From: a virus
Lineage: Duplodnaviria; Caudoviricetes
IMG/VR virus record: IMGVR_UViG_3300027872_000005
Span: 1-63,150 of that record
Length of the DNA stretch: 63,150 nucleotides
Strand: one strand, 5' to 3'
Part shown: in pieces, positions 1-63,150 of the stretch
How positions within the stretch are numbered: position 1 is the stretch's first letter
Layout of the letters: each line of letters starts with the position of its first letter
The notes under the pieces: generated by a model
The model's input: the letters and a program-made list of their open reading frames with translations, nothing else
What the model was told of the DNA's origin: nothing
Database searches by the model: none
Translations under genes and position numbers: made by a program

Positions 1-163
1 AAATTCCATAAGGAATCTGTTGGGATTGCAGACCGTTGGCGTCAACATATAAACGTTGCCAAGCTGCCCGAACTGTGAGACAAGCTCGTTGCCTCGCCGG
101 TCTGGTCCACTGCCGGTTCGTCATTGTACCGGCTTAAGACCGTATGGTTTGCTCCTGGCCGGC
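1..163. repeat. Terminal direct repeat, left copy (genome circularity or physical DTR)
   Basis: 1-163 matches 62988-63150 except T127 vs C63114. Confidence 0.95.
26..53 (+). promoter_or_regulatory. Putative sigma70-type promoter
   Basis: TTGCAG-N16-TATAAA, directly followed by the ACGTTGCC motif (53-60). Confidence 0.4.
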
Positions 164-171
164 GAGGCAAC
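88..171 (+). ncRNA. Structured leader/RNA candidate (multi-stem)
   Basis: 15-bp closing stem GTTGCCTCGCCGGTC/GGCCGGCGAGGCAAC enclosing hairpins GCCGGT/ACCGGC and AGACC/GGTTT. Confidence 0.45.
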
Positions 172-182
172 AAGGACGCTGA

Positions 183-449
183 ATGATGAGCGATTTTGAC
201 CTTCCTCGACGCAGCCGGTTCAACTTCATAAAAGGCCGATTGTGCGACCCTAAAACGTCTTGGGGGAAACACGCTAAAAGCCGACAGTTCGATCGACGGG
301 TCGGAAGGGCGGCAAAATATGCGGGGTTTCAGGAGCGGGTCGATGCCCTGGCGAAAAAACACTCCGATCTCATGTGGAAGACGATTAGGGAACACCTTGG
401 CCCACTGTTGAAACATCGGCAATTGACCGAAGTGGAGTCACCAAAATGA
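183..449 (+). CDS. Hypothetical protein
   Basis: ORF with AAGGA RBS; ATGA overlap with next gene. Confidence 0.65.
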   Translation: MMSDFDLPRRSRFNFIKGRLCDPKTSWGKHAKSRQFDRRVGRAAKYAGFQERVDALAKKHSDLMWKTIREHLGPLLKHRQLTEVESPK

Positions 450-817
450 TTACACGGCGCCTTTTCCTGAAACTGTCCGGCGGCGCTGTTCTCGCCAGCA
501 CGATTTCGCTGTCCGGGGTCGAAGCGGCCATCGACTATTTCAACATGACCGGCGAGAAGGTTTGGGTGGGTTTCCGGCATATTGCGCGAAATTCGACCAT
601 CAAGATTTTTGATGCCGAGACCATGAGACCAATCTGGCACAAGCCGCAAGTTCACGGCGGGATCGATATCTTGGCGCCGAAGGGCGAGCGCGAGATCATC
701 ATGGAAATCGAGAAGGAAGGCTACGAGACCTTCCACAACCGACGCTCGTTCGACTGCGACGTGACAATCGTGGTCAACCAGCCGCGCGTCCTGCTGGAAA
801 CGCGGGGTGTCCACTGA
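446..817 (+). CDS. Putative Tat-exported protein, PEGA-like C-terminus
   Basis: N-terminal TRRLFLK fits the Tat consensus; hydrophobic stretch ending VEAA; EKEGYETF motif. Confidence 0.6.
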   Translation: MITRRLFLKLSGGAVLASTISLSGVEAAIDYFNMTGEKVWVGFRHIARNSTIKIFDAETMRPIWHKPQVHGGIDILAPKGEREIIMEIEKEGYETFHNRRSFDCDVTIVVNQPRVLLETRGVH

Positions 818-1059
818 TGAAAATGACCGCCTATTTTTTCGATGAATCCAACAGCCTCAGGGAAAAGGTCGCTACAGAGACGTTCCGAGACAATGGCGGC
901 GAGGCAATTGGGCAAGGAACGAAGATGAGAGGCACTGAGGCCGGCGAGCGCGACGTGCAATATGAGGTTCCGGATATCAGGGCACCCCATTGCAAGCGGG
1001 TGCTAGAAATGGCCGGGTTCCGGGTTGAAATGGAACGAACAATACTGTTTGAAGAATAA
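817..1059 (+). CDS. Hypothetical protein
   Basis: Translationally coupled ORF (TGATG). Confidence 0.6.
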   Translation: MKMTAYFFDESNSLREKVATETFRDNGGEAIGQGTKMRGTEAGERDVQYEVPDIRAPHCKRVLEMAGFRVEMERTILFEE

Positions 1060-1321
1060 TGCGGGGTGGAGTAGTTTGATGTGGGCCTGTCTCGCCAACA
1101 GGGGTAACGTAATATTGTGGCGTTAGATCAGACAGGCATCTGAAAGCTGCGAAACGCCCCACATCAATTCAGTTCTAGCGCGGCGTCTCGACTTAGCCGA
1201 CATCGAGAGCGGGAGCACCACGGATGAATGCTCTGACCGACCAAAGACGGCAATTGCGGCAGGACCGTTAAGGCCAATGCCAATGTCGTAGAGCCGGTGT
1301 AGCGACCGGCCCGCGCAACCA
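1060..1321 (+). ncRNA. tRNA-like structured RNA ending in ACCA
   Basis: T-arm-like GCCGGT/ACCGGC then CCGCGCA-A-CCA; partner strands AGCGCGG (1177) or TGCGGGG (1060); several internal hairpins; both ends resemble tRNA-fMet. Confidence 0.55.
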
Positions 1322-1423
1322 GGTGTCAGAAAAAGAATTGATTTGGCCATTGCGTCATATATGCAACACAAAAGGCTGCTGTTTGGGTGTAGGGTCGAAC
1401 CTCACATCAAAGGAGAAGACCTG

Positions 1424-2101
1424 ATGAAACGTCTAATCACTCTGATTGCCTTGCTATTTTCCTTCCCGGCATTCGCCGCGGATCTGCCGGTCTATGAGCC
1501 GCCTGTGGCGGTCCAATATGAGCCAGCCATCAATTGGACCGGCGGCTATGTCGGCCTGGGCGTCGGTGGTGGCGCCACCTGCAACGATATCTCATTTACC
1601 GGCATGTCCCTCGATTGCGTCGGCGGGCAGGGGTTTATCGGCGATGTGATCCTTGGCTACGACTGGCAGCTTGGAAGTCGATGGGTTGTCGGCGCCCGTA
1701 TTGGCGCGGCCTATCAGGATCTGGAAACTTCTGCCGTAGCAGCTCCGTTTGCCCTGACGGCAGAACCGGAATGGGTCGGAACGATGTCGCTCCGCGCCGG
1801 TCTGTTGCCCAATGAGTCAACCTTGCTCTACGCAATCGGTGGATACTCGTATCTGGACAGCTATACCGTTTCAATCACTGGCGTAGGCACCTTCAAACAG
1901 CGCTATAACAGCGGTTGGCACATTGGCGGCGGTGCTGAAGTGTTTGTCAGTCCATCGTTCACGATTGGCGGCGAATATCTCTATACCGATCATGGTTCAT
2001 CGTCTTGGGGTGTTTCCGGCCTGAGCGTATCGCCATCGACGCACACGGCGATGTTCCGCATGAATTGGCGTCCACAGAGCGGATTGTTCGGAAGGCGGTG
2101 A
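1424..2101 (+). CDS. Outer-membrane beta-barrel protein, Omp25/RopB-like
   Basis: Signal peptide ending AFA-ADL; NWTGGYVG, GYDWQ, GWHIGGGAE, GGEYLYTD motifs; AGGAG RBS. Confidence 0.85.
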   Translation: MKRLITLIALLFSFPAFAADLPVYEPPVAVQYEPAINWTGGYVGLGVGGGATCNDISFTGMSLDCVGGQGFIGDVILGYDWQLGSRWVVGARIGAAYQDLETSAVAAPFALTAEPEWVGTMSLRAGLLPNESTLLYAIGGYSYLDSYTVSITGVGTFKQRYNSGWHIGGGAEVFVSPSFTIGGEYLYTDHGSSSWGVSGLSVSPSTHTAMFRMNWRPQSGLFGRR

Positions 2102-2111
2102 TTGCTCTGGA

Positions 2112-2251
2112 GCGCATCGTTCCAAATATGTAGTTTGGCACGGTTGCTAATCAACGTTTCAGACTGACGGCCGCACCTGTTGTGATCTGAAACCGGCAAC
2201 CGTGTCGTTCCGAATCTGTTATCATTGCGATGTACGCCCTTTGTGGGCGTG
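2112..2251 (+). ncRNA. Long imperfect hairpin / structured RNA candidate
   Basis: GGCACGGTTGC(2137)/GCAACCGTGTC(2196) and GTTTCAGA(2156)/TCTGAAAC(2186) nested stems, plus ACGCCC/GGGCGT hairpin. Confidence 0.4.
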
Positions 2252-2267
2252 TTTCCTCCCTAAACTT

Positions 2268-2303
2268 GGGGCCGGTTTCCAGATTTACCCGGCCCCCTTT
2301 TTT
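2268..2303 (+). terminator. Putative intrinsic terminator
   Basis: GGGGCCGG/CCGGCCCC stem followed by a T6 run. Confidence 0.6.
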
Positions 2304-2365
2304 CGTCAACTTGCCAAATCTCACAACAATCGAAATCATGGCGCCAGATCACTGGACGATTCGCT

Positions 2366-2827
2366 ATGACGATTTGGCACGATAGATTTGACGCAAAAGT
2401 GGCACCGGAGCCAATGTCTGGATGTTGGCTGTGGATGGAAAATGTCGATACTTCCGGCTATGCGCAGTTCAGCATTAAAGGAAAAAACCGAGGTGCCCAT
2501 CGTTTGAGCTATGAGCGGCATCGGGGCGAAATTCCGGCCGGCTTGCAGATCGATCACCTGTGCCGTGTCCGATCCTGTGTGAACCCGGATCACATGGAAA
2601 TGGTGACACAACAGGAAAACATGCGCCGCGGAATCCCGCGCTGCGCAAAGATCACGCATTGCCCGAAAGGCCACGCATACGATGCGCAAAATACCTGGAT
2701 AGATAAAACAGGACGGAGGCATTGCCGCGAGTGCAGGACAACCAGCAGCCGCGAGACATATCTTCGCAATCGGGGAAAAATACGTTCAGATTATTATGCA
2801 AAAAAAGCTGCTAAGTGGTTGGAATGA
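2366..2827 (+). CDS. HNH endonuclease with C-terminal Zn-binding domain
   Basis: GCWLW, AHRLSY, IDHLCRVRSCVNPDH; THCPKGH...CREC. Confidence 0.9.
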   Translation: MTIWHDRFDAKVAPEPMSGCWLWMENVDTSGYAQFSIKGKNRGAHRLSYERHRGEIPAGLQIDHLCRVRSCVNPDHMEMVTQQENMRRGIPRCAKITHCPKGHAYDAQNTWIDKTGRRHCRECRTTSSRETYLRNRGKIRSDYYAKKAAKWLE

Positions 2828-3099
2828 TATACTATATAACGACGACGCAGCGCGTGAGACAGGACGATGGCTCACAACTGTGCATCAATGTCGATCTGCC
2901 CTATGAAACCGTCGAGGATGTGAGCCAGGCGCTGGCCCGTGGTAATATCGTCGGGATGCGTGTATATTCCCGCAAAGTGGAAGGCCGAGACCGGCTCCGC
3001 AAAATCACTGGACGATCGCAAATGATGCTCTCGACAGCCGGGATCGCAATGATCCAACTGCCGTCCGTCGATTTTGAGGAAGCCGCCGATGCAACATGA
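2824..3099 (+). CDS. Hypothetical protein
   Basis: Coupled ORF (ATGA overlap). Confidence 0.6.
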   Translation: MIYYITTTQRVRQDDGSQLCINVDLPYETVEDVSQALARGNIVGMRVYSRKVEGRDRLRKITGRSQMMLSTAGIAMIQLPSVDFEEAADAT

Positions 3100-3694
3100 C
3101 ACGACAACTGAGTTTCCGATCAGTGAAAAAGAGTTGCTGAAACTGATCAAGGGTTTGCCCAATACCCGGATAGAGCGTTCATTCGACGGAATCCGCCAAG
3201 CCATCGATGAACAATACGGCGAACTTCCATCGCGCTCTGCAATGATAAAGCAGTGCAAGGAATGGGAAATCCATCCAAGAAAAATCAGCTATTTCCAAAA
3301 TCCGGCCGCCTTCCTCAACCACGATTCCAAGCTCGCCCTGTCGAAGCACAAGGGCCAGGACATGGTGATCGTGGCGCTAGAGCACGTTAATTCGATGATC
3401 GTCGGATTTGCCATGAAGGCCGAAGAAATCATTGCCGGTCTGAAGGACGATGACATTTACACCGCGCTGAAACTGGCCGAACACGCCGAAAAGGCTTTGG
3501 CCGCGACAACGGATATTCGCCACAAGCTGATCGATACGCTTGAGCTCGAAGAGCGAAAGGCCAAGCCGGTAGCGGTCCATTCCGATAATGTCGATGATTT
3601 TTCCGCCTTTCGCGAGGCCGCGAGAGTCAAGCGGGAAACTCCTGTCGAATCCACCAACGGCTCTGGCAACGGCACGAAGAAAGCCCGTCGATGA
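3089..3694 (+). CDS. Probable terminase small subunit
   Basis: Helical protein immediately upstream of TerL; GAGGA RBS; assignment by position only. Confidence 0.45.
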   Translation: MQHDTTTEFPISEKELLKLIKGLPNTRIERSFDGIRQAIDEQYGELPSRSAMIKQCKEWEIHPRKISYFQNPAAFLNHDSKLALSKHKGQDMVIVALEHVNSMIVGFAMKAEEIIAGLKDDDIYTALKLAEHAEKALAATTDIRHKLIDTLELEERKAKPVAVHSDNVDDFSAFREAARVKRETPVESTNGSGNGTKKARR

Positions 3695-5422
3695 ATGAAG
3701 GAAATTCTCGGCACTCGATACGAAGCTGATTGCCCGCCCGGGTTTGTCAATTTTCTCAGCACGGCTCTACACAATCTGTCATACGAATCCGCTTGTGATT
3801 TCTACGCCGAATACGCGCCGAAGATGAGCAATGCGCAGCTCGCGCTGCTTGGCTGCAATGATCGGTTTTTCCTGCTTACCTACATCCTGCGCCGCCCCGA
3901 TGTCATCCACCCCTGGCTTTACGATCGCTGCCGGGAGGTCGAGAACGAGGCCGATGGCTTCCTCGATCTGTGGGCAAGGGAACATTACAAAAGCACCATC
4001 ATTACCTTCGCTGGCTCGATCCAAGAGATTGCCATCAATCCGGAGATCACGATCGCGATTTTCGGCGGCACCGACAAGATCGCCAAGCCGTTTCTCTCAC
4101 AAATCCAAACCGAGCTTGAAAACAACCAGATCCTCAAGGACATCTACGCTGACGTCTTCTGGAAAAACCCCAAGAAGGAAGCGCCAAGCTGGTCAACCAC
4201 CGATGGCCTGATCGTCAAACGCGAGACAAACCCGAAAGAGGCGACGGTAAGCGCCTTCGGCCTGATCGATGGTATGCCGACCGGCGGACACTGGTTGTTG
4301 CGCATCTACGACGACATCATCAACGAAAAACTCGTCACCAACCCTGAACAGATTTTGAAGGCAACCGAGCGTTGGGAACTGTCCGATAACCTCGGCGCCG
4401 GGATCAACCGAGCCTGGCACATCGGGACACGATACCACTTCGCCGACAGCTACGGCACCATCCTGGAACGCGAAGTTTGCAAGGAACGGATTTATCCTGC
4501 TACCGACAATGGCAAGATCAACGGTGTTCCGGTGTTCTTCACGCCTGAAAAGTGGTTTGAGAAGGTCAAGACGCAGCGTTCCGTGCTGGCTGCGCAAATG
4601 CTGCAAAATCCGCTGGCCGGCAAGGAAAACACGTTCGAGACGAAATGGCTGAACGGCTTCATCCTGCGCCCGAGAACGCTCAATATCTGCATTCTGGTGG
4701 ACCCCTCGAAAGGCCGTAAGCGCGTTGGCTCCCAGGCCAACAGGAGCGATCGCACGGCAATGGCGGTAATCGGCGTCGATGCGCAAATGAACAAATACCT
4801 TCTCGACGGCTATCGCCATCGCATGTCGCTAAGTGAGCGCTGGAAGAAGCTCAAGGATTTGCACAAGAAATGGAGGAACGCGGAAGGAATCCAGAGCATT
4901 CGAGTTGGCTACGAGCGCTACGGCCAGCAAACCGATGATGAATATTTTGAAATGCAAATGCGCAAGGAAAACTACCGCTTCGATCTGGAAGAAGTCGCGT
5001 GGGTGAAGGAAGGTGGCCAATCGAAAGCCGATAGAGTGGGCCGCTTAGAGCCGGATTTCCGGCATAGCAACTTTTATTTACCGGGCAAAATCTGGCATCC
5101 GGATCTGGGCAAATGTACCTGGTCGATTGACAAAGAAACCGGAAAGATTTTGTATCATCGAATCGAGGGCGAATTGCGTCAGGAAAGGGATGCTCGCAAG
5201 AACGGCGAAAAATACCGGCTCATTGACCCAATCAAGCGCCTCGACGAAGACACAAATATTTATGACCTGACACGATCATTCTTTGAGGAATATCGACTTT
5301 TCCCCTTCGGGACACACGACGATCTGATTGACGCCACATCGAGAATTTTCGATCTGGAAGATGTCACCGGTCCTGTGATCTTCGAGCATGGAGAAGAGTT
5401 CGCTCCTGTTTTTGCAGATTGA
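3695..5422 (+). CDS. terL: Terminase large subunit
   Basis: Walker A-like AREHYKST, Walker B RIYDD, nuclease ILVDPS and HDDLIDA motifs. Confidence 0.92.
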   Translation: MKEILGTRYEADCPPGFVNFLSTALHNLSYESACDFYAEYAPKMSNAQLALLGCNDRFFLLTYILRRPDVIHPWLYDRCREVENEADGFLDLWAREHYKSTIITFAGSIQEIAINPEITIAIFGGTDKIAKPFLSQIQTELENNQILKDIYADVFWKNPKKEAPSWSTTDGLIVKRETNPKEATVSAFGLIDGMPTGGHWLLRIYDDIINEKLVTNPEQILKATERWELSDNLGAGINRAWHIGTRYHFADSYGTILEREVCKERIYPATDNGKINGVPVFFTPEKWFEKVKTQRSVLAAQMLQNPLAGKENTFETKWLNGFILRPRTLNICILVDPSKGRKRVGSQANRSDRTAMAVIGVDAQMNKYLLDGYRHRMSLSERWKKLKDLHKKWRNAEGIQSIRVGYERYGQQTDDEYFEMQMRKENYRFDLEEVAWVKEGGQSKADRVGRLEPDFRHSNFYLPGKIWHPDLGKCTWSIDKETGKILYHRIEGELRQERDARKNGEKYRLIDPIKRLDEDTNIYDLTRSFFEEYRLFPFGTHDDLIDATSRIFDLEDVTGPVIFEHGEEFAPVFAD

Positions 5423-5434
5423 TCGGAGCCAGCA

Positions 5435-5590
5435 ATGGCTACAGCACGGGTTGACCCCTTCCTGCGCTATGTGCGTCAGGCGGACCCAAACTACGACAGA
5501 GACAAGCGCGTAGAGCCGCAATACGAGTTTCGCGGCGGCCGTAGGATATTTACCGCCGTTACCAACGAATCCGGGCCATACGCCCCATGA
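5435..5590 (+). CDS. Small hypothetical protein (51 aa, absent from ORF track)
   Basis: GGAG RBS; MATARVDPFL...GPYAP; ATGA overlap with next gene. Confidence 0.6.
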   Translation: MATARVDPFLRYVRQADPNYDRDKRVEPQYEFRGGRRIFTAVTNESGPYAP

Positions 5591-6039
5591 TCAACCAAGC
5601 GGCGCCGGAGTTCATTGTCGATAATTATGGCGACGAGGAATTTGTCGATCGTCGGGTGCAGGCCGCTGAAAAGCGGGTCAGCCATGCGATCGGCGCGAAG
5701 CTGGAACAAACCTATCCCGGTCATTATTGGCGCGTCGAAATCCCTCATAACCAGGGCATCATCAAGATCATGTTGCCGTATTTCACCGGCAAGGTGTGGG
5801 GCTACATCATTCCCTTCGACAAACTCGACCCAACACATCAAACCGTCGTCAAGGCCGGCGGCGAGCTGCTCGAACGTTTTGGCCTTTCTCGCAGCAGTTT
5901 CAATGAAGCCGAGCTTTCCGACGCCCTCGATATCTACGGCAAAACGCCGCCGCCCATTAGAAATGAATGGGAGATTGGCGATCGTCCCGTTCGCAGGGTT
6001 TGGAAACACTTGATCGAAGGTATGAACCGTGGCCAATAA
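5587..6039 (+). CDS. Hypothetical protein
   Basis: ORF between TerL and portal, coupled on both sides. Confidence 0.75.
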   Translation: MINQAAPEFIVDNYGDEEFVDRRVQAAEKRVSHAIGAKLEQTYPGHYWRVEIPHNQGIIKIMLPYFTGKVWGYIIPFDKLDPTHQTVVKAGGELLERFGLSRSSFNEAELSDALDIYGKTPPPIRNEWEIGDRPVRRVWKHLIEGMNRGQ

Positions 6040-8347
6040 CAGCGCCGGAAAAGAACGCCCGACACATTTGAACGAGAGCCACGAAAGCGCCGGCGCCGGC
6101 GGCGATGGCTATATCGGCCAATCGGATCTGTTGAAACTGGCGTCGGCGATCGTGCAACAGGCCGAAAACGGCTTAACGTCAAGGCGCCGAGCGGAATGGG
6201 CCAATGCCTACCTCGCCTATCGCTCGCAGCACATTCACAACTCCAAATACGAATCGTTCAAATATCGCACCAGATCCAAGCTGTTCCGGCCAAAAACACG
6301 GGCCGCAGTGCGCAAGGCAAACGCCGCTGCAGCCGCGGCGCTGTTCTCGACCGAAGATGTTGTCTCGATCACTGCCGAAAACGATCAGGACGAAATGGCG
6401 CGGGCTGGCGCCGAATTGAAGCACAACCTTCTGAATTACCGACTCGATCGATCATCGTCGAAATCCGGTATCCCGTGGTTTCTGACCGCGATCGGCGCCA
6501 ATCAGGACGCTTACATCACCGGGATCTGTGCCTCCAAGCAATATTGGGAATACGAGGAAGAGGCGGAAGATGAATACGACACCGATTTTGTCGAAGGAAA
6601 AGGCGGCGGCGCCGAAGATATTGCCGCGCCCATGCCTGAAGACGAATATGACATCTTTGACGATCCAGCACCTGGCCTGGATCAAACAAGCGCTGTTGGA
6701 GAACCAGACGAATTAGACCCGGGCAATGTCGTCGATATGGCCGGCGAACCGTTCGAGCCGGAAATGGAGCCGGAACCTCGGATTCTCAAGGATCGCCCCC
6801 GATGTGAGCTATTCCCCCCCGAAAACGTCATTGTGGACCCTGGGGCGCCGTGGATCGACGTCGCCCAGGACGGTGCCTTCCTGATCCTGCAAACGCCGAT
6901 GCACATCGATGATGTTCAGGCGATGACGCAAAACCAGTCTGGCCGGTTCGGCGGCGGTGCCTGGAAGGATATCCCGATATCAACGCTCGCTGCCAATTCA
7001 ACGCAATATGGCGCGACAAGCGTTCGGACCAGCCGGGAAGGCGGCACTGACAGGCAATCAACCCGCGAACAGGCCGCCGTGAATGAATTGTCGATCGTTT
7101 GGGTCCATGAGAATTTCATCCGCCGCAGAGGCATCGATTGGCATTTTTGGTCGCTCGGCGTGACCGAATACCTGACCGATCCTGTCCCGACTGCCGAAGC
7201 CTACCCCGAACAAGGCGGTGAACGCCCGGTGGTCATTGGTGTTGGTGAAGTCGAATCCCATTCCGTGCTGCCGCGCTCGCCGGTCGAGGCTTTGCAGCCG
7301 CTACAGGCCGAAGCCAACGATCTGGTCAATCTGGCGCTCGACACCATCAAGAACACGATTTCGCCGATCGTCAAGGTCAAGCGCGGCAAACGCATCGATT
7401 GGAAGCAGGTTCATTCACGCGGCCCGGACGCGGCAATCTCCGTCGATAACATGGATGATGTCGATTTTGTTCAGCCCGGTTCGATGAATCCGATCGCGTT
7501 CCAGCAGGAAAATCGCCTGAACGCTGATTTCGACGATCTTTCCGGCTCGTTCTCGTCAAGCTCCGTCAATAGCAACCGCCAGCTCAATGAGACTGTCGGC
7601 GGCATGAAGCTGATGCAGGGCAACGCCAATGCCCTGACCGAGTTTGATCTAAGGGTGTGGACCGAAACATGGGTCGAACGGACTCTGCGCCAGATCGTCA
7701 AACTTGAGCAATTCTACGAGAGCGATGAAATCGTCCTGAAAATTGCCGGCCGCAAATCGAAAATGATCCAGAAATTGCAGCTCGACGAGCAATACGACGA
7801 ACTTTTGCAGTCTGAGGTCAATACGCGCGTCAATGTCGGCATCGGCGCTGCCGACCCGGTGCAGAAACTCAACAAGTTCGGCATGGCGATGTCGATGGCA
7901 ATGGAAGCCGCGCCATTCGTCATGGGCCAGGTCAAACCGAAGGCCGAAGCGATCTTCGAGGAAATCTTCGGCCAGGCCGGATATCGCGACGCTGCCCGGT
8001 TCTTCGAGTTTATCGATGAAGAAGTCCAGGACCAGCAGGACGAACAGGAAGGCGAAAACCAGATCGAGGCCGCCAAGCTGCAGCAGCAGGGGCAGATCGA
8101 ACAAGGCAAGTTACAACAGCAGGACAAGGAACTTCAATCCGAAACCGGCATCGAAAAGGCCAAGATCGGCGTTTCGCGTGAGAAAATTGCCTCCGATGAA
8201 CGCCAGACGAAGATGAAGATCGAAGGCGAAATGGCGCGTGAAAAGATACGCATGAAGGGCAACCTTTATACGCGAGCGATGGACAATCAATCCAAGCGGC
8301 AAGAGCAGATGAGAAGGGTGATGGGCGGTGCCAGCAACTCAGCGTAA
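6029..8347 (+). CDS. Portal protein (podovirus type)
   Basis: Size and position; LNETVGGM motif; Q-rich coiled-coil C-terminus; acidic insertion around aa 175-250. Confidence 0.85.
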   Translation: MANNSAGKERPTHLNESHESAGAGGDGYIGQSDLLKLASAIVQQAENGLTSRRRAEWANAYLAYRSQHIHNSKYESFKYRTRSKLFRPKTRAAVRKANAAAAAALFSTEDVVSITAENDQDEMARAGAELKHNLLNYRLDRSSSKSGIPWFLTAIGANQDAYITGICASKQYWEYEEEAEDEYDTDFVEGKGGGAEDIAAPMPEDEYDIFDDPAPGLDQTSAVGEPDELDPGNVVDMAGEPFEPEMEPEPRILKDRPRCELFPPENVIVDPGAPWIDVAQDGAFLILQTPMHIDDVQAMTQNQSGRFGGGAWKDIPISTLAANSTQYGATSVRTSREGGTDRQSTREQAAVNELSIVWVHENFIRRRGIDWHFWSLGVTEYLTDPVPTAEAYPEQGGERPVVIGVGEVESHSVLPRSPVEALQPLQAEANDLVNLALDTIKNTISPIVKVKRGKRIDWKQVHSRGPDAAISVDNMDDVDFVQPGSMNPIAFQQENRLNADFDDLSGSFSSSSVNSNRQLNETVGGMKLMQGNANALTEFDLRVWTETWVERTLRQIVKLEQFYESDEIVLKIAGRKSKMIQKLQLDEQYDELLQSEVNTRVNVGIGAADPVQKLNKFGMAMSMAMEAAPFVMGQVKPKAEAIFEEIFGQAGYRDAARFFEFIDEEVQDQQDEQEGENQIEAAKLQQQGQIEQGKLQQQDKELQSETGIEKAKIGVSREKIASDERQTKMKIEGEMAREKIRMKGNLYTRAMDNQSKRQEQMRRVMGGASNSA

Positions 8348-8657
8348 TGCCGAACAAATCGTCGATCTGGTCGATTATGACCGGTCGATTCAACGGGTTA
8401 TCTCGCAATCCAGCGCGATGGAGGGCGATCTTCGTGACAATGGGACGGTGGGGCAAATCCTGGAAGAGATGCAGGGCGATGCCGAAGAGGCGTTGAAATT
8501 GCTTGTTGAAATCGATCCGGACGAAAAACTTCAAATTGTCGGTCTTCAAGGCATCATTCTTCGCTTCCGGGAAACCGCGGCGCGGGCTGCTGCCATCATC
8601 GAAGCCGGCGAGATTGCAGAGGCCGAACACAATGCAGAGCAAATGATCGAGGAATGA
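8328..8657 (+). CDS. Small helical head-module protein
   Basis: ORF between portal and scaffold. Confidence 0.7.
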   Translation: MPATQRNAEQIVDLVDYDRSIQRVISQSSAMEGDLRDNGTVGQILEEMQGDAEEALKLLVEIDPDEKLQIVGLQGIILRFRETAARAAAIIEAGEIAEAEHNAEQMIEE

Positions 8658-9949
8658 TGATGGCTAGAAAACGCAGAATCAAGGGTACTGCCCGCGCCGA
8701 ACCGCACACGCCTGAAACCCGTGCCGCCGAGGATGAAGCCAGCGAGGCGACCCCGCCGCTCGAAGAGGCAGGAACCTACGAATACCAAACCGATGAAATC
8801 AGTGAGGACATCACCGATGTAGCCGGGGACGATGAAGACGACGCGCCGAGCCCGGAGCTTGAAAGCATCGAGGAAGAGGAACCGGAAGAAGAGCCGGCCG
8901 AGACAAAAAAGAGCCGAACCAAGCGTGATGAACTCTACGACGACATCGAGCGCCGCCGCGAGGAACGCGAAGCCAAGCAGCGTGAGCAACTGGCAGCAGT
9001 CGAAGATGAAGACGACGACGCGCCGGCACCGGCCGACACGCCCGCTGAACCGGCAGAGGATGACGATCCTGACGTGACGATGAAGGTCGATCGTCAGAAC
9101 ATCACCAAAAAGCGCTCTGAGTGGGATGACGATGCCAGACGTTCCCATGCCGAAGGGAATCGTTTAGAAGAATTGAATCGCCTGTTGCCCGAAGTGCGAG
9201 CCTTACTGTCCGCGCCGACAACAGCGACACCGGAGCCAGCTCCGGAAGAGCCCGCCGCACCTTCCAGTGCGGATGAGGGCAGCGAGCCGACACCGCCGAT
9301 GACGCGGGATACGGCAAGGGGGATCGTCGATCGTATCCAAACGGGCGATCTCGACGAGGGAGCGGATGCTCTCTTAGAAGCGATTGACAGCGTGGCGAAA
9401 CCTTCCGTTGACGCCAACGCCATCAGTCAGCTTATCGACCAAAATCAACGCAAATTTGATGTTGAACGATCAATTCAGCAGGAAATGGCGCGGTTTTCCG
9501 AGACATTTCCAAACGTTGCCGAAGATCCGGTTTTGATTGGGGCAACGTTTAATCAGATGCACGTTGAGCAATTGAGCGACATTGAAAAGATGGTTTTTCC
9601 CGATGGCAGTGTCCTGAAGGAAACCGACATGAGCAGATTGCGCGAAGAGCCTCGGTTAATCCCCGATTGGCATCGGCAATATCGCGATCATGGCTTCGAT
9701 GTCAGACCGATCAGCGAAGTGGTCGATTCCGCCGGCAAGTTTGTTCAGGAGAAATATATCCTGCCCAAGCCGGCACAAGAACAGCGCGGTTCGACGCAGC
9801 TTGAACAGAGACGTGAAGCCAAGCGCACGAACCTACAACGGCAACCGCGGAGAGCGACAGCTACGCCAAGTCAAACCGTGCCGCAGTCACAATCGACATC
9901 ATCGGTTATCGGTGAAATGCGGGCGCGGCGAGTAGGCAGACATCGTTGA
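8654..9949 (+). CDS. Probable capsid scaffolding protein
   Basis: Very acidic, disordered N-half; basic C-terminal helix; directly upstream of MCP. Confidence 0.7.
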   Translation: MMMARKRRIKGTARAEPHTPETRAAEDEASEATPPLEEAGTYEYQTDEISEDITDVAGDDEDDAPSPELESIEEEEPEEEPAETKKSRTKRDELYDDIERRREEREAKQREQLAAVEDEDDDAPAPADTPAEPAEDDDPDVTMKVDRQNITKKRSEWDDDARRSHAEGNRLEELNRLLPEVRALLSAPTTATPEPAPEEPAAPSSADEGSEPTPPMTRDTARGIVDRIQTGDLDEGADALLEAIDSVAKPSVDANAISQLIDQNQRKFDVERSIQQEMARFSETFPNVAEDPVLIGATFNQMHVEQLSDIEKMVFPDGSVLKETDMSRLREEPRLIPDWHRQYRDHGFDVRPISEVVDSAGKFVQEKYILPKPAQEQRGSTQLEQRREAKRTNLQRQPRRATATPSQTVPQSQSTSSVIGEMRARRVGRHR

Positions 9950-9973
9950 GCCGCTAGAACGGAGATAATCGAT

Positions 9974-10966
9974 ATGGCTGGTGTCCTGTGGGAAGGAAGC
10001 CTTGATGCAGGTTTCACATTCTCGAAGAAACTGTCGAAGACGCTGCGCACCGATCTGCAGCCTTTGACGAAATTCCGGCAGCTTTGCGACATCGAAGATG
10101 GCTCAGAGCTAGGCATTAATGCCGGCGACAAGCTCTATTTCGACGTCTACAGCGATGTCGCGACCCAAGGTGGTCGGCTCGTCGAAAACGTTGCAATGAC
10201 CGAAAGTTCATTCTCGGTCTCGCAGAAATCCCTAACCGTGTTCGAGGCCGGTCATTCCGTCCCCTATACCGGCAAACTGGAATTTCTGAGCTTGCACAAG
10301 GTCGCTGACATCATCGACAAAACCCTCAAGAACGATGCCAAAAAGTTCTTCGATTCTGAATCGTATGAGGCGATGAAGTTGACCCAACTTCGCGCTGCCC
10401 CGACTTCCGGCAGCTCGGCGACGTCCGTAACGCTGGAAACCAACGGAGCGATGTCGATCACCAACAACCTCGCCATGAACCTTGAACACGTCAAGGGCAT
10501 TGTCGATACGATGGGTGAACGCAATATCCCGCCAATGGTCGATGACGATTATGTTGCAATCACCCACCCGACGACCGTCCGCCAGTTCCGCAACGATCTG
10601 GAACAAATCTATCAATATACGTCGATGGGCGCGGCACGGCTGTTTGAGGGCGAGATCGGGCGTTATGAAAACGTCAGATTCATCAAGCAGACCAACATCC
10701 CCAAGGGCGGTGCCAACGACTCGACTACCTTCGACAGCCTGAATCGTATCGCGGACGCATGGAACAACGGCCTTTCTTCATGGGTCTTTTTCATGGGTGC
10801 CGATACGGTCGCCGAAGGGATTGTCTGCCCCGAAGAAATCCGAGCGAAAATCCCGACCGACTTCGGCCGGTCCAAGGGTATCGCCTGGTACTATCTCGGC
10901 GGCTTCGCACTCGTCCACGACGACGCGCCCAATTCGCGCATCGTCATGTGGGATTCCGCGGCCTAA
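9974..10966 (+). CDS. Major capsid protein (HK97 fold, N4-gp56-like)
   Basis: 330 aa; GEIGRYENVRF and PTDFGRSKGIAWYY motifs; GGAG RBS. Confidence 0.9.
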   Translation: MAGVLWEGSLDAGFTFSKKLSKTLRTDLQPLTKFRQLCDIEDGSELGINAGDKLYFDVYSDVATQGGRLVENVAMTESSFSVSQKSLTVFEAGHSVPYTGKLEFLSLHKVADIIDKTLKNDAKKFFDSESYEAMKLTQLRAAPTSGSSATSVTLETNGAMSITNNLAMNLEHVKGIVDTMGERNIPPMVDDDYVAITHPTTVRQFRNDLEQIYQYTSMGAARLFEGEIGRYENVRFIKQTNIPKGGANDSTTFDSLNRIADAWNNGLSSWVFFMGADTVAEGIVCPEEIRAKIPTDFGRSKGIAWYYLGGFALVHDDAPNSRIVMWDSAA

Positions 10967-10981
10967 TCGCCGGCTAACCAA

Positions 10982-11002
10982 GGGCCGCGCCAGGCGCGGC
11001 CC
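10982..11002 (+). promoter_or_regulatory. GC-rich hairpin after MCP (mRNA stabiliser or partial terminator)
   Basis: Perfect inverted repeat GGGCCGCGCC-A-GGCGCGGCCC, no U-tract. Confidence 0.5.
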
Positions 11003-11026
11003 GCAGCCATACGGAGAAGTGAAAAT

Positions 11027-11428
11027 ATGGCTTATGCAGAACCAGTCCGCGAGACCATCTATCTTGGTCTGATGGATCTTGCTGCCGGTGTTGTCACGAC
11101 ATCCTTCAAAGGCCCGAACGGCTTGAAAGGCCGGCTCAAGGATATCATCGTCGTTTGCACCGAGGTCTTCAATGAGGTCACGAGCGAGGCGTTTATCCAG
11201 CTTGGAACGTCCGGCGATGCCGATGCCTATGCCGTTGCTGGTCTCGGCTCGACGGCCGATACCGACACCTATCGGATGTCGGCCGATGATGATGCCGGCG
11301 ATGCTACCACCGGCTTCCTCGATGCCGATCTTCCGGCCGATACGCAGGTCGAAGTGGTCACGATCCAGAATGTCGGCGGCACAGCGACCGGTATTGGCCA
11401 TGTGTCCGTTGTCGTCGATTGGTACTGA
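11027..11428 (+). CDS. Capsid decoration/cement-like protein
   Basis: Beta-rich 133 aa directly after MCP. Confidence 0.55.
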   Translation: MAYAEPVRETIYLGLMDLAAGVVTTSFKGPNGLKGRLKDIIVVCTEVFNEVTSEAFIQLGTSGDADAYAVAGLGSTADTDTYRMSADDDAGDATTGFLDADLPADTQVEVVTIQNVGGTATGIGHVSVVVDWY

Positions 11429-11433
11429 TCTCG

Positions 11434-11688
11434 ATGGCCCACTACGGCAATCCGGGCAATCACGGCAAAAAGCCGCGATACGGCAGAGATCCTTTCCCTG
11501 CCGATGATGCCCAAAGCTATGTCGGCGGCGATGCCGCCCACGCGGGCTATGAAACTCTGAAACGCGCCCCACGATCGGCTGGCCATGTTCTTCGCGAATC
11601 GCAAGGATGGATCGATCCGGAGCGCTCTTTGGAAAAAGAGAAATCCGATCGCATGTACGCCGATTGGATGGATCGAAACGACTATTGA
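11434..11688 (+). CDS. Hypothetical protein
   Basis: ORF in head operon. Confidence 0.6.
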   Translation: MAHYGNPGNHGKKPRYGRDPFPADDAQSYVGGDAAHAGYETLKRAPRSAGHVLRESQGWIDPERSLEKEKSDRMYADWMDRNDY

Positions 11689-11705
11689 GAGAAAAGGAGA
11701 ATCCG

Positions 11706-11918
11706 ATGAAAAAATCCAACTCGGTTCACACCACTTCGATGGGTGGTGGCGTCAAATGGCGCCAGGATAACGCACCGCAAGGCGGCGATACTCAGAAGCT
11801 CGATATGACGAAAGCCCGTTTGGGTGAAACCAACATGGGCGGCCCGACGAGCATCGAGCATTCGATTTCCGGCGGCAAGGTCCGGCGCCGTGACAGCGAG
11901 GCTACGGGCGAAGTCTAA
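11706..11918 (+). CDS. Hypothetical protein
   Basis: AAGGAG RBS; followed by terminator. Confidence 0.7.
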   Translation: MKKSNSVHTTSMGGGVKWRQDNAPQGGDTQKLDMTKARLGETNMGGPTSIEHSISGGKVRRRDSEATGEV

Positions 11919-11947
11919 GCCCTAAAGAGCCTGTTCGATTGATGCAC

Positions 11948-11980
11948 AAGGGGCGGCCAAGCCGGCCGTCCCTTTTTTCT
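11948..11980 (+). terminator. Intrinsic terminator
   Basis: AAGGGGCGGCC/GGCCGTCCCTT stem plus T-run. Confidence 0.75.
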
Positions 11981-11996
11981 TAAATGGAGAACGACG

Positions 11997-12701
11997 ATGA
12001 TTGATGAAAGCGCTCCTGCGCCTGATGCACAGTCCGCCCCGCCGCCGCTGCCAAAGACGGCCAAAAAGCAACCGGCCAAAAAGCCGAAGAATGACGAACT
12101 CGCCGCCTTGAAGGCGCAGCTCCGCGAGGCCAAGAACCAGATTTCGGCGATGGCCGATGAACGCGATGAGGCCGTTGCCGAAAACGAAGTGGCTGGCGAG
12201 CGTATCGATAAACTCGAAAGGTCTGCAACGTCGAGCGTGGGAAACACGATGCATGGCTTGCCGTTAAAGGGCAAGAAGAAGGGCAAGAAAAAGGGCGATG
12301 AAATCGATGAGGTCAATGCCAAGGCGCGGCGTCTCGATCGTTCAAAGCCGTTTGGTGAAATCTCGCCGCCTTGGAACAACGCGCATTTCAGCCAAAATCA
12401 GCGCAATGGATCGTTCTATTTCGACGCTTCCGGCATGGAGATCACCACACTGCGCCAGGCCGGACAGGAGATTATCGATCCGGGCCTGGCCGAAGCACAG
12501 GCGCGGATGCGAGCCGAAGCAATCAATCTGGCGGCATGGGCGGAAGGCGTTGAGGACTATGCCGATGTAGATGTGTTCCGGGCTCTTCGTGATCGGTTTT
12601 TCATATCGGTGTCGTCAATCCATGATGCCGTCGATGTGCTGATCGAAAAGCAGGTCGTCAAGGCCGACAAACAGAAACGCTCACGGGTTCAGGCTGAATG
12701 A
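11997..12701 (+). CDS. Hypothetical protein with coiled coil
   Basis: GGAG RBS; LDRSKPFGEI motif. Confidence 0.75.
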   Translation: MIDESAPAPDAQSAPPPLPKTAKKQPAKKPKNDELAALKAQLREAKNQISAMADERDEAVAENEVAGERIDKLERSATSSVGNTMHGLPLKGKKKGKKKGDEIDEVNAKARRLDRSKPFGEISPPWNNAHFSQNQRNGSFYFDASGMEITTLRQAGQEIIDPGLAEAQARMRAEAINLAAWAEGVEDYADVDVFRALRDRFFISVSSIHDAVDVLIEKQVVKADKQKRSRVQAE

Positions 12702-13351
12702 CGGCTTTAACCTTCACCATTCTGACCGGCGCAAAGACCGTTGAAGGCTCGATCCGCTCACGGGTGAACCACTCTGACGTCCCGGCCACGGATGTCCTGG
12801 CCGATGGGGAGGCGTGGATAAACGAACGTCTCCGCATCGAGGAACAGGTTCAGCGTGTTCAAATGTCGTTGGCCAAGGATATCGACAAGCTGACGGTGCC
12901 GGCCGGCTTTCTTGACCCGATTGCCTTGAATCTGGTGGAGGGAACGGACAATCACGGCCGCATCGATCGACGCGCCAAATATGATGTGATCGAACGCCGC
13001 AATGAGGACAATACCGGCCTTGCCACGAATATTGCCGGCCCAAGGGAATATGCCGTTGTCGGAACGGAGTTACTGTTCGATGCCAAGGCCGACAAAGCCT
13101 ATACGGTCAATGCCGTCTTCTACGCCGCGCCAACGGCGCTTTCGGTCTCCAACGAGACCAATATCTACACCGATACCTTCCGCATCGTCCTGCGCCATGC
13201 CTACCTGATCTACGGCTTTGAATTTCGCAAAGATTTCGAGCAAATGACCAATCAGATCGCTTTCGCAACCGATGAAGTGGCAAAACTGCACGTCGCTGAT
13301 GACCTCAACAGTCGCGGTGGAACCTACGATACCGAGGTAGATTATGGCTGA
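12698..13351 (+). CDS. Head-tail adaptor protein
   Basis: EAWINERLRI, GPREYAV, FYAAPTALS...TN pattern typical of podovirus adaptors; position. Confidence 0.7.
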   Translation: MTALTFTILTGAKTVEGSIRSRVNHSDVPATDVLADGEAWINERLRIEEQVQRVQMSLAKDIDKLTVPAGFLDPIALNLVEGTDNHGRIDRRAKYDVIERRNEDNTGLATNIAGPREYAVVGTELLFDAKADKAYTVNAVFYAAPTALSVSNETNIYTDTFRIVLRHAYLIYGFEFRKDFEQMTNQIAFATDEVAKLHVADDLNSRGGTYDTEVDYG

Positions 13352-15179
13352 CACCTTCACAGCAAACCTGAATTTGCGGCTGATCGAGACCGGCGCCTAT
13401 GACAACACCTGGGGGACGAAAACCGCCACCGATGTTCTGACCATCATCGACAACAAGCTCGGCAATACCTTCACGGTTGCCGATGTCGGTGGCACCAAGG
13501 CCATCACCCAGGCCGAACAGACCAACTTGATCATCAAGGCGACGGCCGCGACACTGACGAGCAACCTGATCCTGCAGGTCTCCGGCAAGGGTCAATGGGT
13601 GTTCTGGAACGCCACCAGCGCCGGCGCCTTCACCGTTACGGCAGAGATTTCCGGTGGCGGTTCCGTCACCATCCCGCGCGGCGGCTTTGTCCTGGCCGTT
13701 GGCGATGGCACGGATCTGAAACAGGCTGCCGATCTGTTTGCCGATGAAACGCCGCAACTCTCCGGGTTTCTTGATCCCAATTCCAATTACATCGGTGTTG
13801 ACCAGGGCACTGACCTGGCTTCGGCGGCACCGCTCGTTATCGGTACGGATGGCGACTATTTTGATGTGACCGGGACAACGAATTTTGCCGCCATGACGGT
13901 TGCGGCGGACAGGCTCTTCGCGCTCCAATTCGACGCGATCCTGACCATGACGCATCACGCGACTAACCTCGATTTACCGGGTGAGGCCAATATCATCACC
14001 GCTGCCGGTGACGTCGCAATGTTCTTCGCGACCGGCGCCAACACCGTTCAGTGCATCCAATACACCAGAGCGGACGGCACGGCGATCGTCAATGATCTGG
14101 TAAAAGATGCATCGCCGCAACTCGGCGGCTTCCTTGATCCGAACGGTAATTACATCGGCATGGACAAGGGCGGTGATATTGCCTCTGCATCGCCCTTGGT
14201 TGTCGATACGGATGGCGACTATTTCGACGTCACGGGAACGACAGGGTTCGCCGCCATGACGGTGGCGGCAAACCGCTTTTTCGTGTTGCAATTCGATGCT
14301 ATTTTAACGCTCACCCATCATGCCACGAATTTGAACCTGCCAGGCGGCGCCAACATCATCACGGCAGTCGGCGATCGAGCGCTGTTCTTCTCTACAGGCA
14401 CAGATACCGTCCATTGCCTTGCCTACACCAAAGCCAGCGGTCTACCGGTGATTGTCAGAGGTATTACAGACGTTCAGAATTTTACTACGCCTGGAGCTGA
14501 TACATGGACAAAACCGACTGCACCGGCTCCGAGCGCTAATGCCAAGGCGTTGATTGAAATTTGGGGCGGTGGCGGTTCCGGGAAGTCTAACAATTCGGAG
14601 GTTGCCACTGGCGGCGGCGGCGGCGGCGGTTATTTTACAACGATAGTCCCGGTTGCGAGTTTAGGGGCGACCGAATCCATGACTGTTGGTGCCGGTGGGG
14701 CGGGGGCGTTGGCATCTAACGGTAATGTTGGAACCAACTCAATTTTCGGGACCGGTAATGTGCGTTTGGGTGCTCAATTTGGAGACCGAGGCGCAGCGAC
14801 AGGTGGCGATGGAGGCGATGGAATTACACCTGATTTTCCTGCCGCCCTGGCAGGGGTAGATCCTGGAGGTGGTGGCGCGGGTGGTTCTGGTGCCGTTGGT
14901 GTTGACTCGGTTAATGGCGGCGGTGGTGGTGGTGATGGCGGAGCGGGATCGGGATTCGCTGGCGGTAGCTCTTATGGCGGTGGCGGCGGTGGAGGCGGTC
15001 ATCCGACGAGTGGCACGGCGTCTGGCGGAACAAGCGTTCTAGGCGGAAATGGCGGCGACGGACACGCAACCACACCAACGGCAGGCGCTGATCCGGGCGG
15101 CGGCGGTGGGGGATGTAATGCCGCAACAACCTCTGGCGCGGGAGGTGATGGTCAGATACGAGTAACCATCTTTGAATAG
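13344..15179 (+). CDS. Tail fibre with 121-aa tandem duplication and Gly-rich C-terminal domain
   Basis: N-terminal NTWG anchor-like motif; repeats start at 13743 and 14106; WGGGGSG...GAGGDGQIRV. Confidence 0.75.
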   Translation: MADTFTANLNLRLIETGAYDNTWGTKTATDVLTIIDNKLGNTFTVADVGGTKAITQAEQTNLIIKATAATLTSNLILQVSGKGQWVFWNATSAGAFTVTAEISGGGSVTIPRGGFVLAVGDGTDLKQAADLFADETPQLSGFLDPNSNYIGVDQGTDLASAAPLVIGTDGDYFDVTGTTNFAAMTVAADRLFALQFDAILTMTHHATNLDLPGEANIITAAGDVAMFFATGANTVQCIQYTRADGTAIVNDLVKDASPQLGGFLDPNGNYIGMDKGGDIASASPLVVDTDGDYFDVTGTTGFAAMTVAANRFFVLQFDAILTLTHHATNLNLPGGANIITAVGDRALFFSTGTDTVHCLAYTKASGLPVIVRGITDVQNFTTPGADTWTKPTAPAPSANAKALIEIWGGGGSGKSNNSEVATGGGGGGGYFTTIVPVASLGATESMTVGAGGAGALASNGNVGTNSIFGTGNVRLGAQFGDRGAATGGDGGDGITPDFPAALAGVDPGGGGAGGSGAVGVDSVNGGGGGGDGGAGSGFAGGSSYGGGGGGGGHPTSGTASGGTSVLGGNGGDGHATTPTAGADPGGGGGGCNAATTSGAGGDGQIRVTIFE

Positions 15180-15187
15180 GGTGGAAA

Positions 15188-16969
15188 ATGACCGAACAAG
15201 CCGTTGATATTATTGTCCCTCCCGGTTTCAACCGGATCGATACCGGGTTTGCCGTATCGGGGCGGTTCATCAATGGCGATCAAATTCGCTTTGTCGGCGA
15301 TCGCGCCGAAAAGATCGGCGGTTGGCTCAAATATTTTCCGACCGTGCTTCTCGGTATCACCCGTGGCATGGATGCCTGGGTGTCCCTTGCCTCGATCGAA
15401 CTGGTCGCGATGGGCTCGCACTGCAAACTGCAATTGCTGAAATCGGGCGATACCAGCCAGGATATCACGCCAATCCGCGCCACCCAGGCCGGTCTCACTG
15501 ATCCCTTCACGACAACATCAGGATCACCGATCGTTGCGGTCAACGATGTCGCTCACGGTGGCAAACAAGGCGATTTTGTCACCTATTCGGGCGGCACCAA
15601 TCCATTCAATGGCCTGACAATCGATGGCGAATACCAAATCACGTCAGTCACGGACGTCGATAATTACGTCATCACCGATGATGAAAGTGCCACCAGTTCA
15701 GGAGCCGGCGGTGGTACGGTCACGGCGACATATCAGATTACCTGCGGGTTCGTTGATGCCGCGGTTTCCGTGGGTTATGGCGTTGGTGGCTATGGCCTTG
15801 AAGGCTACGGTGACGTCCGGACCATCGGTAATTCCACCCTGATCGATCCACGGATCTGGTCGATGGCCCATTACGGCGAGGATCTGTTAGCCGCGCCAAA
15901 CGGTGGCACGATCTACCTTTTCGATCTTTCTGTAGATACTCGCGCCCAAGTTCTCACCAACGCACCGGCTTTGGTCAATTTTGTCTTTGTCACGCCCGAA
16001 AGATTTATCTTCGCGCTCGGCGCCGATGAACCCATGACGGTCAAATGGCCGGATGTGGACGATAATACGGACTGGACGCCAACGGTAACAAATACGGCCA
16101 ATGAACGGCGGTTGCGCGGCGGTGCAAAACTGGTGTCTGGTGAAGCGCTCACGCAAGGTCTGAGTATCGTATGGTCGGACAGCGCGACATTCGTGTTCCA
16201 ATATACCGGTTCATCGCTGGTTTATTCGAGCCGCCAGGTCTCCAAGGATGTTGGTATTATCGCTCCCTGGGCCTTCGCGGTTGCCGATGGTGTCGCTTAT
16301 TGGATGTCTCAACACGGCTTTTTTATGTACGATGGATCGGTCCATCCGATCCCCTATTATGAGGATATCCGGGATTTTGTTTATGACCGACTGGACGAAT
16401 CCCAACAGATCAAGATCGCCTGTGAATACCGCGCCAGGCACAACGAAATTTGGTGGTATTATCCGTCTGGCGGCACGGAAAACGATAGCTACGTCATGGT
16501 GTCGCTGGAAACCATGACATGGGTAACGGGAACCGCCGATGTCACGGCCACGGCGCGGCGGCCGAGCGGTGCGCAGCGGACGTTGACCACCGATGCCAGC
16601 CAGTTCATTCACGAGCATGAAGCCAAAGGCGTTGTCGATGCCGATGGTGGCAACCTGCCCTATTCACTGGAAACCGGCCTGGTGCAACTCGCCAACGGTA
16701 CACGGGTGTCTGACATTTGGGGTTTTCTGCCGGATTTCAAGAAACTCACCGGCTCTTGCAATTTGCTGATCGAAACGTTTAACCGACCACAATCTGCAGG
16801 GCTCGAAGACAGCGCGACCAAGGCCGTCCTGTTGACCGACGAAATCGTTGATTTCAAAGTCTCCGGGCGGCTGTTCAAATTTATCCTGACCGGCACGGAC
16901 ATTGGCAACGATATGAGGATCGGACAACCGCAAATTCTTCTCGACGATGCCGGCGCGAGGCGAGCATGA
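15188..16969 (+). CDS. Tail nozzle / DNA-stabilisation protein (P22 gp10 / T7 gp12 analogue)
   Basis: Beta-propeller-like 593 aa; KIGGW, YWMSQHGFFMYDGSV, NEIWWYYPS. Confidence 0.7.
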   Translation: MTEQAVDIIVPPGFNRIDTGFAVSGRFINGDQIRFVGDRAEKIGGWLKYFPTVLLGITRGMDAWVSLASIELVAMGSHCKLQLLKSGDTSQDITPIRATQAGLTDPFTTTSGSPIVAVNDVAHGGKQGDFVTYSGGTNPFNGLTIDGEYQITSVTDVDNYVITDDESATSSGAGGGTVTATYQITCGFVDAAVSVGYGVGGYGLEGYGDVRTIGNSTLIDPRIWSMAHYGEDLLAAPNGGTIYLFDLSVDTRAQVLTNAPALVNFVFVTPERFIFALGADEPMTVKWPDVDDNTDWTPTVTNTANERRLRGGAKLVSGEALTQGLSIVWSDSATFVFQYTGSSLVYSSRQVSKDVGIIAPWAFAVADGVAYWMSQHGFFMYDGSVHPIPYYEDIRDFVYDRLDESQQIKIACEYRARHNEIWWYYPSGGTENDSYVMVSLETMTWVTGTADVTATARRPSGAQRTLTTDASQFIHEHEAKGVVDADGGNLPYSLETGLVQLANGTRVSDIWGFLPDFKKLTGSCNLLIETFNRPQSAGLEDSATKAVLLTDEIVDFKVSGRLFKFILTGTDIGNDMRIGQPQILLDDAGARRA

Positions 16970-17262
16970 GAAAACTGGCCCTTGGCAAACCGCCATCATC
17001 GCCACCCCCCCTCAATCTCTCTAGTTCATCGAGACTCGAAGCGCTTGAAAAAAAAGTCGAATGGCTCATAAATTCCATCAATGAAATTCAGATAGCCAGC
17101 TACGAAGAAATTGTTGGAGAACTTGCCGATGCCTACACCGTGACCAACATTCCAGACCCACCGGACAGGGCATTGAGCGGGACGGAAACCACCGCAGCCG
17201 ATATTGCGGCGGTCCTGGCGACGCTTATTTCGGATTTGAAAGCGCGGGCATTCAGACCATGA
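16966..17262 (+). CDS. Hypothetical virion protein
   Basis: Coupled ORF in tail module. Confidence 0.65.
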   Translation: MRKLALGKPPSSPPPLNLSSSSRLEALEKKVEWLINSINEIQIASYEEIVGELADAYTVTNIPDPPDRALSGTETTAADIAAVLATLISDLKARAFRP

Positions 17263-17747
17263 GCGCTTTAGATAACATCGACGTCAGAGTGGCAACGGAA
17301 GACGATTACGAAGGGCTGTTCGAGCTGCTCGCTGGAATGCACAAGGAAATGGCGATCGCGCCGCTCAATGTCGATAAGGCAGCCGCATCGATTTCCGAAG
17401 GCGTGATAAACGGCGAAGTGCTTGTCGCGTTGGACAAAAAAGGAAAAATTGTCGGGACCATCGGTGTGATCGAGGAAAAATGGTGGTATAGCGATAGCTC
17501 ATATTTGATGGATAGATTCTTCTACACTGCACGATCTGAACGTGGCGATGAGATTGGCAAGGCGCTTTTGGAAGCGGTCACGGTGTTTTCAGATAGTCGC
17601 AATTTGCCTCTCATTCTCAGCGTTATGAATCCGAAGCGAGCGCGTCCAAACAAGCGCTGGCAGCGTATTTTTGACCGGGCAATGTTTATTCCGGCCGGAT
17701 ACGGCCTGATAGCTCCGAAAGGATCAGATGATGGGCCTGTGCGGTAG
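17259..17747 (+). CDS. GNAT-family acetyltransferase-like protein
   Basis: VRVATEDD, KIVG, FYTARSERGDEIGKALL (acetyl-CoA-binding motif A). Confidence 0.75.
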   Translation: MSALDNIDVRVATEDDYEGLFELLAGMHKEMAIAPLNVDKAAASISEGVINGEVLVALDKKGKIVGTIGVIEEKWWYSDSSYLMDRFFYTARSERGDEIGKALLEAVTVFSDSRNLPLILSVMNPKRARPNKRWQRIFDRAMFIPAGYGLIAPKGSDDGPVR

Positions 17748-18657
17748 CGACCAAACCACCCAAACCACTACGAGCGTAGTCGATCCTCAATTGCAGAAGA
17801 TGGCGAAAGACGCCTACGGCAAGGTCAACACCTTGTCGGAAGTACCGTTTGAGCCATACGGCGGCGATCGTGTCGCTGGCTTCACACCCGATCAGCAGTC
17901 GTCTTTCGATGCGATCCGAAATATGTCGGGCAGCTTCGATCCATCCGTTGCCGGTACGGCGCAGGGTTATGTGACCGACTATGCCACGGCACCCGGCCAG
18001 AACATCAATACCAGCCGGATCGTCGATGAAACCGGTCGCCTGGGCGCGATGGGAGATTACATCAATCCATTTATTCAAGGTGCTCTCAATCCGGCTATCC
18101 GCGACATGCGGGAATCCGGATCTATACATCGCAATGAGATTGGCTCCCAAGCGCAAATGGCTGGGGCGTTTGGCGATGCGCGACACGGTATTATGGAATC
18201 CGAACAAATGGAGGGCGAGACCGAAGCGATTGGTGATCTGTCAGGGCGCATGTACGCCGACGCTTGGGCACAGGCTATGGGGCTCAGGGGAGCCGATGAG
18301 GCGCGTTTCTTGACCACCGATAGCTTCAACGCCGAATCCAAAGAACGGGAGCTAGAGAGGATGTTTAGCGGCGCCAAAGGCCTATTGGGCTCACAGGCCG
18401 GTGGCATCCAGAACTGGTTGTCGGCAATCAATCCGCAGCTTGCCGCCGGAACGCAGCAGCAGCAATTGAGCCAGCAAGGGCTTAATGTCGGCTTTGAGGA
18501 TTATCTGATGGGCTATGACCATCCCTATAAAAACATGGAAGTGTTGCTCGCAGCCCTGAGCGGCCAGCCATACGATTCGACGGAAACAAAAACGACCGAA
18601 CAGCCCGACAATTCCTTGGCAACGCTCATCGGTGCTGGGCTTGGCGCCTTTCTGTAG
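17728..18657 (+). CDS. Internal virion / DNA ejection protein
   Basis: PYGGDRVAGFTPDQ, YINPFI, AGAFGDAR; hydrophobic Gly-rich C-terminus. Confidence 0.65.
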   Translation: MMGLCGSDQTTQTTTSVVDPQLQKMAKDAYGKVNTLSEVPFEPYGGDRVAGFTPDQQSSFDAIRNMSGSFDPSVAGTAQGYVTDYATAPGQNINTSRIVDETGRLGAMGDYINPFIQGALNPAIRDMRESGSIHRNEIGSQAQMAGAFGDARHGIMESEQMEGETEAIGDLSGRMYADAWAQAMGLRGADEARFLTTDSFNAESKERELERMFSGAKGLLGSQAGGIQNWLSAINPQLAAGTQQQQLSQQGLNVGFEDYLMGYDHPYKNMEVLLAALSGQPYDSTETKTTEQPDNSLATLIGAGLGAFL

Positions 18658-18666
18658 GAGATCATC

Positions 18667-19107
18667 ATGCTAGTCGAAGAACTGCTGAAATATTTTCTCA
18701 CTGGGGGCGCCGCTGATAAACTTGTCGATCAGAATTGGTGGCCAGAAGATCGACAAGCCCCGGAAAAACCAAAGCCGCAGGGTACGCGGCCTAGCGGTTT
18801 CGGCGGGAGCGGCGGTGTCAGCCCGGGTAGCGGTTTAGGTGGTACAAATAGGCTCGTCAATCCGTTCCCCCCCGTTAGCGATTGGAACATTATCAGCAGG
18901 GGCGGAGCGGGGGGAGCGGGGGCGGGGAGAGCGCCGGCACCAATGCCATCAACCCTTCCTCCCGTGCCGCCGTACCTCAATCCGTTCCTGCACAACCCCG
19001 GAAACACCATGTCGGAAGGGTGGGTTCCGCCCGCGCAGAATAAGCGGTCAGGCGGGTTAGGCGGGTCAGGCGGGTTCGGCTTCAACAATCTGCAAGTACC
19101 ACGGTGA
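18667..19107 (+). CDS. Gly/Pro-rich hypothetical (probable internal virion) protein
   Basis: AGGAG RBS; low complexity. Confidence 0.6.
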   Translation: MLVEELLKYFLTGGAADKLVDQNWWPEDRQAPEKPKPQGTRPSGFGGSGGVSPGSGLGGTNRLVNPFPPVSDWNIISRGGAGGAGAGRAPAPMPSTLPPVPPYLNPFLHNPGNTMSEGWVPPAQNKRSGGLGGSGGFGFNNLQVPR

Positions 19108-19111
19108 TAAT

Positions 19112-20026
19112 ATGGACCTATTAGCTGCTATCCAAGCCATGTTTAGCGGCGGTGGAATGGCTCCGGCAACCGGTTCTGTCCCTACCGCAGCTAACGTTGC
19201 TCCGGGTGCACCGCCGATGCCGTTGGGGCAGGCGGCAGGGGGGAGTCCGATGGCCGGGGGCGTACCGGCCGCACCAGGCATCGATCAATATCAGCCGCAA
19301 AACGGGCCGCTTGGCAGATTTCTCGCCACTATGTTTGGAGAGGGAGTCCCAGATCGGGTCCGGGATACTCTTGCCGGCATGGGTGCTGGCGATCCAACAC
19401 AGCCGTTCCTTACGAATTTGGGGCAGGGAGCAACAGGGGCGAGGGTCAGTCGCAAGGAACGGCTTGACCGAAAGCGCGATCTGGCGACGAAAAAACGCGA
19501 TGATGACCGGATAGAAGCCAGAATGGGCAACGAAGAAGAGCGATTGAGACTGTTGCGAGAAAACGCCGGACGCGCTGCCACAAAAGACAAGTGGAGCAAT
19601 CTCGACAAGGCATCGCAGATCATCACGCGAGAGTCAAAACGCCGGTTGAAAGAATCCGGCGACTATCTGACGACAGATCAACAATTCAAACTTTTCAAAC
19701 TCGTCCGAGAAGAAGTCGAAGCCGAAATGGGGGAGCCGGATGATTATGAAGGTTGGAGCGAAGAGGAACTTGCCAAGATAGAAAAACTGACCGAAAAATG
19801 GACCGATTATTACCGTGAGAAATTGAAAAGAGGGAGTGTTACGACGCCAGCCACGGCTGATCTTGGCGTTCCGGTCGCCGATCCTGCAACTGGCATTTTC
19901 ACCCTTCCGCCTGGATTAACGCCGGAACAGCAGAAGGAATGGTTTGAACAGATTCCTCCCGGCACCCCGGAAAACCCCACAAGAGTCATCAATCCAGCTA
20001 CTGGTCTGGAAGTTGAAAAAGAATGA
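19112..20026 (+). CDS. Probable internal virion protein
   Basis: Gly/Pro-rich N-terminus, charged helical core; position. Confidence 0.6.
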   Translation: MDLLAAIQAMFSGGGMAPATGSVPTAANVAPGAPPMPLGQAAGGSPMAGGVPAAPGIDQYQPQNGPLGRFLATMFGEGVPDRVRDTLAGMGAGDPTQPFLTNLGQGATGARVSRKERLDRKRDLATKKRDDDRIEARMGNEEERLRLLRENAGRAATKDKWSNLDKASQIITRESKRRLKESGDYLTTDQQFKLFKLVREEVEAEMGEPDDYEGWSEEELAKIEKLTEKWTDYYREKLKRGSVTTPATADLGVPVADPATGIFTLPPGLTPEQQKEWFEQIPPGTPENPTRVINPATGLEVEKE

Positions 20027-23000
20027 CGCTTATCGAGGATAAGGTCTATGAATTGTTGGGCGGCGTTGAAGAGACGGAGCCGATCGATCTATTAAAGTTG
20101 CCGGGGTTCAAACCAGTATCCGACACCCCGATTCCACGGGCAAAGCCCGTCAAGGCTGAACCAATCGATTTGTTGAGTATGCCGGGATTCAAGCCGGTAG
20201 AGCCGGTCGAGCCGGACTTGTCAGCTTCTGCATCCATCCCCTCCGATGAGGCATACGCCGCTTGGAACGAGAAAGAGGGAGTCGAAATACCGGCCCTGAA
20301 ACCACGTATCGAGCGCGGCGTCGATACTGACGTTCTGGATTCCGCCTTCGAGCGCACGGGCGAAGTGCCGCTGATGCGTAAGGACGAGTTTTCCGAGTGG
20401 GCCAGCGACATTCATCAAAAAATAAGCCAATCACCGGCGGGGCCGCATTTCTTCAAGCATCTGGACGAATTGCGCGATGGTCGCATGACGTCGGCTGAGT
20501 TCGAGAAAAAGGTAAGGTCTGAAATCCTGCCAGGCTCCGTTAAGGGTGGGGAACAGGCCAAACCATTAGAGCCAAGCGAGGACGCCTATCTGGAAGGCGT
20601 AGCCGGGACAGCACGGTTCACGGGTGGGCCGGGACAACTGGAAAATCTCGACCAGCTTCTTCCAGAGAGTGTTTTTGGCGATTATGGCCGGCTTACGGAA
20701 AAACAGGGGATTCAGGAGGTCAAGGAAAGATTGCCAGCGGATGTGGCCAAAGCGAAACAATTGATGGAGGAATTGCCGGAGGAACAGGAACGTAGCAGGA
20801 CACCGGGTCTGCTTGAGGAAGGTGGGCCGCAGAATCTACGCGGTGAAATGCTGAAAAGGGAACGCAAAGGACGCTACGAGCAGCGTTCCAGAGAGGCCCT
20901 TGAGGCGTTTCAGAAAGTTCTCAAGGATCGTAGCCAGCTTGCAGGCGAAATGCCGCTTCCGAAATTTTCCAAAATGAGAGACGCGCTTGATCGTTTCGCT
21001 TTTGGACTTTTCCAAGCTGTGCCAGGCGTGATGAAATGGAGCGGCATTGCTGCTGGAAATGTCATCCCCGGCGTCGATGAGGCGAACGCCGTTAAAAAGG
21101 CCGGCGATTATATGGAGGAACGGCTGCTTAAAGCCTTCCCCGGTGACGAGACGCGGGCAGATGATTTAATATCCGGCCTGGCGGGCGGCGGCGGGTCGAT
21201 GGGTGGATTTGTGGCTGGCGGCGGCTTGATGGGCGGCCTTTTCAAGATGTTGGGGATGCCGGCCCGTGCGGCGCGTACTACCGGCGTTGCAGCGATTGGT
21301 GGCGCTGTGGAAGGGCCGGGCGGCTACGAGGATGCTGTAAAGTTCGGCGCTACGGCAATTCAGAAATATACGGCGTTTTATCTCAGAACCGGGCTTGGCC
21401 TGACCGAAGCACTGCCGATCGATCGTTTCTTTATGCGGCTGCAAAATCGCAGCGGTGGCAGGGTGTCAAGGATGCTGGCAAATACCCAAGCACAAGGCTT
21501 TGAGGAATTTCTGCAAGAGTTTGGCCAGAATGTCGGCGGTGATGTAATTGCAGCCGGCTTGGGCGATATTTTCCCCGGATATGACCCTGATCGAAAGATT
21601 GATTGGGACGCAGCGATCAAGAACGGCACAATCGGCGCTATCCTGGGCGGTATTATGGGTTTTGGCACCGGTATGCCCAGCGGGCACAAGCCGCCTAAAC
21701 TGCCAGACATCCCGCCTGAAATTGCCGAGCAAGAAGCCAGGCGTCGGATGCAGCCGCCGCCATCGTTCCCAGTGGAAGAACCTCCGGGGCCAAGCGCGGG
21801 ACCGGTCACACCACCGGCTCCCGTGGCTCCGCAGGCTCCCACGGTAGCTACCGAGCCCGAGCCGTCAGAGGGCGGCGTCCAGCCGCCAGAACCAGAAGAA
21901 GAAAAGCCGGAACAGGTAGCGAGCAGGGACGAAGCCGCTTTGCTGCGCGGTGCTGGCTGGATTGATAAAGAAATCTTCGGTATGGATAGGGAAGTTCTCG
22001 ATGTGAACCTTGAAAAAGCTCGCAAACAACGCGCGGAGCCTATCTATGACGATGATGAAATTCAAACGGAAGATGCTGGACCGGCGGCTGTCGAAACGCC
22101 AGGCGTACCAACACGAACTGAACCAGATGAAGGAGAGCCCGGACAAGAAGGTGTCGCAAGCGTCGAGGAACTCGACGAAACTGGCACTAAACCGGTGGAT
22201 CAAGACGCTGGACAAGGAGATCGACGTCCTGTTTCACCACCAGAGCCGACGAAGGAAATTGAGCCTGAGGAGCCCGAACCTTCCGTAGAACAATTTGAGC
22301 CGGAGCACATCGTCGATGACGATCCGGACTACGATGAGCGTATGGACGAATTGGAGGCCGAAGGCACGGCAGAAAAGCCGGTTGTCGTAGAAACGGCCGA
22401 GGATCTGGAACAGGCCGCAGCGGTGGCCGATCCGGACCCGCCAGAGGGCAAGATAAAAGCCGGCACCTATCAAAAGGGCCATGCCAAGATCCACGGCCTC
22501 GATGTAACAATCGAGAACGCCAAGGGCTCTGTGCGGCGCGGGCGGGGCGCTGACGGCAAAGCTTGGCGCGTCAAAATGCCGGCCGCCTACGGCTACATCA
22601 AGCGCACCGAAGGCGCAGACGGAGATCAGGTCGATGTCTACATCGGCGACGATCCCGCGAGCAAACAGGTGTTTGTCGTCGATCAGAACACCCTTGAGGG
22701 CGCGTTTGACGAGCACAAGGCCATCATGGGCGTCGGCACCGTCGAGGAAGCCCGTGCGCTTTATATCGAAGGTTTCTCTGACGGTAAGGGCGAGCAGCGT
22801 ATCCGTGCCATCACGGAAATTCCGATCGATGAGTTCAAGGAATGGGTCAAAAGCGCTGACTCAACAAAACCACTTGGTAGAGTTGACAAGCCCAAAAAGC
22901 CGCCGAAGCCGGGCACCCGTCCACAACTATCAACTGACGAGGCGACTTACAAAGGAGACTTAGTTCCTGCTGTTCGTGTGGGCGATGATTTATTTATAGG

Positions 23001-24264
23001 AGATACTCATCAAAGCGCACTCGCCAAAGCCGTTCAACATTTTGGTGAAGATAGTCCGGAAATCCGCGCCTTTGAAGCCCTCGACGATCCCATGCAAAAC
23101 ATTGGGACACTCAAAGGCAAACGACCTAGCGGTGTATCTAAGTTTCTAGCCGGTGTATCCGGCGACCCCAAAGCAATCGTCGATGCCATGAAAAAACGGC
23201 GGGACACAAAGCCGACCGCTCGTGGGCCATCTGATCCTGAATTGAGAATGGTCAAAATGCCGGCCCGGCGAATATTGAAAAAAGCTGGCGGCGTTGATCC
23301 CAAAAGTCCGCTTGCCGGCGAATTGCGGCACATGGGGATCACTAACAAATCGGCGCTTGGCCTGTTCAAAAAGGGTGGACGAACCGCGGTCGATAATTTT
23401 GTCGCCAGCGACCATGACATTTTCGCGAACATTGAAACCAATAATGGCTACGTTCCGCAAGAAGTGTTTTTTGAAGCGCTGCGCGATGAAATGTCAGGGG
23501 CGCCGTGGCGTTCGGTTGAAGAACAAACGGCGATCGATGAGTTCAAAGGCGCGATGCGCGGCGGTGATGAAGAGCAGCGGACTCGTGAGGACATCATTGC
23601 TCTGATCGAGGAAAATGGTGGTGAAGCCGATCAGGAATGGGTTAAAGCAGCGATGGATTTGGTCACGGCTGGTGAAGCCGTTGACGAAGCGATCGCGCTT
23701 GCCGCTGAAAACCTGCAAGTGAAAGAGGCGTCTGATGAAGATGCTATCGAAGAAGATGCAATCCCGTTTGGCGAAAGGCCACCTGAGTCTGAAAGAGACA
23801 CGGGAAGTCGTGAGCCAATTGCGCCGCCGCGAAGCGAGCGCATCCCCGCTGGAGAAGAAGATACTGCAGAGGCATCGGAAGCGGTTCGCGATGCTGGTCA
23901 GGATGAGGGCCAAACAGCAGTAGAGCCCGGCGCCGAAGGCAAGCCGCAAGGCGTCCTGCCTGGCACCGAGAAAATCAGCGACGCCGAACTGGCACAGCGC
24001 AAGGCTGACCAACGCCTCAAGCCCAAAGCAGATCAACAGCAGGCCGATGAAGGTCTGTTCAGCGACGACAGCCGGCAGGTTGATCAGGTCGATGAAGATC
24101 GCAAGCCAACCAAACCGCTTGATGATATCCACATCACCATCAAGGCCGACATTGCCGGCACCGAAGAGACGGCGACAATCCGCTTTACGGCGGTTGAGGC
24201 GCTGAAACTGGTCGATGACCGGATCGCTGGTCTGCAGCAGCTCAAGGATTGCGTGTCGGCATGA
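20023..24264 (+). CDS. Giant internal virion / polyvalent protein with inorganic-pyrophosphatase-like domain
   Basis: 1413 aa; hydrophobic Gly-rich helices; GTYQKGH...IENAKGS...YGYIKRTEGADGDQVDVYIG...FDEHK at about 22460-22850. Confidence 0.75.
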   Translation: MTLIEDKVYELLGGVEETEPIDLLKLPGFKPVSDTPIPRAKPVKAEPIDLLSMPGFKPVEPVEPDLSASASIPSDEAYAAWNEKEGVEIPALKPRIERGVDTDVLDSAFERTGEVPLMRKDEFSEWASDIHQKISQSPAGPHFFKHLDELRDGRMTSAEFEKKVRSEILPGSVKGGEQAKPLEPSEDAYLEGVAGTARFTGGPGQLENLDQLLPESVFGDYGRLTEKQGIQEVKERLPADVAKAKQLMEELPEEQERSRTPGLLEEGGPQNLRGEMLKRERKGRYEQRSREALEAFQKVLKDRSQLAGEMPLPKFSKMRDALDRFAFGLFQAVPGVMKWSGIAAGNVIPGVDEANAVKKAGDYMEERLLKAFPGDETRADDLISGLAGGGGSMGGFVAGGGLMGGLFKMLGMPARAARTTGVAAIGGAVEGPGGYEDAVKFGATAIQKYTAFYLRTGLGLTEALPIDRFFMRLQNRSGGRVSRMLANTQAQGFEEFLQEFGQNVGGDVIAAGLGDIFPGYDPDRKIDWDAAIKNGTIGAILGGIMGFGTGMPSGHKPPKLPDIPPEIAEQEARRRMQPPPSFPVEEPPGPSAGPVTPPAPVAPQAPTVATEPEPSEGGVQPPEPEEEKPEQVASRDEAALLRGAGWIDKEIFGMDREVLDVNLEKARKQRAEPIYDDDEIQTEDAGPAAVETPGVPTRTEPDEGEPGQEGVASVEELDETGTKPVDQDAGQGDRRPVSPPEPTKEIEPEEPEPSVEQFEPEHIVDDDPDYDERMDELEAEGTAEKPVVVETAEDLEQAAAVADPDPPEGKIKAGTYQKGHAKIHGLDVTIENAKGSVRRGRGADGKAWRVKMPAAYGYIKRTEGADGDQVDVYIGDDPASKQVFVVDQNTLEGAFDEHKAIMGVGTVEEARALYIEGFSDGKGEQRIRAITEIPIDEFKEWVKSADSTKPLGRVDKPKKPPKPGTRPQLSTDEATYKGDLVPAVRVGDDLFIGDTHQSALAKAVQHFGEDSPEIRAFEALDDPMQNIGTLKGKRPSGVSKFLAGVSGDPKAIVDAMKKRRDTKPTARGPSDPELRMVKMPARRILKKAGGVDPKSPLAGELRHMGITNKSALGLFKKGGRTAVDNFVASDHDIFANIETNNGYVPQEVFFEALRDEMSGAPWRSVEEQTAIDEFKGAMRGGDEEQRTREDIIALIEENGGEADQEWVKAAMDLVTAGEAVDEAIALAAENLQVKEASDEDAIEEDAIPFGERPPESERDTGSREPIAPPRSERIPAGEEDTAEASEAVRDAGQDEGQTAVEPGAEGKPQGVLPGTEKISDAELAQRKADQRLKPKADQQQADEGLFSDDSRQVDQVDEDRKPTKPLDDIHITIKADIAGTEETATIRFTAVEALKLVDDRIAGLQQLKDCVSA

Positions 24265-24668
24265 TCACGATCACCGAAGACGGATTGGCCAGGCTCAAGG
24301 TTCGAGGCGCACAGATCCGGCGCAGCGACGACAAAAAGAGAGTCGAACCGACTCTGATCGCCAAAAAGGTTGCCGAGAAAGTTCTGTCGAAGCCGGAAGT
24401 GCCGGGGCTCAACATTCTACCGTTCATCAAAAAGTCGTTGCCATCGTTCGATTTCTCGATGAAGCGCGACAAGCAAGGTTGGCTGACATCGGTATCGGCA
24501 AAATCGATCGGCGCCGACAAATCGAAGGTCTACGAATTTAAGATGGAGCGCGACAAAAAAGGCTTGTTGAAATCCGTCCAGATGGACTCTGGAACGAAGC
24601 ATTACAAATTCACCATGAATCGTGATAAAAAGGGATTCCTCAGTACGATCAAAGCTAAACCCGTCTGA
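24261..24668 (+). CDS. Basic protein with three FxMxRDKxG repeats
   Basis: FSMKRDKQGWL, FKMERDKKGLL, FTMNRDKKGFL. Confidence 0.7.
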   Translation: MITITEDGLARLKVRGAQIRRSDDKKRVEPTLIAKKVAEKVLSKPEVPGLNILPFIKKSLPSFDFSMKRDKQGWLTSVSAKSIGADKSKVYEFKMERDKKGLLKSVQMDSGTKHYKFTMNRDKKGFLSTIKAKPV

Positions 24669-24682
24669 TCATTGGAAAAATT

Positions 24683-26029
24683 ATGAGCGATCGAATGCAC
24701 GTTGCGATCGTGGCCCTTGGGCCATCGTCGATGCAGTTTTTGAAATACGCAGAAGGGGCCGGTGGTTCCAAGTCGTACTGCGATGAAGTTTGGGGCGTCA
24801 ACATGAACGGCGGCGTCCTGCAATGCGATCGGATCTTCCACATGGATGATTTGAAAATACAGGAAATGCGTATAGCCTACGGCTCTCCAATCGCCGAGAA
24901 GCTAACGGGTATGCTCGCCTGGATGAAAGATCATCCCGGGCCGATCTACACGTCTCGCGCCTATGCTGACTATCCGGGCTCGGTGGATTATCCGCTTGAG
25001 GACGTCATTCGCGCCACCGGGGCGCCCTATTACAACAACACGGTGCCTTATGCGCTGGCTTTAGCGATCTCGCTGCCGGTCAAGAAAATGAGCCTTTTCG
25101 GCTTGGATTACACCTATCCCGATAGCCAGGCGGCCGAAACCGGCCGCGCCTGTTGCGAATATTGGCTTGGCCGAGCACACGGCATGGGCATTGAGGTTTT
25201 CATCGCACCGGAATCGACACTGATGGATGTGTGCAAACCGGTTTCGTCGAAATTCTACGGATACGACACCCTCGATGTGTCGGTCGAAATCAAGAATGGC
25301 GACGTGCAGGTTCGCACCAAGCCGAAGCTGAAACTGCCCGATATCGGTGAGATTGAGCGCACCTACAATACTTCGGCATGGGCCTGTCGGTCCAAGCATG
25401 AAGTCCGTGGTGGTGAAGCGCTGGACCGGCTAATGGCCTATGAGGACGTGAAAACCGTTCTTGATGTCGGTTCGGGCGAAGGTGAACAGGCGCAGATCAT
25501 GCGCGATGCGGGCTTAAAGGTGACGACTGTTTCCTATATTCCGCCGGCCGACATCGTAGGCGACTTTAACAAAGCGCTGATCCCCGTCCCGTCCGTCACC
25601 GATAAAGACGGCAACGATATCAACGGATTTGACGCTATTTGGGCGAGTCACACGCTCGAACATCAAGTGGACGTCCATACGTTTTTGAAAAGGTGCCATC
25701 AGCTTTTGCGAGACGATGGTGTGTTTGCGGTCACTGTGCCGCCGTCGCGAGACGGTGTTCTCGGTGGCCATGTTACCCTGTGGAACACAGGTTTGGTTTT
25801 ATACAATCTGATCATAGCGGGTTTTGACTGCTCCGAGGCGCGAGTCTCAGGGTGCTACCCCTGCGCACTGAACGAAGTTCCTTACAATCTCAGCGTGATT
25901 GTTCGCAAGAAGACCGCTCAATTGCCGGATCTGGATATGGATTTTGGCGATATCGGGCGGCTTCAAAACTTCTTTCCGGTTCCCGTTGCGCATGGGTTCG
26001 ACGGCAACCTCACACCTGTTCGATGGTAA
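24683..26029 (+). CDS. Fusion of a glycosyltransferase-like (GT42/Maf-like) domain and a class I SAM methyltransferase
   Basis: N-terminal VAIVALGPS, EVWGVN, SLFGLD; C-terminal VLDVGSGEG, FDAIWASHTLEH. Confidence 0.7.
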   Translation: MSDRMHVAIVALGPSSMQFLKYAEGAGGSKSYCDEVWGVNMNGGVLQCDRIFHMDDLKIQEMRIAYGSPIAEKLTGMLAWMKDHPGPIYTSRAYADYPGSVDYPLEDVIRATGAPYYNNTVPYALALAISLPVKKMSLFGLDYTYPDSQAAETGRACCEYWLGRAHGMGIEVFIAPESTLMDVCKPVSSKFYGYDTLDVSVEIKNGDVQVRTKPKLKLPDIGEIERTYNTSAWACRSKHEVRGGEALDRLMAYEDVKTVLDVGSGEGEQAQIMRDAGLKVTTVSYIPPADIVGDFNKALIPVPSVTDKDGNDINGFDAIWASHTLEHQVDVHTFLKRCHQLLRDDGVFAVTVPPSRDGVLGGHVTLWNTGLVLYNLIIAGFDCSEARVSGCYPCALNEVPYNLSVIVRKKTAQLPDLDMDFGDIGRLQNFFPVPVAHGFDGNLTPVRW

Positions 26030-26047
26030 CAGAGAAGGAATTTTGCC

Positions 26048-26476
26048 ATGTCGAAATCTGACGCTTTTGAAAATGATCTCATTGACTTGATCTTCAATGC
26101 GATCGCGATTGCCAATTTGGCCGATAATGCCTCCGTTTCGCCGTTGATTGTCTTGCAGATTTCCCTGCATACGGGCGACCCAGGCGAGGCCGGCACTCAG
26201 GCAACCAGCGAAACGACCTACGGCACCTATGCCCGTATGCCTGTGGGCCGTACAACGACCGGCTTCCTTGTCACCGGCAATCAAGCCTTTCTCCGCGCCA
26301 ACCTGGCGTTTTCCACACCAACATCCGGTTCCGGTACAATCTCGCACTTTGGCGTTGGTACGGCCACGTCAGGTGCCGGCATTCTCTATTATTCCGGTAC
26401 GGTGACGCCGAATATCACGATCTCAACCGGCATTACGCCAACGCTGACTACCGGGTCCAACGTTTCCGAGGATTGA
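26048..26476 (+). CDS. Small tail-fibre-associated protein
   Basis: ISLHTGDPGEAG, YGTYAR, TISHFGV, GILYYSG pattern of phage minor tail proteins. Confidence 0.65.
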   Translation: MSKSDAFENDLIDLIFNAIAIANLADNASVSPLIVLQISLHTGDPGEAGTQATSETTYGTYARMPVGRTTTGFLVTGNQAFLRANLAFSTPTSGSGTISHFGVGTATSGAGILYYSGTVTPNITISTGITPTLTTGSNVSED

Positions 26477-26479
26477 TAA

Positions 26480-27154
26480 ATGGCGCTGATCTTCAAGGAT
26501 CGCGTCAAGGAAACAACCAGTACCACCGGCACTGGTACGTTTACGTTGACAGGCGCGGTCACGGGTTTTCGGGCGTTCTCGGATATCGGGGACGCCAACA
26601 CCTGTTTTTATGCGGCCATCAACGAGGCCGACGACGAGTGGGAAGTCGGCGTCGGCACCTATACGCTGTCAGGGACGACGCTTGCCCGGACAACGGTTCT
26701 GAACAACCATCTTGGCACTACGGCGACGGTCGCGTTCACCAGTACGCCGATCATCTTCTGCACCCTGCCGGCCGATAAGGTTTTCAACAAATCCGGGATC
26801 AGCTTCACCATCGATGGTGGCGGTGCTGTCTTAACGGCCGGTGAGAAGGGCCATATTTTTGTCCCGTTCGATTGCACAATCACCCAGGTATCGGCGTTTG
26901 GCGATGCAAGTGGCACGGTAACGGTCGATATCTGGAAAGACACCTACGCGAATTTTCCGCCCGTAAATGCCGATTCCATAACGGCATCGGCGCCGGTCGC
27001 GCTGTCTACGGCACAAAAATATCAGGATTCGACGCTAACCGGCTGGACAGTAGACATTTCGGCGGGTGATGTCCTTGCCTACAACGTCGATGCCTCGCCT
27101 ACCCCCGCGACCATCACCAGACTCACAGTCGCTCTCGATGTGACGAAGACATAG
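26480..27154 (+). CDS. Fibre adaptor protein
   Basis: DRVKETTSTTGTG...WEVGVGTY N-domain; beta-sandwich-like C-domain. Confidence 0.65.
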   Translation: MALIFKDRVKETTSTTGTGTFTLTGAVTGFRAFSDIGDANTCFYAAINEADDEWEVGVGTYTLSGTTLARTTVLNNHLGTTATVAFTSTPIIFCTLPADKVFNKSGISFTIDGGGAVLTAGEKGHIFVPFDCTITQVSAFGDASGTVTVDIWKDTYANFPPVNADSITASAPVALSTAQKYQDSTLTGWTVDISAGDVLAYNVDASPTPATITRLTVALDVTKT

Positions 27155-27163
27155 GACGATCAA

Positions 27164-27628
27164 ATGGCTCTCCCGACACACCGAAAAGATGAAACGCTCG
27201 ACAAGGTTTTCCAGAATGTCTTGCGCGATGCAGCCCGTGCCCGTGGGATGGCCAAGGGCATGTCGGACGACATAGGAGCGGGGCGCGATGTGCAGGTCCG
27301 CATCATCACACACCTGTATGAAGATTTGTGGTCAATCCTTGGACGGATGCCCGGATATCGGGCAACTACCGGCATTGCAGTCTATGTGGAAGAGCATTGG
27401 GATGGCGATCCTGCCTTGAATGCTACGGTTGAGTTCGATGCGATGGAGACGGCGATTGCTGCTTTTCTGACGATTGTTGACAACAATATCGACAAATCAG
27501 CCAACGGCTATATCGAGGAACGCAAGATCGAGGCCGATGGCAGTCTGACGTGGCACACCAAAACCGCCGTCGAACTGGCGACATTCAAGACCAAACTCGA
27601 TGATCTCATTGCTACAATTGCCTTGTGA
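27164..27628 (+). CDS. Hypothetical protein (fibre module)
   Basis: AGGA RBS; helical. Confidence 0.7.
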   Translation: MALPTHRKDETLDKVFQNVLRDAARARGMAKGMSDDIGAGRDVQVRIITHLYEDLWSILGRMPGYRATTGIAVYVEEHWDGDPALNATVEFDAMETAIAAFLTIVDNNIDKSANGYIEERKIEADGSLTWHTKTAVELATFKTKLDDLIATIAL

Positions 27629-27634
27629 TCCGCT

Positions 27635-28285
27635 ATGGCCGTACCCGTCTTTGAGAGCAAAACGCTTACGGAGTTTGATACCGAAACCACGTCGCCGACT
27701 TTTGATATGCCGGCGACGCGGCCTGATGATGATCTCTATATTGCGCTATTGTACGCTGACGGCAACAGTTCGTATTCCAGTCCACCGGGTAACTGGACAT
27801 CTTTTTACAGTGTAACTCCGGGCGCTGAAGGGCCGCGAATTGCGGGCTATTGGTGGATAGGTGACACGGAGCCTGCAACATATTCCATCACGTCTGGCAA
27901 TGAGAAACAGGCGGGGGTAATCGTCCGGCTTTCAGGGACACACCTGACCGATCCTGTTGATGTCGTAGGAACTGATAGTGGTAACACGGGAGCAACCAAT
28001 CAGTTTGCACCAGATATCACAACGACAGTCGATCTGACCCTTGTCCTTCGTGTGTTGGGCGCTGACAACGTGTTTGTCACGGCCCCCACTACATCAATCC
28101 AGAATGGCGCTACCGCCGGTCCGGGCGGGGTTGGTTATGGGGCCTCACGCGAGACAGGCCCAAACCCGGCAGGCGTGACCGGAACAGCACAGTTCTCGCA
28201 TAGTTCTGCAAAATGGTCATCTGGAACATTCTCTATAAAGGGGCCTGACGCAGGAGCGTTTTCCTTTGGCTCAATTCTGCATTGA
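27635..28285 (+). CDS. Putative receptor-binding / fibre-tip protein A
   Basis: Ser/Thr-rich beta protein; paralogous to next gene. Confidence 0.55.
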   Translation: MAVPVFESKTLTEFDTETTSPTFDMPATRPDDDLYIALLYADGNSSYSSPPGNWTSFYSVTPGAEGPRIAGYWWIGDTEPATYSITSGNEKQAGVIVRLSGTHLTDPVDVVGTDSGNTGATNQFAPDITTTVDLTLVLRVLGADNVFVTAPTTSIQNGATAGPGGVGYGASRETGPNPAGVTGTAQFSHSSAKWSSGTFSIKGPDAGAFSFGSILH

Positions 28286-28296
28286 AGGAGTGAAAA

Positions 28297-28953
28297 ATGG
28301 CTGTTCCAACAATAGCGGCATCAGGTGCCGGTGCGGTTTCCTTCTCTACGGATCTGAATGTTCCCTATCCTGCCGGAATTACTGCCGGAGATTTGCTGTT
28401 CGTTCATACCGTTATTAGCAGTTCCGTGGGAATGAACATTCCGGCTGGATGGACGGAGGTAAGAAATACCGGCGCCACCGATCCACGGGCACAGGTTTTT
28501 CGCAAAATCGCGGATGGCACTGAAACTGGCAACCTTACGATTTCAACAGCTTCCAGCAATACCGTTCGCACCGGCCGTATGCACCGTAGCGATGATGCCG
28601 ATACCATCGAAGCCGTTGTCAACAATACCGGTGCCGGCCGTACTGTTTCGCATCCTGACATCACGACGCTCACCGCTGACAGTCTGGTGTGCATGTTTAC
28701 GGGTATCAGAAACGATGAAGCGGCATTATCATTTACTGGCGAGACAGGTGGCGATCTGACGCTGTTGAACGACTTTCTAACGACGACCGGATCGGATCAG
28801 GCTAATTCGTGTCAAACGGCCGATATGGCTTCTCCTGGGACAATTTCAGGAGGGACGTGGATAAAGCCATTAAGCGACAGTTGGACTCATATCGGCTTCG
28901 CAATTTACCACGCTCAAGTGCCGCTCAGTTCTCTCGGCTCGGTCATGTTTTAA
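28297..28953 (+). CDS. Putative receptor-binding / fibre-tip protein B
   Basis: MAVP start, PAGITAGDLL, PAGWT, PDITT shared with 27635 gene. Confidence 0.55.
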   Translation: MAVPTIAASGAGAVSFSTDLNVPYPAGITAGDLLFVHTVISSSVGMNIPAGWTEVRNTGATDPRAQVFRKIADGTETGNLTISTASSNTVRTGRMHRSDDADTIEAVVNNTGAGRTVSHPDITTLTADSLVCMFTGIRNDEAALSFTGETGGDLTLLNDFLTTTGSDQANSCQTADMASPGTISGGTWIKPLSDSWTHIGFAIYHAQVPLSSLGSVMF

Positions 28954-28965
28954 GAGTGGCCAGGC

Positions 28966-29334
28966 ATGGGAAAGGAGATCGAATGGATCATCTTCTACGA
29001 TGACGAAAGTTCGTTTTCATCGGTCGATGGTCCGCCTGGCGAGGCGCCGCGTGATGGCGTCCAGTGCATCGCTGTCGTTGACCGCGGCTGTGGCCATTAC
29101 ATTTTAAGCGAACAAGATTGGTATTGCTGGCACTTCGAGGACGATTGTTGGGTGCCACACGGATGGGCCGGAATGCTGCAATACCTGCGTAAACCGGGCG
29201 TTTTGAAGATTGTTCTTGAGGGATATGCCATCAAGGGCGAACGGCATTACAAGCAGCGCTCAAAGGCCCGGAAAGACCCAAGATTACCGCCTGTCACGGC
29301 TAAACCTCCAAGACAACTGGAGAATACGCCATGA
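28966..29334 (+). CDS. Hypothetical protein
   Basis: ORF coupled to next gene. Confidence 0.7.
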   Translation: MGKEIEWIIFYDDESSFSSVDGPPGEAPRDGVQCIAVVDRGCGHYILSEQDWYCWHFEDDCWVPHGWAGMLQYLRKPGVLKIVLEGYAIKGERHYKQRSKARKDPRLPPVTAKPPRQLENTP

Positions 29335-31703
29335 CTGCGATGAATCCCATTACCGAGCAAGAATTTTACCGCATTCGCGATGATACGACTGCTGCGGACC
29401 CCGGCACACCAAATTGGATATCGACGGAAAATCAGGCCACTCGCACGGTCATCGATGTCGATACGCCCTTCCGTATCCGGTTCGTCACTGCAAATAGTGG
29501 CGATGCCAATGCTAATTCGGCGTTCCAGCTCAGGATGGAAAAAAATGGGACGGGCGGCTTCCTTGAAGTCACAACGGTCTCAGCGAATGGCGCACAAGCC
29601 GCTGCCGTCAGTTCCAGCGCCGATGCCACGGTATTAACCACCGGGAATTTTCAGCTTTCGGCTGGTACTGGCACGGCGGCCAACGGTGAATATTCAGAGG
29701 ATGGGATCTCTGACGCCAATATGGGCCAAGGCGCCTACATCGAGGTCGAGTTTGGCGTCACCATACCGGCCGCAGATGTCGCTGACGCCGATACCCTTGA
29801 TTTCCGCGTCTATTATGATGGAAGTGCGTTCAACAACTACGACACCAACGCCACCGCGATTGTTGAGGTCAATAAGGTTGTCGGATTATCGGTCGGAGCC
29901 TCTGCAGGCGTCGCAACCGCGACAGCGTTAAGCGGTTCCATCGGTGCATCCTTGGGCGTCGGAACGGCTGTCGCCAAGATCGACATCCTTGGCGTGTCGG
30001 CGGGTGTAGCTTCTGTAACGGGTCTTTCCGGTTCAATTGCCGCATCTCTTGGTGTCGCAACGGCCGTTGCAAAGATCGATATTCTCGGCGTGTCGTCTGG
30101 TGTTGCGGCTGTCACCGGTAAATCAGGCTCGATTGCCTCTGCGGCGGGTGTCGCAACGGTTGCCGGTGAAGCCGCAGGTCCGGCAAGTCTCGCTGCATCG
30201 GCAGGTGTCGCGACGGTTCTTGGCTTGTCCGGTTCCATCGGTGCATCCTTGGGCGTCGGAACGGCTGTCGCCAAAACGGACGTTGAAGGTATTGCAGCCG
30301 GTGTAGCGACCGTCACAGGCCTGTCAGGCTCGATTGGCGCATCGATCGGCAAGGCGGTCGTCCTTAGCTACAGCGACCAACAGAGCGGTTTCCTGCTTGG
30401 CCACAAGGCATTCGCGGAAGTCGGATTCAGTGGTGATGGAGCGTTTGCGGAAGCGGCGGGTGCCGTCTCTGTTGCTGCTTCGGCAGGCGTCGCCACGGTC
30501 GCGGGCCTATCGGGGTCAATTGCTCAATCGGCAGGTGTTGCAACCGCTGTCGCCAAAATAGACATCCTTGGCGTTTCGGCGGGCGTAGCTGCCGTTATCG
30601 GTAAATCAGGCTCGATTGCCTCTGCGGCGGGTGTTGCAACGGTTTCCGGTGAAGCTGAAGGTCCGGCAAGTCTCGCTGCATCGGCAGGTGTTGCAACTGT
30701 ACTAGGATTGAGCGGTTCAATAGCTTCTGCGGCAGGTGCGGGAACTGTCACCAGCCTTTCCGGTTCCATTGGCGCCTCGTTGGGTGTTGCAACGGCTGTC
30801 GCCAAGATCGATATTCTCGGTGTTTCAGCCGGCTTGGCTACCGCTACGGGCCTGTCCGGTTCCATCGCTGCCTCTGCAGGTGTTGGAACGGCTGCTGCCA
30901 AGATCGACATCCTTGGTGTTTCAGCCGGCGTGGCCACGGCTATCGGTCTTTCTGGCTCGATCGGTGCGTCGATCGGCAAGGCGGTCGTCCTTAGCTACAG
31001 CGACCAACAGAGCGGTTTCCTGCTTGGCCATAAGGCATTCGCGGAAACCGCCTTCAGTGGTGATGGAGCGGTTTCAGCAGAAGCAGCGGTTATTGGCGTT
31101 TCGGCTGGTGTTGCAACGGTCCTTGGTCTGAGTGGTTCGATTGCCGCATCCCTTGGTGTCGCCGCGGTTTCTGGTATAGCCGAAGGGGTCGGGGGCGTCG
31201 GCGCTTCTGCAGGTGTAGCAACCGCTCTTGGTTTGTCCGGTTCGATCGCGGTTTCAACCGGTGTTGCCACGGTTGCCGGTGTCGGTGCTGCGGCTGGCAG
31301 TGTCGCGGCGGCGGCAGGTGTTGCCACCGCTCTTGGCTTGTCCGGCTCGGTCGCGATTTCAACCGGCGTGGCCACGGTTGCCGGTGTTAGTCCTGTGCTT
31401 AGTGTCGCGGTGGCAGCGGGCTCGTCAACCGTTTTGGGCATTTCGCCACCGATTGCCGGTCAGATCATCATACCGGGCGGCGGCGGAATCGGTGTAGGAG
31501 GGACAACCAGGCGCAGGCGGCCAAAATACCGGCAGCCGGAATATTACGACCGGTGGGAGGAATACGAGAAGCAAAAGCGCCGCGCCAAAGGCTTGGACGA
31601 TGATCTCGATGAGGAACAACAGCGACTTGCTCAAATCTTCCGGGAAGATGAGGAAATCGTTGCAATGCTGGCTTCAACGATTGTTCATGGGATATTGGAA
31701 TGA
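29331..31703 (+). CDS. Long Ala/Gly/Val/Ser repeat fibre protein
   Basis: Globular N-domain, then many ~16-aa xSAGVATxxGLSGSI-type repeats; Gly/Arg then acidic C-terminal segment. Confidence 0.75.
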   Translation: MTAMNPITEQEFYRIRDDTTAADPGTPNWISTENQATRTVIDVDTPFRIRFVTANSGDANANSAFQLRMEKNGTGGFLEVTTVSANGAQAAAVSSSADATVLTTGNFQLSAGTGTAANGEYSEDGISDANMGQGAYIEVEFGVTIPAADVADADTLDFRVYYDGSAFNNYDTNATAIVEVNKVVGLSVGASAGVATATALSGSIGASLGVGTAVAKIDILGVSAGVASVTGLSGSIAASLGVATAVAKIDILGVSSGVAAVTGKSGSIASAAGVATVAGEAAGPASLAASAGVATVLGLSGSIGASLGVGTAVAKTDVEGIAAGVATVTGLSGSIGASIGKAVVLSYSDQQSGFLLGHKAFAEVGFSGDGAFAEAAGAVSVAASAGVATVAGLSGSIAQSAGVATAVAKIDILGVSAGVAAVIGKSGSIASAAGVATVSGEAEGPASLAASAGVATVLGLSGSIASAAGAGTVTSLSGSIGASLGVATAVAKIDILGVSAGLATATGLSGSIAASAGVGTAAAKIDILGVSAGVATAIGLSGSIGASIGKAVVLSYSDQQSGFLLGHKAFAETAFSGDGAVSAEAAVIGVSAGVATVLGLSGSIAASLGVAAVSGIAEGVGGVGASAGVATALGLSGSIAVSTGVATVAGVGAAAGSVAAAAGVATALGLSGSVAISTGVATVAGVSPVLSVAVAAGSSTVLGISPPIAGQIIIPGGGGIGVGGTTRRRRPKYRQPEYYDRWEEYEKQKRRAKGLDDDLDEEQQRLAQIFREDEEIVAMLASTIVHGILE

Positions 31704-34700
31704 GCCTCACATCCTGTCTGAAAAAGCTCGAAAAAACCGTGTCGGCCGAAGACGCTGTGCGGGTCCAGTCGATTTACGGCGAATTGACCGAAGCCGTGAT
31801 GAGCGCCAACGAAGCGGCCATCGAGGCCGTTAATCGCGTACTGGCCGAAGCCAAGACAGAGCGCCTGGAGATTGTCGCCAAGATCGAGAAGGCCGGCGGC
31901 GTGGTGAAACCGGAAGCCGATCTTCTCGGTGAAACAGAGGCAGACGAAGGCAAGATCGAGGATTTCGGCGAGGTCATTGAGGGTGCCAGGAAGCACCTTG
32001 CCAGCGAACTAAGCTCGAAATTAAGCGACACAGAGATTAATGTTGTTGTTGAACCGCTGAGCAAGAGCTTTCCGCGGCCCAATTACGTCAAGCTGGCCGA
32101 GGAAGGTGTGCCCGGCAAAACACTCGCCTATGTGGCGCTGTTCCGTTCGGAGATCCCGCACAAGCCACGACAGCCTTACAAGGTCAAACGTTGGGGCGAG
32201 CAAGTCGAGACGATGCGAAAATTCGCCAGCGATATGCTCAGTGGCGATGCAGAGCTTATGGAGCGCGTCGAAAAGGGACTGTCCGAATCGAGCTTCGAAC
32301 ATTCTTTCGCGTGGACCGCCGAGGCGATCAAGGGCATCCCGGCAGACAAGATCGAACGCGCCGCTGATATTCGCGTCAAGTCCGGTGAATATTCGGTCTT
32401 CGCTGGTGTGCGATATGACCCGGCCAAGCTGCTCTATTTCGTCGAGAAGCGGCGCGGTATGCCCTACCAGAGTGGCGGCTACCGGATCGACCGAGCAGAA
32501 GCCCATAGCGAGACGCTTGAAGGTGCCATTAAAAAAGGCACCGAGATCGCCCAGCAGATGGTCGAGCATGAAGGCGGCACCCAAAGCAAAGAGCGTTCCA
32601 AATATACCGATGTCAGGCTTTACCGGGATGTTGCTACCAAGAAGTTCTATATCGCCTTCAAGGTGCGCAGCACGATTATCAGGGTCAAAGACGGCTTCGA
32701 GAGTTCGAAAGCCGCCCGTGAATATCGCAACGAAAACCGTGATGAAATCCAGCAGATCATCGACGATCTGCGCCGTGGTCCGCGCGAGCGCCTTGAAACC
32801 AACGAACCACGCGCCGGCCTTGACCGACGCGAAGGCGATATTACGCCCGAGATATTCTCCGAGAGCTTCGGTTTCCGTGGTGTCCAGTTTGGCAATTACG
32901 TTGAAGGGCCTCGCCGGCAAGCCGATCTGAACCGCGCCTATGACGCTCTGTTTGACCTCGCGGACGCTGTTGGTGTCCCGCCCCGGGCATTGTCGCTCAA
33001 CGGCTCCCTTGGCCTTGCATTCGGCGCACGGGGCCGTGGTGGCAAGAATGCGGCGGCAGCACATTTTGAGCCCGGGGAGATTGCGATCAATCTGACCAAG
33101 GGGGCTGGACCCGGGTCACTGGCCCACGAATGGATGCACGGCGTCGATAACTATTTTGCCCGTCAGGACAAGGCTGGCGGATTTATGAGCGAGCGGCATC
33201 GTGCTCCTGGCGCTAAAGGGCCGGTCAGGGATGAGGTTTACAAGGCGTGGCGCGGTATTGAGAAAGTCGTTGGAGAAGGAAGTTTCAGCGAACGCTCGCT
33301 TGAGCAGGATAAAGCGCGTTCCAAACCATATTTCAGCACAACGATCGAAAAGGTTGCCCGTTCCTTCGAGCGCTATGTCATCGACAAGCTCAACGAGAAA
33401 AAGATCCGGAACGACTATCTTGCCAACATCGATCTGTCCGGCGGCGCCTATCCGACAAACAAGGAAATGGATGATGGCATCCGCGCTGCCTACGACAAGC
33501 TGTTTAAGGCGCTGAAAACCGAAGAGACGGCGGAAGGCAATGTGCGTCTGTATTCGGCATCGGTCGCCTCACCAGCGCAAAACTTCTATTCCGGGCTGTT
33601 GAAAGCCGTGGAAGAGGCCAAGCTGACCGAGGGTACTTCGGAACAATGGTTGGGTTATTTTTACACTGCGGCCCATAAGAAAACCAAAGCTCTGCGAGAC
33701 GAGAAAAACCGGCCAACCGGAAAAACTAAAGAGATTGATATACCGGCCACATCGCCAATCCCCGGCGTCACACTAGAGGAAATGGAGTGGATTGGTCTTC
33801 TCGACTGGCTGAAACAGCAGAAAGGCCCGCTGACACGGGATGCCGTCGCCGACTTCGTGTATGCCAATCTGGTTGATGTGCAGGAAGTTGTGAAAGGGGA
33901 GCCTAGCAAACTAGGTCGCATTGAGGCTTTGCCAAACGGAAAATTCATTGTTTGGGAAGCTGGCGGTGTCAAACGGGTTTTCGACACGCGCCAAGATGCT
34001 GAGTATGAGCTAAAACGGTTTCGAGAAGGATACCCCGATAGCGAATCCAGAACCAAATTTCCCTCCTACCAAACACCGGGCGGCAAGAACTACCGCGAGT
34101 TGCTGCTGACGCTGCCGACCAATCGAGCTGACGTTTATCATTTTATCCGCGAACACCCGGAAGGGTTTGAGGTAGTCCGCGCCACAGATGGCGTCGAGGA
34201 AGTCAGGCAGCAATTTCTAAAACGCGCCAACGCTGAAAAATATGTTGAACGTGCCAACACCCACAATATGGGTGGGCAATTTAGAGAACCCACTTACACC
34301 GGCGGCCATTTCGGCAACACACCCAACGTCATTGCCCATATCCGCTTCAACGAACGGGTCGTAGACGGCAAGAAAATCCTGTTCATCGAGGAAATCCAGT
34401 CTGATTGGCACCAGAAGGGGCGGAAGACGGGGTATAAAACATCTGATCGTCTGATTGATGGGCATGACTATAATTGGTGGAACAGGCAATCGCAAAACAT
34501 ATTGAACCAAGGTTCAGAATATAGGATTGCCCACAGTGAGGAATACACACAGGCGCTTAGAAATCGTGATTTACTCGCCGGCAACCCCGATGAAGTCCCC
34601 AATGCCCCGTTCAAGACCACATGGCCCACCTTGGCCATGAAACGCATGATCAAATACGCCGCCGACAATGGCTTCGACCAAATCGCATGGACAACGGGGG

Positions 34701-37700
34701 ACATGCAGAACGCGCGGTATCCGGATGAACTCAGGAAAGTCGTGACCAGCCTTTCATGGCGGCCAGAAGTACGCAGACCATCGAGCGTTGAGGGTCAGAT
34801 TGTCAGGATTGTCACCACCATCCAGAAGGATTTAGATGCCGCTCCCATGAGATTCGCGGTCGAGCCTAATGGTGTGATTTCCGCAGCAATGCCGGAAAGA
34901 GCGAAAGGCAAGCACATCGAGGAATTGGTCGGCAAGGAAATGGCCGACCAGATTATGGCGGAGCCGTCTGGTGTCATCGATGCCGAGGACTTCGTGATCG
35001 GCGGCGAGGGCATGAGGGGTTTCTACGACAAGATACTGCGCTCTGCCGCCAACAAGATCGGCAAGAAGTTCGGGGCCAAGACAGGGACGGTAGGACTTCC
35101 CGGAGAATACGAAATTTACCAAGACGTTAAAAGCGGGCTTTGGTTTATTGACGAAGCCGATGTTGACGCAGCCGAAGGGATGAACTCCGGTATAACAACA
35201 TACGAAACAGAGATCGATGCAAGGGAGGCATTGAAAAAATATCAAGGACCGAACGTCGAAGTTTGGTCCCTACCCATCACCGACGAATTGCGTGAAGCGG
35301 TCAGTTCCGGCGGCCTGCCAATGTTCCAGAGCCGCCGGCTGACGCCTGCCGCACAGGCCGCCAAGCCGCTGATCGAGGAAAAGGTGATCGAGATCATCCG
35401 GCGCATGACCGATGGGCTCGAAATCCAGCTTCACCCTGACTGGATCGAGGCCGGCAATTACGTCGCACTCGAAGGCTCCGGTGGAGGCACTGTAGCGGGC
35501 GGTTTTGCTGATAAAATACAGGGAATTATCGGCATTGCGATGTCGTCTGAAGCAAGTCCGACCGAAGCGGCGTTTCACGAAGGCTGGCACTTCAATGAGG
35601 ATTTTATGACGCCGCGCGAGAAGGTGTTGATGAAGTTGGAATTGCCACGGCTGCGCAGAATCGTCCTGAATCACTATCCTTCTTTGGGAGATCGGCCAAT
35701 CGGGGAAGTCATTGGTCAGATTTCCGATAATGAGATCATCGCTTATGCCGGCGCCTACCACATGCAGCGTGGTCTTGTCGGTGTCCATATCGGCATTCGC
35801 CGGTTCTTCGATCGCATGGCCCGGATGTTCCGGCAGATCCGCAATGCCATGCGCGGTCTTGGCTTCAATACCGCCGAAGACATATTTGATATTGCCGAGA
35901 CCGGCAAAATGAAAACCCGCGCAACACCAGCCAAAAGACGCCAATTGGCGCGTGATATGTACCGGGCCACGGGAACTACCGAGCCACAATATTCCGCCAG
36001 GCGTCGGCCAAAGACAGATCCAAAGGCTTCGTTTGAGGCAGCGGAGGATGTTTCGTGGGTGATGCGCCGCCTGTTGCGCGGCAATAAATCGATCTTGGGC
36101 ATGACCTACCCGGAATTTATCACCGACAAGGGCATCATGCGGCAGAAAACTCAGGATCGAATGAACAGCGTCAAACGGCAGCAGCGGGCGATCGAGGCAA
36201 GTGGCGGCGTCATCCCGGAATCTCTGGACACCTATCTGGCCGAAGAGAATTATTACGGCAAGGCGGGCGAGCGCCAGACGGCATTCCTGCAAAACCACAT
36301 CGATCCGCTGACCGCCGACATGCGCGAGCGAAACATCACCGGGGTCGAATTGGGCGACTATTTGTATGCTCGTCATGCACCGGAGCGCAATAAAACCATG
36401 CTCGAACGAAATCCGGACATTGAAGACGGATCGGGCATGTCGAACGATGAAGCCGCGCGAATTATGGCTAGGATCGCCAGGGAAGGCCGTACAGGCGATT
36501 TCGAGGCGGTGGCCAAGCGGATAGACCGGATCATTAAAGACACCCGTAAGCGGTATAAGAGAGCCGGCCTGATCAGCAAAGAAGAATACGAACAATGGGA
36601 AGACCGATGGGAGTTTTACGTCCCGCTGCAAGGGTGGGCCGATGAGGCGATTGGCAACGAAGAGACTGAAATTGGTTTCAAAGGCCGCAGTGGCTTCGAT
36701 ATTCGTGGTCTTGAGAGCCAGATGGCGATGGGACGAACCAGCAGGGCCGAAAACCCGATGCTCAATGTGATCATCGCGGCCGAGCGCTCAATCCTTCGCG
36801 CCGAGAAGAACGAAGTTGCACAGACGTTCCTGAAGATGGTCCGGACATATCCCAACAAGACGCTTTGGCGGATTTATACCGGCAAACCGGAAAAAAGACT
36901 GAATAAGGATACTGGTTTGATCGAAACCTTTTGGGTGCCGCCTTGGGAAAAGACGCCTGATAATGTCGTTTCCGCCAAGGTCAATGGCGAGGTCAAATGG
37001 ATTCAGATTTATCATCCCGGAGTTTACCGGGGCATGAAGATGCTCGGCACCGACAACTTCAACGATGTTATCGCGACGTTCGGGATGCTCAACCGCTATC
37101 TGAGCCGGGTCAATACCTCGCTCAATCCGGGGTTCATTGTGCGCAACTTCGCCAGGGATCTGCAGACCGCGATGATCCATCTTGGCGAGCAAGATATCCG
37201 CTTCATCCGTCTCAAGGTTTTAAGGGACGTACCGGCAGCGATCCGGGGTGTGTTTGGTGGATTGAAGGGCAAGCGGGACACCAAATGGCAAAAGCATTTC
37301 GAGGAATTTGCTGTCAAGGCCGGCGGCAAGGTTTCGTATTTCGATATGGATTCCCTCGAAAACAAAACCCGCAAGATCAAAATGGCCCTAGAGGAAGGCA
37401 ATTTTTATCGTGCTTTCAAATGGACGTGGGATTTGGTTGACCAGATCAACGGCGCGGTCGAAAACGGTGTCCGCCTGGCGGCCTATGTCAATCTGGTGAA
37501 GCCGGTCAGTGAGGGCGGGGGAGGCCAGACCATGGCTAAAGCCGCATCCTTCGGCCGCAACATGACCGTGAATTTCAATCGCAAGGGCGAGTGGGGTCCA
37601 ACGGGCAATGCGCTCTACCTGTTCTACAATGTCGGCATTAACGGACCGGCGCGAATGTTTCAGTTTATGAGGCGCGAACCGGCCAAGGCGGCAAAATATT

Positions 37701-38803
37701 TCACTGCCTTCATGGCCTTCAACTATGCGCTCGATATGCTCAATTACTTGATCTCTCCGGAAGATGAAGATGGCCAAAAAGCCTACGACAAGATCGAGGA
37801 ATGGAAACGCGAGCGCAACCTGATCATTATGCTACCGGGCCGGGAAATCATCAGCGGTATTCCGATGGATGGCAGGGACTATCTGAGCATCCCGCTGACG
37901 TGGGGATACAATGTGTTCTTCCTGATGGGTCGGGAAATGGCGGCTCTCACCCGTAACAAGATGGGTTGGGGCGCGGAACGGGTCACAATATCGAAATCCG
38001 CGGCTAACCTTACCAGCTCTATCGTCAATGCATATCTGCCGGTGCAGATCGGTGGAGGGCTCTGGAGATCGATCGCGCCAACGATCGCCAAACCGACGCT
38101 GGAAATCAAGGACAATACAAACTGGCATGGCGGACCAATCTATCGAAAGGTTTTCCCAGGCCAGGAAGCCGAACCGGATAGCCAGCTCTATTTTGAAAAA
38201 TCGGTCAATCCGGCCCTGCGCGATCTGACAAAAGCGCTGAACAAGTGGAGCGGCGGCAATGAGAACAGAAAGGGCTTGATGGACATCAATCCAGAAGTGA
38301 TTGATCACTGGATGAAATTTATCACGGGTGGCGCCGGAAAGTTCTGGTTCGACTACATTGGTGGGAATGCCTTGAGGATCATGGAAGGCGAGATAGTTCC
38401 GCCTCATAAGATACCGCTCCTGCGATCGCTCCGTGGTCGCGTGGACGATTATACCGGCAGCAATATTTTCTATGACCAGTTGATGCGGGTCCGAGCACTC
38501 GACCAAGAAATCAACGCCTTCGATGGGTCTCGTGACAAGGAAGCCGTGAGGGAAGCTAGGGAACGTGATCCGCATCTGACTAAGATGATAGATCCATACA
38601 AGGCGGCGGCCAAGGATCTCTTGAAGCTCAAGAAAGACGAACGCGGCATCAAGGGCAGCCGCAGAATGTCAGAAGAGCGGAAAAAACAACGGCTTGAGAA
38701 CGTTTCTAAAGAGCGAAACAAGGTGATGAGCAGGGCGCGAAGAAAATGGATCGAGACTCATCGAGAGTTGAGAGCGACCGGCGAGTCTGATAGCGGTTTG
38801 TGA
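31700..38803 (+). CDS. Giant polyvalent (injected) protein: LPD5/LPD1-like N-terminus, two HExxH motifs, LPD38-like C-terminus
   Basis: KIEDFGEVIEGARK; FGFRGVQFGNY...GSLAHEWMH; FIEEIQSDWHQ; AFHEGWH; YDKIEEWKRERN...IPLTWGY. Confidence 0.75.
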   Translation: MSLTSCLKKLEKTVSAEDAVRVQSIYGELTEAVMSANEAAIEAVNRVLAEAKTERLEIVAKIEKAGGVVKPEADLLGETEADEGKIEDFGEVIEGARKHLASELSSKLSDTEINVVVEPLSKSFPRPNYVKLAEEGVPGKTLAYVALFRSEIPHKPRQPYKVKRWGEQVETMRKFASDMLSGDAELMERVEKGLSESSFEHSFAWTAEAIKGIPADKIERAADIRVKSGEYSVFAGVRYDPAKLLYFVEKRRGMPYQSGGYRIDRAEAHSETLEGAIKKGTEIAQQMVEHEGGTQSKERSKYTDVRLYRDVATKKFYIAFKVRSTIIRVKDGFESSKAAREYRNENRDEIQQIIDDLRRGPRERLETNEPRAGLDRREGDITPEIFSESFGFRGVQFGNYVEGPRRQADLNRAYDALFDLADAVGVPPRALSLNGSLGLAFGARGRGGKNAAAAHFEPGEIAINLTKGAGPGSLAHEWMHGVDNYFARQDKAGGFMSERHRAPGAKGPVRDEVYKAWRGIEKVVGEGSFSERSLEQDKARSKPYFSTTIEKVARSFERYVIDKLNEKKIRNDYLANIDLSGGAYPTNKEMDDGIRAAYDKLFKALKTEETAEGNVRLYSASVASPAQNFYSGLLKAVEEAKLTEGTSEQWLGYFYTAAHKKTKALRDEKNRPTGKTKEIDIPATSPIPGVTLEEMEWIGLLDWLKQQKGPLTRDAVADFVYANLVDVQEVVKGEPSKLGRIEALPNGKFIVWEAGGVKRVFDTRQDAEYELKRFREGYPDSESRTKFPSYQTPGGKNYRELLLTLPTNRADVYHFIREHPEGFEVVRATDGVEEVRQQFLKRANAEKYVERANTHNMGGQFREPTYTGGHFGNTPNVIAHIRFNERVVDGKKILFIEEIQSDWHQKGRKTGYKTSDRLIDGHDYNWWNRQSQNILNQGSEYRIAHSEEYTQALRNRDLLAGNPDEVPNAPFKTTWPTLAMKRMIKYAADNGFDQIAWTTGDMQNARYPDELRKVVTSLSWRPEVRRPSSVEGQIVRIVTTIQKDLDAAPMRFAVEPNGVISAAMPERAKGKHIEELVGKEMADQIMAEPSGVIDAEDFVIGGEGMRGFYDKILRSAANKIGKKFGAKTGTVGLPGEYEIYQDVKSGLWFIDEADVDAAEGMNSGITTYETEIDAREALKKYQGPNVEVWSLPITDELREAVSSGGLPMFQSRRLTPAAQAAKPLIEEKVIEIIRRMTDGLEIQLHPDWIEAGNYVALEGSGGGTVAGGFADKIQGIIGIAMSSEASPTEAAFHEGWHFNEDFMTPREKVLMKLELPRLRRIVLNHYPSLGDRPIGEVIGQISDNEIIAYAGAYHMQRGLVGVHIGIRRFFDRMARMFRQIRNAMRGLGFNTAEDIFDIAETGKMKTRATPAKRRQLARDMYRATGTTEPQYSARRRPKTDPKASFEAAEDVSWVMRRLLRGNKSILGMTYPEFITDKGIMRQKTQDRMNSVKRQQRAIEASGGVIPESLDTYLAEENYYGKAGERQTAFLQNHIDPLTADMRERNITGVELGDYLYARHAPERNKTMLERNPDIEDGSGMSNDEAARIMARIAREGRTGDFEAVAKRIDRIIKDTRKRYKRAGLISKEEYEQWEDRWEFYVPLQGWADEAIGNEETEIGFKGRSGFDIRGLESQMAMGRTSRAENPMLNVIIAAERSILRAEKNEVAQTFLKMVRTYPNKTLWRIYTGKPEKRLNKDTGLIETFWVPPWEKTPDNVVSAKVNGEVKWIQIYHPGVYRGMKMLGTDNFNDVIATFGMLNRYLSRVNTSLNPGFIVRNFARDLQTAMIHLGEQDIRFIRLKVLRDVPAAIRGVFGGLKGKRDTKWQKHFEEFAVKAGGKVSYFDMDSLENKTRKIKMALEEGNFYRAFKWTWDLVDQINGAVENGVRLAAYVNLVKPVSEGGGGQTMAKAASFGRNMTVNFNRKGEWGPTGNALYLFYNVGINGPARMFQFMRREPAKAAKYFTAFMAFNYALDMLNYLISPEDEDGQKAYDKIEEWKRERNLIIMLPGREIISGIPMDGRDYLSIPLTWGYNVFFLMGREMAALTRNKMGWGAERVTISKSAANLTSSIVNAYLPVQIGGGLWRSIAPTIAKPTLEIKDNTNWHGGPIYRKVFPGQEAEPDSQLYFEKSVNPALRDLTKALNKWSGGNENRKGLMDINPEVIDHWMKFITGGAGKFWFDYIGGNALRIMEGEIVPPHKIPLLRSLRGRVDDYTGSNIFYDQLMRVRALDQEINAFDGSRDKEAVREARERDPHLTKMIDPYKAAAKDLLKLKKDERGIKGSRRMSEERKKQRLENVSKERNKVMSRARRKWIETHRELRATGESDSGL

Positions 38804-40578
38804 TGGCATCCTTCACCGCACAAGATGTGCACGAAATGGCGGAAATGATGATCGCCGAGGCCAGCAGCGAAGGTTGGAGGGGCATGGCGGATGTCGGTTA
38901 TGCCGCTTACAACCGCTCTGAATTGACCGGTAAATCAATATCAGAAACCATCAATCACTACGATGCAAAGAGTGGTTATGCGCAGTTCTCCTACCAGACT
39001 GACGCAGCCAACATGGAAAGAACCGAGAGAGCGATCGAGGAAAACGCGCCGATCTATATTGAGGCCACACGGCTCGCTGGCGATATTTTGACCGGCCAAT
39101 CAGCGTATCCAAATCACGGTGGAACGTACTATCACAAAACCAACATGGAAAAACCGCCAGATTGGCGCCATGATTACGATGTCATAGAGGCGATCGATTA
39201 CGGTAATCACATATTTTATGGTGGACCGATCGCGGCTAGTCACATTACGCATCTTAGCGACATCTTTTCCACCTATGATTTCGGCCCGGTTCCAGAAAAT
39301 TCGCCCGCCATTCAAATCGCGGCGTGGGCCAATCCAGAGCCGGTTAATCTGTTCGGATTTGAAGACTTGGTGGAAGCGTTTGATTCCCAGGGCTTCCCGA
39401 TTTCATCGGCAATGGCGGCAGAGGCACCATTAGGCACAAGTATGGAATCGATGGCGGCGAGCCCGGAAATGCCGTCCAATCAGCCAAAACAGCCGGCGAT
39501 GATGGCACCGGGGATACCGCAGCCACGGCCGTCGCCGGGGATAATGGCGCCAGGCGCCTCGATCGATCAGGTGTCCTACACGCCTGATAATTTCCCGGAC
39601 GTAATAGCCGGTGGTTTGCGCGGCCGATCAAGCCCAATTTCAAGCCCCCTGGGCGGTGTCGGCAATTATACCAATGAAAATCTCGGCTATGACAGCCTAT
39701 CCAGCCCGGAAGGCATCGCTCCGGGCCTCATGTCTGGAACCACGGTCAGTGCCAGAGGCGCAGCTAACCCGGAACTGGCATCAACCCCCGCTCCCGTGGC
39801 GGCACCTTCCCGCGATCTGCATCAATCCGAAACGCCGAGCATTTTCGATCAAAGAGAACCGGAACCGGCGGCATCGCCTATGTTTGCCGGTGTTCCCGAA
39901 GCATCTTTCTCCAATCAAGCAGCGGACGCGGCACCGGGGATTCCACAACCAAGACCCTCGGCGGACGCACCGCTTCCACCGCAGCCGCGTTCATCAGCAG
40001 CAGTAAATACACCGCCAAGCAAAGGAAACATTGTCACAGGCGGCTTAAAGGGCGCCGGACAGGGGTTTATCGCCGGTGGCCCATTGGGTGCGGCAATCGG
40101 CGGAGCGATCGGGGCGGGTGTTCCGCTCATCAAACGAATGAACAGGACGAGCGGCGGTGCGCCTGCTGATGATGGACCGTCAAGTTGGGGCAGCGATCCA
40201 ATCTCTGAAATTGCCGATCAAAGCTACAATGCCGATGGATCGTTCAATTTGGACCAATTCTATGAAGCTGCGGCCAAGACCGCTTTTGGCGGTGGCGGCG
40301 GTGCTCTGGTGCGAGAAAACCGTGTTGCCTACGAGGCTGCGAAGCGCACGGCGGCGAGCCGTGGCACAGAGAGTTATTACGATTATTCCCGTGGCAGCAC
40401 CGCGCCGACTAGCGGTAAGTCTTCCAGCAGATCTTCCGGATCGGATCGCAATGGCGGCAGCGATAGGAACGACGATTCCTATGGCGGCGGCGGTGCCGAA
40501 CGAAAGGAAAGCGAAAAAGGAATGCCGAGCGGCGGCTTTGATCCATCCGAAAGGACTGTCGGTTCATCAAATCGGTAA
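38803..40578 (+). CDS. Virion cell-wall hydrolase (SleB/Hydrolase_2-like) with Pro/Ser-rich tail
   Basis: IAEASSEG, YNR, QFS, TYYH, GNHIFY. Confidence 0.75.
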   Translation: MASFTAQDVHEMAEMMIAEASSEGWRGMADVGYAAYNRSELTGKSISETINHYDAKSGYAQFSYQTDAANMERTERAIEENAPIYIEATRLAGDILTGQSAYPNHGGTYYHKTNMEKPPDWRHDYDVIEAIDYGNHIFYGGPIAASHITHLSDIFSTYDFGPVPENSPAIQIAAWANPEPVNLFGFEDLVEAFDSQGFPISSAMAAEAPLGTSMESMAASPEMPSNQPKQPAMMAPGIPQPRPSPGIMAPGASIDQVSYTPDNFPDVIAGGLRGRSSPISSPLGGVGNYTNENLGYDSLSSPEGIAPGLMSGTTVSARGAANPELASTPAPVAAPSRDLHQSETPSIFDQREPEPAASPMFAGVPEASFSNQAADAAPGIPQPRPSADAPLPPQPRSSAAVNTPPSKGNIVTGGLKGAGQGFIAGGPLGAAIGGAIGAGVPLIKRMNRTSGGAPADDGPSSWGSDPISEIADQSYNADGSFNLDQFYEAAAKTAFGGGGGALVRENRVAYEAAKRTAASRGTESYYDYSRGSTAPTSGKSSSRSSGSDRNGGSDRNDDSYGGGGAERKESEKGMPSGGFDPSERTVGSSNR

Positions 40579-40590
40579 AAGGAGAATCCA

Positions 40591-40854
40591 ATGTCAAGCA
40601 TGAAATCCATTTCGCCGGCACTAGAGGCCCAAGCCGTCGATATATCGAGCGTCGATCACGCTTTTCCCAAGCCCTGCAACGCCATTTATGTCGGCGGAAC
40701 GGGTGTCATCATCGTTGAAATGGGCAATGTCGCGGGTGGCGTTGTAAATGTCACCTTCTCCGCTGTTCCTGCCGGCTATCAACTGAACGTTGCCGCAACC
40801 AAGGTAATCAAGACCGGCACCACGGCGACGCTCATGGTGGGGATGTTCTCGTGA
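40591..40854 (+). CDS. Head-spike base protein (RcGTA Rcc01079-like)
   Basis: 87 aa; AIYVGGTG...VTFSAVPAG...KVIKTGTTAT. Confidence 0.75.
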   Translation: MSSMKSISPALEAQAVDISSVDHAFPKPCNAIYVGGTGVIIVEMGNVAGGVVNVTFSAVPAGYQLNVAATKVIKTGTTATLMVGMFS

Positions 40855-42758
40855 GATTAGGACTCGGCCTTGGACTGAGATACAGACGCGCTTTGCTCGG
40901 TGAGCCTGTTCTGGCGATTCCGGTCAATAGCGTTGCACCGGCTATCAGCGGCACGGAAACACAAGGTAACGTCCTAACCACGACAGACGGGACGTGGACC
41001 GCCAATCCGCCGCCGACCTTCAGCTATCAATGGGATGCCAACGATGTTGTGATTCCGGCCGCGACGGCCAATCAATATACGCTGACGGCGGGTGAAGTCG
41101 GCAAGGTCGTCAAGTGCGTGGTCACGGCAACCAACACCGAAGGCTCGACGCCAGCGGACAGTAACGACAGCGGATCAATTGCCGCGGCGGTGGCCGATCC
41201 GGTCAATATCGCCTCTGCAGCGGGTGTCGCGACGGTTTCCGGTGAGGCCGCCGGCCTCGACAGCGTTGCCGCATCGGCGGGTGTGGCTACCGCTCTTGGC
41301 CGATCCGGTCCAACAGCGCCCAGCGATCTTCTCGATGACTCCGATTTCGATGCCCTGGCGGTTGATTTCGTCAGATTGCTTGTCACTATCCGCGATGTTG
41401 CGACACCGGCCAATGACGTCGCCGATGGCCCGATCAATTCCAGCATCGCTTTCACTGGTGGCACCAAGACCATTGTTGCTCTGAGCGGCGTTCTCAAGAC
41501 GCGAGGGGCCAACACGCTCGAACAATCGCACGATCCTGAAACACCTGGCAATGTAGCCATCGGAACGCTGATCGAGCCGATAGCGGAAGCCAGCATTCAC
41601 CTGCACTCTGCCGACGCGACAGACGTTTCATGGGTCAAATCCGGTGTCGATGTTCCGGCAACCGACAAAATCGATCCTTTCGGAACATCCACTGCCGATG
41701 AAATTGCCTGTACGGCACAAGGCGATGTCGTTCGGACAATGCACCAAGCCTACACCGGGTTGACGGCGGGCAAGGTGACGACCGTTTCCCGCTGGATCAA
41801 AGCCGGGGTCAATGTTGATTTCGTTCAATTGGCTTGGGATGCGGACGGCAATGGCACGGACGGCTGCTACTGTAATTTCCAGCTTTCCACGGGGGCGCGT
41901 GGAGTACCACAGGCGTTTGCCGCCGGCACGGCTCTAACCGCTCGTATGACCGGTTACATCAATGGCTATTATCGCGTCGAATTGGCCGGAAAGATTGCTG
42001 TCGGGACGGTCGGCCGCTTCTCAATGAATTTTGTCGATCGCATCGACGCTGACGGCTTCGAGGCCGCCAATTTGCTCAACAACGACAGCGTGATCGTTTT
42101 CGGGGCGCAGGTTGGACCGGGGACGGAGATCGCCGGTTCCTACATCGCTTCCACGACAACTCCCGTCACCCGTGCCGCCGATACCATCCCGCAGATCCTC
42201 ACCGCGGATTTCCCCTACGCCAACACGGGGCCGGGCTGCGTCGGCTTCAAATATCAGATTTTGGAGGTGCCGGCCGGCAATTCCAACATTTTCGCCATCG
42301 GCAATTCGGCGACGGAAGAACTGGCGCTTGAACAATATGACGATTCCGGCTCGCAACACCGCTTTTCCATCAAGGATGGCGGGGTACAGGTTGCGCTGAT
42401 TGCCGATGGTCCGGGCTCGGCCGACTATTTTGCTGAATTGCTCACCTGCTTCTCGTGGACAACTGACGATGCCTACATCAAGTGCAACGAGGGCATCCCT
42501 GACGGCACCCAGGACGTGACCGTGACGCTGCCGACAACCGGTGGCACCTTACTCTACATCGGCGGCGACAGCAGCGGCGGTTCAGCTTCGATAATGCTCA
42601 AGGAATTTGTCTACCTGCCGCGCAAACCATTCAACATCGATACCGAAGCCACGGCAGACGGCGGGTTGCCGTTCCCAACCGGTATTGCCGCGATGGCTCT
42701 GCTTGAGACCGGTGACGCTATCCTCACCGAGACAGGCGGAAACCTCGTTCTCGAATAA
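40851..42758 (+). CDS. Head fibre protein (Rcc01080-like N-terminus)
   Basis: MRLGLGLGL start; Ig-like PAISG...YQW domain; SYIASTTTPVTRAAD; lectin-like C-domain. Confidence 0.75.
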   Translation: MRLGLGLGLRYRRALLGEPVLAIPVNSVAPAISGTETQGNVLTTTDGTWTANPPPTFSYQWDANDVVIPAATANQYTLTAGEVGKVVKCVVTATNTEGSTPADSNDSGSIAAAVADPVNIASAAGVATVSGEAAGLDSVAASAGVATALGRSGPTAPSDLLDDSDFDALAVDFVRLLVTIRDVATPANDVADGPINSSIAFTGGTKTIVALSGVLKTRGANTLEQSHDPETPGNVAIGTLIEPIAEASIHLHSADATDVSWVKSGVDVPATDKIDPFGTSTADEIACTAQGDVVRTMHQAYTGLTAGKVTTVSRWIKAGVNVDFVQLAWDADGNGTDGCYCNFQLSTGARGVPQAFAAGTALTARMTGYINGYYRVELAGKIAVGTVGRFSMNFVDRIDADGFEAANLLNNDSVIVFGAQVGPGTEIAGSYIASTTTPVTRAADTIPQILTADFPYANTGPGCVGFKYQILEVPAGNSNIFAIGNSATEELALEQYDDSGSQHRFSIKDGGVQVALIADGPGSADYFAELLTCFSWTTDDAYIKCNEGIPDGTQDVTVTLPTTGGTLLYIGGDSSGGSASIMLKEFVYLPRKPFNIDTEATADGGLPFPTGIAAMALLETGDAILTETGGNLVLE

Positions 42759-42770
42759 AGGAGAAAGACA

Positions 42771-43304
42771 TTGGTAGATACAAAAATATCAGGATTTGAT
42801 GACATTGGCGCTGATATTGTCGGCACCGATCAACTGGCTGTTGTCGATGATCCTGCCGGTACGCCATTGAGCCGCAGGGCCGATTTTACGCGGCTTCTGC
42901 GATACATCGAACAGGAAACCACCTTCATCAAATATGTCCAGCCAACGGTTGTCGATCCTCTAACCGTTGTCACGACCGGCGATGGCAAATGGTATATGCA
43001 CGTTCCGCCCGGATTGAACGGCATGAACTTGATGTATGTCCACGCCGAGTGCATCACCGCCGGCGCTGTCAGCGGGACGATGGATGTGCAGATCCGAAAC
43101 GTCACCCAAGCCGTTGATATGCTTACAACCAAGCTCACGATCGATGTCAGTGAAACCGGATCGGACACGGCCGCCGTTGCCGCCGTGATCGATGCGGCCA
43201 ATGACGATGTTGCAACCAACGATCTGCTCGCTATCGATATCGATGGCATTCACGGCACACCGGCCAAGGGTTTGATCGTAACGTTGGGGTTCCAGCTTCC
43301 ATGA
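42771..43304 (+). CDS. Fibre adaptor protein
   Basis: TTG start after AAGGAG; DTKIS N-motif; C-domain resembles that of the 26480 gene. Confidence 0.6.
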   Translation: MVDTKISGFDDIGADIVGTDQLAVVDDPAGTPLSRRADFTRLLRYIEQETTFIKYVQPTVVDPLTVVTTGDGKWYMHVPPGLNGMNLMYVHAECITAGAVSGTMDVQIRNVTQAVDMLTTKLTIDVSETGSDTAAVAAVIDAANDDVATNDLLAIDIDGIHGTPAKGLIVTLGFQLP

Positions 43305-45082
43305 CCTACACCATTGTAAATAATGTGGATTTTCGGGACACCGTTGGTCCTACCAATGTCACGTACCAATATCTGCAGATGACACGACCGGAATCCGTCA
43401 GCGGCGCTGTTAATGGTAAGTGCGTTATTGTCCATGATGAAGATGGTCAAACCTTACGGAAAATCCGCGGCTTCGATTGGGCGAAGCGTCTTGCCGAATT
43501 TCGCAACCTCTCCAACATTCACATAGAGGATATTTATGCCGATTCCAGAATGAATGCCGAGCAACAGTTCGCCGCTGGCATTGTCATAAGGGAGCCCTAT
43601 TCAAACATCAAAGTCAAAAACGCGATCGTCCGGAACGTGCGTTATGCCGGCAGCGAGACCGGCTACCAGAACGCCGATGGTTATACGACCGAGCGCAATG
43701 GCTCGGAGATAGAATTTTGGTCGTGCATCGGCATCGATACAGTTGACAGCATTTGGGATATGAAGTCCGCGGGCATTTGGGTTGATTGCGATGTCGAAAA
43801 CTCGAATTTCGGGTGGCGTTTGAGGGGAGCAAATTCGGTTGGTGAGCCCGACCAGATCCATTATTTGATCAATTGCACATCCCGCAGTTGTGCAAGGGCC
43901 ATACAGGTACACCCCCGCTGCGAGGTCCGGCTATGGAATTATACTGCGATCGATAACGGCGGTCTGTACGATATCAAAGTTGGTGCCAGTGTTGATCAGG
44001 TTATCTTTTTGACCGAGCATCCCTTCCCCAATATGCGGGAGCCTTACCCGCCGACGTTCACCGAAAAGCAAAAGCGTGAATATGACGATGCCGGCCGCAA
44101 CCGGGCCAAGCATAGGCTCTATCTGGCGCCTCAGAATGTTGAGCGGCTGCGCACACAAACGCCTAAAATCTCAGGCGGGTTGATCGGCTCGATCAAAACC
44201 GTCACGGACGGCATATCGTCCGGTGTCGATGGCAAATACTGCGAGACCTCCGATGGTATCGCTGCCTCGATGCAGGTTGACGACGATGCGGCGATTGCAT
44301 GGTTTCAGGCTCGCTCTGGATTTTCAAATGCCAGGGCCGGCATCGATCTCCGTCTTGATAATGTCGCGAACGCTCTGATTCTTCGCTTGAACGATGATCG
44401 CTACTGCCTGAAAGAAGCCGGCGCCATCACCCACATGGCGAGGATCGGCGAGCCGGATTCCATCCGGGGCCATTTCTGGAGGAAGATGGGGGCAACTTCA
44501 TCTGGCGTTCTTTGGGATTATCTGGACGCCCAAATTGATCGTGGCCGGGTGTTTGGTGGAGGTAGTGATAACTGGAATATGCCGATTGCCGACATGGGGT
44601 CGGCGTGGGACGAGGACAATTTTTCGGTGATCGTTGGTTGGCACACGCCGAACGAAGTGGCCGCCGACCGATATGTTTTCCACATTCGGAACGCCGACGA
44701 CTCGGAATACCATAAGATGTGGGGCGACAGTGTTGGGGTATTCGGGTTTTCGACCAAGGACAATATTGGTACAAACGACTTCGTGCGCAGCCCCGGCTAT
44801 GGAGCCGGCCTTACTAGGTCATGCTACACGTTTGATGCGGGCACCACGAGATCGGTGCTGCATGAAGATGGCGTCAAGGTCGCCGATGACACCAGCGCCC
44901 GTACCCCGGCATCGCTCACAACCTTCAGTCTTGGCTCGAAAAGCAGCGGCGGCGGCGGGTTGCAGCGCCGCATCGCCGAACTTATCATTCTGCCGACAAC
45001 GTTGAGCGATGCCGACGCATTGTACGAGTCCGAACAGGCCAACAACACCTTCAGCCAACCGGGTATCGGGGATCTGAGTTGA
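43301..45082 (+). CDS. Putative spike/depolymerase: beta-helix plus ConA-like domain
   Basis: Beta-helix-like repeats (NIHIEDI, NIKVKNA, NADG...DMKS); C-terminal IAELIILPTTLSD. Confidence 0.55.
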   Translation: MTYTIVNNVDFRDTVGPTNVTYQYLQMTRPESVSGAVNGKCVIVHDEDGQTLRKIRGFDWAKRLAEFRNLSNIHIEDIYADSRMNAEQQFAAGIVIREPYSNIKVKNAIVRNVRYAGSETGYQNADGYTTERNGSEIEFWSCIGIDTVDSIWDMKSAGIWVDCDVENSNFGWRLRGANSVGEPDQIHYLINCTSRSCARAIQVHPRCEVRLWNYTAIDNGGLYDIKVGASVDQVIFLTEHPFPNMREPYPPTFTEKQKREYDDAGRNRAKHRLYLAPQNVERLRTQTPKISGGLIGSIKTVTDGISSGVDGKYCETSDGIAASMQVDDDAAIAWFQARSGFSNARAGIDLRLDNVANALILRLNDDRYCLKEAGAITHMARIGEPDSIRGHFWRKMGATSSGVLWDYLDAQIDRGRVFGGGSDNWNMPIADMGSAWDEDNFSVIVGWHTPNEVAADRYVFHIRNADDSEYHKMWGDSVGVFGFSTKDNIGTNDFVRSPGYGAGLTRSCYTFDAGTTRSVLHEDGVKVADDTSARTPASLTTFSLGSKSSGGGGLQRRIAELIILPTTLSDADALYESEQANNTFSQPGIGDLS

Positions 45083-45924
45083 TGAAACTTTCCGCCCAGG
45101 GCGCCGCCTTTCTCCGGGGCCATGAGGGTTTTGTCTCGAAGTGGTATCGCGATCCGGTCGGTATTTTGACGATTGGGGTTGGCTTCACCTGGCGCTCGGA
45201 GTCGTTCAAAAAATGGTGGAAAAAACATAAACCCGGCTCGATCGGCCAAGGCTCGATGACACGCTTCGAGGCTGACGATGCGCTGAAATACCTATGCGAC
45301 ACGGAATATGGCCTGGCGGTCAATCGGTTCTTGGGCAAGAAAGTTGCGCAGCACGTCTTCGATGGCATGGTTTCGATGGTCTACAATTTGGGTCCGGGAG
45401 CACTTAAATGGAAATGGGCGGCAGCTTGCAAGCGCGGCAATTATGCCGCAGCGGCGGCTCTGGTGAGACGCACAGGGACAACGGCCAAAGGCATCCGGTT
45501 GCCCGGTCTGGTCAGGCGCCGAAAAGAGGAAGCGCTGTTGATCTCGAACGGTATCTACACGGGTGAGCGAGTGTTGGTGATCGATGCGATGGCCGATGGT
45601 GTTCTGAGACGCCGCGAGCGCGGGTCCGCCGTTGCCGCGCTGATCCGGGACTTGAAGACCTTGGGTTATTATAGCGGCCCAATCGATGATTTGTTCGGCC
45701 CGAGTACGGAAGCCGCGGTTATGCAATTCCAGCATATCAGCGGTTTGCAATCTGACGGTATTGCAGGACCGAAAACCCTGAAAATGATCGCCGCTGCATT
45801 GCGGACACCTGCAAGGATAGCCGCGAAACCACGCCGCAAGGCGACGGGCGGTTGGATTGGTTTTATCATGGTGGTTCTCACTGGAATCGCCGCAGCAATC
45901 GGAAAGGCAATTGGATTATGGTAG
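45082..45924 (+). CDS. Endolysin: GH24 lysozyme, peptidoglycan-binding domain, C-terminal TM helix
   Basis: HEG-x7-D-x5-T triad; GLVRRRKEE; DDLFGPSTEAAVMQFQ...DGIAGPKT. Confidence 0.92.
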   Translation: MKLSAQGAAFLRGHEGFVSKWYRDPVGILTIGVGFTWRSESFKKWWKKHKPGSIGQGSMTRFEADDALKYLCDTEYGLAVNRFLGKKVAQHVFDGMVSMVYNLGPGALKWKWAAACKRGNYAAAAALVRRTGTTAKGIRLPGLVRRRKEEALLISNGIYTGERVLVIDAMADGVLRRRERGSAVAALIRDLKTLGYYSGPIDDLFGPSTEAAVMQFQHISGLQSDGIAGPKTLKMIAAALRTPARIAAKPRRKATGGWIGFIMVVLTGIAAAIGKAIGLW

Positions 45925-46190
45925 ATTTTACGTGGTGGCAGGTTGCCGCTTTCTTTGGTCCGTCTGTCGTGACCCTGATCGTTTGGGTATTTCATAAGCT
46001 GAGTGGATCGAAGACCAACATCAACGCAACACTTCTCGCCGTTCTCGGCGCTACGGAAATGCTCGATATGAGCTTTCTTCCGTATGGTATCACCGCGCCT
46101 CTGGCAACGGGCTTTGCCGCTGCGATTATGCTCTCGAACACGGTTTTGAGCAGCACACGGCCAAATCTTCCAAAGGCTTTGACGGGGTAG
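45918..46190 (+). CDS. Holin candidate
   Basis: 90 aa with 2-3 hydrophobic segments, next to endolysin. Confidence 0.5.
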   Translation: MVDFTWWQVAAFFGPSVVTLIVWVFHKLSGSKTNINATLLAVLGATEMLDMSFLPYGITAPLATGFAAAIMLSNTVLSSTRPNLPKALTG

Positions 46191-46194
46191 CGAT

Positions 46195-46623
46195 ATGTGG
46201 GCTCGGATCACGAAAGCATGGAAGCCGATAAGCGGTATCCTGTCAGCGTTTATTTTGGTGACGGTGGTGATCGCGGCCTGGAAGGGATTGCCGAGCCCGC
46301 CGCTGCTGGCGTCCGATGTCGAGGTTGCGATCGAGGTTGCGGCTGCGATCAAGCCGGTGATTGATCGGGCCGCGTCCCATGAACCAAAACTGATTGAATT
46401 GGCCGGCTCCGTTGACGTTCTGAAAAAGGGCCAGAATGCTCAGGAACACGCGACCCTGCTGATCCTGCTGTCCGGTAAGGACAACCAGCTCTATCAAGTC
46501 CAACAGCAGACTTCTACTGCAGCGTCCAAAGCCCGTGAGGCGACACTGAAACGGGAAATTGAAGCACTGAACCGGTCAATCATCCGCGTCGAGTGCAAAA
46601 TCCAGACGGGTAGAGATTGCTAA
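46195..46623 (+). CDS. Membrane-anchored coiled-coil protein (lysis region)
   Basis: N-terminal TM helix, coiled coil, C-terminal Cys pair. Confidence 0.6.
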   Translation: MWARITKAWKPISGILSAFILVTVVIAAWKGLPSPPLLASDVEVAIEVAAAIKPVIDRAASHEPKLIELAGSVDVLKKGQNAQEHATLLILLSGKDNQLYQVQQQTSTAASKAREATLKREIEALNRSIIRVECKIQTGRDC

Positions 46624-46874
46624 TGTTTTTGATCAAAGCCTTCCTTGGCAAATCGTGGATCTACATTGCCGCTGCAGTTGCGATCGCGGCGGTCTATGCG
46701 CGGCAGATTTTCAAAGCCCGTCGCGCCGGCGCCAAAGCCGAGCGTGACAAGCAGGTGCAACAACGCTTGCGCGACATGCGAGCCTCCCGTGACGCTATTG
46801 ATGCCTCGCGACGGCTCACAGACGACGAGGTACGCGCACAACTGAAAAAACGGCATGGAGGGACCAAGAAATGA
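46623..46874 (+). CDS. i-spanin (Rz-like) candidate
   Basis: N-terminal TM helix plus periplasmic helical domain, upstream of a lipoprotein. Confidence 0.55.
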   Translation: MFLIKAFLGKSWIYIAAAVAIAAVYARQIFKARRAGAKAERDKQVQQRLRDMRASRDAIDASRRLTDDEVRAQLKKRHGGTKK

Positions 46875-47059
46875 AGAACGTCGCCCTATGGCTCTCCCTG
46901 GCTGTCCTGATGGGTTGCCAGACTGGGCCGGCAGCGCCGCCGACCGGTTGTGTGATCTGGTCCGAACCGCCGCTCGCGGGTGAGATCGATAAGATGTCCG
47001 TTTCTCACCTTCGCTGGCATCACGAAATTGCAACGGCAGCAGATGAGGTATGCCGATGA
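46871..47059 (+). CDS. o-spanin (Rz1-like) lipoprotein candidate
   Basis: Lipobox LMGC followed by Pro-rich segment. Confidence 0.6.
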   Translation: MKNVALWLSLAVLMGCQTGPAAPPTGCVIWSEPPLAGEIDKMSVSHLRWHHEIATAADEVCR

Positions 47060-47370
47060 GAAATTTATTTGTCATCCTGATGATGTTTACGTTGAGTGGA
47101 GTGACGGAAGTCGCAGGGCAAGGCTATCAGTGCGCACCGTTCAAGATTATCCGCGACGTGATGCTGAAACAATGGGGTGAAATACCAACCCATCTTGGCC
47201 AAGCCGGCGATAAAAATTCCGGCAATTTCACGGTGATTTTCACTAACAGTGAAACCAAAAGCTATACCGTCGCGATGGTTCTGAAAACCGGCATGACCTG
47301 CATCATGGCCGGTGGTCGGAACTTTCACTATCAGCCGGCACCGGAGATTGAGGATGATTTTCCCGCGTAG
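47056..47370 (+). CDS. Small secreted protein
   Basis: Signal peptide; Cys pair; SYTV...TCIMAGG. Confidence 0.65.
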   Translation: MRNLFVILMMFTLSGVTEVAGQGYQCAPFKIIRDVMLKQWGEIPTHLGQAGDKNSGNFTVIFTNSETKSYTVAMVLKTGMTCIMAGGRNFHYQPAPEIEDDFPA

Positions 47371-47725
47371 CCTGGCGCTGCTGTTGTTGGTCTCGCCGGC
47401 TGCGGCGCAGGACTGGCGAGCCACCGGCATCGTCCTGCCGGAGTGGTATTCGGAGCAATGCTGCGGAGCTAAGGATTGCAGGCCGATCTCAGCGCGGGAA
47501 AGTCTCGCGGGCCTGTTGCGCTGGATACCGAGGGATGGCGGTGGCTGGTTGGTAACGGACACCGGGGAATTTTTTGCTGACATAGATGTCAACGGCCAGC
47601 CGAGTTCAACTATCAAGAGGTCGAGGGACTACCGCAACCACATCTGCCGAATCCCGGATGACGAGACTGAGCCGAAAGATACCTCCCGGACCATTTGCCT
47701 CTATATCGCCCCGCCCGGCCTCTAG
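47354..47725 (+). CDS. Small secreted Cys-rich protein
   Basis: Signal peptide ending AAA-Q; WYSEQCCGAKDC...HIC...ICLY. Confidence 0.7.
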   Translation: MIFPRSLALLLLVSPAAAQDWRATGIVLPEWYSEQCCGAKDCRPISARESLAGLLRWIPRDGGGWLVTDTGEFFADIDVNGQPSSTIKRSRDYRNHICRIPDDETEPKDTSRTICLYIAPPGL

Positions 47726-47748
47726 TAACCCTCGGAGCAGCCACGGAT

Positions 47749-47868
47749 ATGACCAACGCGGACTGGATCAGGATGGGAATTTTGATCCTGCTTGGCGTTC
47801 TCGCGATCGAGGGCGTGTTTTTGGCCACGCAACTGCAGATCATAGCATGGCAGCTAGGAGCGAATTAA
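47749..47868 (+). CDS. 39-aa membrane peptide (absent from ORF track)
   Basis: GGAG RBS; MTNADWIRMGILILLGVLAIEGVFLATQLQIIAWQLGAN. Confidence 0.45.
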   Translation: MTNADWIRMGILILLGVLAIEGVFLATQLQIIAWQLGAN

Positions 47869-47879
47869 ACGTAGCGTTT

Positions 47880-48236
47880 TCATGTTTGGCGCCGATATCC
47901 AACCTCACCAATAATTTCTACGGCTCTTTCCCAATCTCCTGGTGCAAAAAGAGCCAGCGCGATGGAAAACGGTTCAATGTCTTTCACCTGCCAGTAGGTC
48001 ATTTCATCACCGTAATCGTGTAGATGGGTGTGACAGGGCCTGCACATCGGGACCGTCCACTGGTCGCCGGCCTTGAGCGTACCGGACGGCGGTTTGCCAA
48101 GGCGTGGATAGGCCGGTTTCAGGTGGTGCGCGTCGGAATGTTCGGGCGTGACGCATGTGAGGCACGGCAGCGTCTTTATGAAAGCGATGTGAAGAGCATC
48201 ACGATGGCGATGGTCACGCTGCCTTGGCATCTTCAT
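47880..48236 (-). CDS. DUF968/HNH-like Zn-binding nuclease
   Basis: FIKTLPCLTC, DAHH, WTVPMCRPCH. Confidence 0.75.
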   Translation of the reverse strand: MKMPRQRDHRHRDALHIAFIKTLPCLTCVTPEHSDAHHLKPAYPRLGKPPSGTLKAGDQWTVPMCRPCHTHLHDYGDEMTYWQVKDIEPFSIALALFAPGDWERAVEIIGEVGYRRQT

Positions 48237-48720
48237 CGTATAGCTCTGTGAGTGCAGTTTGTGGAACGAAAAAGGCCGGCTTCGACTCGCCCGGATTTTT
48301 GATCCATTCCTCGTTCGTCGCGTCTTTCCCGTATATCCATCCTTGCAGGTGCATGATGGGAGCGACCCCTGTAACCAAGACAAAACCGTGCTTCTCGAAT
48401 TTGGTCTGCAGGTCTTTTTCCCGCATGATCAGACAGTTATTATGGCGGGGCGTGTAGCGAACGTGAATGTTTGGGGCAATATCCGGTTCATCGTAATTGT
48501 GGACCGAGCCTGACCAATAACAATTTTTCCATTTGCAAACCGCCAGTTCGGCACAAGCAGCCTCAATGTCGTTGGCCAGTGCCGATAGGCCGTTCTTTTC
48601 AAATCCCGCATAGCCGTCATTGTTATCCAGCCCACAACGTATGCTCTCGGCGCGTCGATAGGCGCCGATGGCCGCTGCCATGACGTGTTCTGCGTGATCG
48701 AGTGGGATGACGATTGTCAT
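48214..48720 (-). CDS. Hypothetical protein, possibly degenerate PD-(D/E)XK fold
   Basis: AELAVCKW...PDI...HVR pattern. Confidence 0.6.
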   Translation of the reverse strand: MTIVIPLDHAEHVMAAAIGAYRRAESIRCGLDNNDGYAGFEKNGLSALANDIEAACAELAVCKWKNCYWSGSVHNYDEPDIAPNIHVRYTPRHNNCLIMREKDLQTKFEKHGFVLVTGVAPIMHLQGWIYGKDATNEEWIKNPGESKPAFFVPQTALTELYDEDAKAA

Positions 48721-48721
48721 T

Positions 48722-49840
48722 TCATTTGCCTTCCAACTTTTTGAATTGGGCGTGGTAAGCCTCGACAACCTCTTCCCAATCGGCTTCTGAGAGTTTGTCG
48801 CCGCCAAATTTCCCATTGGCGTAGGGATGCACTTCTACATTCCAATATTTCTCCAACTTTGATTGCACTTTGAAGTCCTTAAACACGCTGATCACGCCGT
48901 CCTTGAACAGATCCGGATCGCTGATCACGCCGTCTGGCTCGTGTGATCCCATCGCCTTCGTCGGTGGCGGCGGTCCTTCCTCGATAGCGGCAGCGTTTCG
49001 AGCGGCTTCCCTGGCCAGCACATCCTCAACTTCGTCCATCACTACCGCAACATCTTCTGGCATTATGTCGGTGCTTTTGCCGTTTTCCGGTACTGGTTCG
49101 TCTCGAACATTGCCAGCGCTCGACCAATCCGGAAACGGCTCATTCGGCTTTCGTTTCAGGGCTTCCGGGATGTCCGGGTAGCCTTCTACCGCCTCTGCTA
49201 CCGAATTAGGTGCGACATTCACCGTCGCAACGAGCTCGCCAGTCACATCGTCGATGACGTCTGCCTTGTAAATTATACCGGGCGCCGGCGCTTCATTCTC
49301 GACCGGCGTTACGTCTGTCATTGGGCGCACATCGATGCCAGCGCGTTCAGCTTCATCAACGTCCATGATGCCGGCAAAACCAAAGGCATAGCGGGCGGCT
49401 TGGATTGCAGATTTGTGGCGTAACATCCGGCGTTTCCATTGTTTCCACGGTTGGGTGTCGCGGTAACACTCGGCCATGTATTCGGTGACGACGATTGGGT
49501 GAGTTCGATCTTTGCGCCATATCCGACAACTGATTGAAACCAGATTGCCGTCCTGGATATTGTCGTCAAATTCGAGACCATCCATCTGCGGGTGGCTGTT
49601 CATCAGGTTCATCCAACCATCGATTGACACGATAGGCTGGATGCCACCGCCTTTTTTTGGAAAAGCGTAGATTTCCCGCGTGATCGGATTCAAGTTGTAT
49701 TCGTTTGCCACAACCAAAAATGCGGCAAATTCCTCACGAGTGCAGTTATCTGGCACCACGGTCTTGCGTAGGGTTTGCTCGAACGGCGCAGGCTCCATTC
49801 CATAACGATTGGCAACGATTGTCGTGACTGATTTGGTCAT
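48722..49840 (-). CDS. bet: Single-strand annealing protein, Red-beta/RecT family
   Basis: LNPITREIYAFP, IVSIDGW, PWKQWKRRMLRHKSAIQAARYAFG. Confidence 0.92.
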   Translation of the reverse strand: MTKSVTTIVANRYGMEPAPFEQTLRKTVVPDNCTREEFAAFLVVANEYNLNPITREIYAFPKKGGGIQPIVSIDGWMNLMNSHPQMDGLEFDDNIQDGNLVSISCRIWRKDRTHPIVVTEYMAECYRDTQPWKQWKRRMLRHKSAIQAARYAFGFAGIMDVDEAERAGIDVRPMTDVTPVENEAPAPGIIYKADVIDDVTGELVATVNVAPNSVAEAVEGYPDIPEALKRKPNEPFPDWSSAGNVRDEPVPENGKSTDIMPEDVAVVMDEVEDVLAREAARNAAAIEEGPPPPTKAMGSHEPDGVISDPDLFKDGVISVFKDFKVQSKLEKYWNVEVHPYANGKFGGDKLSEADWEEVVEAYHAQFKKLEGK

Positions 49841-49852
49841 TGGTTTGCTCCT

Positions 49853-50887
49853 TTAGACCGCGATTTTCACTTCCGAAACGCTGACGCCTGGTAAGCTGCC
49901 GCCAGCCCGCACGACCTTATCGGCGATCTTCTGCGCCAGCTCGCGCATTTCATCGTAGGTCTTGAGTTCCTCGATGAGCGCGTCGTAATCCTCGATCACT
50001 GCGACTTTCTTTTTTCTGTTTGACGTGCGCTTGCCCATCCTGCCGCCGACGCGGGTTTTGCTGGCTTCCTCGATCTCGTCTTTGCTCATTTCCGGGGAAG
50101 CTGCTTGCAGCGCCTTCTTCTTGATGTTCTCAATCGCGTCGATCAGTGTTTGCAAGGGTTTGCGCACACTGTCAGCGGCTTCCTTGGCCATTGTGAGCAT
50201 CGGTAGCCATTTCCCTTGGACATCGCTTTTGCCCTTGTCCCACGGCTCCGCTTCCAGCTTGCGCAAGCTCTCGGCTTTCTTGCGCAAATCGTTCGCCTTG
50301 TCGCGCAGATTGGCGATCCTGTCGGCGTCGTCTTTGGTTTTCAGATCGCCGGCCAAGGCTTCCTCGATAGCGCGGGAAACATCGCCTATCTCATAATGCA
50401 GCCGAACGTGTTCATCCGGCGGCTCGTTGTGGCCGATGCCGGGGGCGTCAGTGTGAAGTCTCACGTCCAAGGTTGAATCGTCCTGTAGGGCGTCTTTGAC
50501 GGCTTCTGGCGTCAGGTCGATGTCGGCGGTCTCGTCTGGCCAGCGCTCGCCGGCCATGACGCTTTCAAACAGTTCATGTTCAATCGGGTGTTCGCAACAG
50601 GAGAGAAACGTTTTCCAATGTGCATCGTCGCCTTTTTTATCAATCGGCTTCAAATTTTTTGAGCCGATCTTGACCTGCATGTTGCCGCTGGAGTTCCGCC
50701 AGATCGAGACCGGCTGCACCGAACCGTCTTTCCTTGCTATTCGATAGAATCCGGGCTGCGGCCCGTCTTTTTCGTGCCATTCTTTGATTTGACCATCCAG
50801 ATTCATCCGCCAGTGGCGGTATTGATCAACGCCGTATTTGTCGTTTGCAGCCAGGTTTCTTTTGTCGTCTGGCATCATTTTTGCCAT
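49853..50887 (-). CDS. Coiled-coil protein next to recombinase
   Basis: PGFYR, GIGHNEPP, C-terminal LPGV. Confidence 0.75.
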   Translation of the reverse strand: MAKMMPDDKRNLAANDKYGVDQYRHWRMNLDGQIKEWHEKDGPQPGFYRIARKDGSVQPVSIWRNSSGNMQVKIGSKNLKPIDKKGDDAHWKTFLSCCEHPIEHELFESVMAGERWPDETADIDLTPEAVKDALQDDSTLDVRLHTDAPGIGHNEPPDEHVRLHYEIGDVSRAIEEALAGDLKTKDDADRIANLRDKANDLRKKAESLRKLEAEPWDKGKSDVQGKWLPMLTMAKEAADSVRKPLQTLIDAIENIKKKALQAASPEMSKDEIEEASKTRVGGRMGKRTSNRKKKVAVIEDYDALIEELKTYDEMRELAQKIADKVVRAGGSLPGVSVSEVKIAV

Positions 50888-50890
50888 CGT

Positions 50891-51256
50891 TCATTCCTTC
50901 GTGTCTTGATTGTCGTTTGCTTGTTCTGTCGATCGTTTTTTCACGCCAGTCTTGAAAATCACTGTTTCCAGCGCTTTGATCTGTACCTCGCTGGTCAACC
51001 GGGTGGTGGCCATTATCACGGCGGACGCATCCTGGCCCTGCATCGCGTTTAAGGCTGTAACGCCGAGCAATTCGCCGAATTGCTGGATCACTATGCCGAT
51101 GATTTTCTGGACCTCCGTGCCACGGTGCAGCTCGGCGATGAACCAATCCTCGTAGGGAAATATAACGGCGAGATTCAGCCGCGCCTCTAGTCCGCGATTC
51201 GTTGGCTCATTCTGAAATCGCTTGGCGTTGATTTTTCTGATATCGGGTTTTGGCAT
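50891..51256 (-). CDS. Hypothetical protein
   Basis: AGGAG RBS. Confidence 0.7.
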   Translation of the reverse strand: MPKPDIRKINAKRFQNEPTNRGLEARLNLAVIFPYEDWFIAELHRGTEVQKIIGIVIQQFGELLGVTALNAMQGQDASAVIMATTRLTSEVQIKALETVIFKTGVKKRSTEQANDNQDTKE

Positions 51257-51273
51257 GGGGATTCTCCTGTGTT

Positions 51274-51302
51274 CTTATTGCATCGGCAACGTTAATTATC
51301 AA
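51274..51302 (-). promoter_or_regulatory. Putative promoter with operator motif in the spacer
   Basis: TTGATA-N17-AATAAG on - strand; spacer contains AACGTTGCCG. Confidence 0.45.
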
Positions 51303-51303
51303 G

Positions 51304-51495
51304 CTATCCGGCTTTTAATTCGATATATAAATTCATCAGAATTTCAATGGTTTTCGACACCGCCCTGGCTGAGTCCATATCCGGGTGCATCCGCATGTGC
51401 GCGATCGAATGGAAGGAAACGCCGAGCGCTGTGGCGGCTTCCGGGTTTGTCCATCCCATTTCCCTTTGTGCGGCCCTGAATTGTTCGTGGGTCAT
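51304..51495 (-). CDS. Small XRE-type HTH protein
   Basis: MTHEQFRAAQREMGWTNPEAATALGVS. Confidence 0.8.
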   Translation of the reverse strand: MTHEQFRAAQREMGWTNPEAATALGVSFHSIAHMRMHPDMDSARAVSKTIEILMNLYIELKAG

Positions 51496-51827
51496 TCCAG
51501 TGCTCCCAGGCTTCGCATGTTGCTCTGTTCCGTCCGCCACAGTTCGAGGTTGATCTCGTGGCGTTTGCGTTCAAAGCGCAGGTTCGCTTCGTAGCCAACC
51601 GCCTTGGCTCGTTCTTCGTGCGCGGCTTTCGTGCTGGCGTGGGTTGTGGCCAGCGCCTTGCGTTCTTCGTTGTTGCCTTCGGAGAGCAGAAACACAGCGG
51701 CCGTGGTTTCCTTCACCAGAAATTCAGTGCGTTCTTTGTGGCCGGTGGCGAGGCCAGACTCTTCGCTGTTGTCTCGCAGCCAGTCTACCGCTTCCTGCAC
51801 CATTTCATCGGTGATCAGTTGCCTCAT
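51492..51827 (-). CDS. Helical protein, possibly UvsY-like
   Basis: ERKALA...LELWRTEQSNMR pattern; function is a weak guess. Confidence 0.55.
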   Translation of the reverse strand: MRQLITDEMVQEAVDWLRDNSEESGLATGHKERTEFLVKETTAAVFLLSEGNNEERKALATTHASTKAAHEERAKAVGYEANLRFERKRHEINLELWRTEQSNMRSLGALE

Positions 51828-52102
51828 TCCTCGCCCTCGCGGTCTCGCTGCTCATCACGAAGGTAATCGCCGCGATCCTGTTCGGCACCTGCTGCTTCTT
51901 CCGATAGTGCCTCTTGGATCGCTTCGTCGTATTCAATATCGATTCTGTTCCAATCAATCTTCTGATGTTCGATGCCGGCATCCTCGAAAAAACCTTCGTT
52001 GATCCCAACATCCGGCTCAGCTCGGCACCATTTGCCTGAGACTGAAACTTCGATCTCTATGGTGATCGTTCCTGTCGTTTTCATGTTTTTGCTTCTTGCC
52101 AT
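51824..52102 (-). CDS. Acidic hypothetical protein
   Basis: Coupled ORF; AEPDVGI motif. Confidence 0.7.
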   Translation of the reverse strand: MARSKNMKTTGTITIEIEVSVSGKWCRAEPDVGINEGFFEDAGIEHQKIDWNRIDIEYDEAIQEALSEEAAGAEQDRGDYLRDEQRDREGEE

Positions 52103-52356
52103 CCTGCCGCGTCCTTGACCGGCGTGGTTTTGTACTCGCCCAGGCTGGCGCGGCGGATCAGTTCACCGGGGTACAGTTTGATCTCGCCGGTCCATTTCTG
52201 TGACCGATTGCTCCATTTCAGGACGCGGACAAATCCAGTCTTGTCGCGCCGGTGAACCAGCGCATATTGGCTCCCTCCCTGAGTGCCATACTGGACAACG
52301 ATGCCGTCGCCACGACGGACTTTCTGGTAGATTTCAAAGCCTGAGATTTTGGTCAT
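52081..52356 (-). CDS. Hypothetical protein
   Basis: AAGGAGC RBS. Confidence 0.7.
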   Translation of the reverse strand: MTKISGFEIYQKVRRGDGIVVQYGTQGGSQYALVHRRDKTGFVRVLKWSNRSQKWTGEIKLYPGELIRRASLGEYKTTPVKDAAGWQEAKT

Positions 52357-52418
52357 TTCTTGCTCCTTGTTGGTTGGGTAAACGCGAACCGCCGCAACGC
52401 GCGACGGCTCTGGTTCAC

Positions 52419-52799
52419 TCAGCCACGGATCTGGATCATGCCACGACGGCTCTGGTAGGCTTCTAAGGCTTCTTGGTCAGTTTCAGGGGGGGCATTTGCT
52501 CCTTTGGTTCCATCGTATGTTCCTAAAATTCCACCGATCATCTGAACAGTAAGAGCATCATCGATCATTGGCTGTAAGTCGAAGTCGGCCAAGGGGTGGT
52601 TGTCCTCGATTACCTCGACCAAAACCATCGTCTCGGTGTTGCCAAGAGGGCCGTGGATGCGGACGCGCTTGTAGATCATGGCATCGTTGCCAAGCTGCCG
52701 ATTAACCTCGATAGCTTCGTCGCCTGTCTCGTGAACACTCCACAAGCCTTGATCGGCTTCCTTGCACCAGTGCATCAAAATGTAGTCAGTGGTTTTCAT
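52419..52799 (-). CDS. Hypothetical protein
   Basis: GGGAGC RBS before MKTTDY. Confidence 0.6.
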   Translation of the reverse strand: MKTTDYILMHWCKEADQGLWSVHETGDEAIEVNRQLGNDAMIYKRVRIHGPLGNTETMVLVEVIEDNHPLADFDLQPMIDDALTVQMIGGILGTYDGTKGANAPPETDQEALEAYQSRRGMIQIRG

Positions 52800-52950
52800 G
52801 TCGTTGCTCCCTGATGGCCTTGACGGCCTTTTGGTATTCGGCCCATTTCTGGTCAAAATCCCGTTTCCAAGAATAGTAGTCCGCGACGAGGATAATCACG
52901 CCGCCGACCACCATGATGATGATGAGGTAGAAGAAAGGGTCGGAGGTCAT
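52786..52950 (-). CDS. 54-aa single-TM protein (absent from ORF track)
   Basis: GGAG RBS; MTSDPFFYLIIIMVVGGVIILVADYY... Confidence 0.65.
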   Translation of the reverse strand: MTSDPFFYLIIIMVVGGVIILVADYYSWKRDFDQKWAEYQKAVKAIREQRHENH

Positions 52951-53156
52951 GGTCTTGTGCTCCGCGCCATATCGACAAGATCGACCTGGCGGCTGTCATC
53001 GCCGAATAAGCCGTCGTCAGCCTGCTTCTGCGCTTTCTTGGGTTTCAGTGGCTCGTCGGCCAGGCGCTGCGCCTGTTGCGCTTCGCTGATCCGCTCAGCA
53101 CCCGGCAGGACACCTTGCGGCCTCCCATCGGCACCTAGTTCAAGTTCTGTGTTCAT
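52947..53156 (-). CDS. Stand-alone paralogue of the 23923-24093 module of the giant virion protein
   Basis: AGGAGC RBS; 40/57 aa identical, ungapped. Confidence 0.85.
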   Translation of the reverse strand: MNTELELGADGRPQGVLPGAERISEAQQAQRLADEPLKPKKAQKQADDGLFGDDSRQVDLVDMARSTRP

Positions 53157-53166
53157 GTGCTTGCTC

Positions 53167-53391
53167 CTAGAATGTGCAACAGCCGCAGCATGGTGCATCT
53201 TCGCACCGCCCGCGCCTGTTCTGGTAGAATGTGCCGCCGCTTGTCTGAACGACTGTGACCGCCGGCGCGTCTTCGTCGGCGCAAGCTAGATGCGCGACTT
53301 GCCAGCCTCGACCTACCCGGCGCAGTGTCCCGGCTTTGGCCGCAACGGGACCATTGCAATGCTCGCAAGTCCCAGCATAACGATTCAACAT
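53167..53391 (-). CDS. Cys-rich metal-binding early protein
   Basis: CEHC...HLAC and GRCEDAPCCGCC; AGGAGC RBS. Confidence 0.75.
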   Translation of the reverse strand: MLNRYAGTCEHCNGPVAAKAGTLRRVGRGWQVAHLACADEDAPAVTVVQTSGGTFYQNRRGRCEDAPCCGCCTF

Positions 53392-53418
53392 GGTTTTGCT
53401 CCTGTTTCAGATGGCTAC

Positions 53419-53488
53419 AACCTATGCCAATATAGCATCATTGTAAACCCGGCAACGTTAATTTATTGTCTGCGCCGAAACGTTGCCG
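53419..53488. promoter_or_regulatory. Divergent promoter pair with inverted operator motifs
   Basis: Rightward TTGTAA-N17-TATTGT (53441-53469); leftward TTTACA-N17-TAGGTT (53447-53419); CGGCAACGTT (53450) and AACGTTGCCG (53479). Confidence 0.7.
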
Positions 53489-53508
53489 AAACGATGGAGA
53501 ATTGATCG

Positions 53509-53742
53509 ATGGGACGCATAAAACGTCATCGCAGCAAAACCGAGATTGATGCATTAGTGGATGCGATTTCGAACCTGGGCGGCGAACTCGCGGCATCAAT
53601 CGCAATCGGAAATATCAGCAAAGCCGCTGTGCAAAAATGGCACATCAGCGGTGTACCGGCGGAACGCTGCGCTGATCTGGAACGGCTCAGCGGCGTACCC
53701 AAGGGGCTGTTAAGGCCGGATTTGTTTGAGCTGCCGGCATGA
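53509..53742 (+). CDS. Cro/YdaS-like HTH regulator
   Basis: ISKAAVQKW...VPAERC...LRPDLF. Confidence 0.85.
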   Translation: MGRIKRHRSKTEIDALVDAISNLGGELAASIAIGNISKAAVQKWHISGVPAERCADLERLSGVPKGLLRPDLFELPA

Positions 53743-53754
53743 GAAGGAGCAAAC

Positions 53755-54909
53755 ATGCGCATATTTCTGGCGAAAATCAGGAAACTCTGGCGTCGGTGGT
53801 TTCCAAAGCGGAAAACCCGTAGGCCGAATTTACCGCGCCAGACGTTTGAGGGTGGTGGCCATTATTATCTGGGCGACCTTCTTGAAACGCTTGATGACTA
53901 CGGCGACGTTGTTCGCTCGCTGAAAAACCATCACCCGGACGCCTACGATTATTACACTCAAGTTGGATGCTCTGTTTTCTCGGAAACCATGGTAGTCGAT
54001 AGGCAGCTACACCCGCGTTGGCGCGATGGATCAAAGCGCCCCGCCATTATGATGTGCCACTGGAAACAGGCTGAGAAATCGCGCTGGTGGGGGGATAAAG
54101 ATGTTGATCAGGACGACACAATTTGGCCAGCGTTTTCGCTGCTTCACAAGATGAGAATGGTGTCGGGGGTACAATTCACGAACGGCGATATGTATGAGTG
54201 CATCCTGTTCTACCGAGAAAAGAAAAGCGACAAAATTATTTGCGGGATGCCGTTCTATATGGCAATCGATGCTGTGGGTGATCTGTCTATTATGCGGGTC
54301 TTGAAACAAGTGCCGTCACTGTTGCCTTCTAAAAAGACGCGATATTTGAAGGGCCAAGTGCAAGGTCTGCGGAAACAAAGTCACTCACTGAATGGCCACA
54401 CAATCCAGCGCTGGGGAATGCCGTGGTATTTGCAGGAAATGTCAAAAGATCACAAACTGAGCCCCAAAAAAATAGCTGAAATCTTGTTCATCACGACTGC
54501 CGCATTCAGTGAAACGTCAGCAAATGGTCTCCTGATCCGGGCCAAAAAGAATGAAATTTGTAGCGCTTTCGCAATCGATCTGCTGAGAACGCCATATTTT
54601 TTCAAGGACCGGATCAAGGTCAAGACGCCAAGTGGCAACACCAAACCGATTTTTCATATTGTCCGGACACATCCACGCAAGGGGTCAAAATTAGTTAAAA
54701 CACATTTTCGCGGGCTACGGCGGTTCAAGTGGCATGATCACGATGTAACGATTTCGATGCCAGGATACCATCACGCGCCCGTTCTGAGCCATTTTGATGC
54801 GACCGCCTATAGGTTTAACGATCCATTGGCCGACCCTGACACAATGGATGATTTGAAAAAAGTCGGTGCAGAGTTCGACAAACACATGGAAAAAGGATGG
54901 AGATCATGA
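53755..54909 (+). CDS. Hypothetical protein with C-terminal HxVRxHxR...HFRG motif
   Basis: 384 aa; AAGGAG RBS. Confidence 0.8.
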   Translation: MRIFLAKIRKLWRRWFPKRKTRRPNLPRQTFEGGGHYYLGDLLETLDDYGDVVRSLKNHHPDAYDYYTQVGCSVFSETMVVDRQLHPRWRDGSKRPAIMMCHWKQAEKSRWWGDKDVDQDDTIWPAFSLLHKMRMVSGVQFTNGDMYECILFYREKKSDKIICGMPFYMAIDAVGDLSIMRVLKQVPSLLPSKKTRYLKGQVQGLRKQSHSLNGHTIQRWGMPWYLQEMSKDHKLSPKKIAEILFITTAAFSETSANGLLIRAKKNEICSAFAIDLLRTPYFFKDRIKVKTPSGNTKPIFHIVRTHPRKGSKLVKTHFRGLRRFKWHDHDVTISMPGYHHAPVLSHFDATAYRFNDPLADPDTMDDLKKVGAEFDKHMEKGWRS

Positions 54910-55106
54910 AAATCATCATTGAGCACGACGGCGTGAAGCGTGAAATCAAGGGTCTGTTTCGAGTGTGTCTCGGGGAGAATGATCTGAAAACCATGATTCA
55001 ATGTCTGTCGCAAAAGCATGAGGAAAAAAAGAGCTATGGTTGGATCGACATTTGCGAAAGACCAATCCCAGGATTAGACCTGCGACCGCTTAGCTGGAAA
55101 AAATGA
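54906..55106 (+). CDS. Hypothetical protein
   Basis: Coupled ORF. Confidence 0.6.
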   Translation: MKIIIEHDGVKREIKGLFRVCLGENDLKTMIQCLSQKHEEKKSYGWIDICERPIPGLDLRPLSWKK

Positions 55107-55510
55107 TCTGCCGCTGGTTCGGCCACTGGTGGCGCAAGGGTAAGCTGATCGCTGACCCAGGCGCTACCCATGTTGGCGAAATGTGGACGTGTCGCATCTG
55201 CGGAAAATTTGAAGAACACCTGTTGCCCGGTATCCGCTATGCTGGCTCAAGCGAATATGTGAACGCCCCGGCCGAGCGCCATCGCCTTCACATGGGCCAA
55301 GCTCAATATGAGTTCACACCACCAGAGCGATCAACGCAGGCCGAGCGCGTTGCAGGCAAATGTCTCAACTGCGGTTGGTCCGGCCAGGTGCTGTTGTCGT
55401 CGTTTCCGCGTTTTTTCGATTATGATAATTGTCGCACCCGCAGTATTTGGTCGGAGACGCCATGTCCATCGTGCAAGGGCCGTCTCACAATTACCGAAGC
55501 GCTTAAATGA
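55103..55510 (+). CDS. Zn-ribbon protein
   Basis: CRWFGH...CRIC, CLNC...CPSC. Confidence 0.65.
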   Translation: MICRWFGHWWRKGKLIADPGATHVGEMWTCRICGKFEEHLLPGIRYAGSSEYVNAPAERHRLHMGQAQYEFTPPERSTQAERVAGKCLNCGWSGQVLLSSFPRFFDYDNCRTRSIWSETPCPSCKGRLTITEALK

Positions 55511-56103
55511 TCCCGTTACCAACAGGACAGTTCGATGTCATTCTCGCCGATCCACCTTGGAAATTCGCCAGCAACAGCCGTGCCAAGCCCGGCCGAAACG
55601 CACGGCGACACTATCCGGTCATGCGGCTGGACGATATCGCCGCGCTCCCCGTCAGGTCTCTGCGGGCCACAGATTGCGCACTGTTCCTGTGGATCACTGG
55701 TCCCATGCTCGTTATTGGGGCGCATATACCTGTGATGCAAGCCTGGGGGTTCAGGCCATCGGCAATCGCCTTCACCTGGGTCAAGCTCAATCCAAAGGCT
55801 CCCGGATTGTTCACCGTTGCCCGCGACTATCACATGGGCGGTGGTTTCACTACCAGAGCAAACGCAGAATACTGTTTACTGGGCGTCAGGGGCCGCTCAC
55901 TGCGCGTTAGCAAGTCGGTGCGAGAGTTGATCGTCGCGCCCCGCCGGCAGCACAGCAGGAAGCCAGACGAGTTCTACGAGCGCGTTCAACAGTACGTTGG
56001 CCGTGGGTATGTTCCCGAACGACGCATAGTCGAACTGTTCGCGCGGCAACAACGCTTAGGTATCGTGCCGTGGGGAGACGAGATGGAGAAATTTGATGGT
56101 TGA
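55507..56103 (+). CDS. MT-A70-family N6-adenine methyltransferase
   Basis: DVILADPPW, LFLW, FTWVK, HSRKP, ELFAR. Confidence 0.92.
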   Translation: MIPLPTGQFDVILADPPWKFASNSRAKPGRNARRHYPVMRLDDIAALPVRSLRATDCALFLWITGPMLVIGAHIPVMQAWGFRPSAIAFTWVKLNPKAPGLFTVARDYHMGGGFTTRANAEYCLLGVRGRSLRVSKSVRELIVAPRRQHSRKPDEFYERVQQYVGRGYVPERRIVELFARQQRLGIVPWGDEMEKFDG

Positions 56104-56332
56104 GCATGATAAAACCAGAGCGCTGGCAAAAGTGGAAAAAGAACTCAAAGAACTGCGGAACGCCGTAAAGTTTTTATTGCGCGAGACATTCAAAGATAAA
56201 CACCACTTCGCTTATGATGGGATGCCTGCCGAAGAACAGACAAAACGCTGGGAGGAAGACCGGGAGCGCGAGGATATACGTGTCGCGGAGTTAAGCCAGC
56301 GCGTATTTGATGGGGAGGCTTTCTTTCCATGA
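56096..56332 (+). CDS. Hypothetical protein
   Basis: GGAG RBS; overlaps upstream gene. Confidence 0.6.
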   Translation: MVEHDKTRALAKVEKELKELRNAVKFLLRETFKDKHHFAYDGMPAEEQTKRWEEDREREDIRVAELSQRVFDGEAFFP

Positions 56333-56427
56333 CGATGGTTGAAATGCACACCCACTGGGTGGATCTCATACAATCCGGAGTAATCGCCATGTTGGCCGTT
56401 CAGCGACTGAGAGTGAGTGGAAAATGA
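56329..56427 (+). CDS. 32-aa peptide (absent from ORF track)
   Basis: GGAGG RBS; ATGA overlaps on both sides. Confidence 0.45.
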   Translation: MTMVEMHTHWVDLIQSGVIAMLAVQRLRVSGK

Positions 56428-56750
56428 GTTGGCGCGGCCATATTTCAATCGTCGATTATCAGCACTCCTACAAATGCGAAATCTGGAATGAGAGTGGAGG
56501 TTTCAGCAGGGTCATCACTGGCATGGAAATGACGACGTTCGAACCCATGCGGGGTGAGGTTCCACCGAAAGCGCTACATATCTCCATCGAGGATCGCGGC
56601 ATATTGCAGGCAATAGTCGATGCCTGCTTTGTCATAGGCATCACACCGGCGGCCGTCACCGTCGATCCTGCCGAAATAGGTGCCACCACACGTCACCTCG
56701 AAGACATGCGCTCTATCGCCTTCCATAAGATTGGAGCCACCAAACCATGA
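56424..56750 (+). CDS. Hypothetical protein
   Basis: C-terminal ATTRHLEDMR motif; coupled ORF. Confidence 0.7.
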   Translation: MSWRGHISIVDYQHSYKCEIWNESGGFSRVITGMEMTTFEPMRGEVPPKALHISIEDRGILQAIVDACFVIGITPAAVTVDPAEIGATTRHLEDMRSIAFHKIGATKP

Positions 56751-56938
56751 CCTTGCCGGAATATGAGCGCGGCTATGCTGATGCGATGCGCAATGCCGTC
56801 ACTTGGCTGGCTACACGTGCGGACAGCATGAATGATAACCATGCCAAGCTGGTGTTGCATTCGGCCGCAACTAATCTGGGATGGCACGAACAGCGGATGA
56901 AAGTGCAACGCCGAGCCTCAAAAATGAGTGGAAAATGA
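56747..56938 (+). CDS. Hypothetical protein
   Basis: YERGYADA motif; GGAG RBS. Confidence 0.65.
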   Translation: MTLPEYERGYADAMRNAVTWLATRADSMNDNHAKLVLHSAATNLGWHEQRMKVQRRASKMSGK

Positions 56939-56969
56939 GTAGATGCCACCTGATTTGGACGTGTAAATG

Positions 56970-57126
56970 GGCAACGTATTTTCTCAACTCGCGGCATTCC
57001 CGGCAACGTAATGGTGGGAGCAAAGGGTTGCCGGTTAGCCAGACTACCAGTGAAACTCTCAAACCCCCAGCAAGGTATTTTATTTTAACCAGCTAATTAA
57101 CCGGCAACGTATTTTATTTTAACCAG
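56970..57126. repeat. Cluster of GGCAACGTA motifs and a 25-bp direct repeat
   Basis: Motifs at 56970, 57002, 57103; CAGCAAGGTATTTTATTTTAACCAG (57068) vs CGGCAACGTATTTTATTTTAACCAG (57102). Confidence 0.8.
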
Positions 57127-57136
57127 GAGCAAGATT

Positions 57137-57400
57137 ATGACTGAACCGAAGGTAATTCTAGCGACGGTCAGGGAGGTCAGGAGTCTGACAATCCTTTCCG
57201 ATGAAAGGTGTTGGGACATCGAGTGCCGGTTCGATAACGGCGAGAAGTTCGCCGCGGTGCAGGTCGATTATAGGTTTGAGACGCTGGCGCATTTCATCGC
57301 GGACAGGCTGAACGATAAAGCGAGGATTGACGCGGCATTAGCGGAGATCAGGAGCGGCAAGGCTGATCCGTGCTTAGATGAAGAGGGAAACCCATATTGA
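57137..57400 (+). CDS. Hypothetical protein
   Basis: AGGAGC RBS. Confidence 0.7.
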   Translation: MTEPKVILATVREVRSLTILSDERCWDIECRFDNGEKFAAVQVDYRFETLAHFIADRLNDKARIDAALAEIRSGKADPCLDEEGNPY

Positions 57401-57477
57401 GCGGGTTTTGCCCGAAATACAGTTATCCCCCCCCCTTAACCGTATTTTCGACCCACAGAGAGCGCCGTCAGCGTCGA

Positions 57478-57545
57478 TTAAACGTTGCCGAGGTACAATC
57501 ACCCATGCCAAATTGCCGGCCGCTGGTGACGCTTAAACGTTGCCG
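57478..57545. repeat. 13-bp direct repeat TTAAACGTTGCCG
   Basis: Copies at 57478 and 57533, upstream of the replication initiator. Confidence 0.8.
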
Positions 57546-57786
57546 GGTGTGTCGGGGTTGGCGGAAAGGCTGGCCTTTGTCGTGTTTCATATACGACACC
57601 AATGTAATAGAAAACCTTGGGCTTCGATGTGGACAGGCTGTTGATCGAGGTGCCCAGGTTGGCGCTGCGGTTGCCATCGCGGCTCGACTCTGCGCCAAAT
57701 GGAAACGCCCCCGGCGAGGCCAAAGCCGAGGGCGGTGATGCTGAGTGCATCAAGGCAACTGGACCGCCAGGAAGGGCCGAGTCGCA

Positions 57787-58581
57787 ATGCCAGAGAAACC
57801 ACAAACCGGACCGAAGCGCAAGGCAGGCGGCTACATCCGCGTTCAGCGCGGCATGTTCGACCATCCGATTGTCGGTGCGCTCAAACCTTACAGCCGCTTC
57901 GAAGCCTGGCAGTGGATGCTGGCCGCCGCAGCGTTCAGATCGACGGATGGCATCGAACGCGGCAGTTTGGCCTATTCGACCCGGTTCATGGCCAGCGCTT
58001 GGGGATGGTCTCGGCCTGCCGTGAGGCGCTTTCTGGACCGTTTAGAAGGTGCTCAAATGGTAGGCCCAAGAACAGGCCCAAGGATTAGGTCAGACCCGGC
58101 CCAACTAACTATCTGCAATTACGAACAATACCAGTCTGACAGGCCCAAGGATAAGAGCCAGACAGGCCCATTAACAGGCCCAAATAAGAATACACTGAAC
58201 GCAAAGAAGAAGAAGCTCACTACGTTCGCTGATCAATTTGACGCCTTTTGGACACTCTGGCCGAACAAGTCCGGAAAGAAAGCAGCAGTGAAAGCATGGG
58301 CCAGACTCGACACGGCCGGCAACGTTTTGTATGAAGACCTCGTTGCCGGCATCGAGCGGTACATCCGCGACAAGCCGGCGGACAGAGAATGGATGCACCC
58401 AGCAACGTTTCTCAACGGGGAACGATGGAAGGATGAGGCGCCGGCACCAGTGCAGCGCGACAGCGGTCGCAAGAGCATGGCGACGATAATGCAGGAGATC
58501 ACGGACGATGAAGGCGACGAAGAAGGAATTGGGCGAGCGCATCGCGGTCCTGTGCTCGACGCTCCCAAGTCAATCAACTGA
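57787..58581 (+). CDS. Replication initiator (lambda O / replisome-organiser-like)
   Basis: GYIRVQR...EAWQWML N-domain; FDAFWTLWPNKSGKKAA...HPATFLNGERWKDE C-domain. Confidence 0.85.
   Translation: MPEKPQTGPKRKAGGYIRVQRGMFDHPIVGALKPYSRFEAWQWMLAAAAFRSTDGIERGSLAYSTRFMASAWGWSRPAVRRFLDRLEGAQMVGPRTGPRIRSDPAQLTICNYEQYQSDRPKDKSQTGPLTGPNKNTLNAKKKKLTTFADQFDAFWTLWPNKSGKKAAVKAWARLDTAGNVLYEDLVAGIERYIRDKPADREWMHPATFLNGERWKDEAPAPVQRDSGRKSMATIMQEITDDEGDEEGIGRAHRGPVLDAPKSIN
58062..58183. repeat. Iteron-like repeats (probable origin)
   Basis: Six GGCCCA copies, including ACAGGCCCAAGGAT at 58072 and 58139, in the initiator linker. Confidence 0.75.
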
Positions 58582-58999
58582 CGCCCTGGGGATGGAAATG
58601 CGCGGCAGAGCGTATCTGATGGCGCTACAGAGCTGCGAGGGCGCGACGCTAAAGGATCTAGATTGGGTCCTCAGCGACATTATCAACGGCGATCCGGAAC
58701 CGATGAAGTTTGCTCCAACGTCTGGCAAGCTGGCTCGCATGGTCCGCGACCAGGCGGCAAAGAGACGATGGGAAGGCGAGGGAGCGCCGCCAGAGCCGAC
58801 GAAGGCAATCGAGCAGGGATTGTCACCCGAAGAACAGAAACAGCGTCAGGAAGGCTTAGAGAAGCTGTCCGGCCTGATGGCGCCGGTGAAGCGCAAGCGG
58901 TTCGATTATCAGGTGTGGGTAGCCGAGCGGGTGAAGGCCGGCACGATCACGCTGCACCCTGGCGCGGAAGGCCGGAACGCGACACCGGATCAGACATAG
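58508..58999 (+). CDS. Probable helicase loader / P-like protein
   Basis: Overlaps initiator; FAPT motif; position. Confidence 0.55.
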   Translation: MKATKKELGERIAVLCSTLPSQSTDALGMEMRGRAYLMALQSCEGATLKDLDWVLSDIINGDPEPMKFAPTSGKLARMVRDQAAKRRWEGEGAPPEPTKAIEQGLSPEEQKQRQEGLEKLSGLMAPVKRKRFDYQVWVAERVKAGTITLHPGAEGRNATPDQT

Positions 59000-59008
59000 G
59001 AGACGACG

Positions 59009-59200
59009 ATGAACGATCCTGACAAGCCGAGAAGGCAGGCAAAGACGGGCGAGGCGCTGGACGAGATTGCCGGCGAAGGCGCTGCGCGGCGACCAATCCA
59101 TCAGGCCACCAAAATAGAGTGGGTCTATCCGGAGCCGCCGAATATCAACAATTGGCGCGGGTGCTGGCGGCGTTGGATCGAAAAAGGGAGCAAGCGATGA
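59009..59200 (+). CDS. Hypothetical protein
   Basis: AGGAG RBS inside a boundary repeat. Confidence 0.55.
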   Translation: MNDPDKPRRQAKTGEALDEIAGEGAARRPIHQATKIEWVYPEPPNINNWRGCWRRWIEKGSKR

Positions 59201-59243
59201 GCAAACCACCATCCATGTTGACCAGTATCAGACATAGGAGACG

Positions 59244-59459
59244 ATGATGAAGGCCAGATTTCCGATGTTGACCAGTGCCGAGATTGAACGGTTTGCGTCC
59301 TGGCTGGAGCAAGAGGCCGATACCGATATGGCTTTGGCGGCGCAGGTGCTCAAATTGCCATCCGGGCCAATAATGGACCCAATGGCGACGAAATTATACA
59401 CCGAGGCATCGGCCGAGAAGATCGTCGCTGAGAAGCTGCGCGGCTACCAGAAGGGTTAA
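59244..59459 (+). CDS. Hypothetical protein
   Basis: AGGAG RBS inside a boundary repeat. Confidence 0.65.
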   Translation: MMKARFPMLTSAEIERFASWLEQEADTDMALAAQVLKLPSGPIMDPMATKLYTEASAEKIVAEKLRGYQKG

Positions 59460-59490
59460 GGATAAGCGACGATGAGAAGGGAACGGGACA

Positions 59491-59871
59491 ATGAACACAG
59501 AACTAACACCGATGCAAACGTTCGAGGAACAGGTCAAAGAGCGCCTGAAAACCGATATTGCCGATCTGTTGCCGGATGAGGCGCTGTCAGGGTTGATCGA
59601 GAAATCTATCAACGAAATGTTTTTCAAGCCACGGATAACCGGCAACAGTTTCAACGAGCGGCGCGAACCGAGCTGGTTTAACCAGGCGGTCGAAACCGCG
59701 GTCAAGGCACGGTTGTCGGGATTGCTGACAAAGCACCTGGCGGACCACCAGAAAGACATAGACGCCAAGATTGAGGCGTCGATCGTCAGATCCATGCCGG
59801 CGGCTGTCGAGACGCTGACGATGGCGCTGCACGAACTGGTCGAGCACATCAAACAGATGAGCTACCGATGA
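59491..59871 (+). CDS. Hypothetical protein
   Basis: Helical ORF coupled to next gene. Confidence 0.7.
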   Translation: MNTELTPMQTFEEQVKERLKTDIADLLPDEALSGLIEKSINEMFFKPRITGNSFNERREPSWFNQAVETAVKARLSGLLTKHLADHQKDIDAKIEASIVRSMPAAVETLTMALHELVEHIKQMSYR

Positions 59872-60872
59872 GGTATCTCGCACTCGTTTCTCTGATGATG
59901 AGGACCTTGATTGTTGTATTTCTGTTTGCCGTGATGGCGCCGTCACTGTCCGTTGCCGGCCCGTTGGCGGATTTACTGAAACAATGGGCGGACAGGCAAC
60001 AGCAACAGGATGACACGCCGGAGCCGACGCCGGAGCCAGAGCCGGACAGCGAGACAATCACGATTACGCGGCAATTATTGATCGATGGGAAAAAGCGCAC
60101 CTACATCCTTTATGCGCCGGTGAATTATGGTTCGTATCGGCCTTTGGTGATTGCTTTTCATGGCGCTGGCGGGAGACCGATGATATTTGCCAGCCGGATG
60201 TTTCTGCGTGAAATGGCCGATGAACATGGCTACGTTCTGGCGCTGCCGAAGGGTGTTCGCAAAAGCTGGAACGCCGACAGCCTGGAGGAAAGCGCCAGCG
60301 GCTACGCTGAGCGCACGAACATCAACGACATCGGTTTTGTCCAGGCGATCATCTACGACGCTCGCGCACAGGCGTCCATGGGTCCGGATGTCTATCTCAT
60401 GGGCATGTCGAAGGGTGGCATGATGGCCTACCACGCCGCCTGCGAGATCGATGACATCGATAAGATTGCCGTGGTCGCCGGCACCCTGTCGTCGGAGGAT
60501 TGCACATCGCTTAAGGAAGTCGATCTGTTGCACATTCATGGAACAAAGGATGAAAACGTTCCCTTTGATGGCGGTCGAGGACAATACACTGGCGGTGACA
60601 CTATCTGGCCGCCGGTCAAGAGAGGGTTGGATTTATGGCGGAAAAAGAACGGGGTAGGACCACCAACCCTGAAACGTGCCGCGCAAGATACCCTTTGCAC
60701 TGTCGAGAAGTCGAACGATGGCAAAACCCGCATGGAAGTGTGTCTTGTCACGCCCGGCGGCCACGCCTGGCCCGGCATTGAACCGTCGCAAAGGCAGATC
60801 GACAACGATATTTATGTCTCGCCGCATTTCATCGCGACTGACTATATCGCGGAGTTTTTCAACGGAGGATGA
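59868..60872 (+). CDS. Secreted alpha/beta-hydrolase, LpqC / PHB-depolymerase-like esterase
   Basis: Signal peptide; PLVIAFHGAGG, GMSKGG nucleophile elbow, HGTKD, GGHAWPG. Confidence 0.88.
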   Translation: MRYLALVSLMMRTLIVVFLFAVMAPSLSVAGPLADLLKQWADRQQQQDDTPEPTPEPEPDSETITITRQLLIDGKKRTYILYAPVNYGSYRPLVIAFHGAGGRPMIFASRMFLREMADEHGYVLALPKGVRKSWNADSLEESASGYAERTNINDIGFVQAIIYDARAQASMGPDVYLMGMSKGGMMAYHAACEIDDIDKIAVVAGTLSSEDCTSLKEVDLLHIHGTKDENVPFDGGRGQYTGGDTIWPPVKRGLDLWRKKNGVGPPTLKRAAQDTLCTVEKSNDGKTRMEVCLVTPGGHAWPGIEPSQRQIDNDIYVSPHFIATDYIAEFFNGG

Positions 60873-61066
60873 TGATGGGAGAATTTGAACAAGCGCTGAA
60901 AACGGTCAAAGAAAGCATACGGCGGACGGGGCGTAATAAATACATGGCTGACCGAACGTGTTTCAAAGGGCTGTCGTACCAGATTAAATGCCTGATATCG
61001 GATTATTTGGCGATAGAGGCGCTGAGCCGGCACCACGATGGATTTAACAAGATGAAAGGACGATAA
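60869..61066 (+). CDS. Hypothetical protein
   Basis: GGAGG RBS; coupled. Confidence 0.55.
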   Translation: MMMGEFEQALKTVKESIRRTGRNKYMADRTCFKGLSYQIKCLISDYLAIEALSRHHDGFNKMKGR

Positions 61067-61431
61067 TGCCGATCCGTCTTGAAAAGATGGGGAATCCCAT
61101 AAAGCTGGCGACGTACAAGGGCGTCAGTATCGAAAGCCGGTACGATCAGCCTGCTGAAATTCTGAAAATGAAACAAGTGATTGATCGGTTACCGCCGATG
61201 TTCACTTTCTACGTCAAAAGAATATTCTGCGATTCAAAGGCCGGCAATTGTTACACGATTAAATTGAACACCAACATCGACAGGTTGGCTGAAAGATTTT
61301 CCTGCATGGCTGATATTCTTTTCAAGGAACAAGGCGGCCACAACGGAATTTATGTGGAATATGAAGGTGGAAGTTTCATAAAAGACCCTAACTGGAATGA
61401 GGAGCCTGACGATGAACACGACCCGGCTTAA
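61066..61431 (+). CDS. Hypothetical protein
   Basis: AAGGA RBS; coupled. Confidence 0.65.
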   Translation: MPIRLEKMGNPIKLATYKGVSIESRYDQPAEILKMKQVIDRLPPMFTFYVKRIFCDSKAGNCYTIKLNTNIDRLAERFSCMADILFKEQGGHNGIYVEYEGGSFIKDPNWNEEPDDEHDPA

Positions 61432-61552
61432 CATATTTTTGTTCTTGGCTGCACCGGGCTTTGCCTGGATCTGGTTGGCGGCTTTCCTATGCCGCATGTC
61501 CTTCGAGCACGGTCCGGCCGATGACGATACAATTGATGAGGTCAAAAGATGA
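61412..61552 (+). CDS. 46-aa single-TM protein (absent from ORF track)
   Basis: GAGGAG RBS; MNTTRLNIFLFLAAPGFAWIWLAAFLC... Confidence 0.55.
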   Translation: MNTTRLNIFLFLAAPGFAWIWLAAFLCRMSFEHGPADDDTIDEVKR

Positions 61553-61836
61553 TTACGATGCTGATCGACCCCGGAAACATGACGACCGCGCAACGGAAGT
61601 GCATGAAGGGTCTCAAGGATGTGATCCTGCAAAGCGCCGCCGAGGAACTGACGTTCCCTGAAATCCTCGCAATCGTCGCGCATCTGACCGGTGCGATGAT
61701 GTCGAGCCAGGACAAGCGCGACCTGACGGTGCTTGAAGCGATGGATATCGTTCTTCTCAACCAGTCGAAAGGCCGGCACACGATGGATGATTTTCTTTCC
61801 AACGCTATCGGCTCGAATCCGATATTGTCGCCATGA
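61549..61836 (+). CDS. Hypothetical protein
   Basis: GAGG RBS; coupled. Confidence 0.65.
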   Translation: MITMLIDPGNMTTAQRKCMKGLKDVILQSAAEELTFPEILAIVAHLTGAMMSSQDKRDLTVLEAMDIVLLNQSKGRHTMDDFLSNAIGSNPILSP

Positions 61837-61860
61837 CCACTTTGGAAAAGGAGAAACCTG

Positions 61861-62376
61861 ATGCCCGGTAAAATGGCGCTCGTCGCCGGAAAGCTCTTGG
61901 AGCATGACGTTGAAGGCAATCTACTCTTGGGCGACGATCCCTATGTCGCCCCGCTCGCGCTGCGGCTGATCGCAATTCCCGATGCCGCGACCTACACGCT
62001 CTTGGCGAAGAACACCGGCAAAACCCACGTCCTGCCGGATCTCGGCCAGGATATCGTGATTTCGATGCCGATAGAGCAAGTCGGCTTGGAATACACGTTC
62101 ATTTACGGGGGGATTGCCGCGGACGTTTCCGACTGGCAGTTCGATACCGGAGCAAACGCCAACTTCTACCTTGGTGGCTTGGCACATCTGGATACCGGTG
62201 CTGGTTCGGCCGGCGATGAAGTTGTCCCGATTGCCGGCGACGGCAACTCCAACTCCAAGCTGGACATACTGGTTCCGGATGTCGGCACCCGCGTCCACAT
62301 GATCTGCGACGGCACCAACTGGTTCCTGAGCGGCGTGGTCGTCGGCGAAACCGTACCGAACTTCGCCGATCAGTGA
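61861..62376 (+). CDS. Short fibre / capsid-decoration-like protein
   Basis: TYTL...GLEYTFI...CDGTNWF pattern; AAGGAG RBS. Confidence 0.6.
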   Translation: MPGKMALVAGKLLEHDVEGNLLLGDDPYVAPLALRLIAIPDAATYTLLAKNTGKTHVLPDLGQDIVISMPIEQVGLEYTFIYGGIAADVSDWQFDTGANANFYLGGLAHLDTGAGSAGDEVVPIAGDGNSNSKLDILVPDVGTRVHMICDGTNWFLSGVVVGETVPNFADQ

Positions 62377-62933
62377 GGGAGCGCAGCGTCGTCCTGCTGG
62401 ACGGTCTGCGCGTCCATTTCAACTATCGGGTTGCATCGACACGCATAGGCTCGTCGTTCAAGAACGTTGTGCGCCAGGTCTATCCCGATGAATCGGGTGA
62501 CGAATATCGGTTCATGGCCGTTCGCCACCCGCTGGATCGCATCGTATCGGCTTGGACGTGTTTCTACGCCCCCGGTCGCCTGGCATCACAGCCGGAGCTG
62601 CAACAAGCCGGATTTACCGCCGGCATGTCGTTCAACGAGTTTCTTGACCTGGTTCTGGTGTCCCATGAGGTCAACCGGCACACATGCTACCAGACGAACT
62701 TCAAAGGCCCACACACGATCGATCTTCTGATCCGGGTCGATATGCTGGTTGAAGCATGGCCAGGGCTTGTGGAGCGGTTTCCGCACTGCCTGAAGCCATT
62801 ATCGAAGATGGTCAACGCCAGTGCACACGGCGACTGGCAGGGCTACTACACGCGGGTGATGCGCACACTGGCGGAAACCGAATTTGCCTGCGATATGGCG
62901 CTCTTTGAGGATGCCAAGCACCATGAAGGTTAG
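62373..62933 (+). CDS. Sulfotransferase (Sulfotransfer_2-like)
   Basis: RVASTRI 5'-PSB-like loop; FMAVRHPLDRIVSAW 3'-PB motif; WQGYY...DMALF. Confidence 0.75.
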   Translation: MRERSVVLLDGLRVHFNYRVASTRIGSSFKNVVRQVYPDESGDEYRFMAVRHPLDRIVSAWTCFYAPGRLASQPELQQAGFTAGMSFNEFLDLVLVSHEVNRHTCYQTNFKGPHTIDLLIRVDMLVEAWPGLVERFPHCLKPLSKMVNASAHGDWQGYYTRVMRTLAETEFACDMALFEDAKHHEG

Positions 62934-62987
62934 GAATCAAGAATTATTTGATAAATATCAGATAGTTAATGATGTTTAGCGTCTATT

Positions 62988-63150
62988 AAATTCCATAAGG
63001 AATCTGTTGGGATTGCAGACCGTTGGCGTCAACATATAAACGTTGCCAAGCTGCCCGAACTGTGAGACAAGCTCGTTGCCTCGCCGGTCTGGTCCACTGC
63101 CGGTTCGTCATTGCACCGGCTTAAGACCGTATGGTTTGCTCCTGGCCGGC
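62988..63150. repeat. Terminal direct repeat, right copy
   Basis: Matches 1-163 with one mismatch. Confidence 0.95.

What the first reader, a model, noticed from the sequence alone, without database searches (positions are those of the whole stretch)
1060..1321. Enlarged tRNA-like RNA with encoded CCA and initiator-tRNA-like ends
Seen: this intergenic stretch ends GCCGGT-GTAGCG-ACCGGC-CCGCGCA-A-CCA, a T-arm-like hairpin stacked on an acceptor strand. AGCGCGG (1177-1183) gives 6 perfect pairs with a 1:72 mismatch. It closes a 145-nt cloverleaf: TCTCGA/TCGAGA arm, GGAGCA/TGCTCT arm with no canonical 7-nt anticodon loop, and a long arm at 1247-1289. Upstream, TGCGGGGTGGAGTAG (1060) is an alternative 5' strand, followed by a separate domain (TTGATGTGGG/CCCACATCAA enclosing CCTGTCT/AGACAGG). 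Known: bacterial tRNA-fMet begins CGCGGGGTGGAGCAG, ends CCGGCCCCCGCAACCA and has an unpaired 1:72. Inference: a non-decoding tRNA mimic, for example a decoy for anticodon nucleases, an RNase P processing signal, or a two-state RNA.
Basis: partly seen in the sequence, partly recalled or inferred. Interest (0 to 1): 0.75.

Follow-up and report, generated by a model that had tools for sequence, protein, structure and literature searches.

The report
Decayed initiator-tRNA remnant in phage spacer
A non-coding gap in a marine phage genome holds the tail end of an initiator-type tRNA gene that can no longer decode, and the larger "giant cloverleaf" drawn around it is no better than chance, so it is a modest curiosity, not a shown new RNA class.

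Summary

Only the 3' end is beyond chance. Positions 1293-1321 hold a T-stem, a 3' acceptor strand, discriminator A and CCA. These match, letter for letter outside the loop, real tRNA-Met(CAU) genes on viral and alphaproteobacterial contigs.

The rest is not supported:
- ARAGORN and Rfam find no tRNA, tmRNA or intron.
- Fold z-scores are -0.9 to -1.2.
- 14% of native 145-nt windows fold as well.
- 24% of shuffled upstream sequences also close a stem onto the fixed 3' strand.
- A model built from initiator-type tRNAs picks a tRNA-sized unit, 1253-1321, with a decayed 5' strand.
- The only homologue, a second contig from the same seawater run, supports that unit with a perfect 5' strand and different flanks.

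No integrase, RNA data or usable set of homologues exists.

Best reading: a degenerate, non-decoding descendant of a phage initiator-like tRNA gene with an unusual "AGC" T-loop. It may still act as an RNase P or 3'-end processing structure.

A cleaner, conserved 79-nt relative without an anticodon loop exists in other phages (L011, L038, L039).

The parts
1293..1321 (+). T-arm-like hairpin (GCCGG / 8-nt loop TGTAGCGA / CCGGC, or a 6-bp stem with a 6-nt loop), then 3' acceptor strand CCGCGCA, discriminator A and encoded CCA. This is the only part shown to be tRNA-derived.
   Evidence: Searches give the coordinates; the same 21 specified bases end the ARAGORN-called tRNA-Met(CAT) genes in L007, L008, L009, L010, L012, L018, L021, L027 and L030. 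The hairpin has pairing probability 0.88-0.99 in all sequence contexts tried.
1253..1321 (+). tRNA-sized (69 nt) degenerate unit. It has a proximal 5' strand ATTGCGG (4 Watson-Crick pairs plus 1 G-U with the 3' strand), a weak D-like arm and no anticodon arm. It is probably the ancestral tRNA-like element.
   Evidence: Model R2 of initiator-type tRNA-Met genes gives its best hit here: 16.2 bits, E 0.0014 in 801 nt and 0.17 in 92 kb. A second contig of run X1 matches 1274-1316 with 5 differences. By eye, its upstream letters AGCGCGGCAGGA align with 1253-1264. On its own, this 69-nt stretch does not fold into a cloverleaf.
1177..1183 (+). Distal perfect 5' strand AGCGCGG.
   Evidence: One search gives the fold. 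In one search the pairing probability is about 1.0 in isolated 1177-1321 or 1060-1321, 0.63 in 1000-1420 and 0.21-0.25 in roughly 600-nt contexts. The same call shows the chance rate of such closure is 122 of 500 shuffles.
1186..1289 (+). Three internal hairpins of the 145-nt fold: 1186-1208, 1212-1234 and the long arm 1247-1289. None resembles a D arm or an anticodon arm.
   Evidence: Rfam lists no tRNA-like match at E up to 10.
1060..1164 (+). Upstream long imperfect hairpin that starts right after the stop codon of ORF 817-1059. Its 5' end resembles the start of an initiator tRNA but pairs locally with 1155-1163.
   Evidence: minimum free energy -41.5 kcal/mol, z -2.87, 1 of 200 shuffles as good; 30 of 300 native 117-nt windows fold as well; a profile of the 5' halves of the fetched tRNA-Met genes gives no hit here (E above 100).
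1323..1424 (+). 33-aa GTG ORF. It starts 1 nt after the CCA, and its TGA stop overlaps the ATG of the outer-membrane-protein gene by one base. Whether it is a real gene is uncertain.
   Evidence: It has no Pfam family and no similarity to the ORF that follows the L011 element.

Best explanation
The finding holds a degenerate, non-decoding descendant of a phage-borne initiator-like tRNA-Met gene.

Shown:
- The T-stem, 3' acceptor strand, discriminator A and encoded CCA (1293-1321) are identical to those of real tRNA-Met(CAU) genes. These include a viral one (L012) that begins AGCGCGG and has an unusual AGCGAAG T-loop. That loop shares AGCGA with the loop here.
- The tRNA body is gone. The loop has 8 nt, there is no anticodon arm, and the proximal 5' strand (1253-1259) has decayed.

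Inferred:
- The ancestral unit was tRNA-sized (1253-1321).
- The perfect GCGCGG 76 nt upstream, which produces the 145-nt 'cloverleaf', is most likely fortuitous. So is the initiator-like 15-mer at 1060.
- The spacer lies in a run of rightward genes. If it is transcribed, a 12-13-bp acceptor/T coaxial helix with 3' ACCA and a U before position 1 would be the minimal shape that RNase P and tRNA 3'-end enzymes accept.
- The most likely residual activity is therefore as a processing or 3'-end-stabilising structure. It would sit between the upstream orphan ORFs and the outer-membrane-protein and mmgR cassette.

My odds: tRNA-gene descent about 0.8. Any retained function about 0.3.
For: -: the 3' pattern retrieves 9 ARAGORN-called tRNA-Met(CAT) genes. 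These are 5 of the 6 viral loci and 4 of the 25 genome loci. The other 21 genome loci have no tRNA at the match and look like chance hits in G+C-rich DNA.
- L012 has the same acceptor stem and T-stem and an AGC-type T-loop.
- AGC-type T-loops recur in phage tRNAs. Of 44 matches, 22 are tRNA-like, and ARAGORN of those as Met, Ile, Val, His or Gly.
- the initiator-type model aligns 1253-1321 as one tRNA-sized unit.
- an independent contig in the same run carries a homologue of 1274-1316, by eye from about 1251. It has a perfect proximal 5' strand and unrelated flanks. It diverges just where our ACCA lies. The two copies are damaged in different places, as expected under relaxed selection.
- no tRNA, tmRNA or Rfam call.
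- the larger fold is at chance level.
- the stretch is non-coding.
- passages of the review PMC11143913 list phage M3 RNA, the P1/P7 C4 RNA precursor, pre-4.5S RNA and mRNAs as non-tRNA substrates of RNase P.
Against: - Stems and loops have not decayed evenly. All 12 stem positions of the acceptor 3' strand and T-stem are intact, while the loop and the body are unrecognisable. That pattern also fits selection for a minihelix, meaning a functional mimic.
- The distal AGCGCGG gives a thermodynamically dominant closure in the isolated RNA.
- The homologue is known only from a 43-nt alignment plus 30-nt flank consensuses of a low-depth contig (depth 4.8). My extension of that alignment to 1253 is by eye.
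- The model score (16.2 bits) rests largely on the 3' bases by which the model's sequences were fetched.
- No transcript, processing or expression data exist.
Confidence: 0.55

Rival explanations
1. This is the first reader's view: a functional enlarged (145-nt or 262-nt) tRNA-like RNA. The acceptor/T minihelix with CCA would be kept under selection, with new arms in place of the D and anticodon arms. It would act as a decoy for defences that act on tRNA ends or bodies, or as a two-state RNA.
For: - The minimum-energy fold of 1177-1321 is a four-way junction closed by 6 G-C-rich pairs stacked on the T hairpin, with pairing probability about 1.0 in isolation.
- The stems are conserved selectively relative to real tRNA-Met genes, while the loops differ.
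- A cleaner non-decoding relative exists in other phages and is conserved. L011 against L038 is 74 of 78 identical in the element, against 173 of 226 upstream and 88 of 111 downstream. All 4 substitutions fall in unpaired positions.
- tRNA-targeting defences and phage tRNA counter-measures are documented. I saw only the search listing and abstracts for PMC10264068, PMC11464382, PMC11555353 and PMC12851939.
Against: - Fold z-scores are -1.23 and -0.87.
- 43 of 300 native windows fold as well.
- 122 of 500 shuffles close by chance.
- Closure probability falls to 0.21-0.25 in longer transcripts.
- The 1060 strand never pairs with the 3' end.
- The homologue and the model both place the 5' strand at 1253, not 1177.
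- No homologue of 1177-1252 was found in any collection.
Confidence: 0.15
2. A relic of an attachment site. The 3' part of an initiator tRNA gene would be carried as an attP or attR core. It might have been left when a temperate ancestor picked up the adjacent outer-membrane-protein and mmgR cassette by imprecise excision.
For: - The fragment starts at the T-stem and runs to the CCA, which is the part of a tRNA gene typically duplicated at integration sites (recalled knowledge).
- It sits at the left edge of a compositionally distinct cassette. AT skew changes sign at about 1350-2400. The cassette holds an OMP beta-barrel gene (Pfam 1.1e-12) and an mmgR-like sRNA (45.8 bits).
- A provirus with an integrase carries a tRNA-Met gene with this same 3' end (L008 in G003).
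Against: - No tyrosine or serine recombinase is found in six-frame searches of a record that is 97% complete and has a 163-nt terminal repeat.
- The core has no second copy in the genome.
- The loop is not a host-type T-loop, so integration through it would not rebuild a working tRNA.
- The loop shares AGCGA with a phage tRNA (L012), not with the host-type genes.
- The OMP has no close bacterial relative, at most 38% identity.
Confidence: 0.1
3. The stretch is simply the untranslated leader or promoter region of the outer-membrane-protein cassette, or the 3' UTR of the upstream operon. Its hairpins would serve in mRNA stability or RNase III/E processing, and the tRNA likeness would be incidental to that role.
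For: - It is a 365-nt non-coding gap in front of a gene with a good Shine-Dalgarno site: AAGGAG lies 8 nt before ATG 1424.
- The upstream hairpin 1060-1164 folds better than its shuffles, z -2.87.
- A small ORF, 1323-1424, overlaps the OMP start by one base.
Against: - No promoter-like or terminator-like site is found in 1060-1420.
- 30 of 300 native windows fold as well as the hairpin.
- This reading does not explain the exact identity of 21 bases with tRNA-Met 3' ends.
Confidence: 0.12
4. Pure chance: nothing tRNA-related is present.
For: 21 of the 25 genome contigs matches to the 3' pattern have no tRNA gene at the match and look like chance hits in G+C-rich DNA.
Against: - The window has about 54% G+C. 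For 21 specified bases in 63 kb, on both strands and with 4 loop lengths, my own arithmetic gives about 3e-7 expected matches.
- The 6-bp hairpin, the ACCA end and the homologue in a second contig all add to this.
Confidence: 0.03

Closest known systems
Phage-encoded initiator-like tRNA-Met genes with an 'AGC' T-loop (L012; also L080, L083, L090, L092, L097 on viral contigs)
   Same: L012 has the same acceptor stem (AGCGCGG / CCGCGCA, with A opposite A at 1:72), the same T-stem (GCCGG / CCGGC), discriminator A and encoded CCA. Its T-loop shares AGCGA with the loop here.
   Different: Those genes are 77-78 nt, have a CAU anticodon in a 7-nt loop and a 7-nt T-loop, and are called by ARAGORN. The window element has none of these features and is not called.
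The 79-nt tRNA-like element of L011, L038 and L039 (viral and metagenome contigs; I know of no description)
   Same: It has the same T-stem and the same 3' acceptor strand, A and CCA. Its T-loop is non-canonical (AGCATGA) and it has no 7-nt anticodon loop. It is intergenic in a phage and is not called by ARAGORN.
   Different: It forms a clean tRNA-sized cloverleaf with a perfect 7-bp acceptor stem. It scores 38.7-40.2 bits with model R2, against 16.2 here. It is conserved above its flanks. Its CCA abuts or overlaps the ATG of the next ORF. The host phage shows no protein similarity to this window in the loci held.
Non-tRNA substrates of bacterial RNase P: phage phi80 M3 RNA, precursor of P1/P7 C4 antisense RNA, pre-4.5S RNA, pre-tmRNA
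   Same: These are acceptor-stem-like helices with a 3' RCCA that are processed without being tRNAs, and two of them are phage RNAs. They are listed in passages of the review PMC11143913. Structural details are recalled.
   Different: No processing has been shown here. There is no sequence relation, and none of these families matches (Rfam).
tmRNA tRNA-like domain and bacterial YrlA (Y RNA-like) tRNA mimics
   Same: They are non-decoding RNAs that keep an acceptor/T-arm top half. For YrlA I saw PMC4201824 in the search listing only.
   Different: They keep a canonical T-loop. tmRNA also has a G-U alanine identity pair and a tag reading frame (recalled). ARAGORN's tmRNA search finds nothing, even at 80% thresholds, and Rfam finds nothing.
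T4 stable RNAs 'species 1 and 2' (rnaC, rnaD) in the T4 tRNA cluster
   Same: These are larger-than-tRNA stable phage RNAs of unknown function, encoded beside tRNA genes. This is recalled. The review PMC11143913 cites a 'catalogue of tRNA-like molecules' made by T-even phages.
   Different: No sequence was compared here. This phage has no tRNA cluster: ARAGORN finds 0 genes in the whole genome.

Membership tests
tRNA (ARAGORN definition; Rfam RF00005) | Cloverleaf of canonical size with a 7-nt anticodon loop and a 7-nt T-loop, detectable by standard tRNA finders | tested here: not met
   ARAGORN finds 0 genes in the window and none at 90% or 80% thresholds without introns. Rfam lists no tRNA match at E up to 10 in 900-1500. 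The loop of the T-like arm has 8 nt (or 6), and no arm has a 7-nt anticodon loop in 1177-1321.
tRNA (ARAGORN definition; Rfam RF00005) | Acceptor 3' strand, discriminator and CCA stacked on a 5-bp T-stem | tested here: met
   1293-1321 is identical in 21 specified bases to 9 ARAGORN-called tRNA-Met genes.
Bacterial initiator tRNA (tRNA-fMet) | Unpaired 1:72 | tested here: inconclusive
   A1177 lies opposite A1317 if 1177 is the 5' end, as in L012. A1253 also lies opposite A1317 in the model alignment. With the 1060 strand the pair would be T-A. Which 5' strand is real is not known.
Bacterial initiator tRNA (tRNA-fMet) | CAU anticodon, and consecutive G-C pairs at the base of the anticodon stem (recalled definition) | tested here: not met
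   1177-1321 has no 7-nt loop with CAU. The hairpin 1086-1102 in the upstream domain has a 7-nt loop CTCGCCA, which has no CAT.
Initiator-type tRNA-Met genes fetched here (model R2 from alignment A2) | Significant score against a covariance model of the family | tested here: inconclusive
   16.2 bits at 1253-1321, E 0.0014 in 801 nt but 0.17 in 92 kb. The L011-type elements score 38.7-40.2 bits. The model's sequences were fetched by this element's own 3' bases, so part of the score is there by construction.
tmRNA (one-piece or permuted) | tRNA-like domain plus tag reading frame, detectable by ARAGORN or Rfam | tested here: not met
   (option -m at 80% threshold) gives 0 genes.
tRNA gene interrupted by a group I intron | Recognisable exons flanking an intron core (Rfam Intron_gpI) | tested here: not met
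   No intron family appears at E up to 10. ARAGORN with introns calls a 'tRNA-Ala(ggc), 169-nt intron' at 1060-1321 only at 80% thresholds. That call has mismatched D and anticodon stems, and an equally poor call lies on the opposite strand.
Phage attP or att-site core in a tRNA gene | A site-specific recombinase in the element, and/or a second copy of the core | tested here: not met
   PF00589 and PF00239 give 0 matches in six frames. The core occurs once in the genome.
RNase P non-tRNA substrates | Cleavage by RNase P at the 5' end of an acceptor-like helix with 3' RCCA | not testable with these tools
   The sequence shows a helix of 12-13 bp, a 3' ACCA, and T1176 before A1177. No enzymatic or RNA-end data exist. 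The only run holding the sequence is DNA.

The most novel reading that the evidence does not exclude
The element belongs to an undescribed family of phage-encoded, non-decoding derivatives of initiator tRNA. The known members would be this window, the second contig of run X1, and the conserved 79-nt element of L011, L038 and L039.

These RNAs would keep only the acceptor/T minihelix with CCA and an altered 'AGC-type' elbow. They sit directly in front of a start codon: CCA is followed by ATG in L011, L038 and X1 record 3, and by GTG one base later here.

Two mechanisms are possible:
- tRNA-style punctuation, in which RNase P and 3'-end processing cut the polycistronic RNA and release a near-leaderless downstream mRNA.
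- Decoys for defences that attack tRNA acceptor ends.
Probability: 0.15. Interest if true: 0.7.

Novelty: new member of a known kind. Interest (0 to 1): 0.3.

Why it matters
As it stands, the finding shows that a phage with no working tRNA gene still carries the recognisable top half of an initiator-type tRNA. It also shows that a convincing-looking giant cloverleaf can arise by chance around a G+C-rich acceptor strand.

If the minihelix is functional, it would add a phage example of tRNA-like punctuation, or of a decoy for tRNA-end-directed immunity.

The by-products may matter more than the finding itself. One is a conserved anticodon-less tRNA-like element in other phages. The other is a recurrent AGC-type T-loop in phage tRNAs that ARAGORN misses in half of the tRNA-like cases. 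Both are testable leads on how phages alter the tRNA elbow.

Tried and rejected
Searches for homologues of the stretch:
- blastn (distant mode) of 1000-1420 against phages and plasmids found no match.
- The exact 29-mer in viral contigs gave 0 hits.
- The 'enlarged' pattern GCGCGG-N(105-135)-3' core in viral contigs gave 0 hits.
- GCGGCAGGA-N(30-60)-CCGGCCCGCGC in viral contigs gave 12 loci. By inspection all look like chance hits, with none followed by ACCA.
- The metagenome scan for AGC-type T-arms with this acceptor gave 3 loci. L038 and L039 are L011-type. L040 looks like a chance hit in G+C-rich DNA, where ARAGORN calls no tRNA.
- The DNA search of 401 sampled Alphaproteobacteria genomes gave 9 matches of 19-51 nt at E 0.001-0.008 per genome. 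That is chance level.
- The search of 5 named genomes gave 0 matches.

Searches through neighbouring genes:
- The 80-aa ORF has no relative in viral contigs, and only itself among 5.8 billion proteins.
- The outer-membrane protein has no relative in viral contigs or genome contigs by peptide patterns. Its best identities are 29-38%.
- Terminase relatives L002-L005 are 30-56% identical. L002, the locus whose upstream ORFs I listed, has a different upstream region. ARAGORN finds no tRNA in any of the four, and tblastx matches cover little beyond the terminase gene.

Other negative results:
- No RNA holder is listed for the stretch. The only run is a seawater DNA run that may be the source. Laying it gave contigs only.
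- A profile of the 5' halves of the fetched tRNA-Met genes gave no hit at 1060. I therefore dropped the idea that 1060-1102 is a provable tRNA 5' half. By eye, 15 of its first 21 bases match L021, and a 5-bp/7-nt hairpin sits in anticodon-arm register.
- The 33-aa ORF after the CCA is not similar to the ORF after the L011 element.
- The integrase search in L007, L009 and L010 found none, but those records are only 7-18% complete, so this is uninformative.
- Literature searches listed no paper describing AGC-type T-loops or anticodon-less initiator-like tRNAs in phages. That covers three searches of the held library and no more.
- Supplementary files were not consulted.
- The look-up of encoding contigs is marked closed and was not called.
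Full report
**Setting.** The window is a whole IMG/VR virus record of 63,150 bp, rated 97% complete. Positions 1-163 repeat at 62988-63150 with 99% identity, so the genome is closed or terminally redundant. The only public run holding it is a seawater metagenome DNA run.

The finding lies in a 365-nt gap with these neighbours:
- Upstream is an orphan 80-aa ORF (817-1059), which has no relative among 5.8 billion proteins.
- Downstream is an outer-membrane beta-barrel gene (1424-2101; Pfam OMP_b-brl, 1.1e-12).
- Next comes an mmgR/suhB-type sRNA (2229-2310; 45.8 bits against a gathering score of 41).
- After that come an HNH endonuclease (2366-2827) and the large terminase (3695-5422).
- AT skew changes sign across about 1350-2400, which suggests the OMP and sRNA cassette has a different origin.
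- Six-frame searches find no tyrosine or serine recombinase.

**The observation.** No + strand ORF of 20 aa or more lies inside 1127-1322.

Standard detectors see nothing:
- ARAGORN finds 0 tRNA or tmRNA genes in the window.
- Rfam gives no hit here at gathering scores, and no tRNA, tmRNA or intron family at E up to 10.

**What is beyond chance.** I searched for the T-stem, an open loop of 6-9 nt, and the 16 bases CCGGCCCGCGCAACCA. This returned 6 viral loci and 25 genome loci.
- ARAGORN calls a tRNA-Met(CAT) gene ending in exactly these bases in 5 of the 6 viral loci and 4 of the 25 genome loci: L007, L008, L009, L010, L012, L018, L021, L027 and L030.
- The other 21 genome loci have no tRNA gene at the match and look like chance hits in G+C-rich DNA.
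- Most of these tRNAs start CGCGCGG, giving C opposite A at 1:72, which is the initiator feature.
- L012, a viral contig, starts AGCGCGG as at 1177. Its T-loop is AGCGAAG. The loop here, TGTAGCGA, shares AGCGA with it.
- For a 54% G+C window, 21 specified bases are expected about 3e-7 times (my arithmetic).

The 3' 29 nt are therefore descended from an initiator-type tRNA-Met gene, most like the phage-borne kind.

**What is not beyond chance.**
- Fold z-scores are -1.23 for 145 nt, -0.87 for 262 nt and -1.37 for the minus strand. A real tRNA (L012) also gives only -1.5, so this test is weak in both directions.
- 43 of 300 native 145-nt windows of this genome fold at least as well.
- With the 3' 29 nt fixed and 1060-1292 shuffled, 122 of 500 shuffles still pair at least 6 of the 7 acceptor bases with upstream sequence while the T hairpin stays intact. 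A closing stem is thus expected about a quarter of the time.
- The probability of the 1177/1311 helix is about 1.0 in the isolated RNA. It falls to 0.63 in 1000-1420 and to 0.21-0.25 in contexts of about 600 nt.
- The 1060 strand has probability 0 of pairing with the 3' end. It pairs locally in a long hairpin instead (z -2.87), although 30 of 300 native windows fold as well.
- A profile of the 5' halves of the fetched tRNA-Met genes does not find 1060.
- ARAGORN calls a 'tRNA with a 169-nt intron' at 1060-1321 only at 80% thresholds. An equally poor call lies on the other strand.

**Which unit is real.** I built covariance model R2 from the eight fetched tRNA-Met genes. An earlier model, R1, had a mis-registered structure and was discarded.
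- R2's best hit is 1253-1321, a tRNA-sized 69-nt unit whose 5' strand is ATTGCGG. It scores 16.2 bits, with E 0.0014 in 801 nt and 0.17 in 92 kb. Part of that score is there by construction.
- Laying the contigs of run X1 gave independent support. A second contig (record 3; 438 nt; depth 4.8) matches 1274-1316 with 5 differences and has unrelated flanks.
- The letters before its match read ...AGCGCGGCAGGA.... By eye these align with ATTGCGGCAGGA at 1253-1264.
- In that copy the proximal 5' strand is therefore the perfect complement. After the acceptor strand it diverges, and ACCA does not follow directly.
- The two copies are thus damaged in different places.
- On its own, 1253-1321 does not fold into a cloverleaf.
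- No other homologue was found in any collection. Covariation therefore cannot be tested.

**Relatives elsewhere.** L011, L039 and L038 carry a clean 79-nt cloverleaf with several notable features:
- It has the same T-stem and 3' end as the element here.
- Its T-loop is AGCATGA.
- A short irregular hairpin stands in place of the anticodon arm.
- Its CCA abuts or overlaps the ATG of the next ORF.
- ARAGORN does not call it, but R2 scores it at 38.7-40.2 bits.

Between L011 and L038 the element is 74 of 78 identical. The upstream flank is 173 of 226 identical and the downstream flank 88 of 111. All 4 substitutions fall in unpaired positions of the predicted fold. That element looks functional. 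It belongs to phages unrelated to this one in the loci held.

A wider scan for GCCGG-AGC-NNNN-CCGGC-N7-ACCA in viral contigs gave 44 matches in 43 loci.
- 22 of these are tRNA-like. 16 have a 7-of-7 acceptor stem at tRNA size, and 6 are tRNA-Met with a 1:72 mismatch.
- ARAGORN of the 22, as Met, Ile, Val, His or Gly. It misses 11, most of which sit inside phage tRNA arrays.
- In L012 the D-loop reads AGTCCAGTA, while L021, which has an ordinary T-loop, reads AGCCTGGTA. The change in the T-loop seems to go with a change in the D-loop partner. That reading uses recalled tRNA numbering.

**Interpretation.** The simplest account has four parts:
- The spacer holds a decayed, non-decoding descendant of a phage initiator-like tRNA-Met gene of the AGC-loop lineage.
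- The tRNA-sized unit 1253-1321 is ancestral.
- The perfect GCGCGG at 1178 and the initiator-like 15-mer at 1060 are most likely fortuitous.
- Because the acceptor/T helix, the ACCA and a U before position 1 survive, the element could still be cut by RNase P or serve as a stable 3' end in the rightward transcript.

Phage RNAs of this kind are known RNase P substrates (passages of review PMC11143913).

The intact stems beside the changed loops keep a functional-mimic reading alive. The L011-type element shows that such RNAs exist. An att-site relic is less likely without a recombinase or a second core copy. No function has been tested.

**Verdict.** The tRNA descent of its 3' end is solid. The enlarged cloverleaf and the two-state idea are unsupported. 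Interest is modest for this locus and higher for the related L011-type element and for the AGC-type elbow of phage tRNAs.

Noticed in passing
L011 8336-8414 (-); L039 3079-3157 (+); L038 1312-1390 (+): A conserved 79-nt tRNA-like cloverleaf in another phage lineage. It has a perfect acceptor stem, a T-loop AGCATGA and no 7-nt anticodon loop, and its CCA abuts or overlaps the ATG of the next ORF. ARAGORN does not call it. It is 74 of 78 identical between L011 and L038, against 77-79% in the flanks, and all 4 substitutions are in unpaired positions. It is a better candidate for a non-decoding tRNA mimic than the window's element.
   Followed up: partly
viral loci L060-L100, e.g. L065 13354-13427, L064 5936-6009, L098 8796-8869 (-): T-loops that begin AGC instead of TTC recur in phage tRNAs. 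22 of 44 pattern matches are tRNA-like. ARAGORN (Met, Ile, Val, His, Gly) and misses 11 that have perfect 7-bp acceptor stems, most inside tRNA arrays. The D-loop seems to change in step. Three literature searches listed no description.
   Followed up: partly
window 2229-2310 (+): An mmgR/suhB-type sRNA (Rfam RF00519; 45.8 bits against a gathering score of 41), with its terminator, encoded in a phage genome just after the OMP gene. mmgR is known as a regulator of PHB granule formation in rhizobia (the family description; the rest is recalled).
   Followed up: no
window 1424-2101 (+): An outer-membrane beta-barrel protein gene in a phage (Pfam OMP_b-brl, 1.1e-12). Its nearest relatives are only 29-38% identical. 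It lies in a segment with reversed AT skew, which looks like a moron cassette.
   Followed up: partly
window 1-163 and 62988-63150: A 163-nt direct terminal repeat at 99% identity. The record is a complete genome, either circularly closed or terminally redundant, although it is classed as 'linear'.
   Followed up: no
window 29893-31392 and 41199-41309: A large family of diverged 96/105-nt tandem repeats inside the 790-aa ORF 29331-31703. One related copy lies in the tail-protein gene 40851-42758.
   Followed up: no
window 59868-60872 (+): A weak, sub-threshold Pfam match to the PHB-depolymerase esterase family (E 0.007; 16.1 bits against a cut-off of 23). It is noted only because the phage also carries an mmgR-like sRNA.
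   Followed up: no
window 1516-1657: Run X1 holds a second 142-nt contig over part of the OMP gene with 8 differences (depth 7.9 against 13.4). This points to strain-level diversity of the phage in the sample.
   Followed up: no

Follow-up and report, generated by a model that had tools for sequence, protein, structure and literature searches.

Giant multi-domain proteins that are delivered together with the DNA have been described from phages and conjugative elements under the name of polyvalent proteins (Iyer, Burroughs, Anand, de Souza and Aravind 2017; PMC5512222). According to this description, a single polypeptide comprises 2 to 15 domains, and several of these, including a kinase domain, a Toprim primase and a 2H phosphoesterase, are also found as stand-alone genes in related elements. 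In other mobile elements, a short Q-anchored peptide engages the beta clamp of the host, as has been described for IS transposases (PMC4549789) and for MuC of phage Mu (PMC12867686). Clamp-binding peptides have been defined as Q-phi-x-[L/M]-[F/L] or Q-phi-x-[L/M]-x-[F/L], with QLDLF as the strongest binder (PMC11139829). The beta-clamp inhibitor Gp168 of phage Twort, a small protein that acts in host takeover, occupies the DNA channel of the clamp (PMC8565349).

The stretch of DNA analysed here, hereafter the window, comprises 63,150 nucleotides of a tailed phage (Caudoviricetes). The habitat of the phage is marine, and the public sequencing runs listed for it consist of one DNA run (a seawater metagenome) and no RNA run. 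A replication initiator or DnaD-like loader is encoded, and no polymerase gene was present among the phage proteins scanned, which represent a partial census. A module of about 55 residues occurs in the window both within a polyvalent protein and as a small gene of its own (Table 1).

Table 1. Location of the two module copies and of the surrounding features in the window.
Feature	Coordinates	Strand	Evidence
Polyvalent protein, 1413 aa, presumed virion-packaged and ejected	20023..24264	+	InPase PF18823, PHROG, gene position
InPase domain, aa 810-943	22450..22851	+	Pfam PF18823, E value 4.6e-47
Acidic I-P-F motif, aa 1247-1249, context EEDAIPFGE	23761..23769	+	49 aa upstream of fused module
Fused module, aa 1298-1357, near C-terminus	23914..24093	+	Alignment to solo copy; third motif Q-V-D-Q-V
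Second polyvalent protein, 2367 aa, LPD5 + LPD1 + LPD38, without module	31700..38803	+	Pfam
Bet/RecT-like annealing protein	48722-49840	-	phrog_252 at 2.7e-61
Exonuclease-like gene	49853-50887	-	phrog_10477 at 5.6e-14
Third gene of leftward operon, 54 aa, hydrophobic N-terminal stretch	52786..52950	-	Weak match to phrog_13897
Stand-alone (solo) module gene, 69 aa	52947..53156	-	ORF map, second gene of leftward operon
Conserved module core in solo gene, aa 3-62	52971..53150	-	Alignment to giant, column conservation, AF2
First gene of leftward operon, 74 aa, Cys-rich	53167..53391	-	phrog_2656 and phrog_5664, both of unknown function
Divergent Cro/YdaS-like HTH regulator gene	53509..53742	+	Pfam YdaS_toxin 2.9e-08, P22_Cro 2.8e-04

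Like the systems surveyed in PMC5512222, the 1413-aa protein of this phage carries an InPase domain. This is its characteristic polyvalent domain and the only domain recognised by Pfam, the module counting as a second if it is accepted as a domain. The PHROG matches of the protein are to giant and minor-head proteins, and its gene lies in the head/tail block, preceded by a DNA-ejection-protein-like gene (17728-18657). Judged from these characteristics, it is best classed with the phage polyvalent proteins, for which injection is supposed, and both its packaging in the virion and its injection are suggested by the InPase polyvalent architecture and by gene position. The original prediction had called it a virion protein, a description that would follow from the architecture and the head/tail position.

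The solo gene is the second gene of a leftward operon, as had been read correctly from the ORF map. A ribosome-binding site, AGGAG, is located 7 nt before the ATG at 53156 and is overlapped by the stop codon of the 74-aa gene, and the TGA of the solo gene overlaps the ATG of the third gene as ATGA. A longer start at 53198 would yield 83 aa; the 69-aa start is preferred because the conserved module begins at residue 3-6 of that form. The Bet-like and exonuclease-like genes follow on the same strand, further downstream. This gene order points to early expression of the solo gene. A sigma-70 promoter scan of positions 52700-53800 returned no site, using a consensus that may not suit the probable alphaproteobacterial host. 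In the PL operon of phage lambda, Kil, Gam and cIII are encoded by short ORFs between the immunity switch and the Red-like genes, and each of them binds one host protein. The solo gene is found in an analogous position, between the Cro-like gene and the Bet-like and exonuclease-like genes; the lambda proteins, however, have no homology to the solo module, and none of them is known to us to be duplicated inside a virion protein. The operon neighbours of the solo gene (ORFs of 74, 54, 145, 91, 92 and 111 aa) were each found beside solo copies elsewhere at 0 loci.

Based on BLASTP, the 69-aa protein shares 44 of 68 residues, with one gap (E value 1e-23), with residues 1298-1365 of the 1413-aa protein. 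The ungapped core, in which solo residues 3-62 (53150-52971) are aligned with giant residues 1298-1357 (23914-24093), has 41/60 identical positions. An earlier claim of a 57-residue module common to the 69-aa ORF and the giant protein, with 40/57 identities, was confirmed, and the codons quoted for it (CAA GGT GTC CTG CCG GGT in one copy, CAA GGC GTC CTG CCT GGC in the other) are correct as given. Over the core, 129 of 180 nucleotides are identical, the matches at codon positions 1, 2 and 3 being 50/60, 50/60 and 29/60, respectively. The ratio dN/dS between the copies is 0.10 (NG86) or 0.07 (YN00), with a dS of about 1.8-2.3 that is saturated. Values of this order, far beyond chance, bear out the prediction of selection at the protein level, and together with the scrambled third codon positions they indicate that both copies are coding and under selection. 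Such a codon pattern is that of two paralogous genes whose protein products are maintained by purifying selection. A chance or non-coding origin of the small ORF is ruled out by dN/dS and by the homologues described below.

A search of the phage's own genome returned these two copies only. Among 115 copies from all loci, the best or second-best match of the solo copy is the giant copy of its own phage, and the next neighbours are all giant-embedded. The solo gene is therefore of the giant-embedded sequence type, and is an old paralogue of the phage's own polyvalent segment that arose by duplication or capture. The two copies are a lineage-specific paralogue pair.

The results from phmmer searches of 1.84 billion representatives indicate that the module is widespread, with 371 cluster representatives at E<=1e-3 and 39 at E<=1e-10. 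Of 151 sequences examined, 78 were longer than 500 aa, 22 had 131-500 aa and 51 had at most 130 aa, and the hosts of the module include giants of 1300-6000 aa as well as genuine stand-alone genes of 56-130 aa. Loci were sampled in fetched DNA with a degenerate DNA pattern built from conserved alignment columns. The 119 loci obtained include 70 solo loci, defined by a module in a closed frame of at most 250 codons inside a contig, 37 in frames of more than 600 codons, 6 ambiguous loci and 6 that match the pattern only, without a profile match. Among the carriers are phages as well as conjugative or plasmid-like elements, and their hosts are for the most part alphaproteobacteria. It took exhaustive HMMER searching to find this family: a word-indexed protein search returned the query itself in the near length class and two contig-end fragments in the longer class. 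No Pfam or PHROG family was found for the solo protein, and searches of Pfam, NCBIfam and PHROGs with 26 members gave a single, chance-level match to MarB (E value 0.02-0.03). No relative is present in the PDB (best match, E value 0.12), and the ESM Atlas returned only clusters of 'hypothetical protein'. The INPHARED phage collection gave no match by tblastn with the 69-aa protein or by blastn with positions 50000-56000, and thus no isolate relative. The module does not match the Pfam families derived from the work on polyvalent proteins (LPD1-39, InPase, ART-PolyVal and others), although unnamed domains in the supplements of PMC5512222 may include it. Taken at the level of sequence, the module is an autonomous unit without a family in Pfam, NCBIfam or PHROGs, one that the supplementary lists of PMC5512222 may already describe.

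The fused and the stand-alone form are both widespread, as revealed by the profile search that had been proposed, and they seldom share a genome. The module was found with a strict DNA pattern in 42 other viral records of at least 40 kb; the fused form occurs alone in 18 of them, the solo form alone in 21, and both occur in 3. A single form is thus present in 39 of the 42, a number that may be overcounted because the pattern is strict and the completeness of 11 of the 42 records is below 90%. Two of the three records with both forms are G006 and G022, in which the solo and fused copies are distant from each other, at ranks 98 and 97 of 115. Among relatives by capsid protein, the module was absent from all 11 that were searched (just 2 of these are complete), a twelfth (G033) has the fused form only, and no capsid relative has both. 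The original prediction of a two-stage effector, delivered from the virion and re-supplied by early expression, or of a free copy that competes with the injected one, implies joint occurrence, and it was not supported for the family. The rarity of co-occurrence, the distance between co-occurring copies and the capsid relatives make the two forms look like alternative supply routes for one function, a view that fits better than two-stage delivery as a family rule. The duplication in this phage is a lineage-specific exception, not a general two-stage strategy. InPase accompanies the module in 12 of 21 module-bearing giants, in contrast to 0 of 21 solo-only records; by the latter count, an immunity or inhibitor segment for InPase was rejected as a general explanation of the module.

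Conservation within the module is sharp, with about 20 positions over 55 residues strongly kept in the 151 sequences. The invariant elements are Q43 and G49-L50-F51, followed by the motif Q57-x-[DE]-L-[VFL], here called motif C. In the columns of the latter, Q57 is present in 149 of the 151 sequences, D or E at position 59 in 141, and L, F or M at position 60 in 146 (L 128, F 12, M 6). The commonest fifth residue of motif C is V or I and the commonest second residue is T. The core of the solo protein is arranged as a hairpin, a helix, a coil with Q43 and G-L-F, and then Q57-V-D-L-V-D. The AF2 model of the solo protein (pLDDT 80.8, pTM 0.36) places strands at residues 5-7 and 13-15, a helix at 25-34, coil at 35-59 and a second helix at 60-66. 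The module is thus predicted to be a largely extended peptide of about 55 residues, not a globular domain, and in this respect it is unlike the polyvalent domains as described in PMC5512222.

Motif C resembles the consensus QLDLF (PMC11139829), and it is anchored by a Q, as are the short clamp-engaging peptides of IS transposases and MuC (PMC4549789; PMC12867686). From what is described of those systems, two differences are evident: their motif is appended to an enzyme or regulator, whereas the peptide of the module is the whole gene product, and most module copies are without the canonical F or L at position 5. Three peptides of the solo protein had been put forward as loosely similar to clamp ligands. 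QGVLP falls outside the published definitions. GLF is invariant but is without the spacing from a Gln, and neither Q43 nor the Q...G-L-F spacing has a counterpart in clamp motifs. Q-V-D-L-V agrees with the definitions up to position 4 and departs from them at position 5. The Gln at position 1 is Q57, found in both phage copies as in nearly all of the family; at position 4 the solo copy has the L that is required, while the fused copy has Q, atypical for the family; and at position 5, where F or L is expected unless it follows at position 6, V is present in both phage copies. The fused Q-V-D-Q-V therefore fails at position 4 as well as at position 5. In the family, Q-x-x-[LM]-[FL] is found in 42 of 139 representatives and 38 of 115 locus copies, and the strict published forms in 12 of 139 and 15 of 115. 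In 11 of 71 solos the protein ends no more than one residue beyond the pentamer, and in 7 of these Q-x-[DE]-L-F itself forms the terminus. When 58 distinct tails of solo proteins are compared, F occupies position 5 in 6 of 8 that end there versus 5 of 50 longer ones (Fisher p 2.7e-4, for a pattern chosen after inspection of the data). Half of the longer tails (25/50) continue as ...[VI]-E-M-F, which fits an amphipathic helix that could bind another partner. The helix that AF2 places over residues 60-66, where a clamp ligand would be an extended strand, also speaks against the clamp. Prediction of a complex of the 69-aa protein with two DnaN chains of Caulobacter (DPO3B_CAUVC), a stand-in from another host, scored 0.68, 0.68 and 0.70 against 0.51 for one control with an unrelated partner, a difference that lies inside the required margin of 0.20 and may be biased by the abundance of clamp-peptide complexes among solved structures. 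The gene content of the phage, with its initiator or loader gene and no polymerase among the proteins scanned, counts in favour of a clamp target. In toto, DnaN is a tentative choice of target, and we would give it clearly less than an even chance.

The C-terminal tip of SSB is acidic and ends in ...IPF-COOH. A conserved gene of about 90 aa is located directly upstream of the module gene at 16 of the 70 solo loci, and all 16 of its products end in [IV]PF, with acidic residues just before the tail in only some of them. The products of this neighbour gene matched nothing in Pfam or PHROGs, and no member occurs in the giants or in the window. Their AF2 model is helical and weak (pLDDT 63), the pTM values of this model and of the module model being 0.36-0.38. 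In giants, an IPF-like motif upstream of the module was found in 17 of 77, compared with 78 of 1298 control windows (the regular expression being post hoc); these motifs, including EEDAIPFGE of this phage, are internal, not terminal. A gene for ArdC (ArdcN + MPTase-PolyVal) is present within 4 kb on the same strand at 13 of the 70 solo loci. The concept of docking on the C-terminus of SSB has been described (PMC10164576), and we have considered whether phages and conjugative elements of alphaproteobacteria possess a kit of two parts that mimic ligands of replisome hubs. One part would be an SSB-tip-like acidic I-P-F peptide and the other the module, whose Q, GLF and QxDL elements would bind the beta clamp with high avidity in a non-canonical manner. 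The two would reach the cell side by side, within a polyvalent protein that is injected or through a pair of neighbouring small early genes, and would seize or silence the host DnaN and SSB network at DNA entry. For the clamp ligand, this phage would be exceptional in using both routes, the injected copy being partly degenerate (L60 to Q). We regard this proposal as speculative and, taken as a whole, unlikely.

The general reading that we favour, at a probability of roughly 0.55, is that the module is an autonomous host-docking effector peptide. It would act when the DNA of a phage or plasmid-like element enters the cell, and it could be supplied by two routes. One is as a segment of a packaged and injected giant polyvalent protein; the domain order in module-bearing giants is InPase, then the module, then ART-PolyVal or LPD38. 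The other is as a gene of its own, about 56-130 codons long and part of an early or establishment operon, which in other elements often includes ArdC and the small protein ending in I-P-F. The phage studied here would use both, its two copies being kept by purifying selection. We infer that the module binds a host protein, and docking may proceed through the short linear motifs Q43, G-L-F and Q57-x-[DE]-L-[V/F/L/I], so that a hub protein of host DNA metabolism would be bound and then blocked or recruited. The peptide-binding pocket of the sliding clamp DnaN would be the most concrete candidate. A small phage protein directed at the host sliding clamp would recall Gp168 of Twort, which, as it is described, differs in acting on the DNA channel, not the peptide pocket, and in the phylum of the host (PMC8565349). 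The word 'clamp' does not appear in the main text of PMC5512222.

The likeness of motif C to clamp ligands could also be coincidental, the module docking through an amphipathic C-terminal helix and the G-L-F turn on a different host or defence protein, such as a member of the SSB interactome, a recombination or restriction nuclease, or RNA polymerase. The preference for V or I as fifth and T as second residue of motif C, the predicted terminal helix, the extended tails such as QLDLVEMF, the invariant Q43 with no role in clamp motifs, and the linkage to SSB-tip-like IPF sequences and to ArdC are all consistent with such a partner. The shortened solos nevertheless end exactly at Q-x-[DE]-L-F, as a C-terminal clamp motif would, and no family, structure or atlas search yielded a candidate partner; a target other than DnaN is possible in our view, but doubtful. 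A further alternative is that the two forms are functionally coupled, with the injected copy acting first and the early solo copy either re-supplying its activity or competing with it and switching it off. In this phage both copies are under purifying selection and are closest or near-closest relatives, and with Q60 in the fused and L60 in the solo copy they could differ in activity. Coupling is hard to reconcile with the 3 of 42 other records that have both forms, with the distant copies in G006 and G022, with the absence of both forms together from every capsid relative, and with the 21 records that have a solo but neither a giant copy nor InPase, and we hold it to be improbable.

A role inside the phage or the polyprotein itself, be it as a site of processing, as a signal for packaging or ejection, or as a segment that inhibits an adjoining enzymatic domain of its own polypeptide, would leave the solos as by-products or regulators. 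In giants, the module is always found within low-complexity linkers between recognised domains, proteolytic processing has been proposed for polyvalent proteins (PMC5512222), and genes of the ArdC-type MPTase adjoin the 13 solo loci mentioned above. Half of the carrier genomes, however, have the solo only, without a module-bearing giant, the operons that hold the solos serve regulation or establishment and are not part of the structural modules, and the number of conserved positions exceeds the need of a cleavage site. An internal role thus seems to us very improbable, and the host-docking effector remains the preferred reading.

Few cargoes of phages and plasmids are as large and as poorly understood as polyvalent proteins, and most of their length lies outside named domains. 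The module adds one more recurrent polyvalent unit, which is short, sharply conserved and widespread, and for which an injected segment and a tiny early gene seem to be interchangeable forms. With its length of about 60 residues, the peptide is a convenient experimental handle on the host hub that would be attacked at DNA entry. Should the sliding clamp or the SSB network prove to be the target, the module would represent a naturally occurring peptide that inhibits or recruits a validated antibacterial target, and a new class of establishment factor common to phages and conjugative elements.

The product of the 69-aa gene and residues 1298-1365 of the 1413-aa protein share 44 of 68 residues with one gap (BLASTP; E value 1e-23), and an ungapped core (residues 3-62 and 1298-1357, respectively) has 41 of 60 identical. 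The original prediction counted 40 identities over 57 residues and took the differing codons as a sign of selection on the protein; both the count and the quoted codons proved right. At the nucleotide level the cores match at 129 of 180 positions, i.e., 50, 50 and 29 of 60 for codon positions 1, 2 and 3, and dN/dS is 0.10 (NG86) or 0.07 (YN00) with a saturated dS of about 2. This pattern argues that both copies are translated and constrained, and that the duplication is old. The ATG of the 69-aa gene (53156) is preceded at 7 nt by AGGAG, which the stop codon of the upstream 74-aa gene overlaps, while its own stop overlaps the next start as ATGA. Because, in addition, the conserved sequence begins at residues 3-6, the 69-aa reading is probably right and the gene translationally coupled within the leftward operon, where it is second, as predicted. 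The window is 97% complete (CheckV; 63,150-bp IMG/VR virus record).

The assignment of the 1413-aa product to the polyvalent type is borne out by its InPase domain, a hallmark of phage polyvalent proteins, for which packaging and injection have been argued by Iyer et al. (PMC5512222), and its gene is located in the plus-strand structural block, alongside those of the terminase, the major head protein and a portal/adaptor-like protein. Relatives such as P0004 (with InPase) and P0013 (with ART-PolyVal) carry LPD38 and the module on one polypeptide, and the polyvalent cargo of the window phage may therefore be split over the 1413-aa and 2367-aa genes. Bet/RecT-like and exonuclease-like genes lie further along the leftward operon, and a replication initiator or DnaD-like loader on the rightward arm. 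Since this layout is lambdoid, early expression of the stand-alone gene is a reasonable inference. The Cys-rich product of the first operon gene has C-x-x-C near its N-terminus and ends in C-C-G-C-C-T-F.

Features in the window and in module-bearing records (L, module loci from the DNA-pattern search; G, whole viral records; other positions are those of the window)
Feature	Position	Strand	Basis or domains
DNA-ejection-protein-like gene, just 5' of the 1413-aa gene	17728-18657	+	
Module-bearing giant, 1413 aa	20023..24264	+	ORF map
InPase domain	aa 810-943 of the 1413-aa protein	+	Pfam, E 4.6e-47
Acidic internal EEDAIPFGE, about aa 1241-1249 of the 1413-aa protein, 49 aa before the fused module	23761-23769 (I-P-F, aa 1247-1249)	+	
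Module core, fused copy, aa 1298-1357	23914-24093	+	ungapped alignment
448-aa protein with class I SAM-methyltransferase domain, directly 3' of the polyvalent gene	24683-26029	+	
Second polyvalent protein, 2367 aa, same structural block	31700-38803	+	LPD5, LPD1, LPD38
Stand-alone module gene, 69 aa	52947..53156	-	ORF map
Module core, stand-alone copy, aa 3-62	53150-52971	-	ungapped alignment
First leftward-operon gene, 74 aa, Cys-rich	53167-53391	-	phrog_2656, phrog_5664 (PHROGs of unknown function) only
Cro/YdaS-like HTH gene, divergent from the operon	53509-53742	+	
DNA methyltransferase, rightward arm	55507-56103	+	phrog_359
ArdC anti-restriction gene	L087:6472-7344	-	ArdcN + MPTase-PolyVal
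ArdC anti-restriction gene	L039:4240-5205	-	ArdcN + MPTase-PolyVal
~90-aa upstream gene family member	L017:8941-9243	+	
~90-aa upstream gene family member	L036:2071-2562	-	
~90-aa upstream gene family member	L028:3398-3667	+	
Two tandem module copies ~430 nt apart in one 4833-codon giant frame	G030:C1:29302-30099	-	

Searched exhaustively with phmmer, 1.84 billion cluster representatives yielded 371 proteins with the module at E<=1e-3 (39 at E<=1e-10). Among 151 examined sequences, 78 exceed 500 aa, 22 have 131-500 aa and 51 have at most 130 aa; the longest protein has 6044 aa, and in those above 500 aa the module typically lies at residue 900-2000. In four giants scanned with Pfam, of which one is free of any Pfam domain, the module follows InPase and precedes ART-PolyVal or LPD38. 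Column statistics over the 151 sequences define a predicted beta hairpin, E-x-[GT]-x-x-G-K-P-Q14-x-V-[IL]-P-G-A-E, a predicted helix, S-D-A-E-L-A-Q-R31-[RK]-A, and a coil, P-L-[KR]-P-K-x-x-Q43-K-P-x-D-x-G49-L50-F51-[GS]-D-x-x-x-Q57-x-[DE]-L60-[VFL]61-D. Residues Q43 and F51 are invariant (151/151), Q57 and G19 nearly so (149 each). The AlphaFold2 model (26-sequence alignment; pLDDT 80.8, pTM 0.36) shows a hairpin (residues 5-15) and a helix (25-34), then a long coil (35-59) that leads into a short second helix (60-66), and the module is thus predicted to be an extended peptide with no globular fold. Apart from one chance-level match to MarB, neither the window protein nor 26 short members matched a family in Pfam, NCBIfam or PHROGs; a PDB sequence search yielded no relative, and the ESM Atlas only "hypothetical protein" clusters.

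A degenerate DNA pattern built from the conserved columns matched 94 IMG/VR stretches, 92 of which the profile upheld, and 25 stretches in prokaryote genomes (one per species), of which it upheld 21. In 70 of these 119 loci the module lies in a closed frame of at most 250 codons touching no locus end and in 37 in a frame above 600 codons, with six ambiguous and six lacking a profile match. Both the fused and the stand-alone form are found, and the closed frames argue that stand-alone module genes are real and common. They typically keep the C-terminal two thirds (A-x-R-[RK]-A...P-Q-x-P-C-D-x-G-L-F-S-D...Q-L-D-L-[VI]) behind a variable N-terminus. The confirmed genomic matches are alphaproteobacterial in 19 of 21 cases, mostly Hyphomicrobiales (including Bradyrhizobium, Mesorhizobium, Hyphomicrobium, Aminobacter and Aurantimonas); the other two are a Planctomycetaceae and an Acidobacteriaceae MAG.

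The original prediction of a two-stage effector, delivered from the virion and re-supplied by early expression, finds no support as a general rule. Of 42 other module-bearing viral records (40 kb or longer), each searched whole, 18 have the giant form only, 21 the stand-alone form only, and three both (G006, G022 and G041). The two copies are distant in G006 (35% identity; rank 98 of 115) and G022 (29%; rank 97 of 115). Twelve of the 21 giant-bearing records have InPase, each time in the module's own frame, and none of the 21 stand-alone-only records has it. A capsid search gave 16 loci at 45-65% identity: the module is absent from all 11 records searched, only two of which are complete, a twelfth (G033) has the fused form only, and four, all short contigs, lie outside the module search. 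Co-occurrence is thus the exception, and a single function at DNA entry seems to be served by one form or the other. Unlike the pairs of G006 and G022, each window copy is the other's best match in one alignment (63%), the partner ranking second of 115 in a wider one, and the remaining neighbours of the stand-alone copy are all giant-embedded. Its gene is therefore of the giant type, spun off from or captured by a polyvalent gene, and the two copies are lineage-specific paralogues under selection.

Clustering covered every ORF up to 4 kb from the 70 stand-alone loci. At 23 loci the same-strand neighbours include an HTH-like protein (~88 aa). Serine resolvases lie near eight loci. Pfam-confirmed ArdC is a same-strand neighbour at 13 of the 70, and many IMG/VR "viral" contigs with ArdC and the stand-alone module may be plasmid-like or ICE-like elements. 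Directly 5' of the module gene and on its strand, 16 of the 70 loci carry a conserved ~90-aa gene (consensus MFDSNAM.EL.H..RDRYQR.GGGGA.KVY..SKAY.DARG...MSPFRRA...) with no Pfam or PHROG match and a helical, low-confidence AlphaFold2 model (pLDDT 63). Its product ends in I-P-F in 15 cases and V-P-F in one. Bacterial SSB has an I-P-F tip, a docking point for many genome-maintenance proteins. The family may be an SSB-tip mimic; docking on the SSB C-terminus is a described concept (PMC10164576). In 17 of 77 giants, I-P-F, I-P-G-[WF] or I-P-D-W lies 10-150 aa before the module, mostly in an acidic context, versus 78 of 1298 control windows (6%) taken from these giants (odds ratio 4.4, p 7e-6, with a regular expression picked post hoc). 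That the motif accompanies the module in both contexts suggests a functional link and puts hubs of host DNA metabolism forward as the target.

One candidate hub is the sliding clamp DnaN. The clamp-binding motif is defined as Q-phi-x-[L/M]-[F/L] or Q-phi-x-[L/M]-x-[F/L]; QLDLF binds most strongly, Ile is accepted as the final residue, and flanks that are acidic or C-terminal help (PMC11139829). Nearly all copies of the module segment Q57-x-[DE]-L60-[VFL]61 agree with this consensus at positions 1, 3 and 4. However, the last position, most commonly V, is the weak point: of 139 representatives, 42 have Q-x-x-[LM]-[FL], as do 38 of 115 locus copies, and the strict published forms are limited to 12 and 15. 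The clamp is favoured by 11 of 71 stand-alone proteins that end 0-1 residue past the pentamer, seven exactly at Q-x-[DE]-L-F; among 58 distinct tails, F occupies position 5 in 6 of 8 ending there versus 5 of 50 longer ones (p 2.7e-4), as would be expected of a C-terminal clamp motif. Against it count the continuation as [VI]-E-M-F in 25 of the 50 longer tails, the helix modelled at 60-66, and the invariant Q43...G-L-F, for which clamp motifs offer no equivalent. The two window segments also speak against it: the clamp likeness originally seen in QVDLV stands at positions 1-4 but not at the final V, and the fused copy, QVDQV, has Q at a position that is L, F or M in 146 of 151 sequences. DnaN is thus a candidate for the specific target, though less likely than not.

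We propose, with a probability of roughly 0.55, a more general mechanism: the module would be a docking peptide that works autonomously, reaches the cell through injection or is expressed early, and binds a host hub as the DNA enters. That polyvalent-protein domains also occur as solo genes is a known general fact (PMC5512222). This module, being in no library, appears to be new, judged against the main text of that article; its peptide-like nature, near-exclusive either/or deployment and association with the IPF motif are apparently new as well. Literature searches, including one with motif strings, gave no description of the module, QLDLF leading to clamp papers only. If the module does mimic a partner of a replisome hub, the finding would have wider significance.
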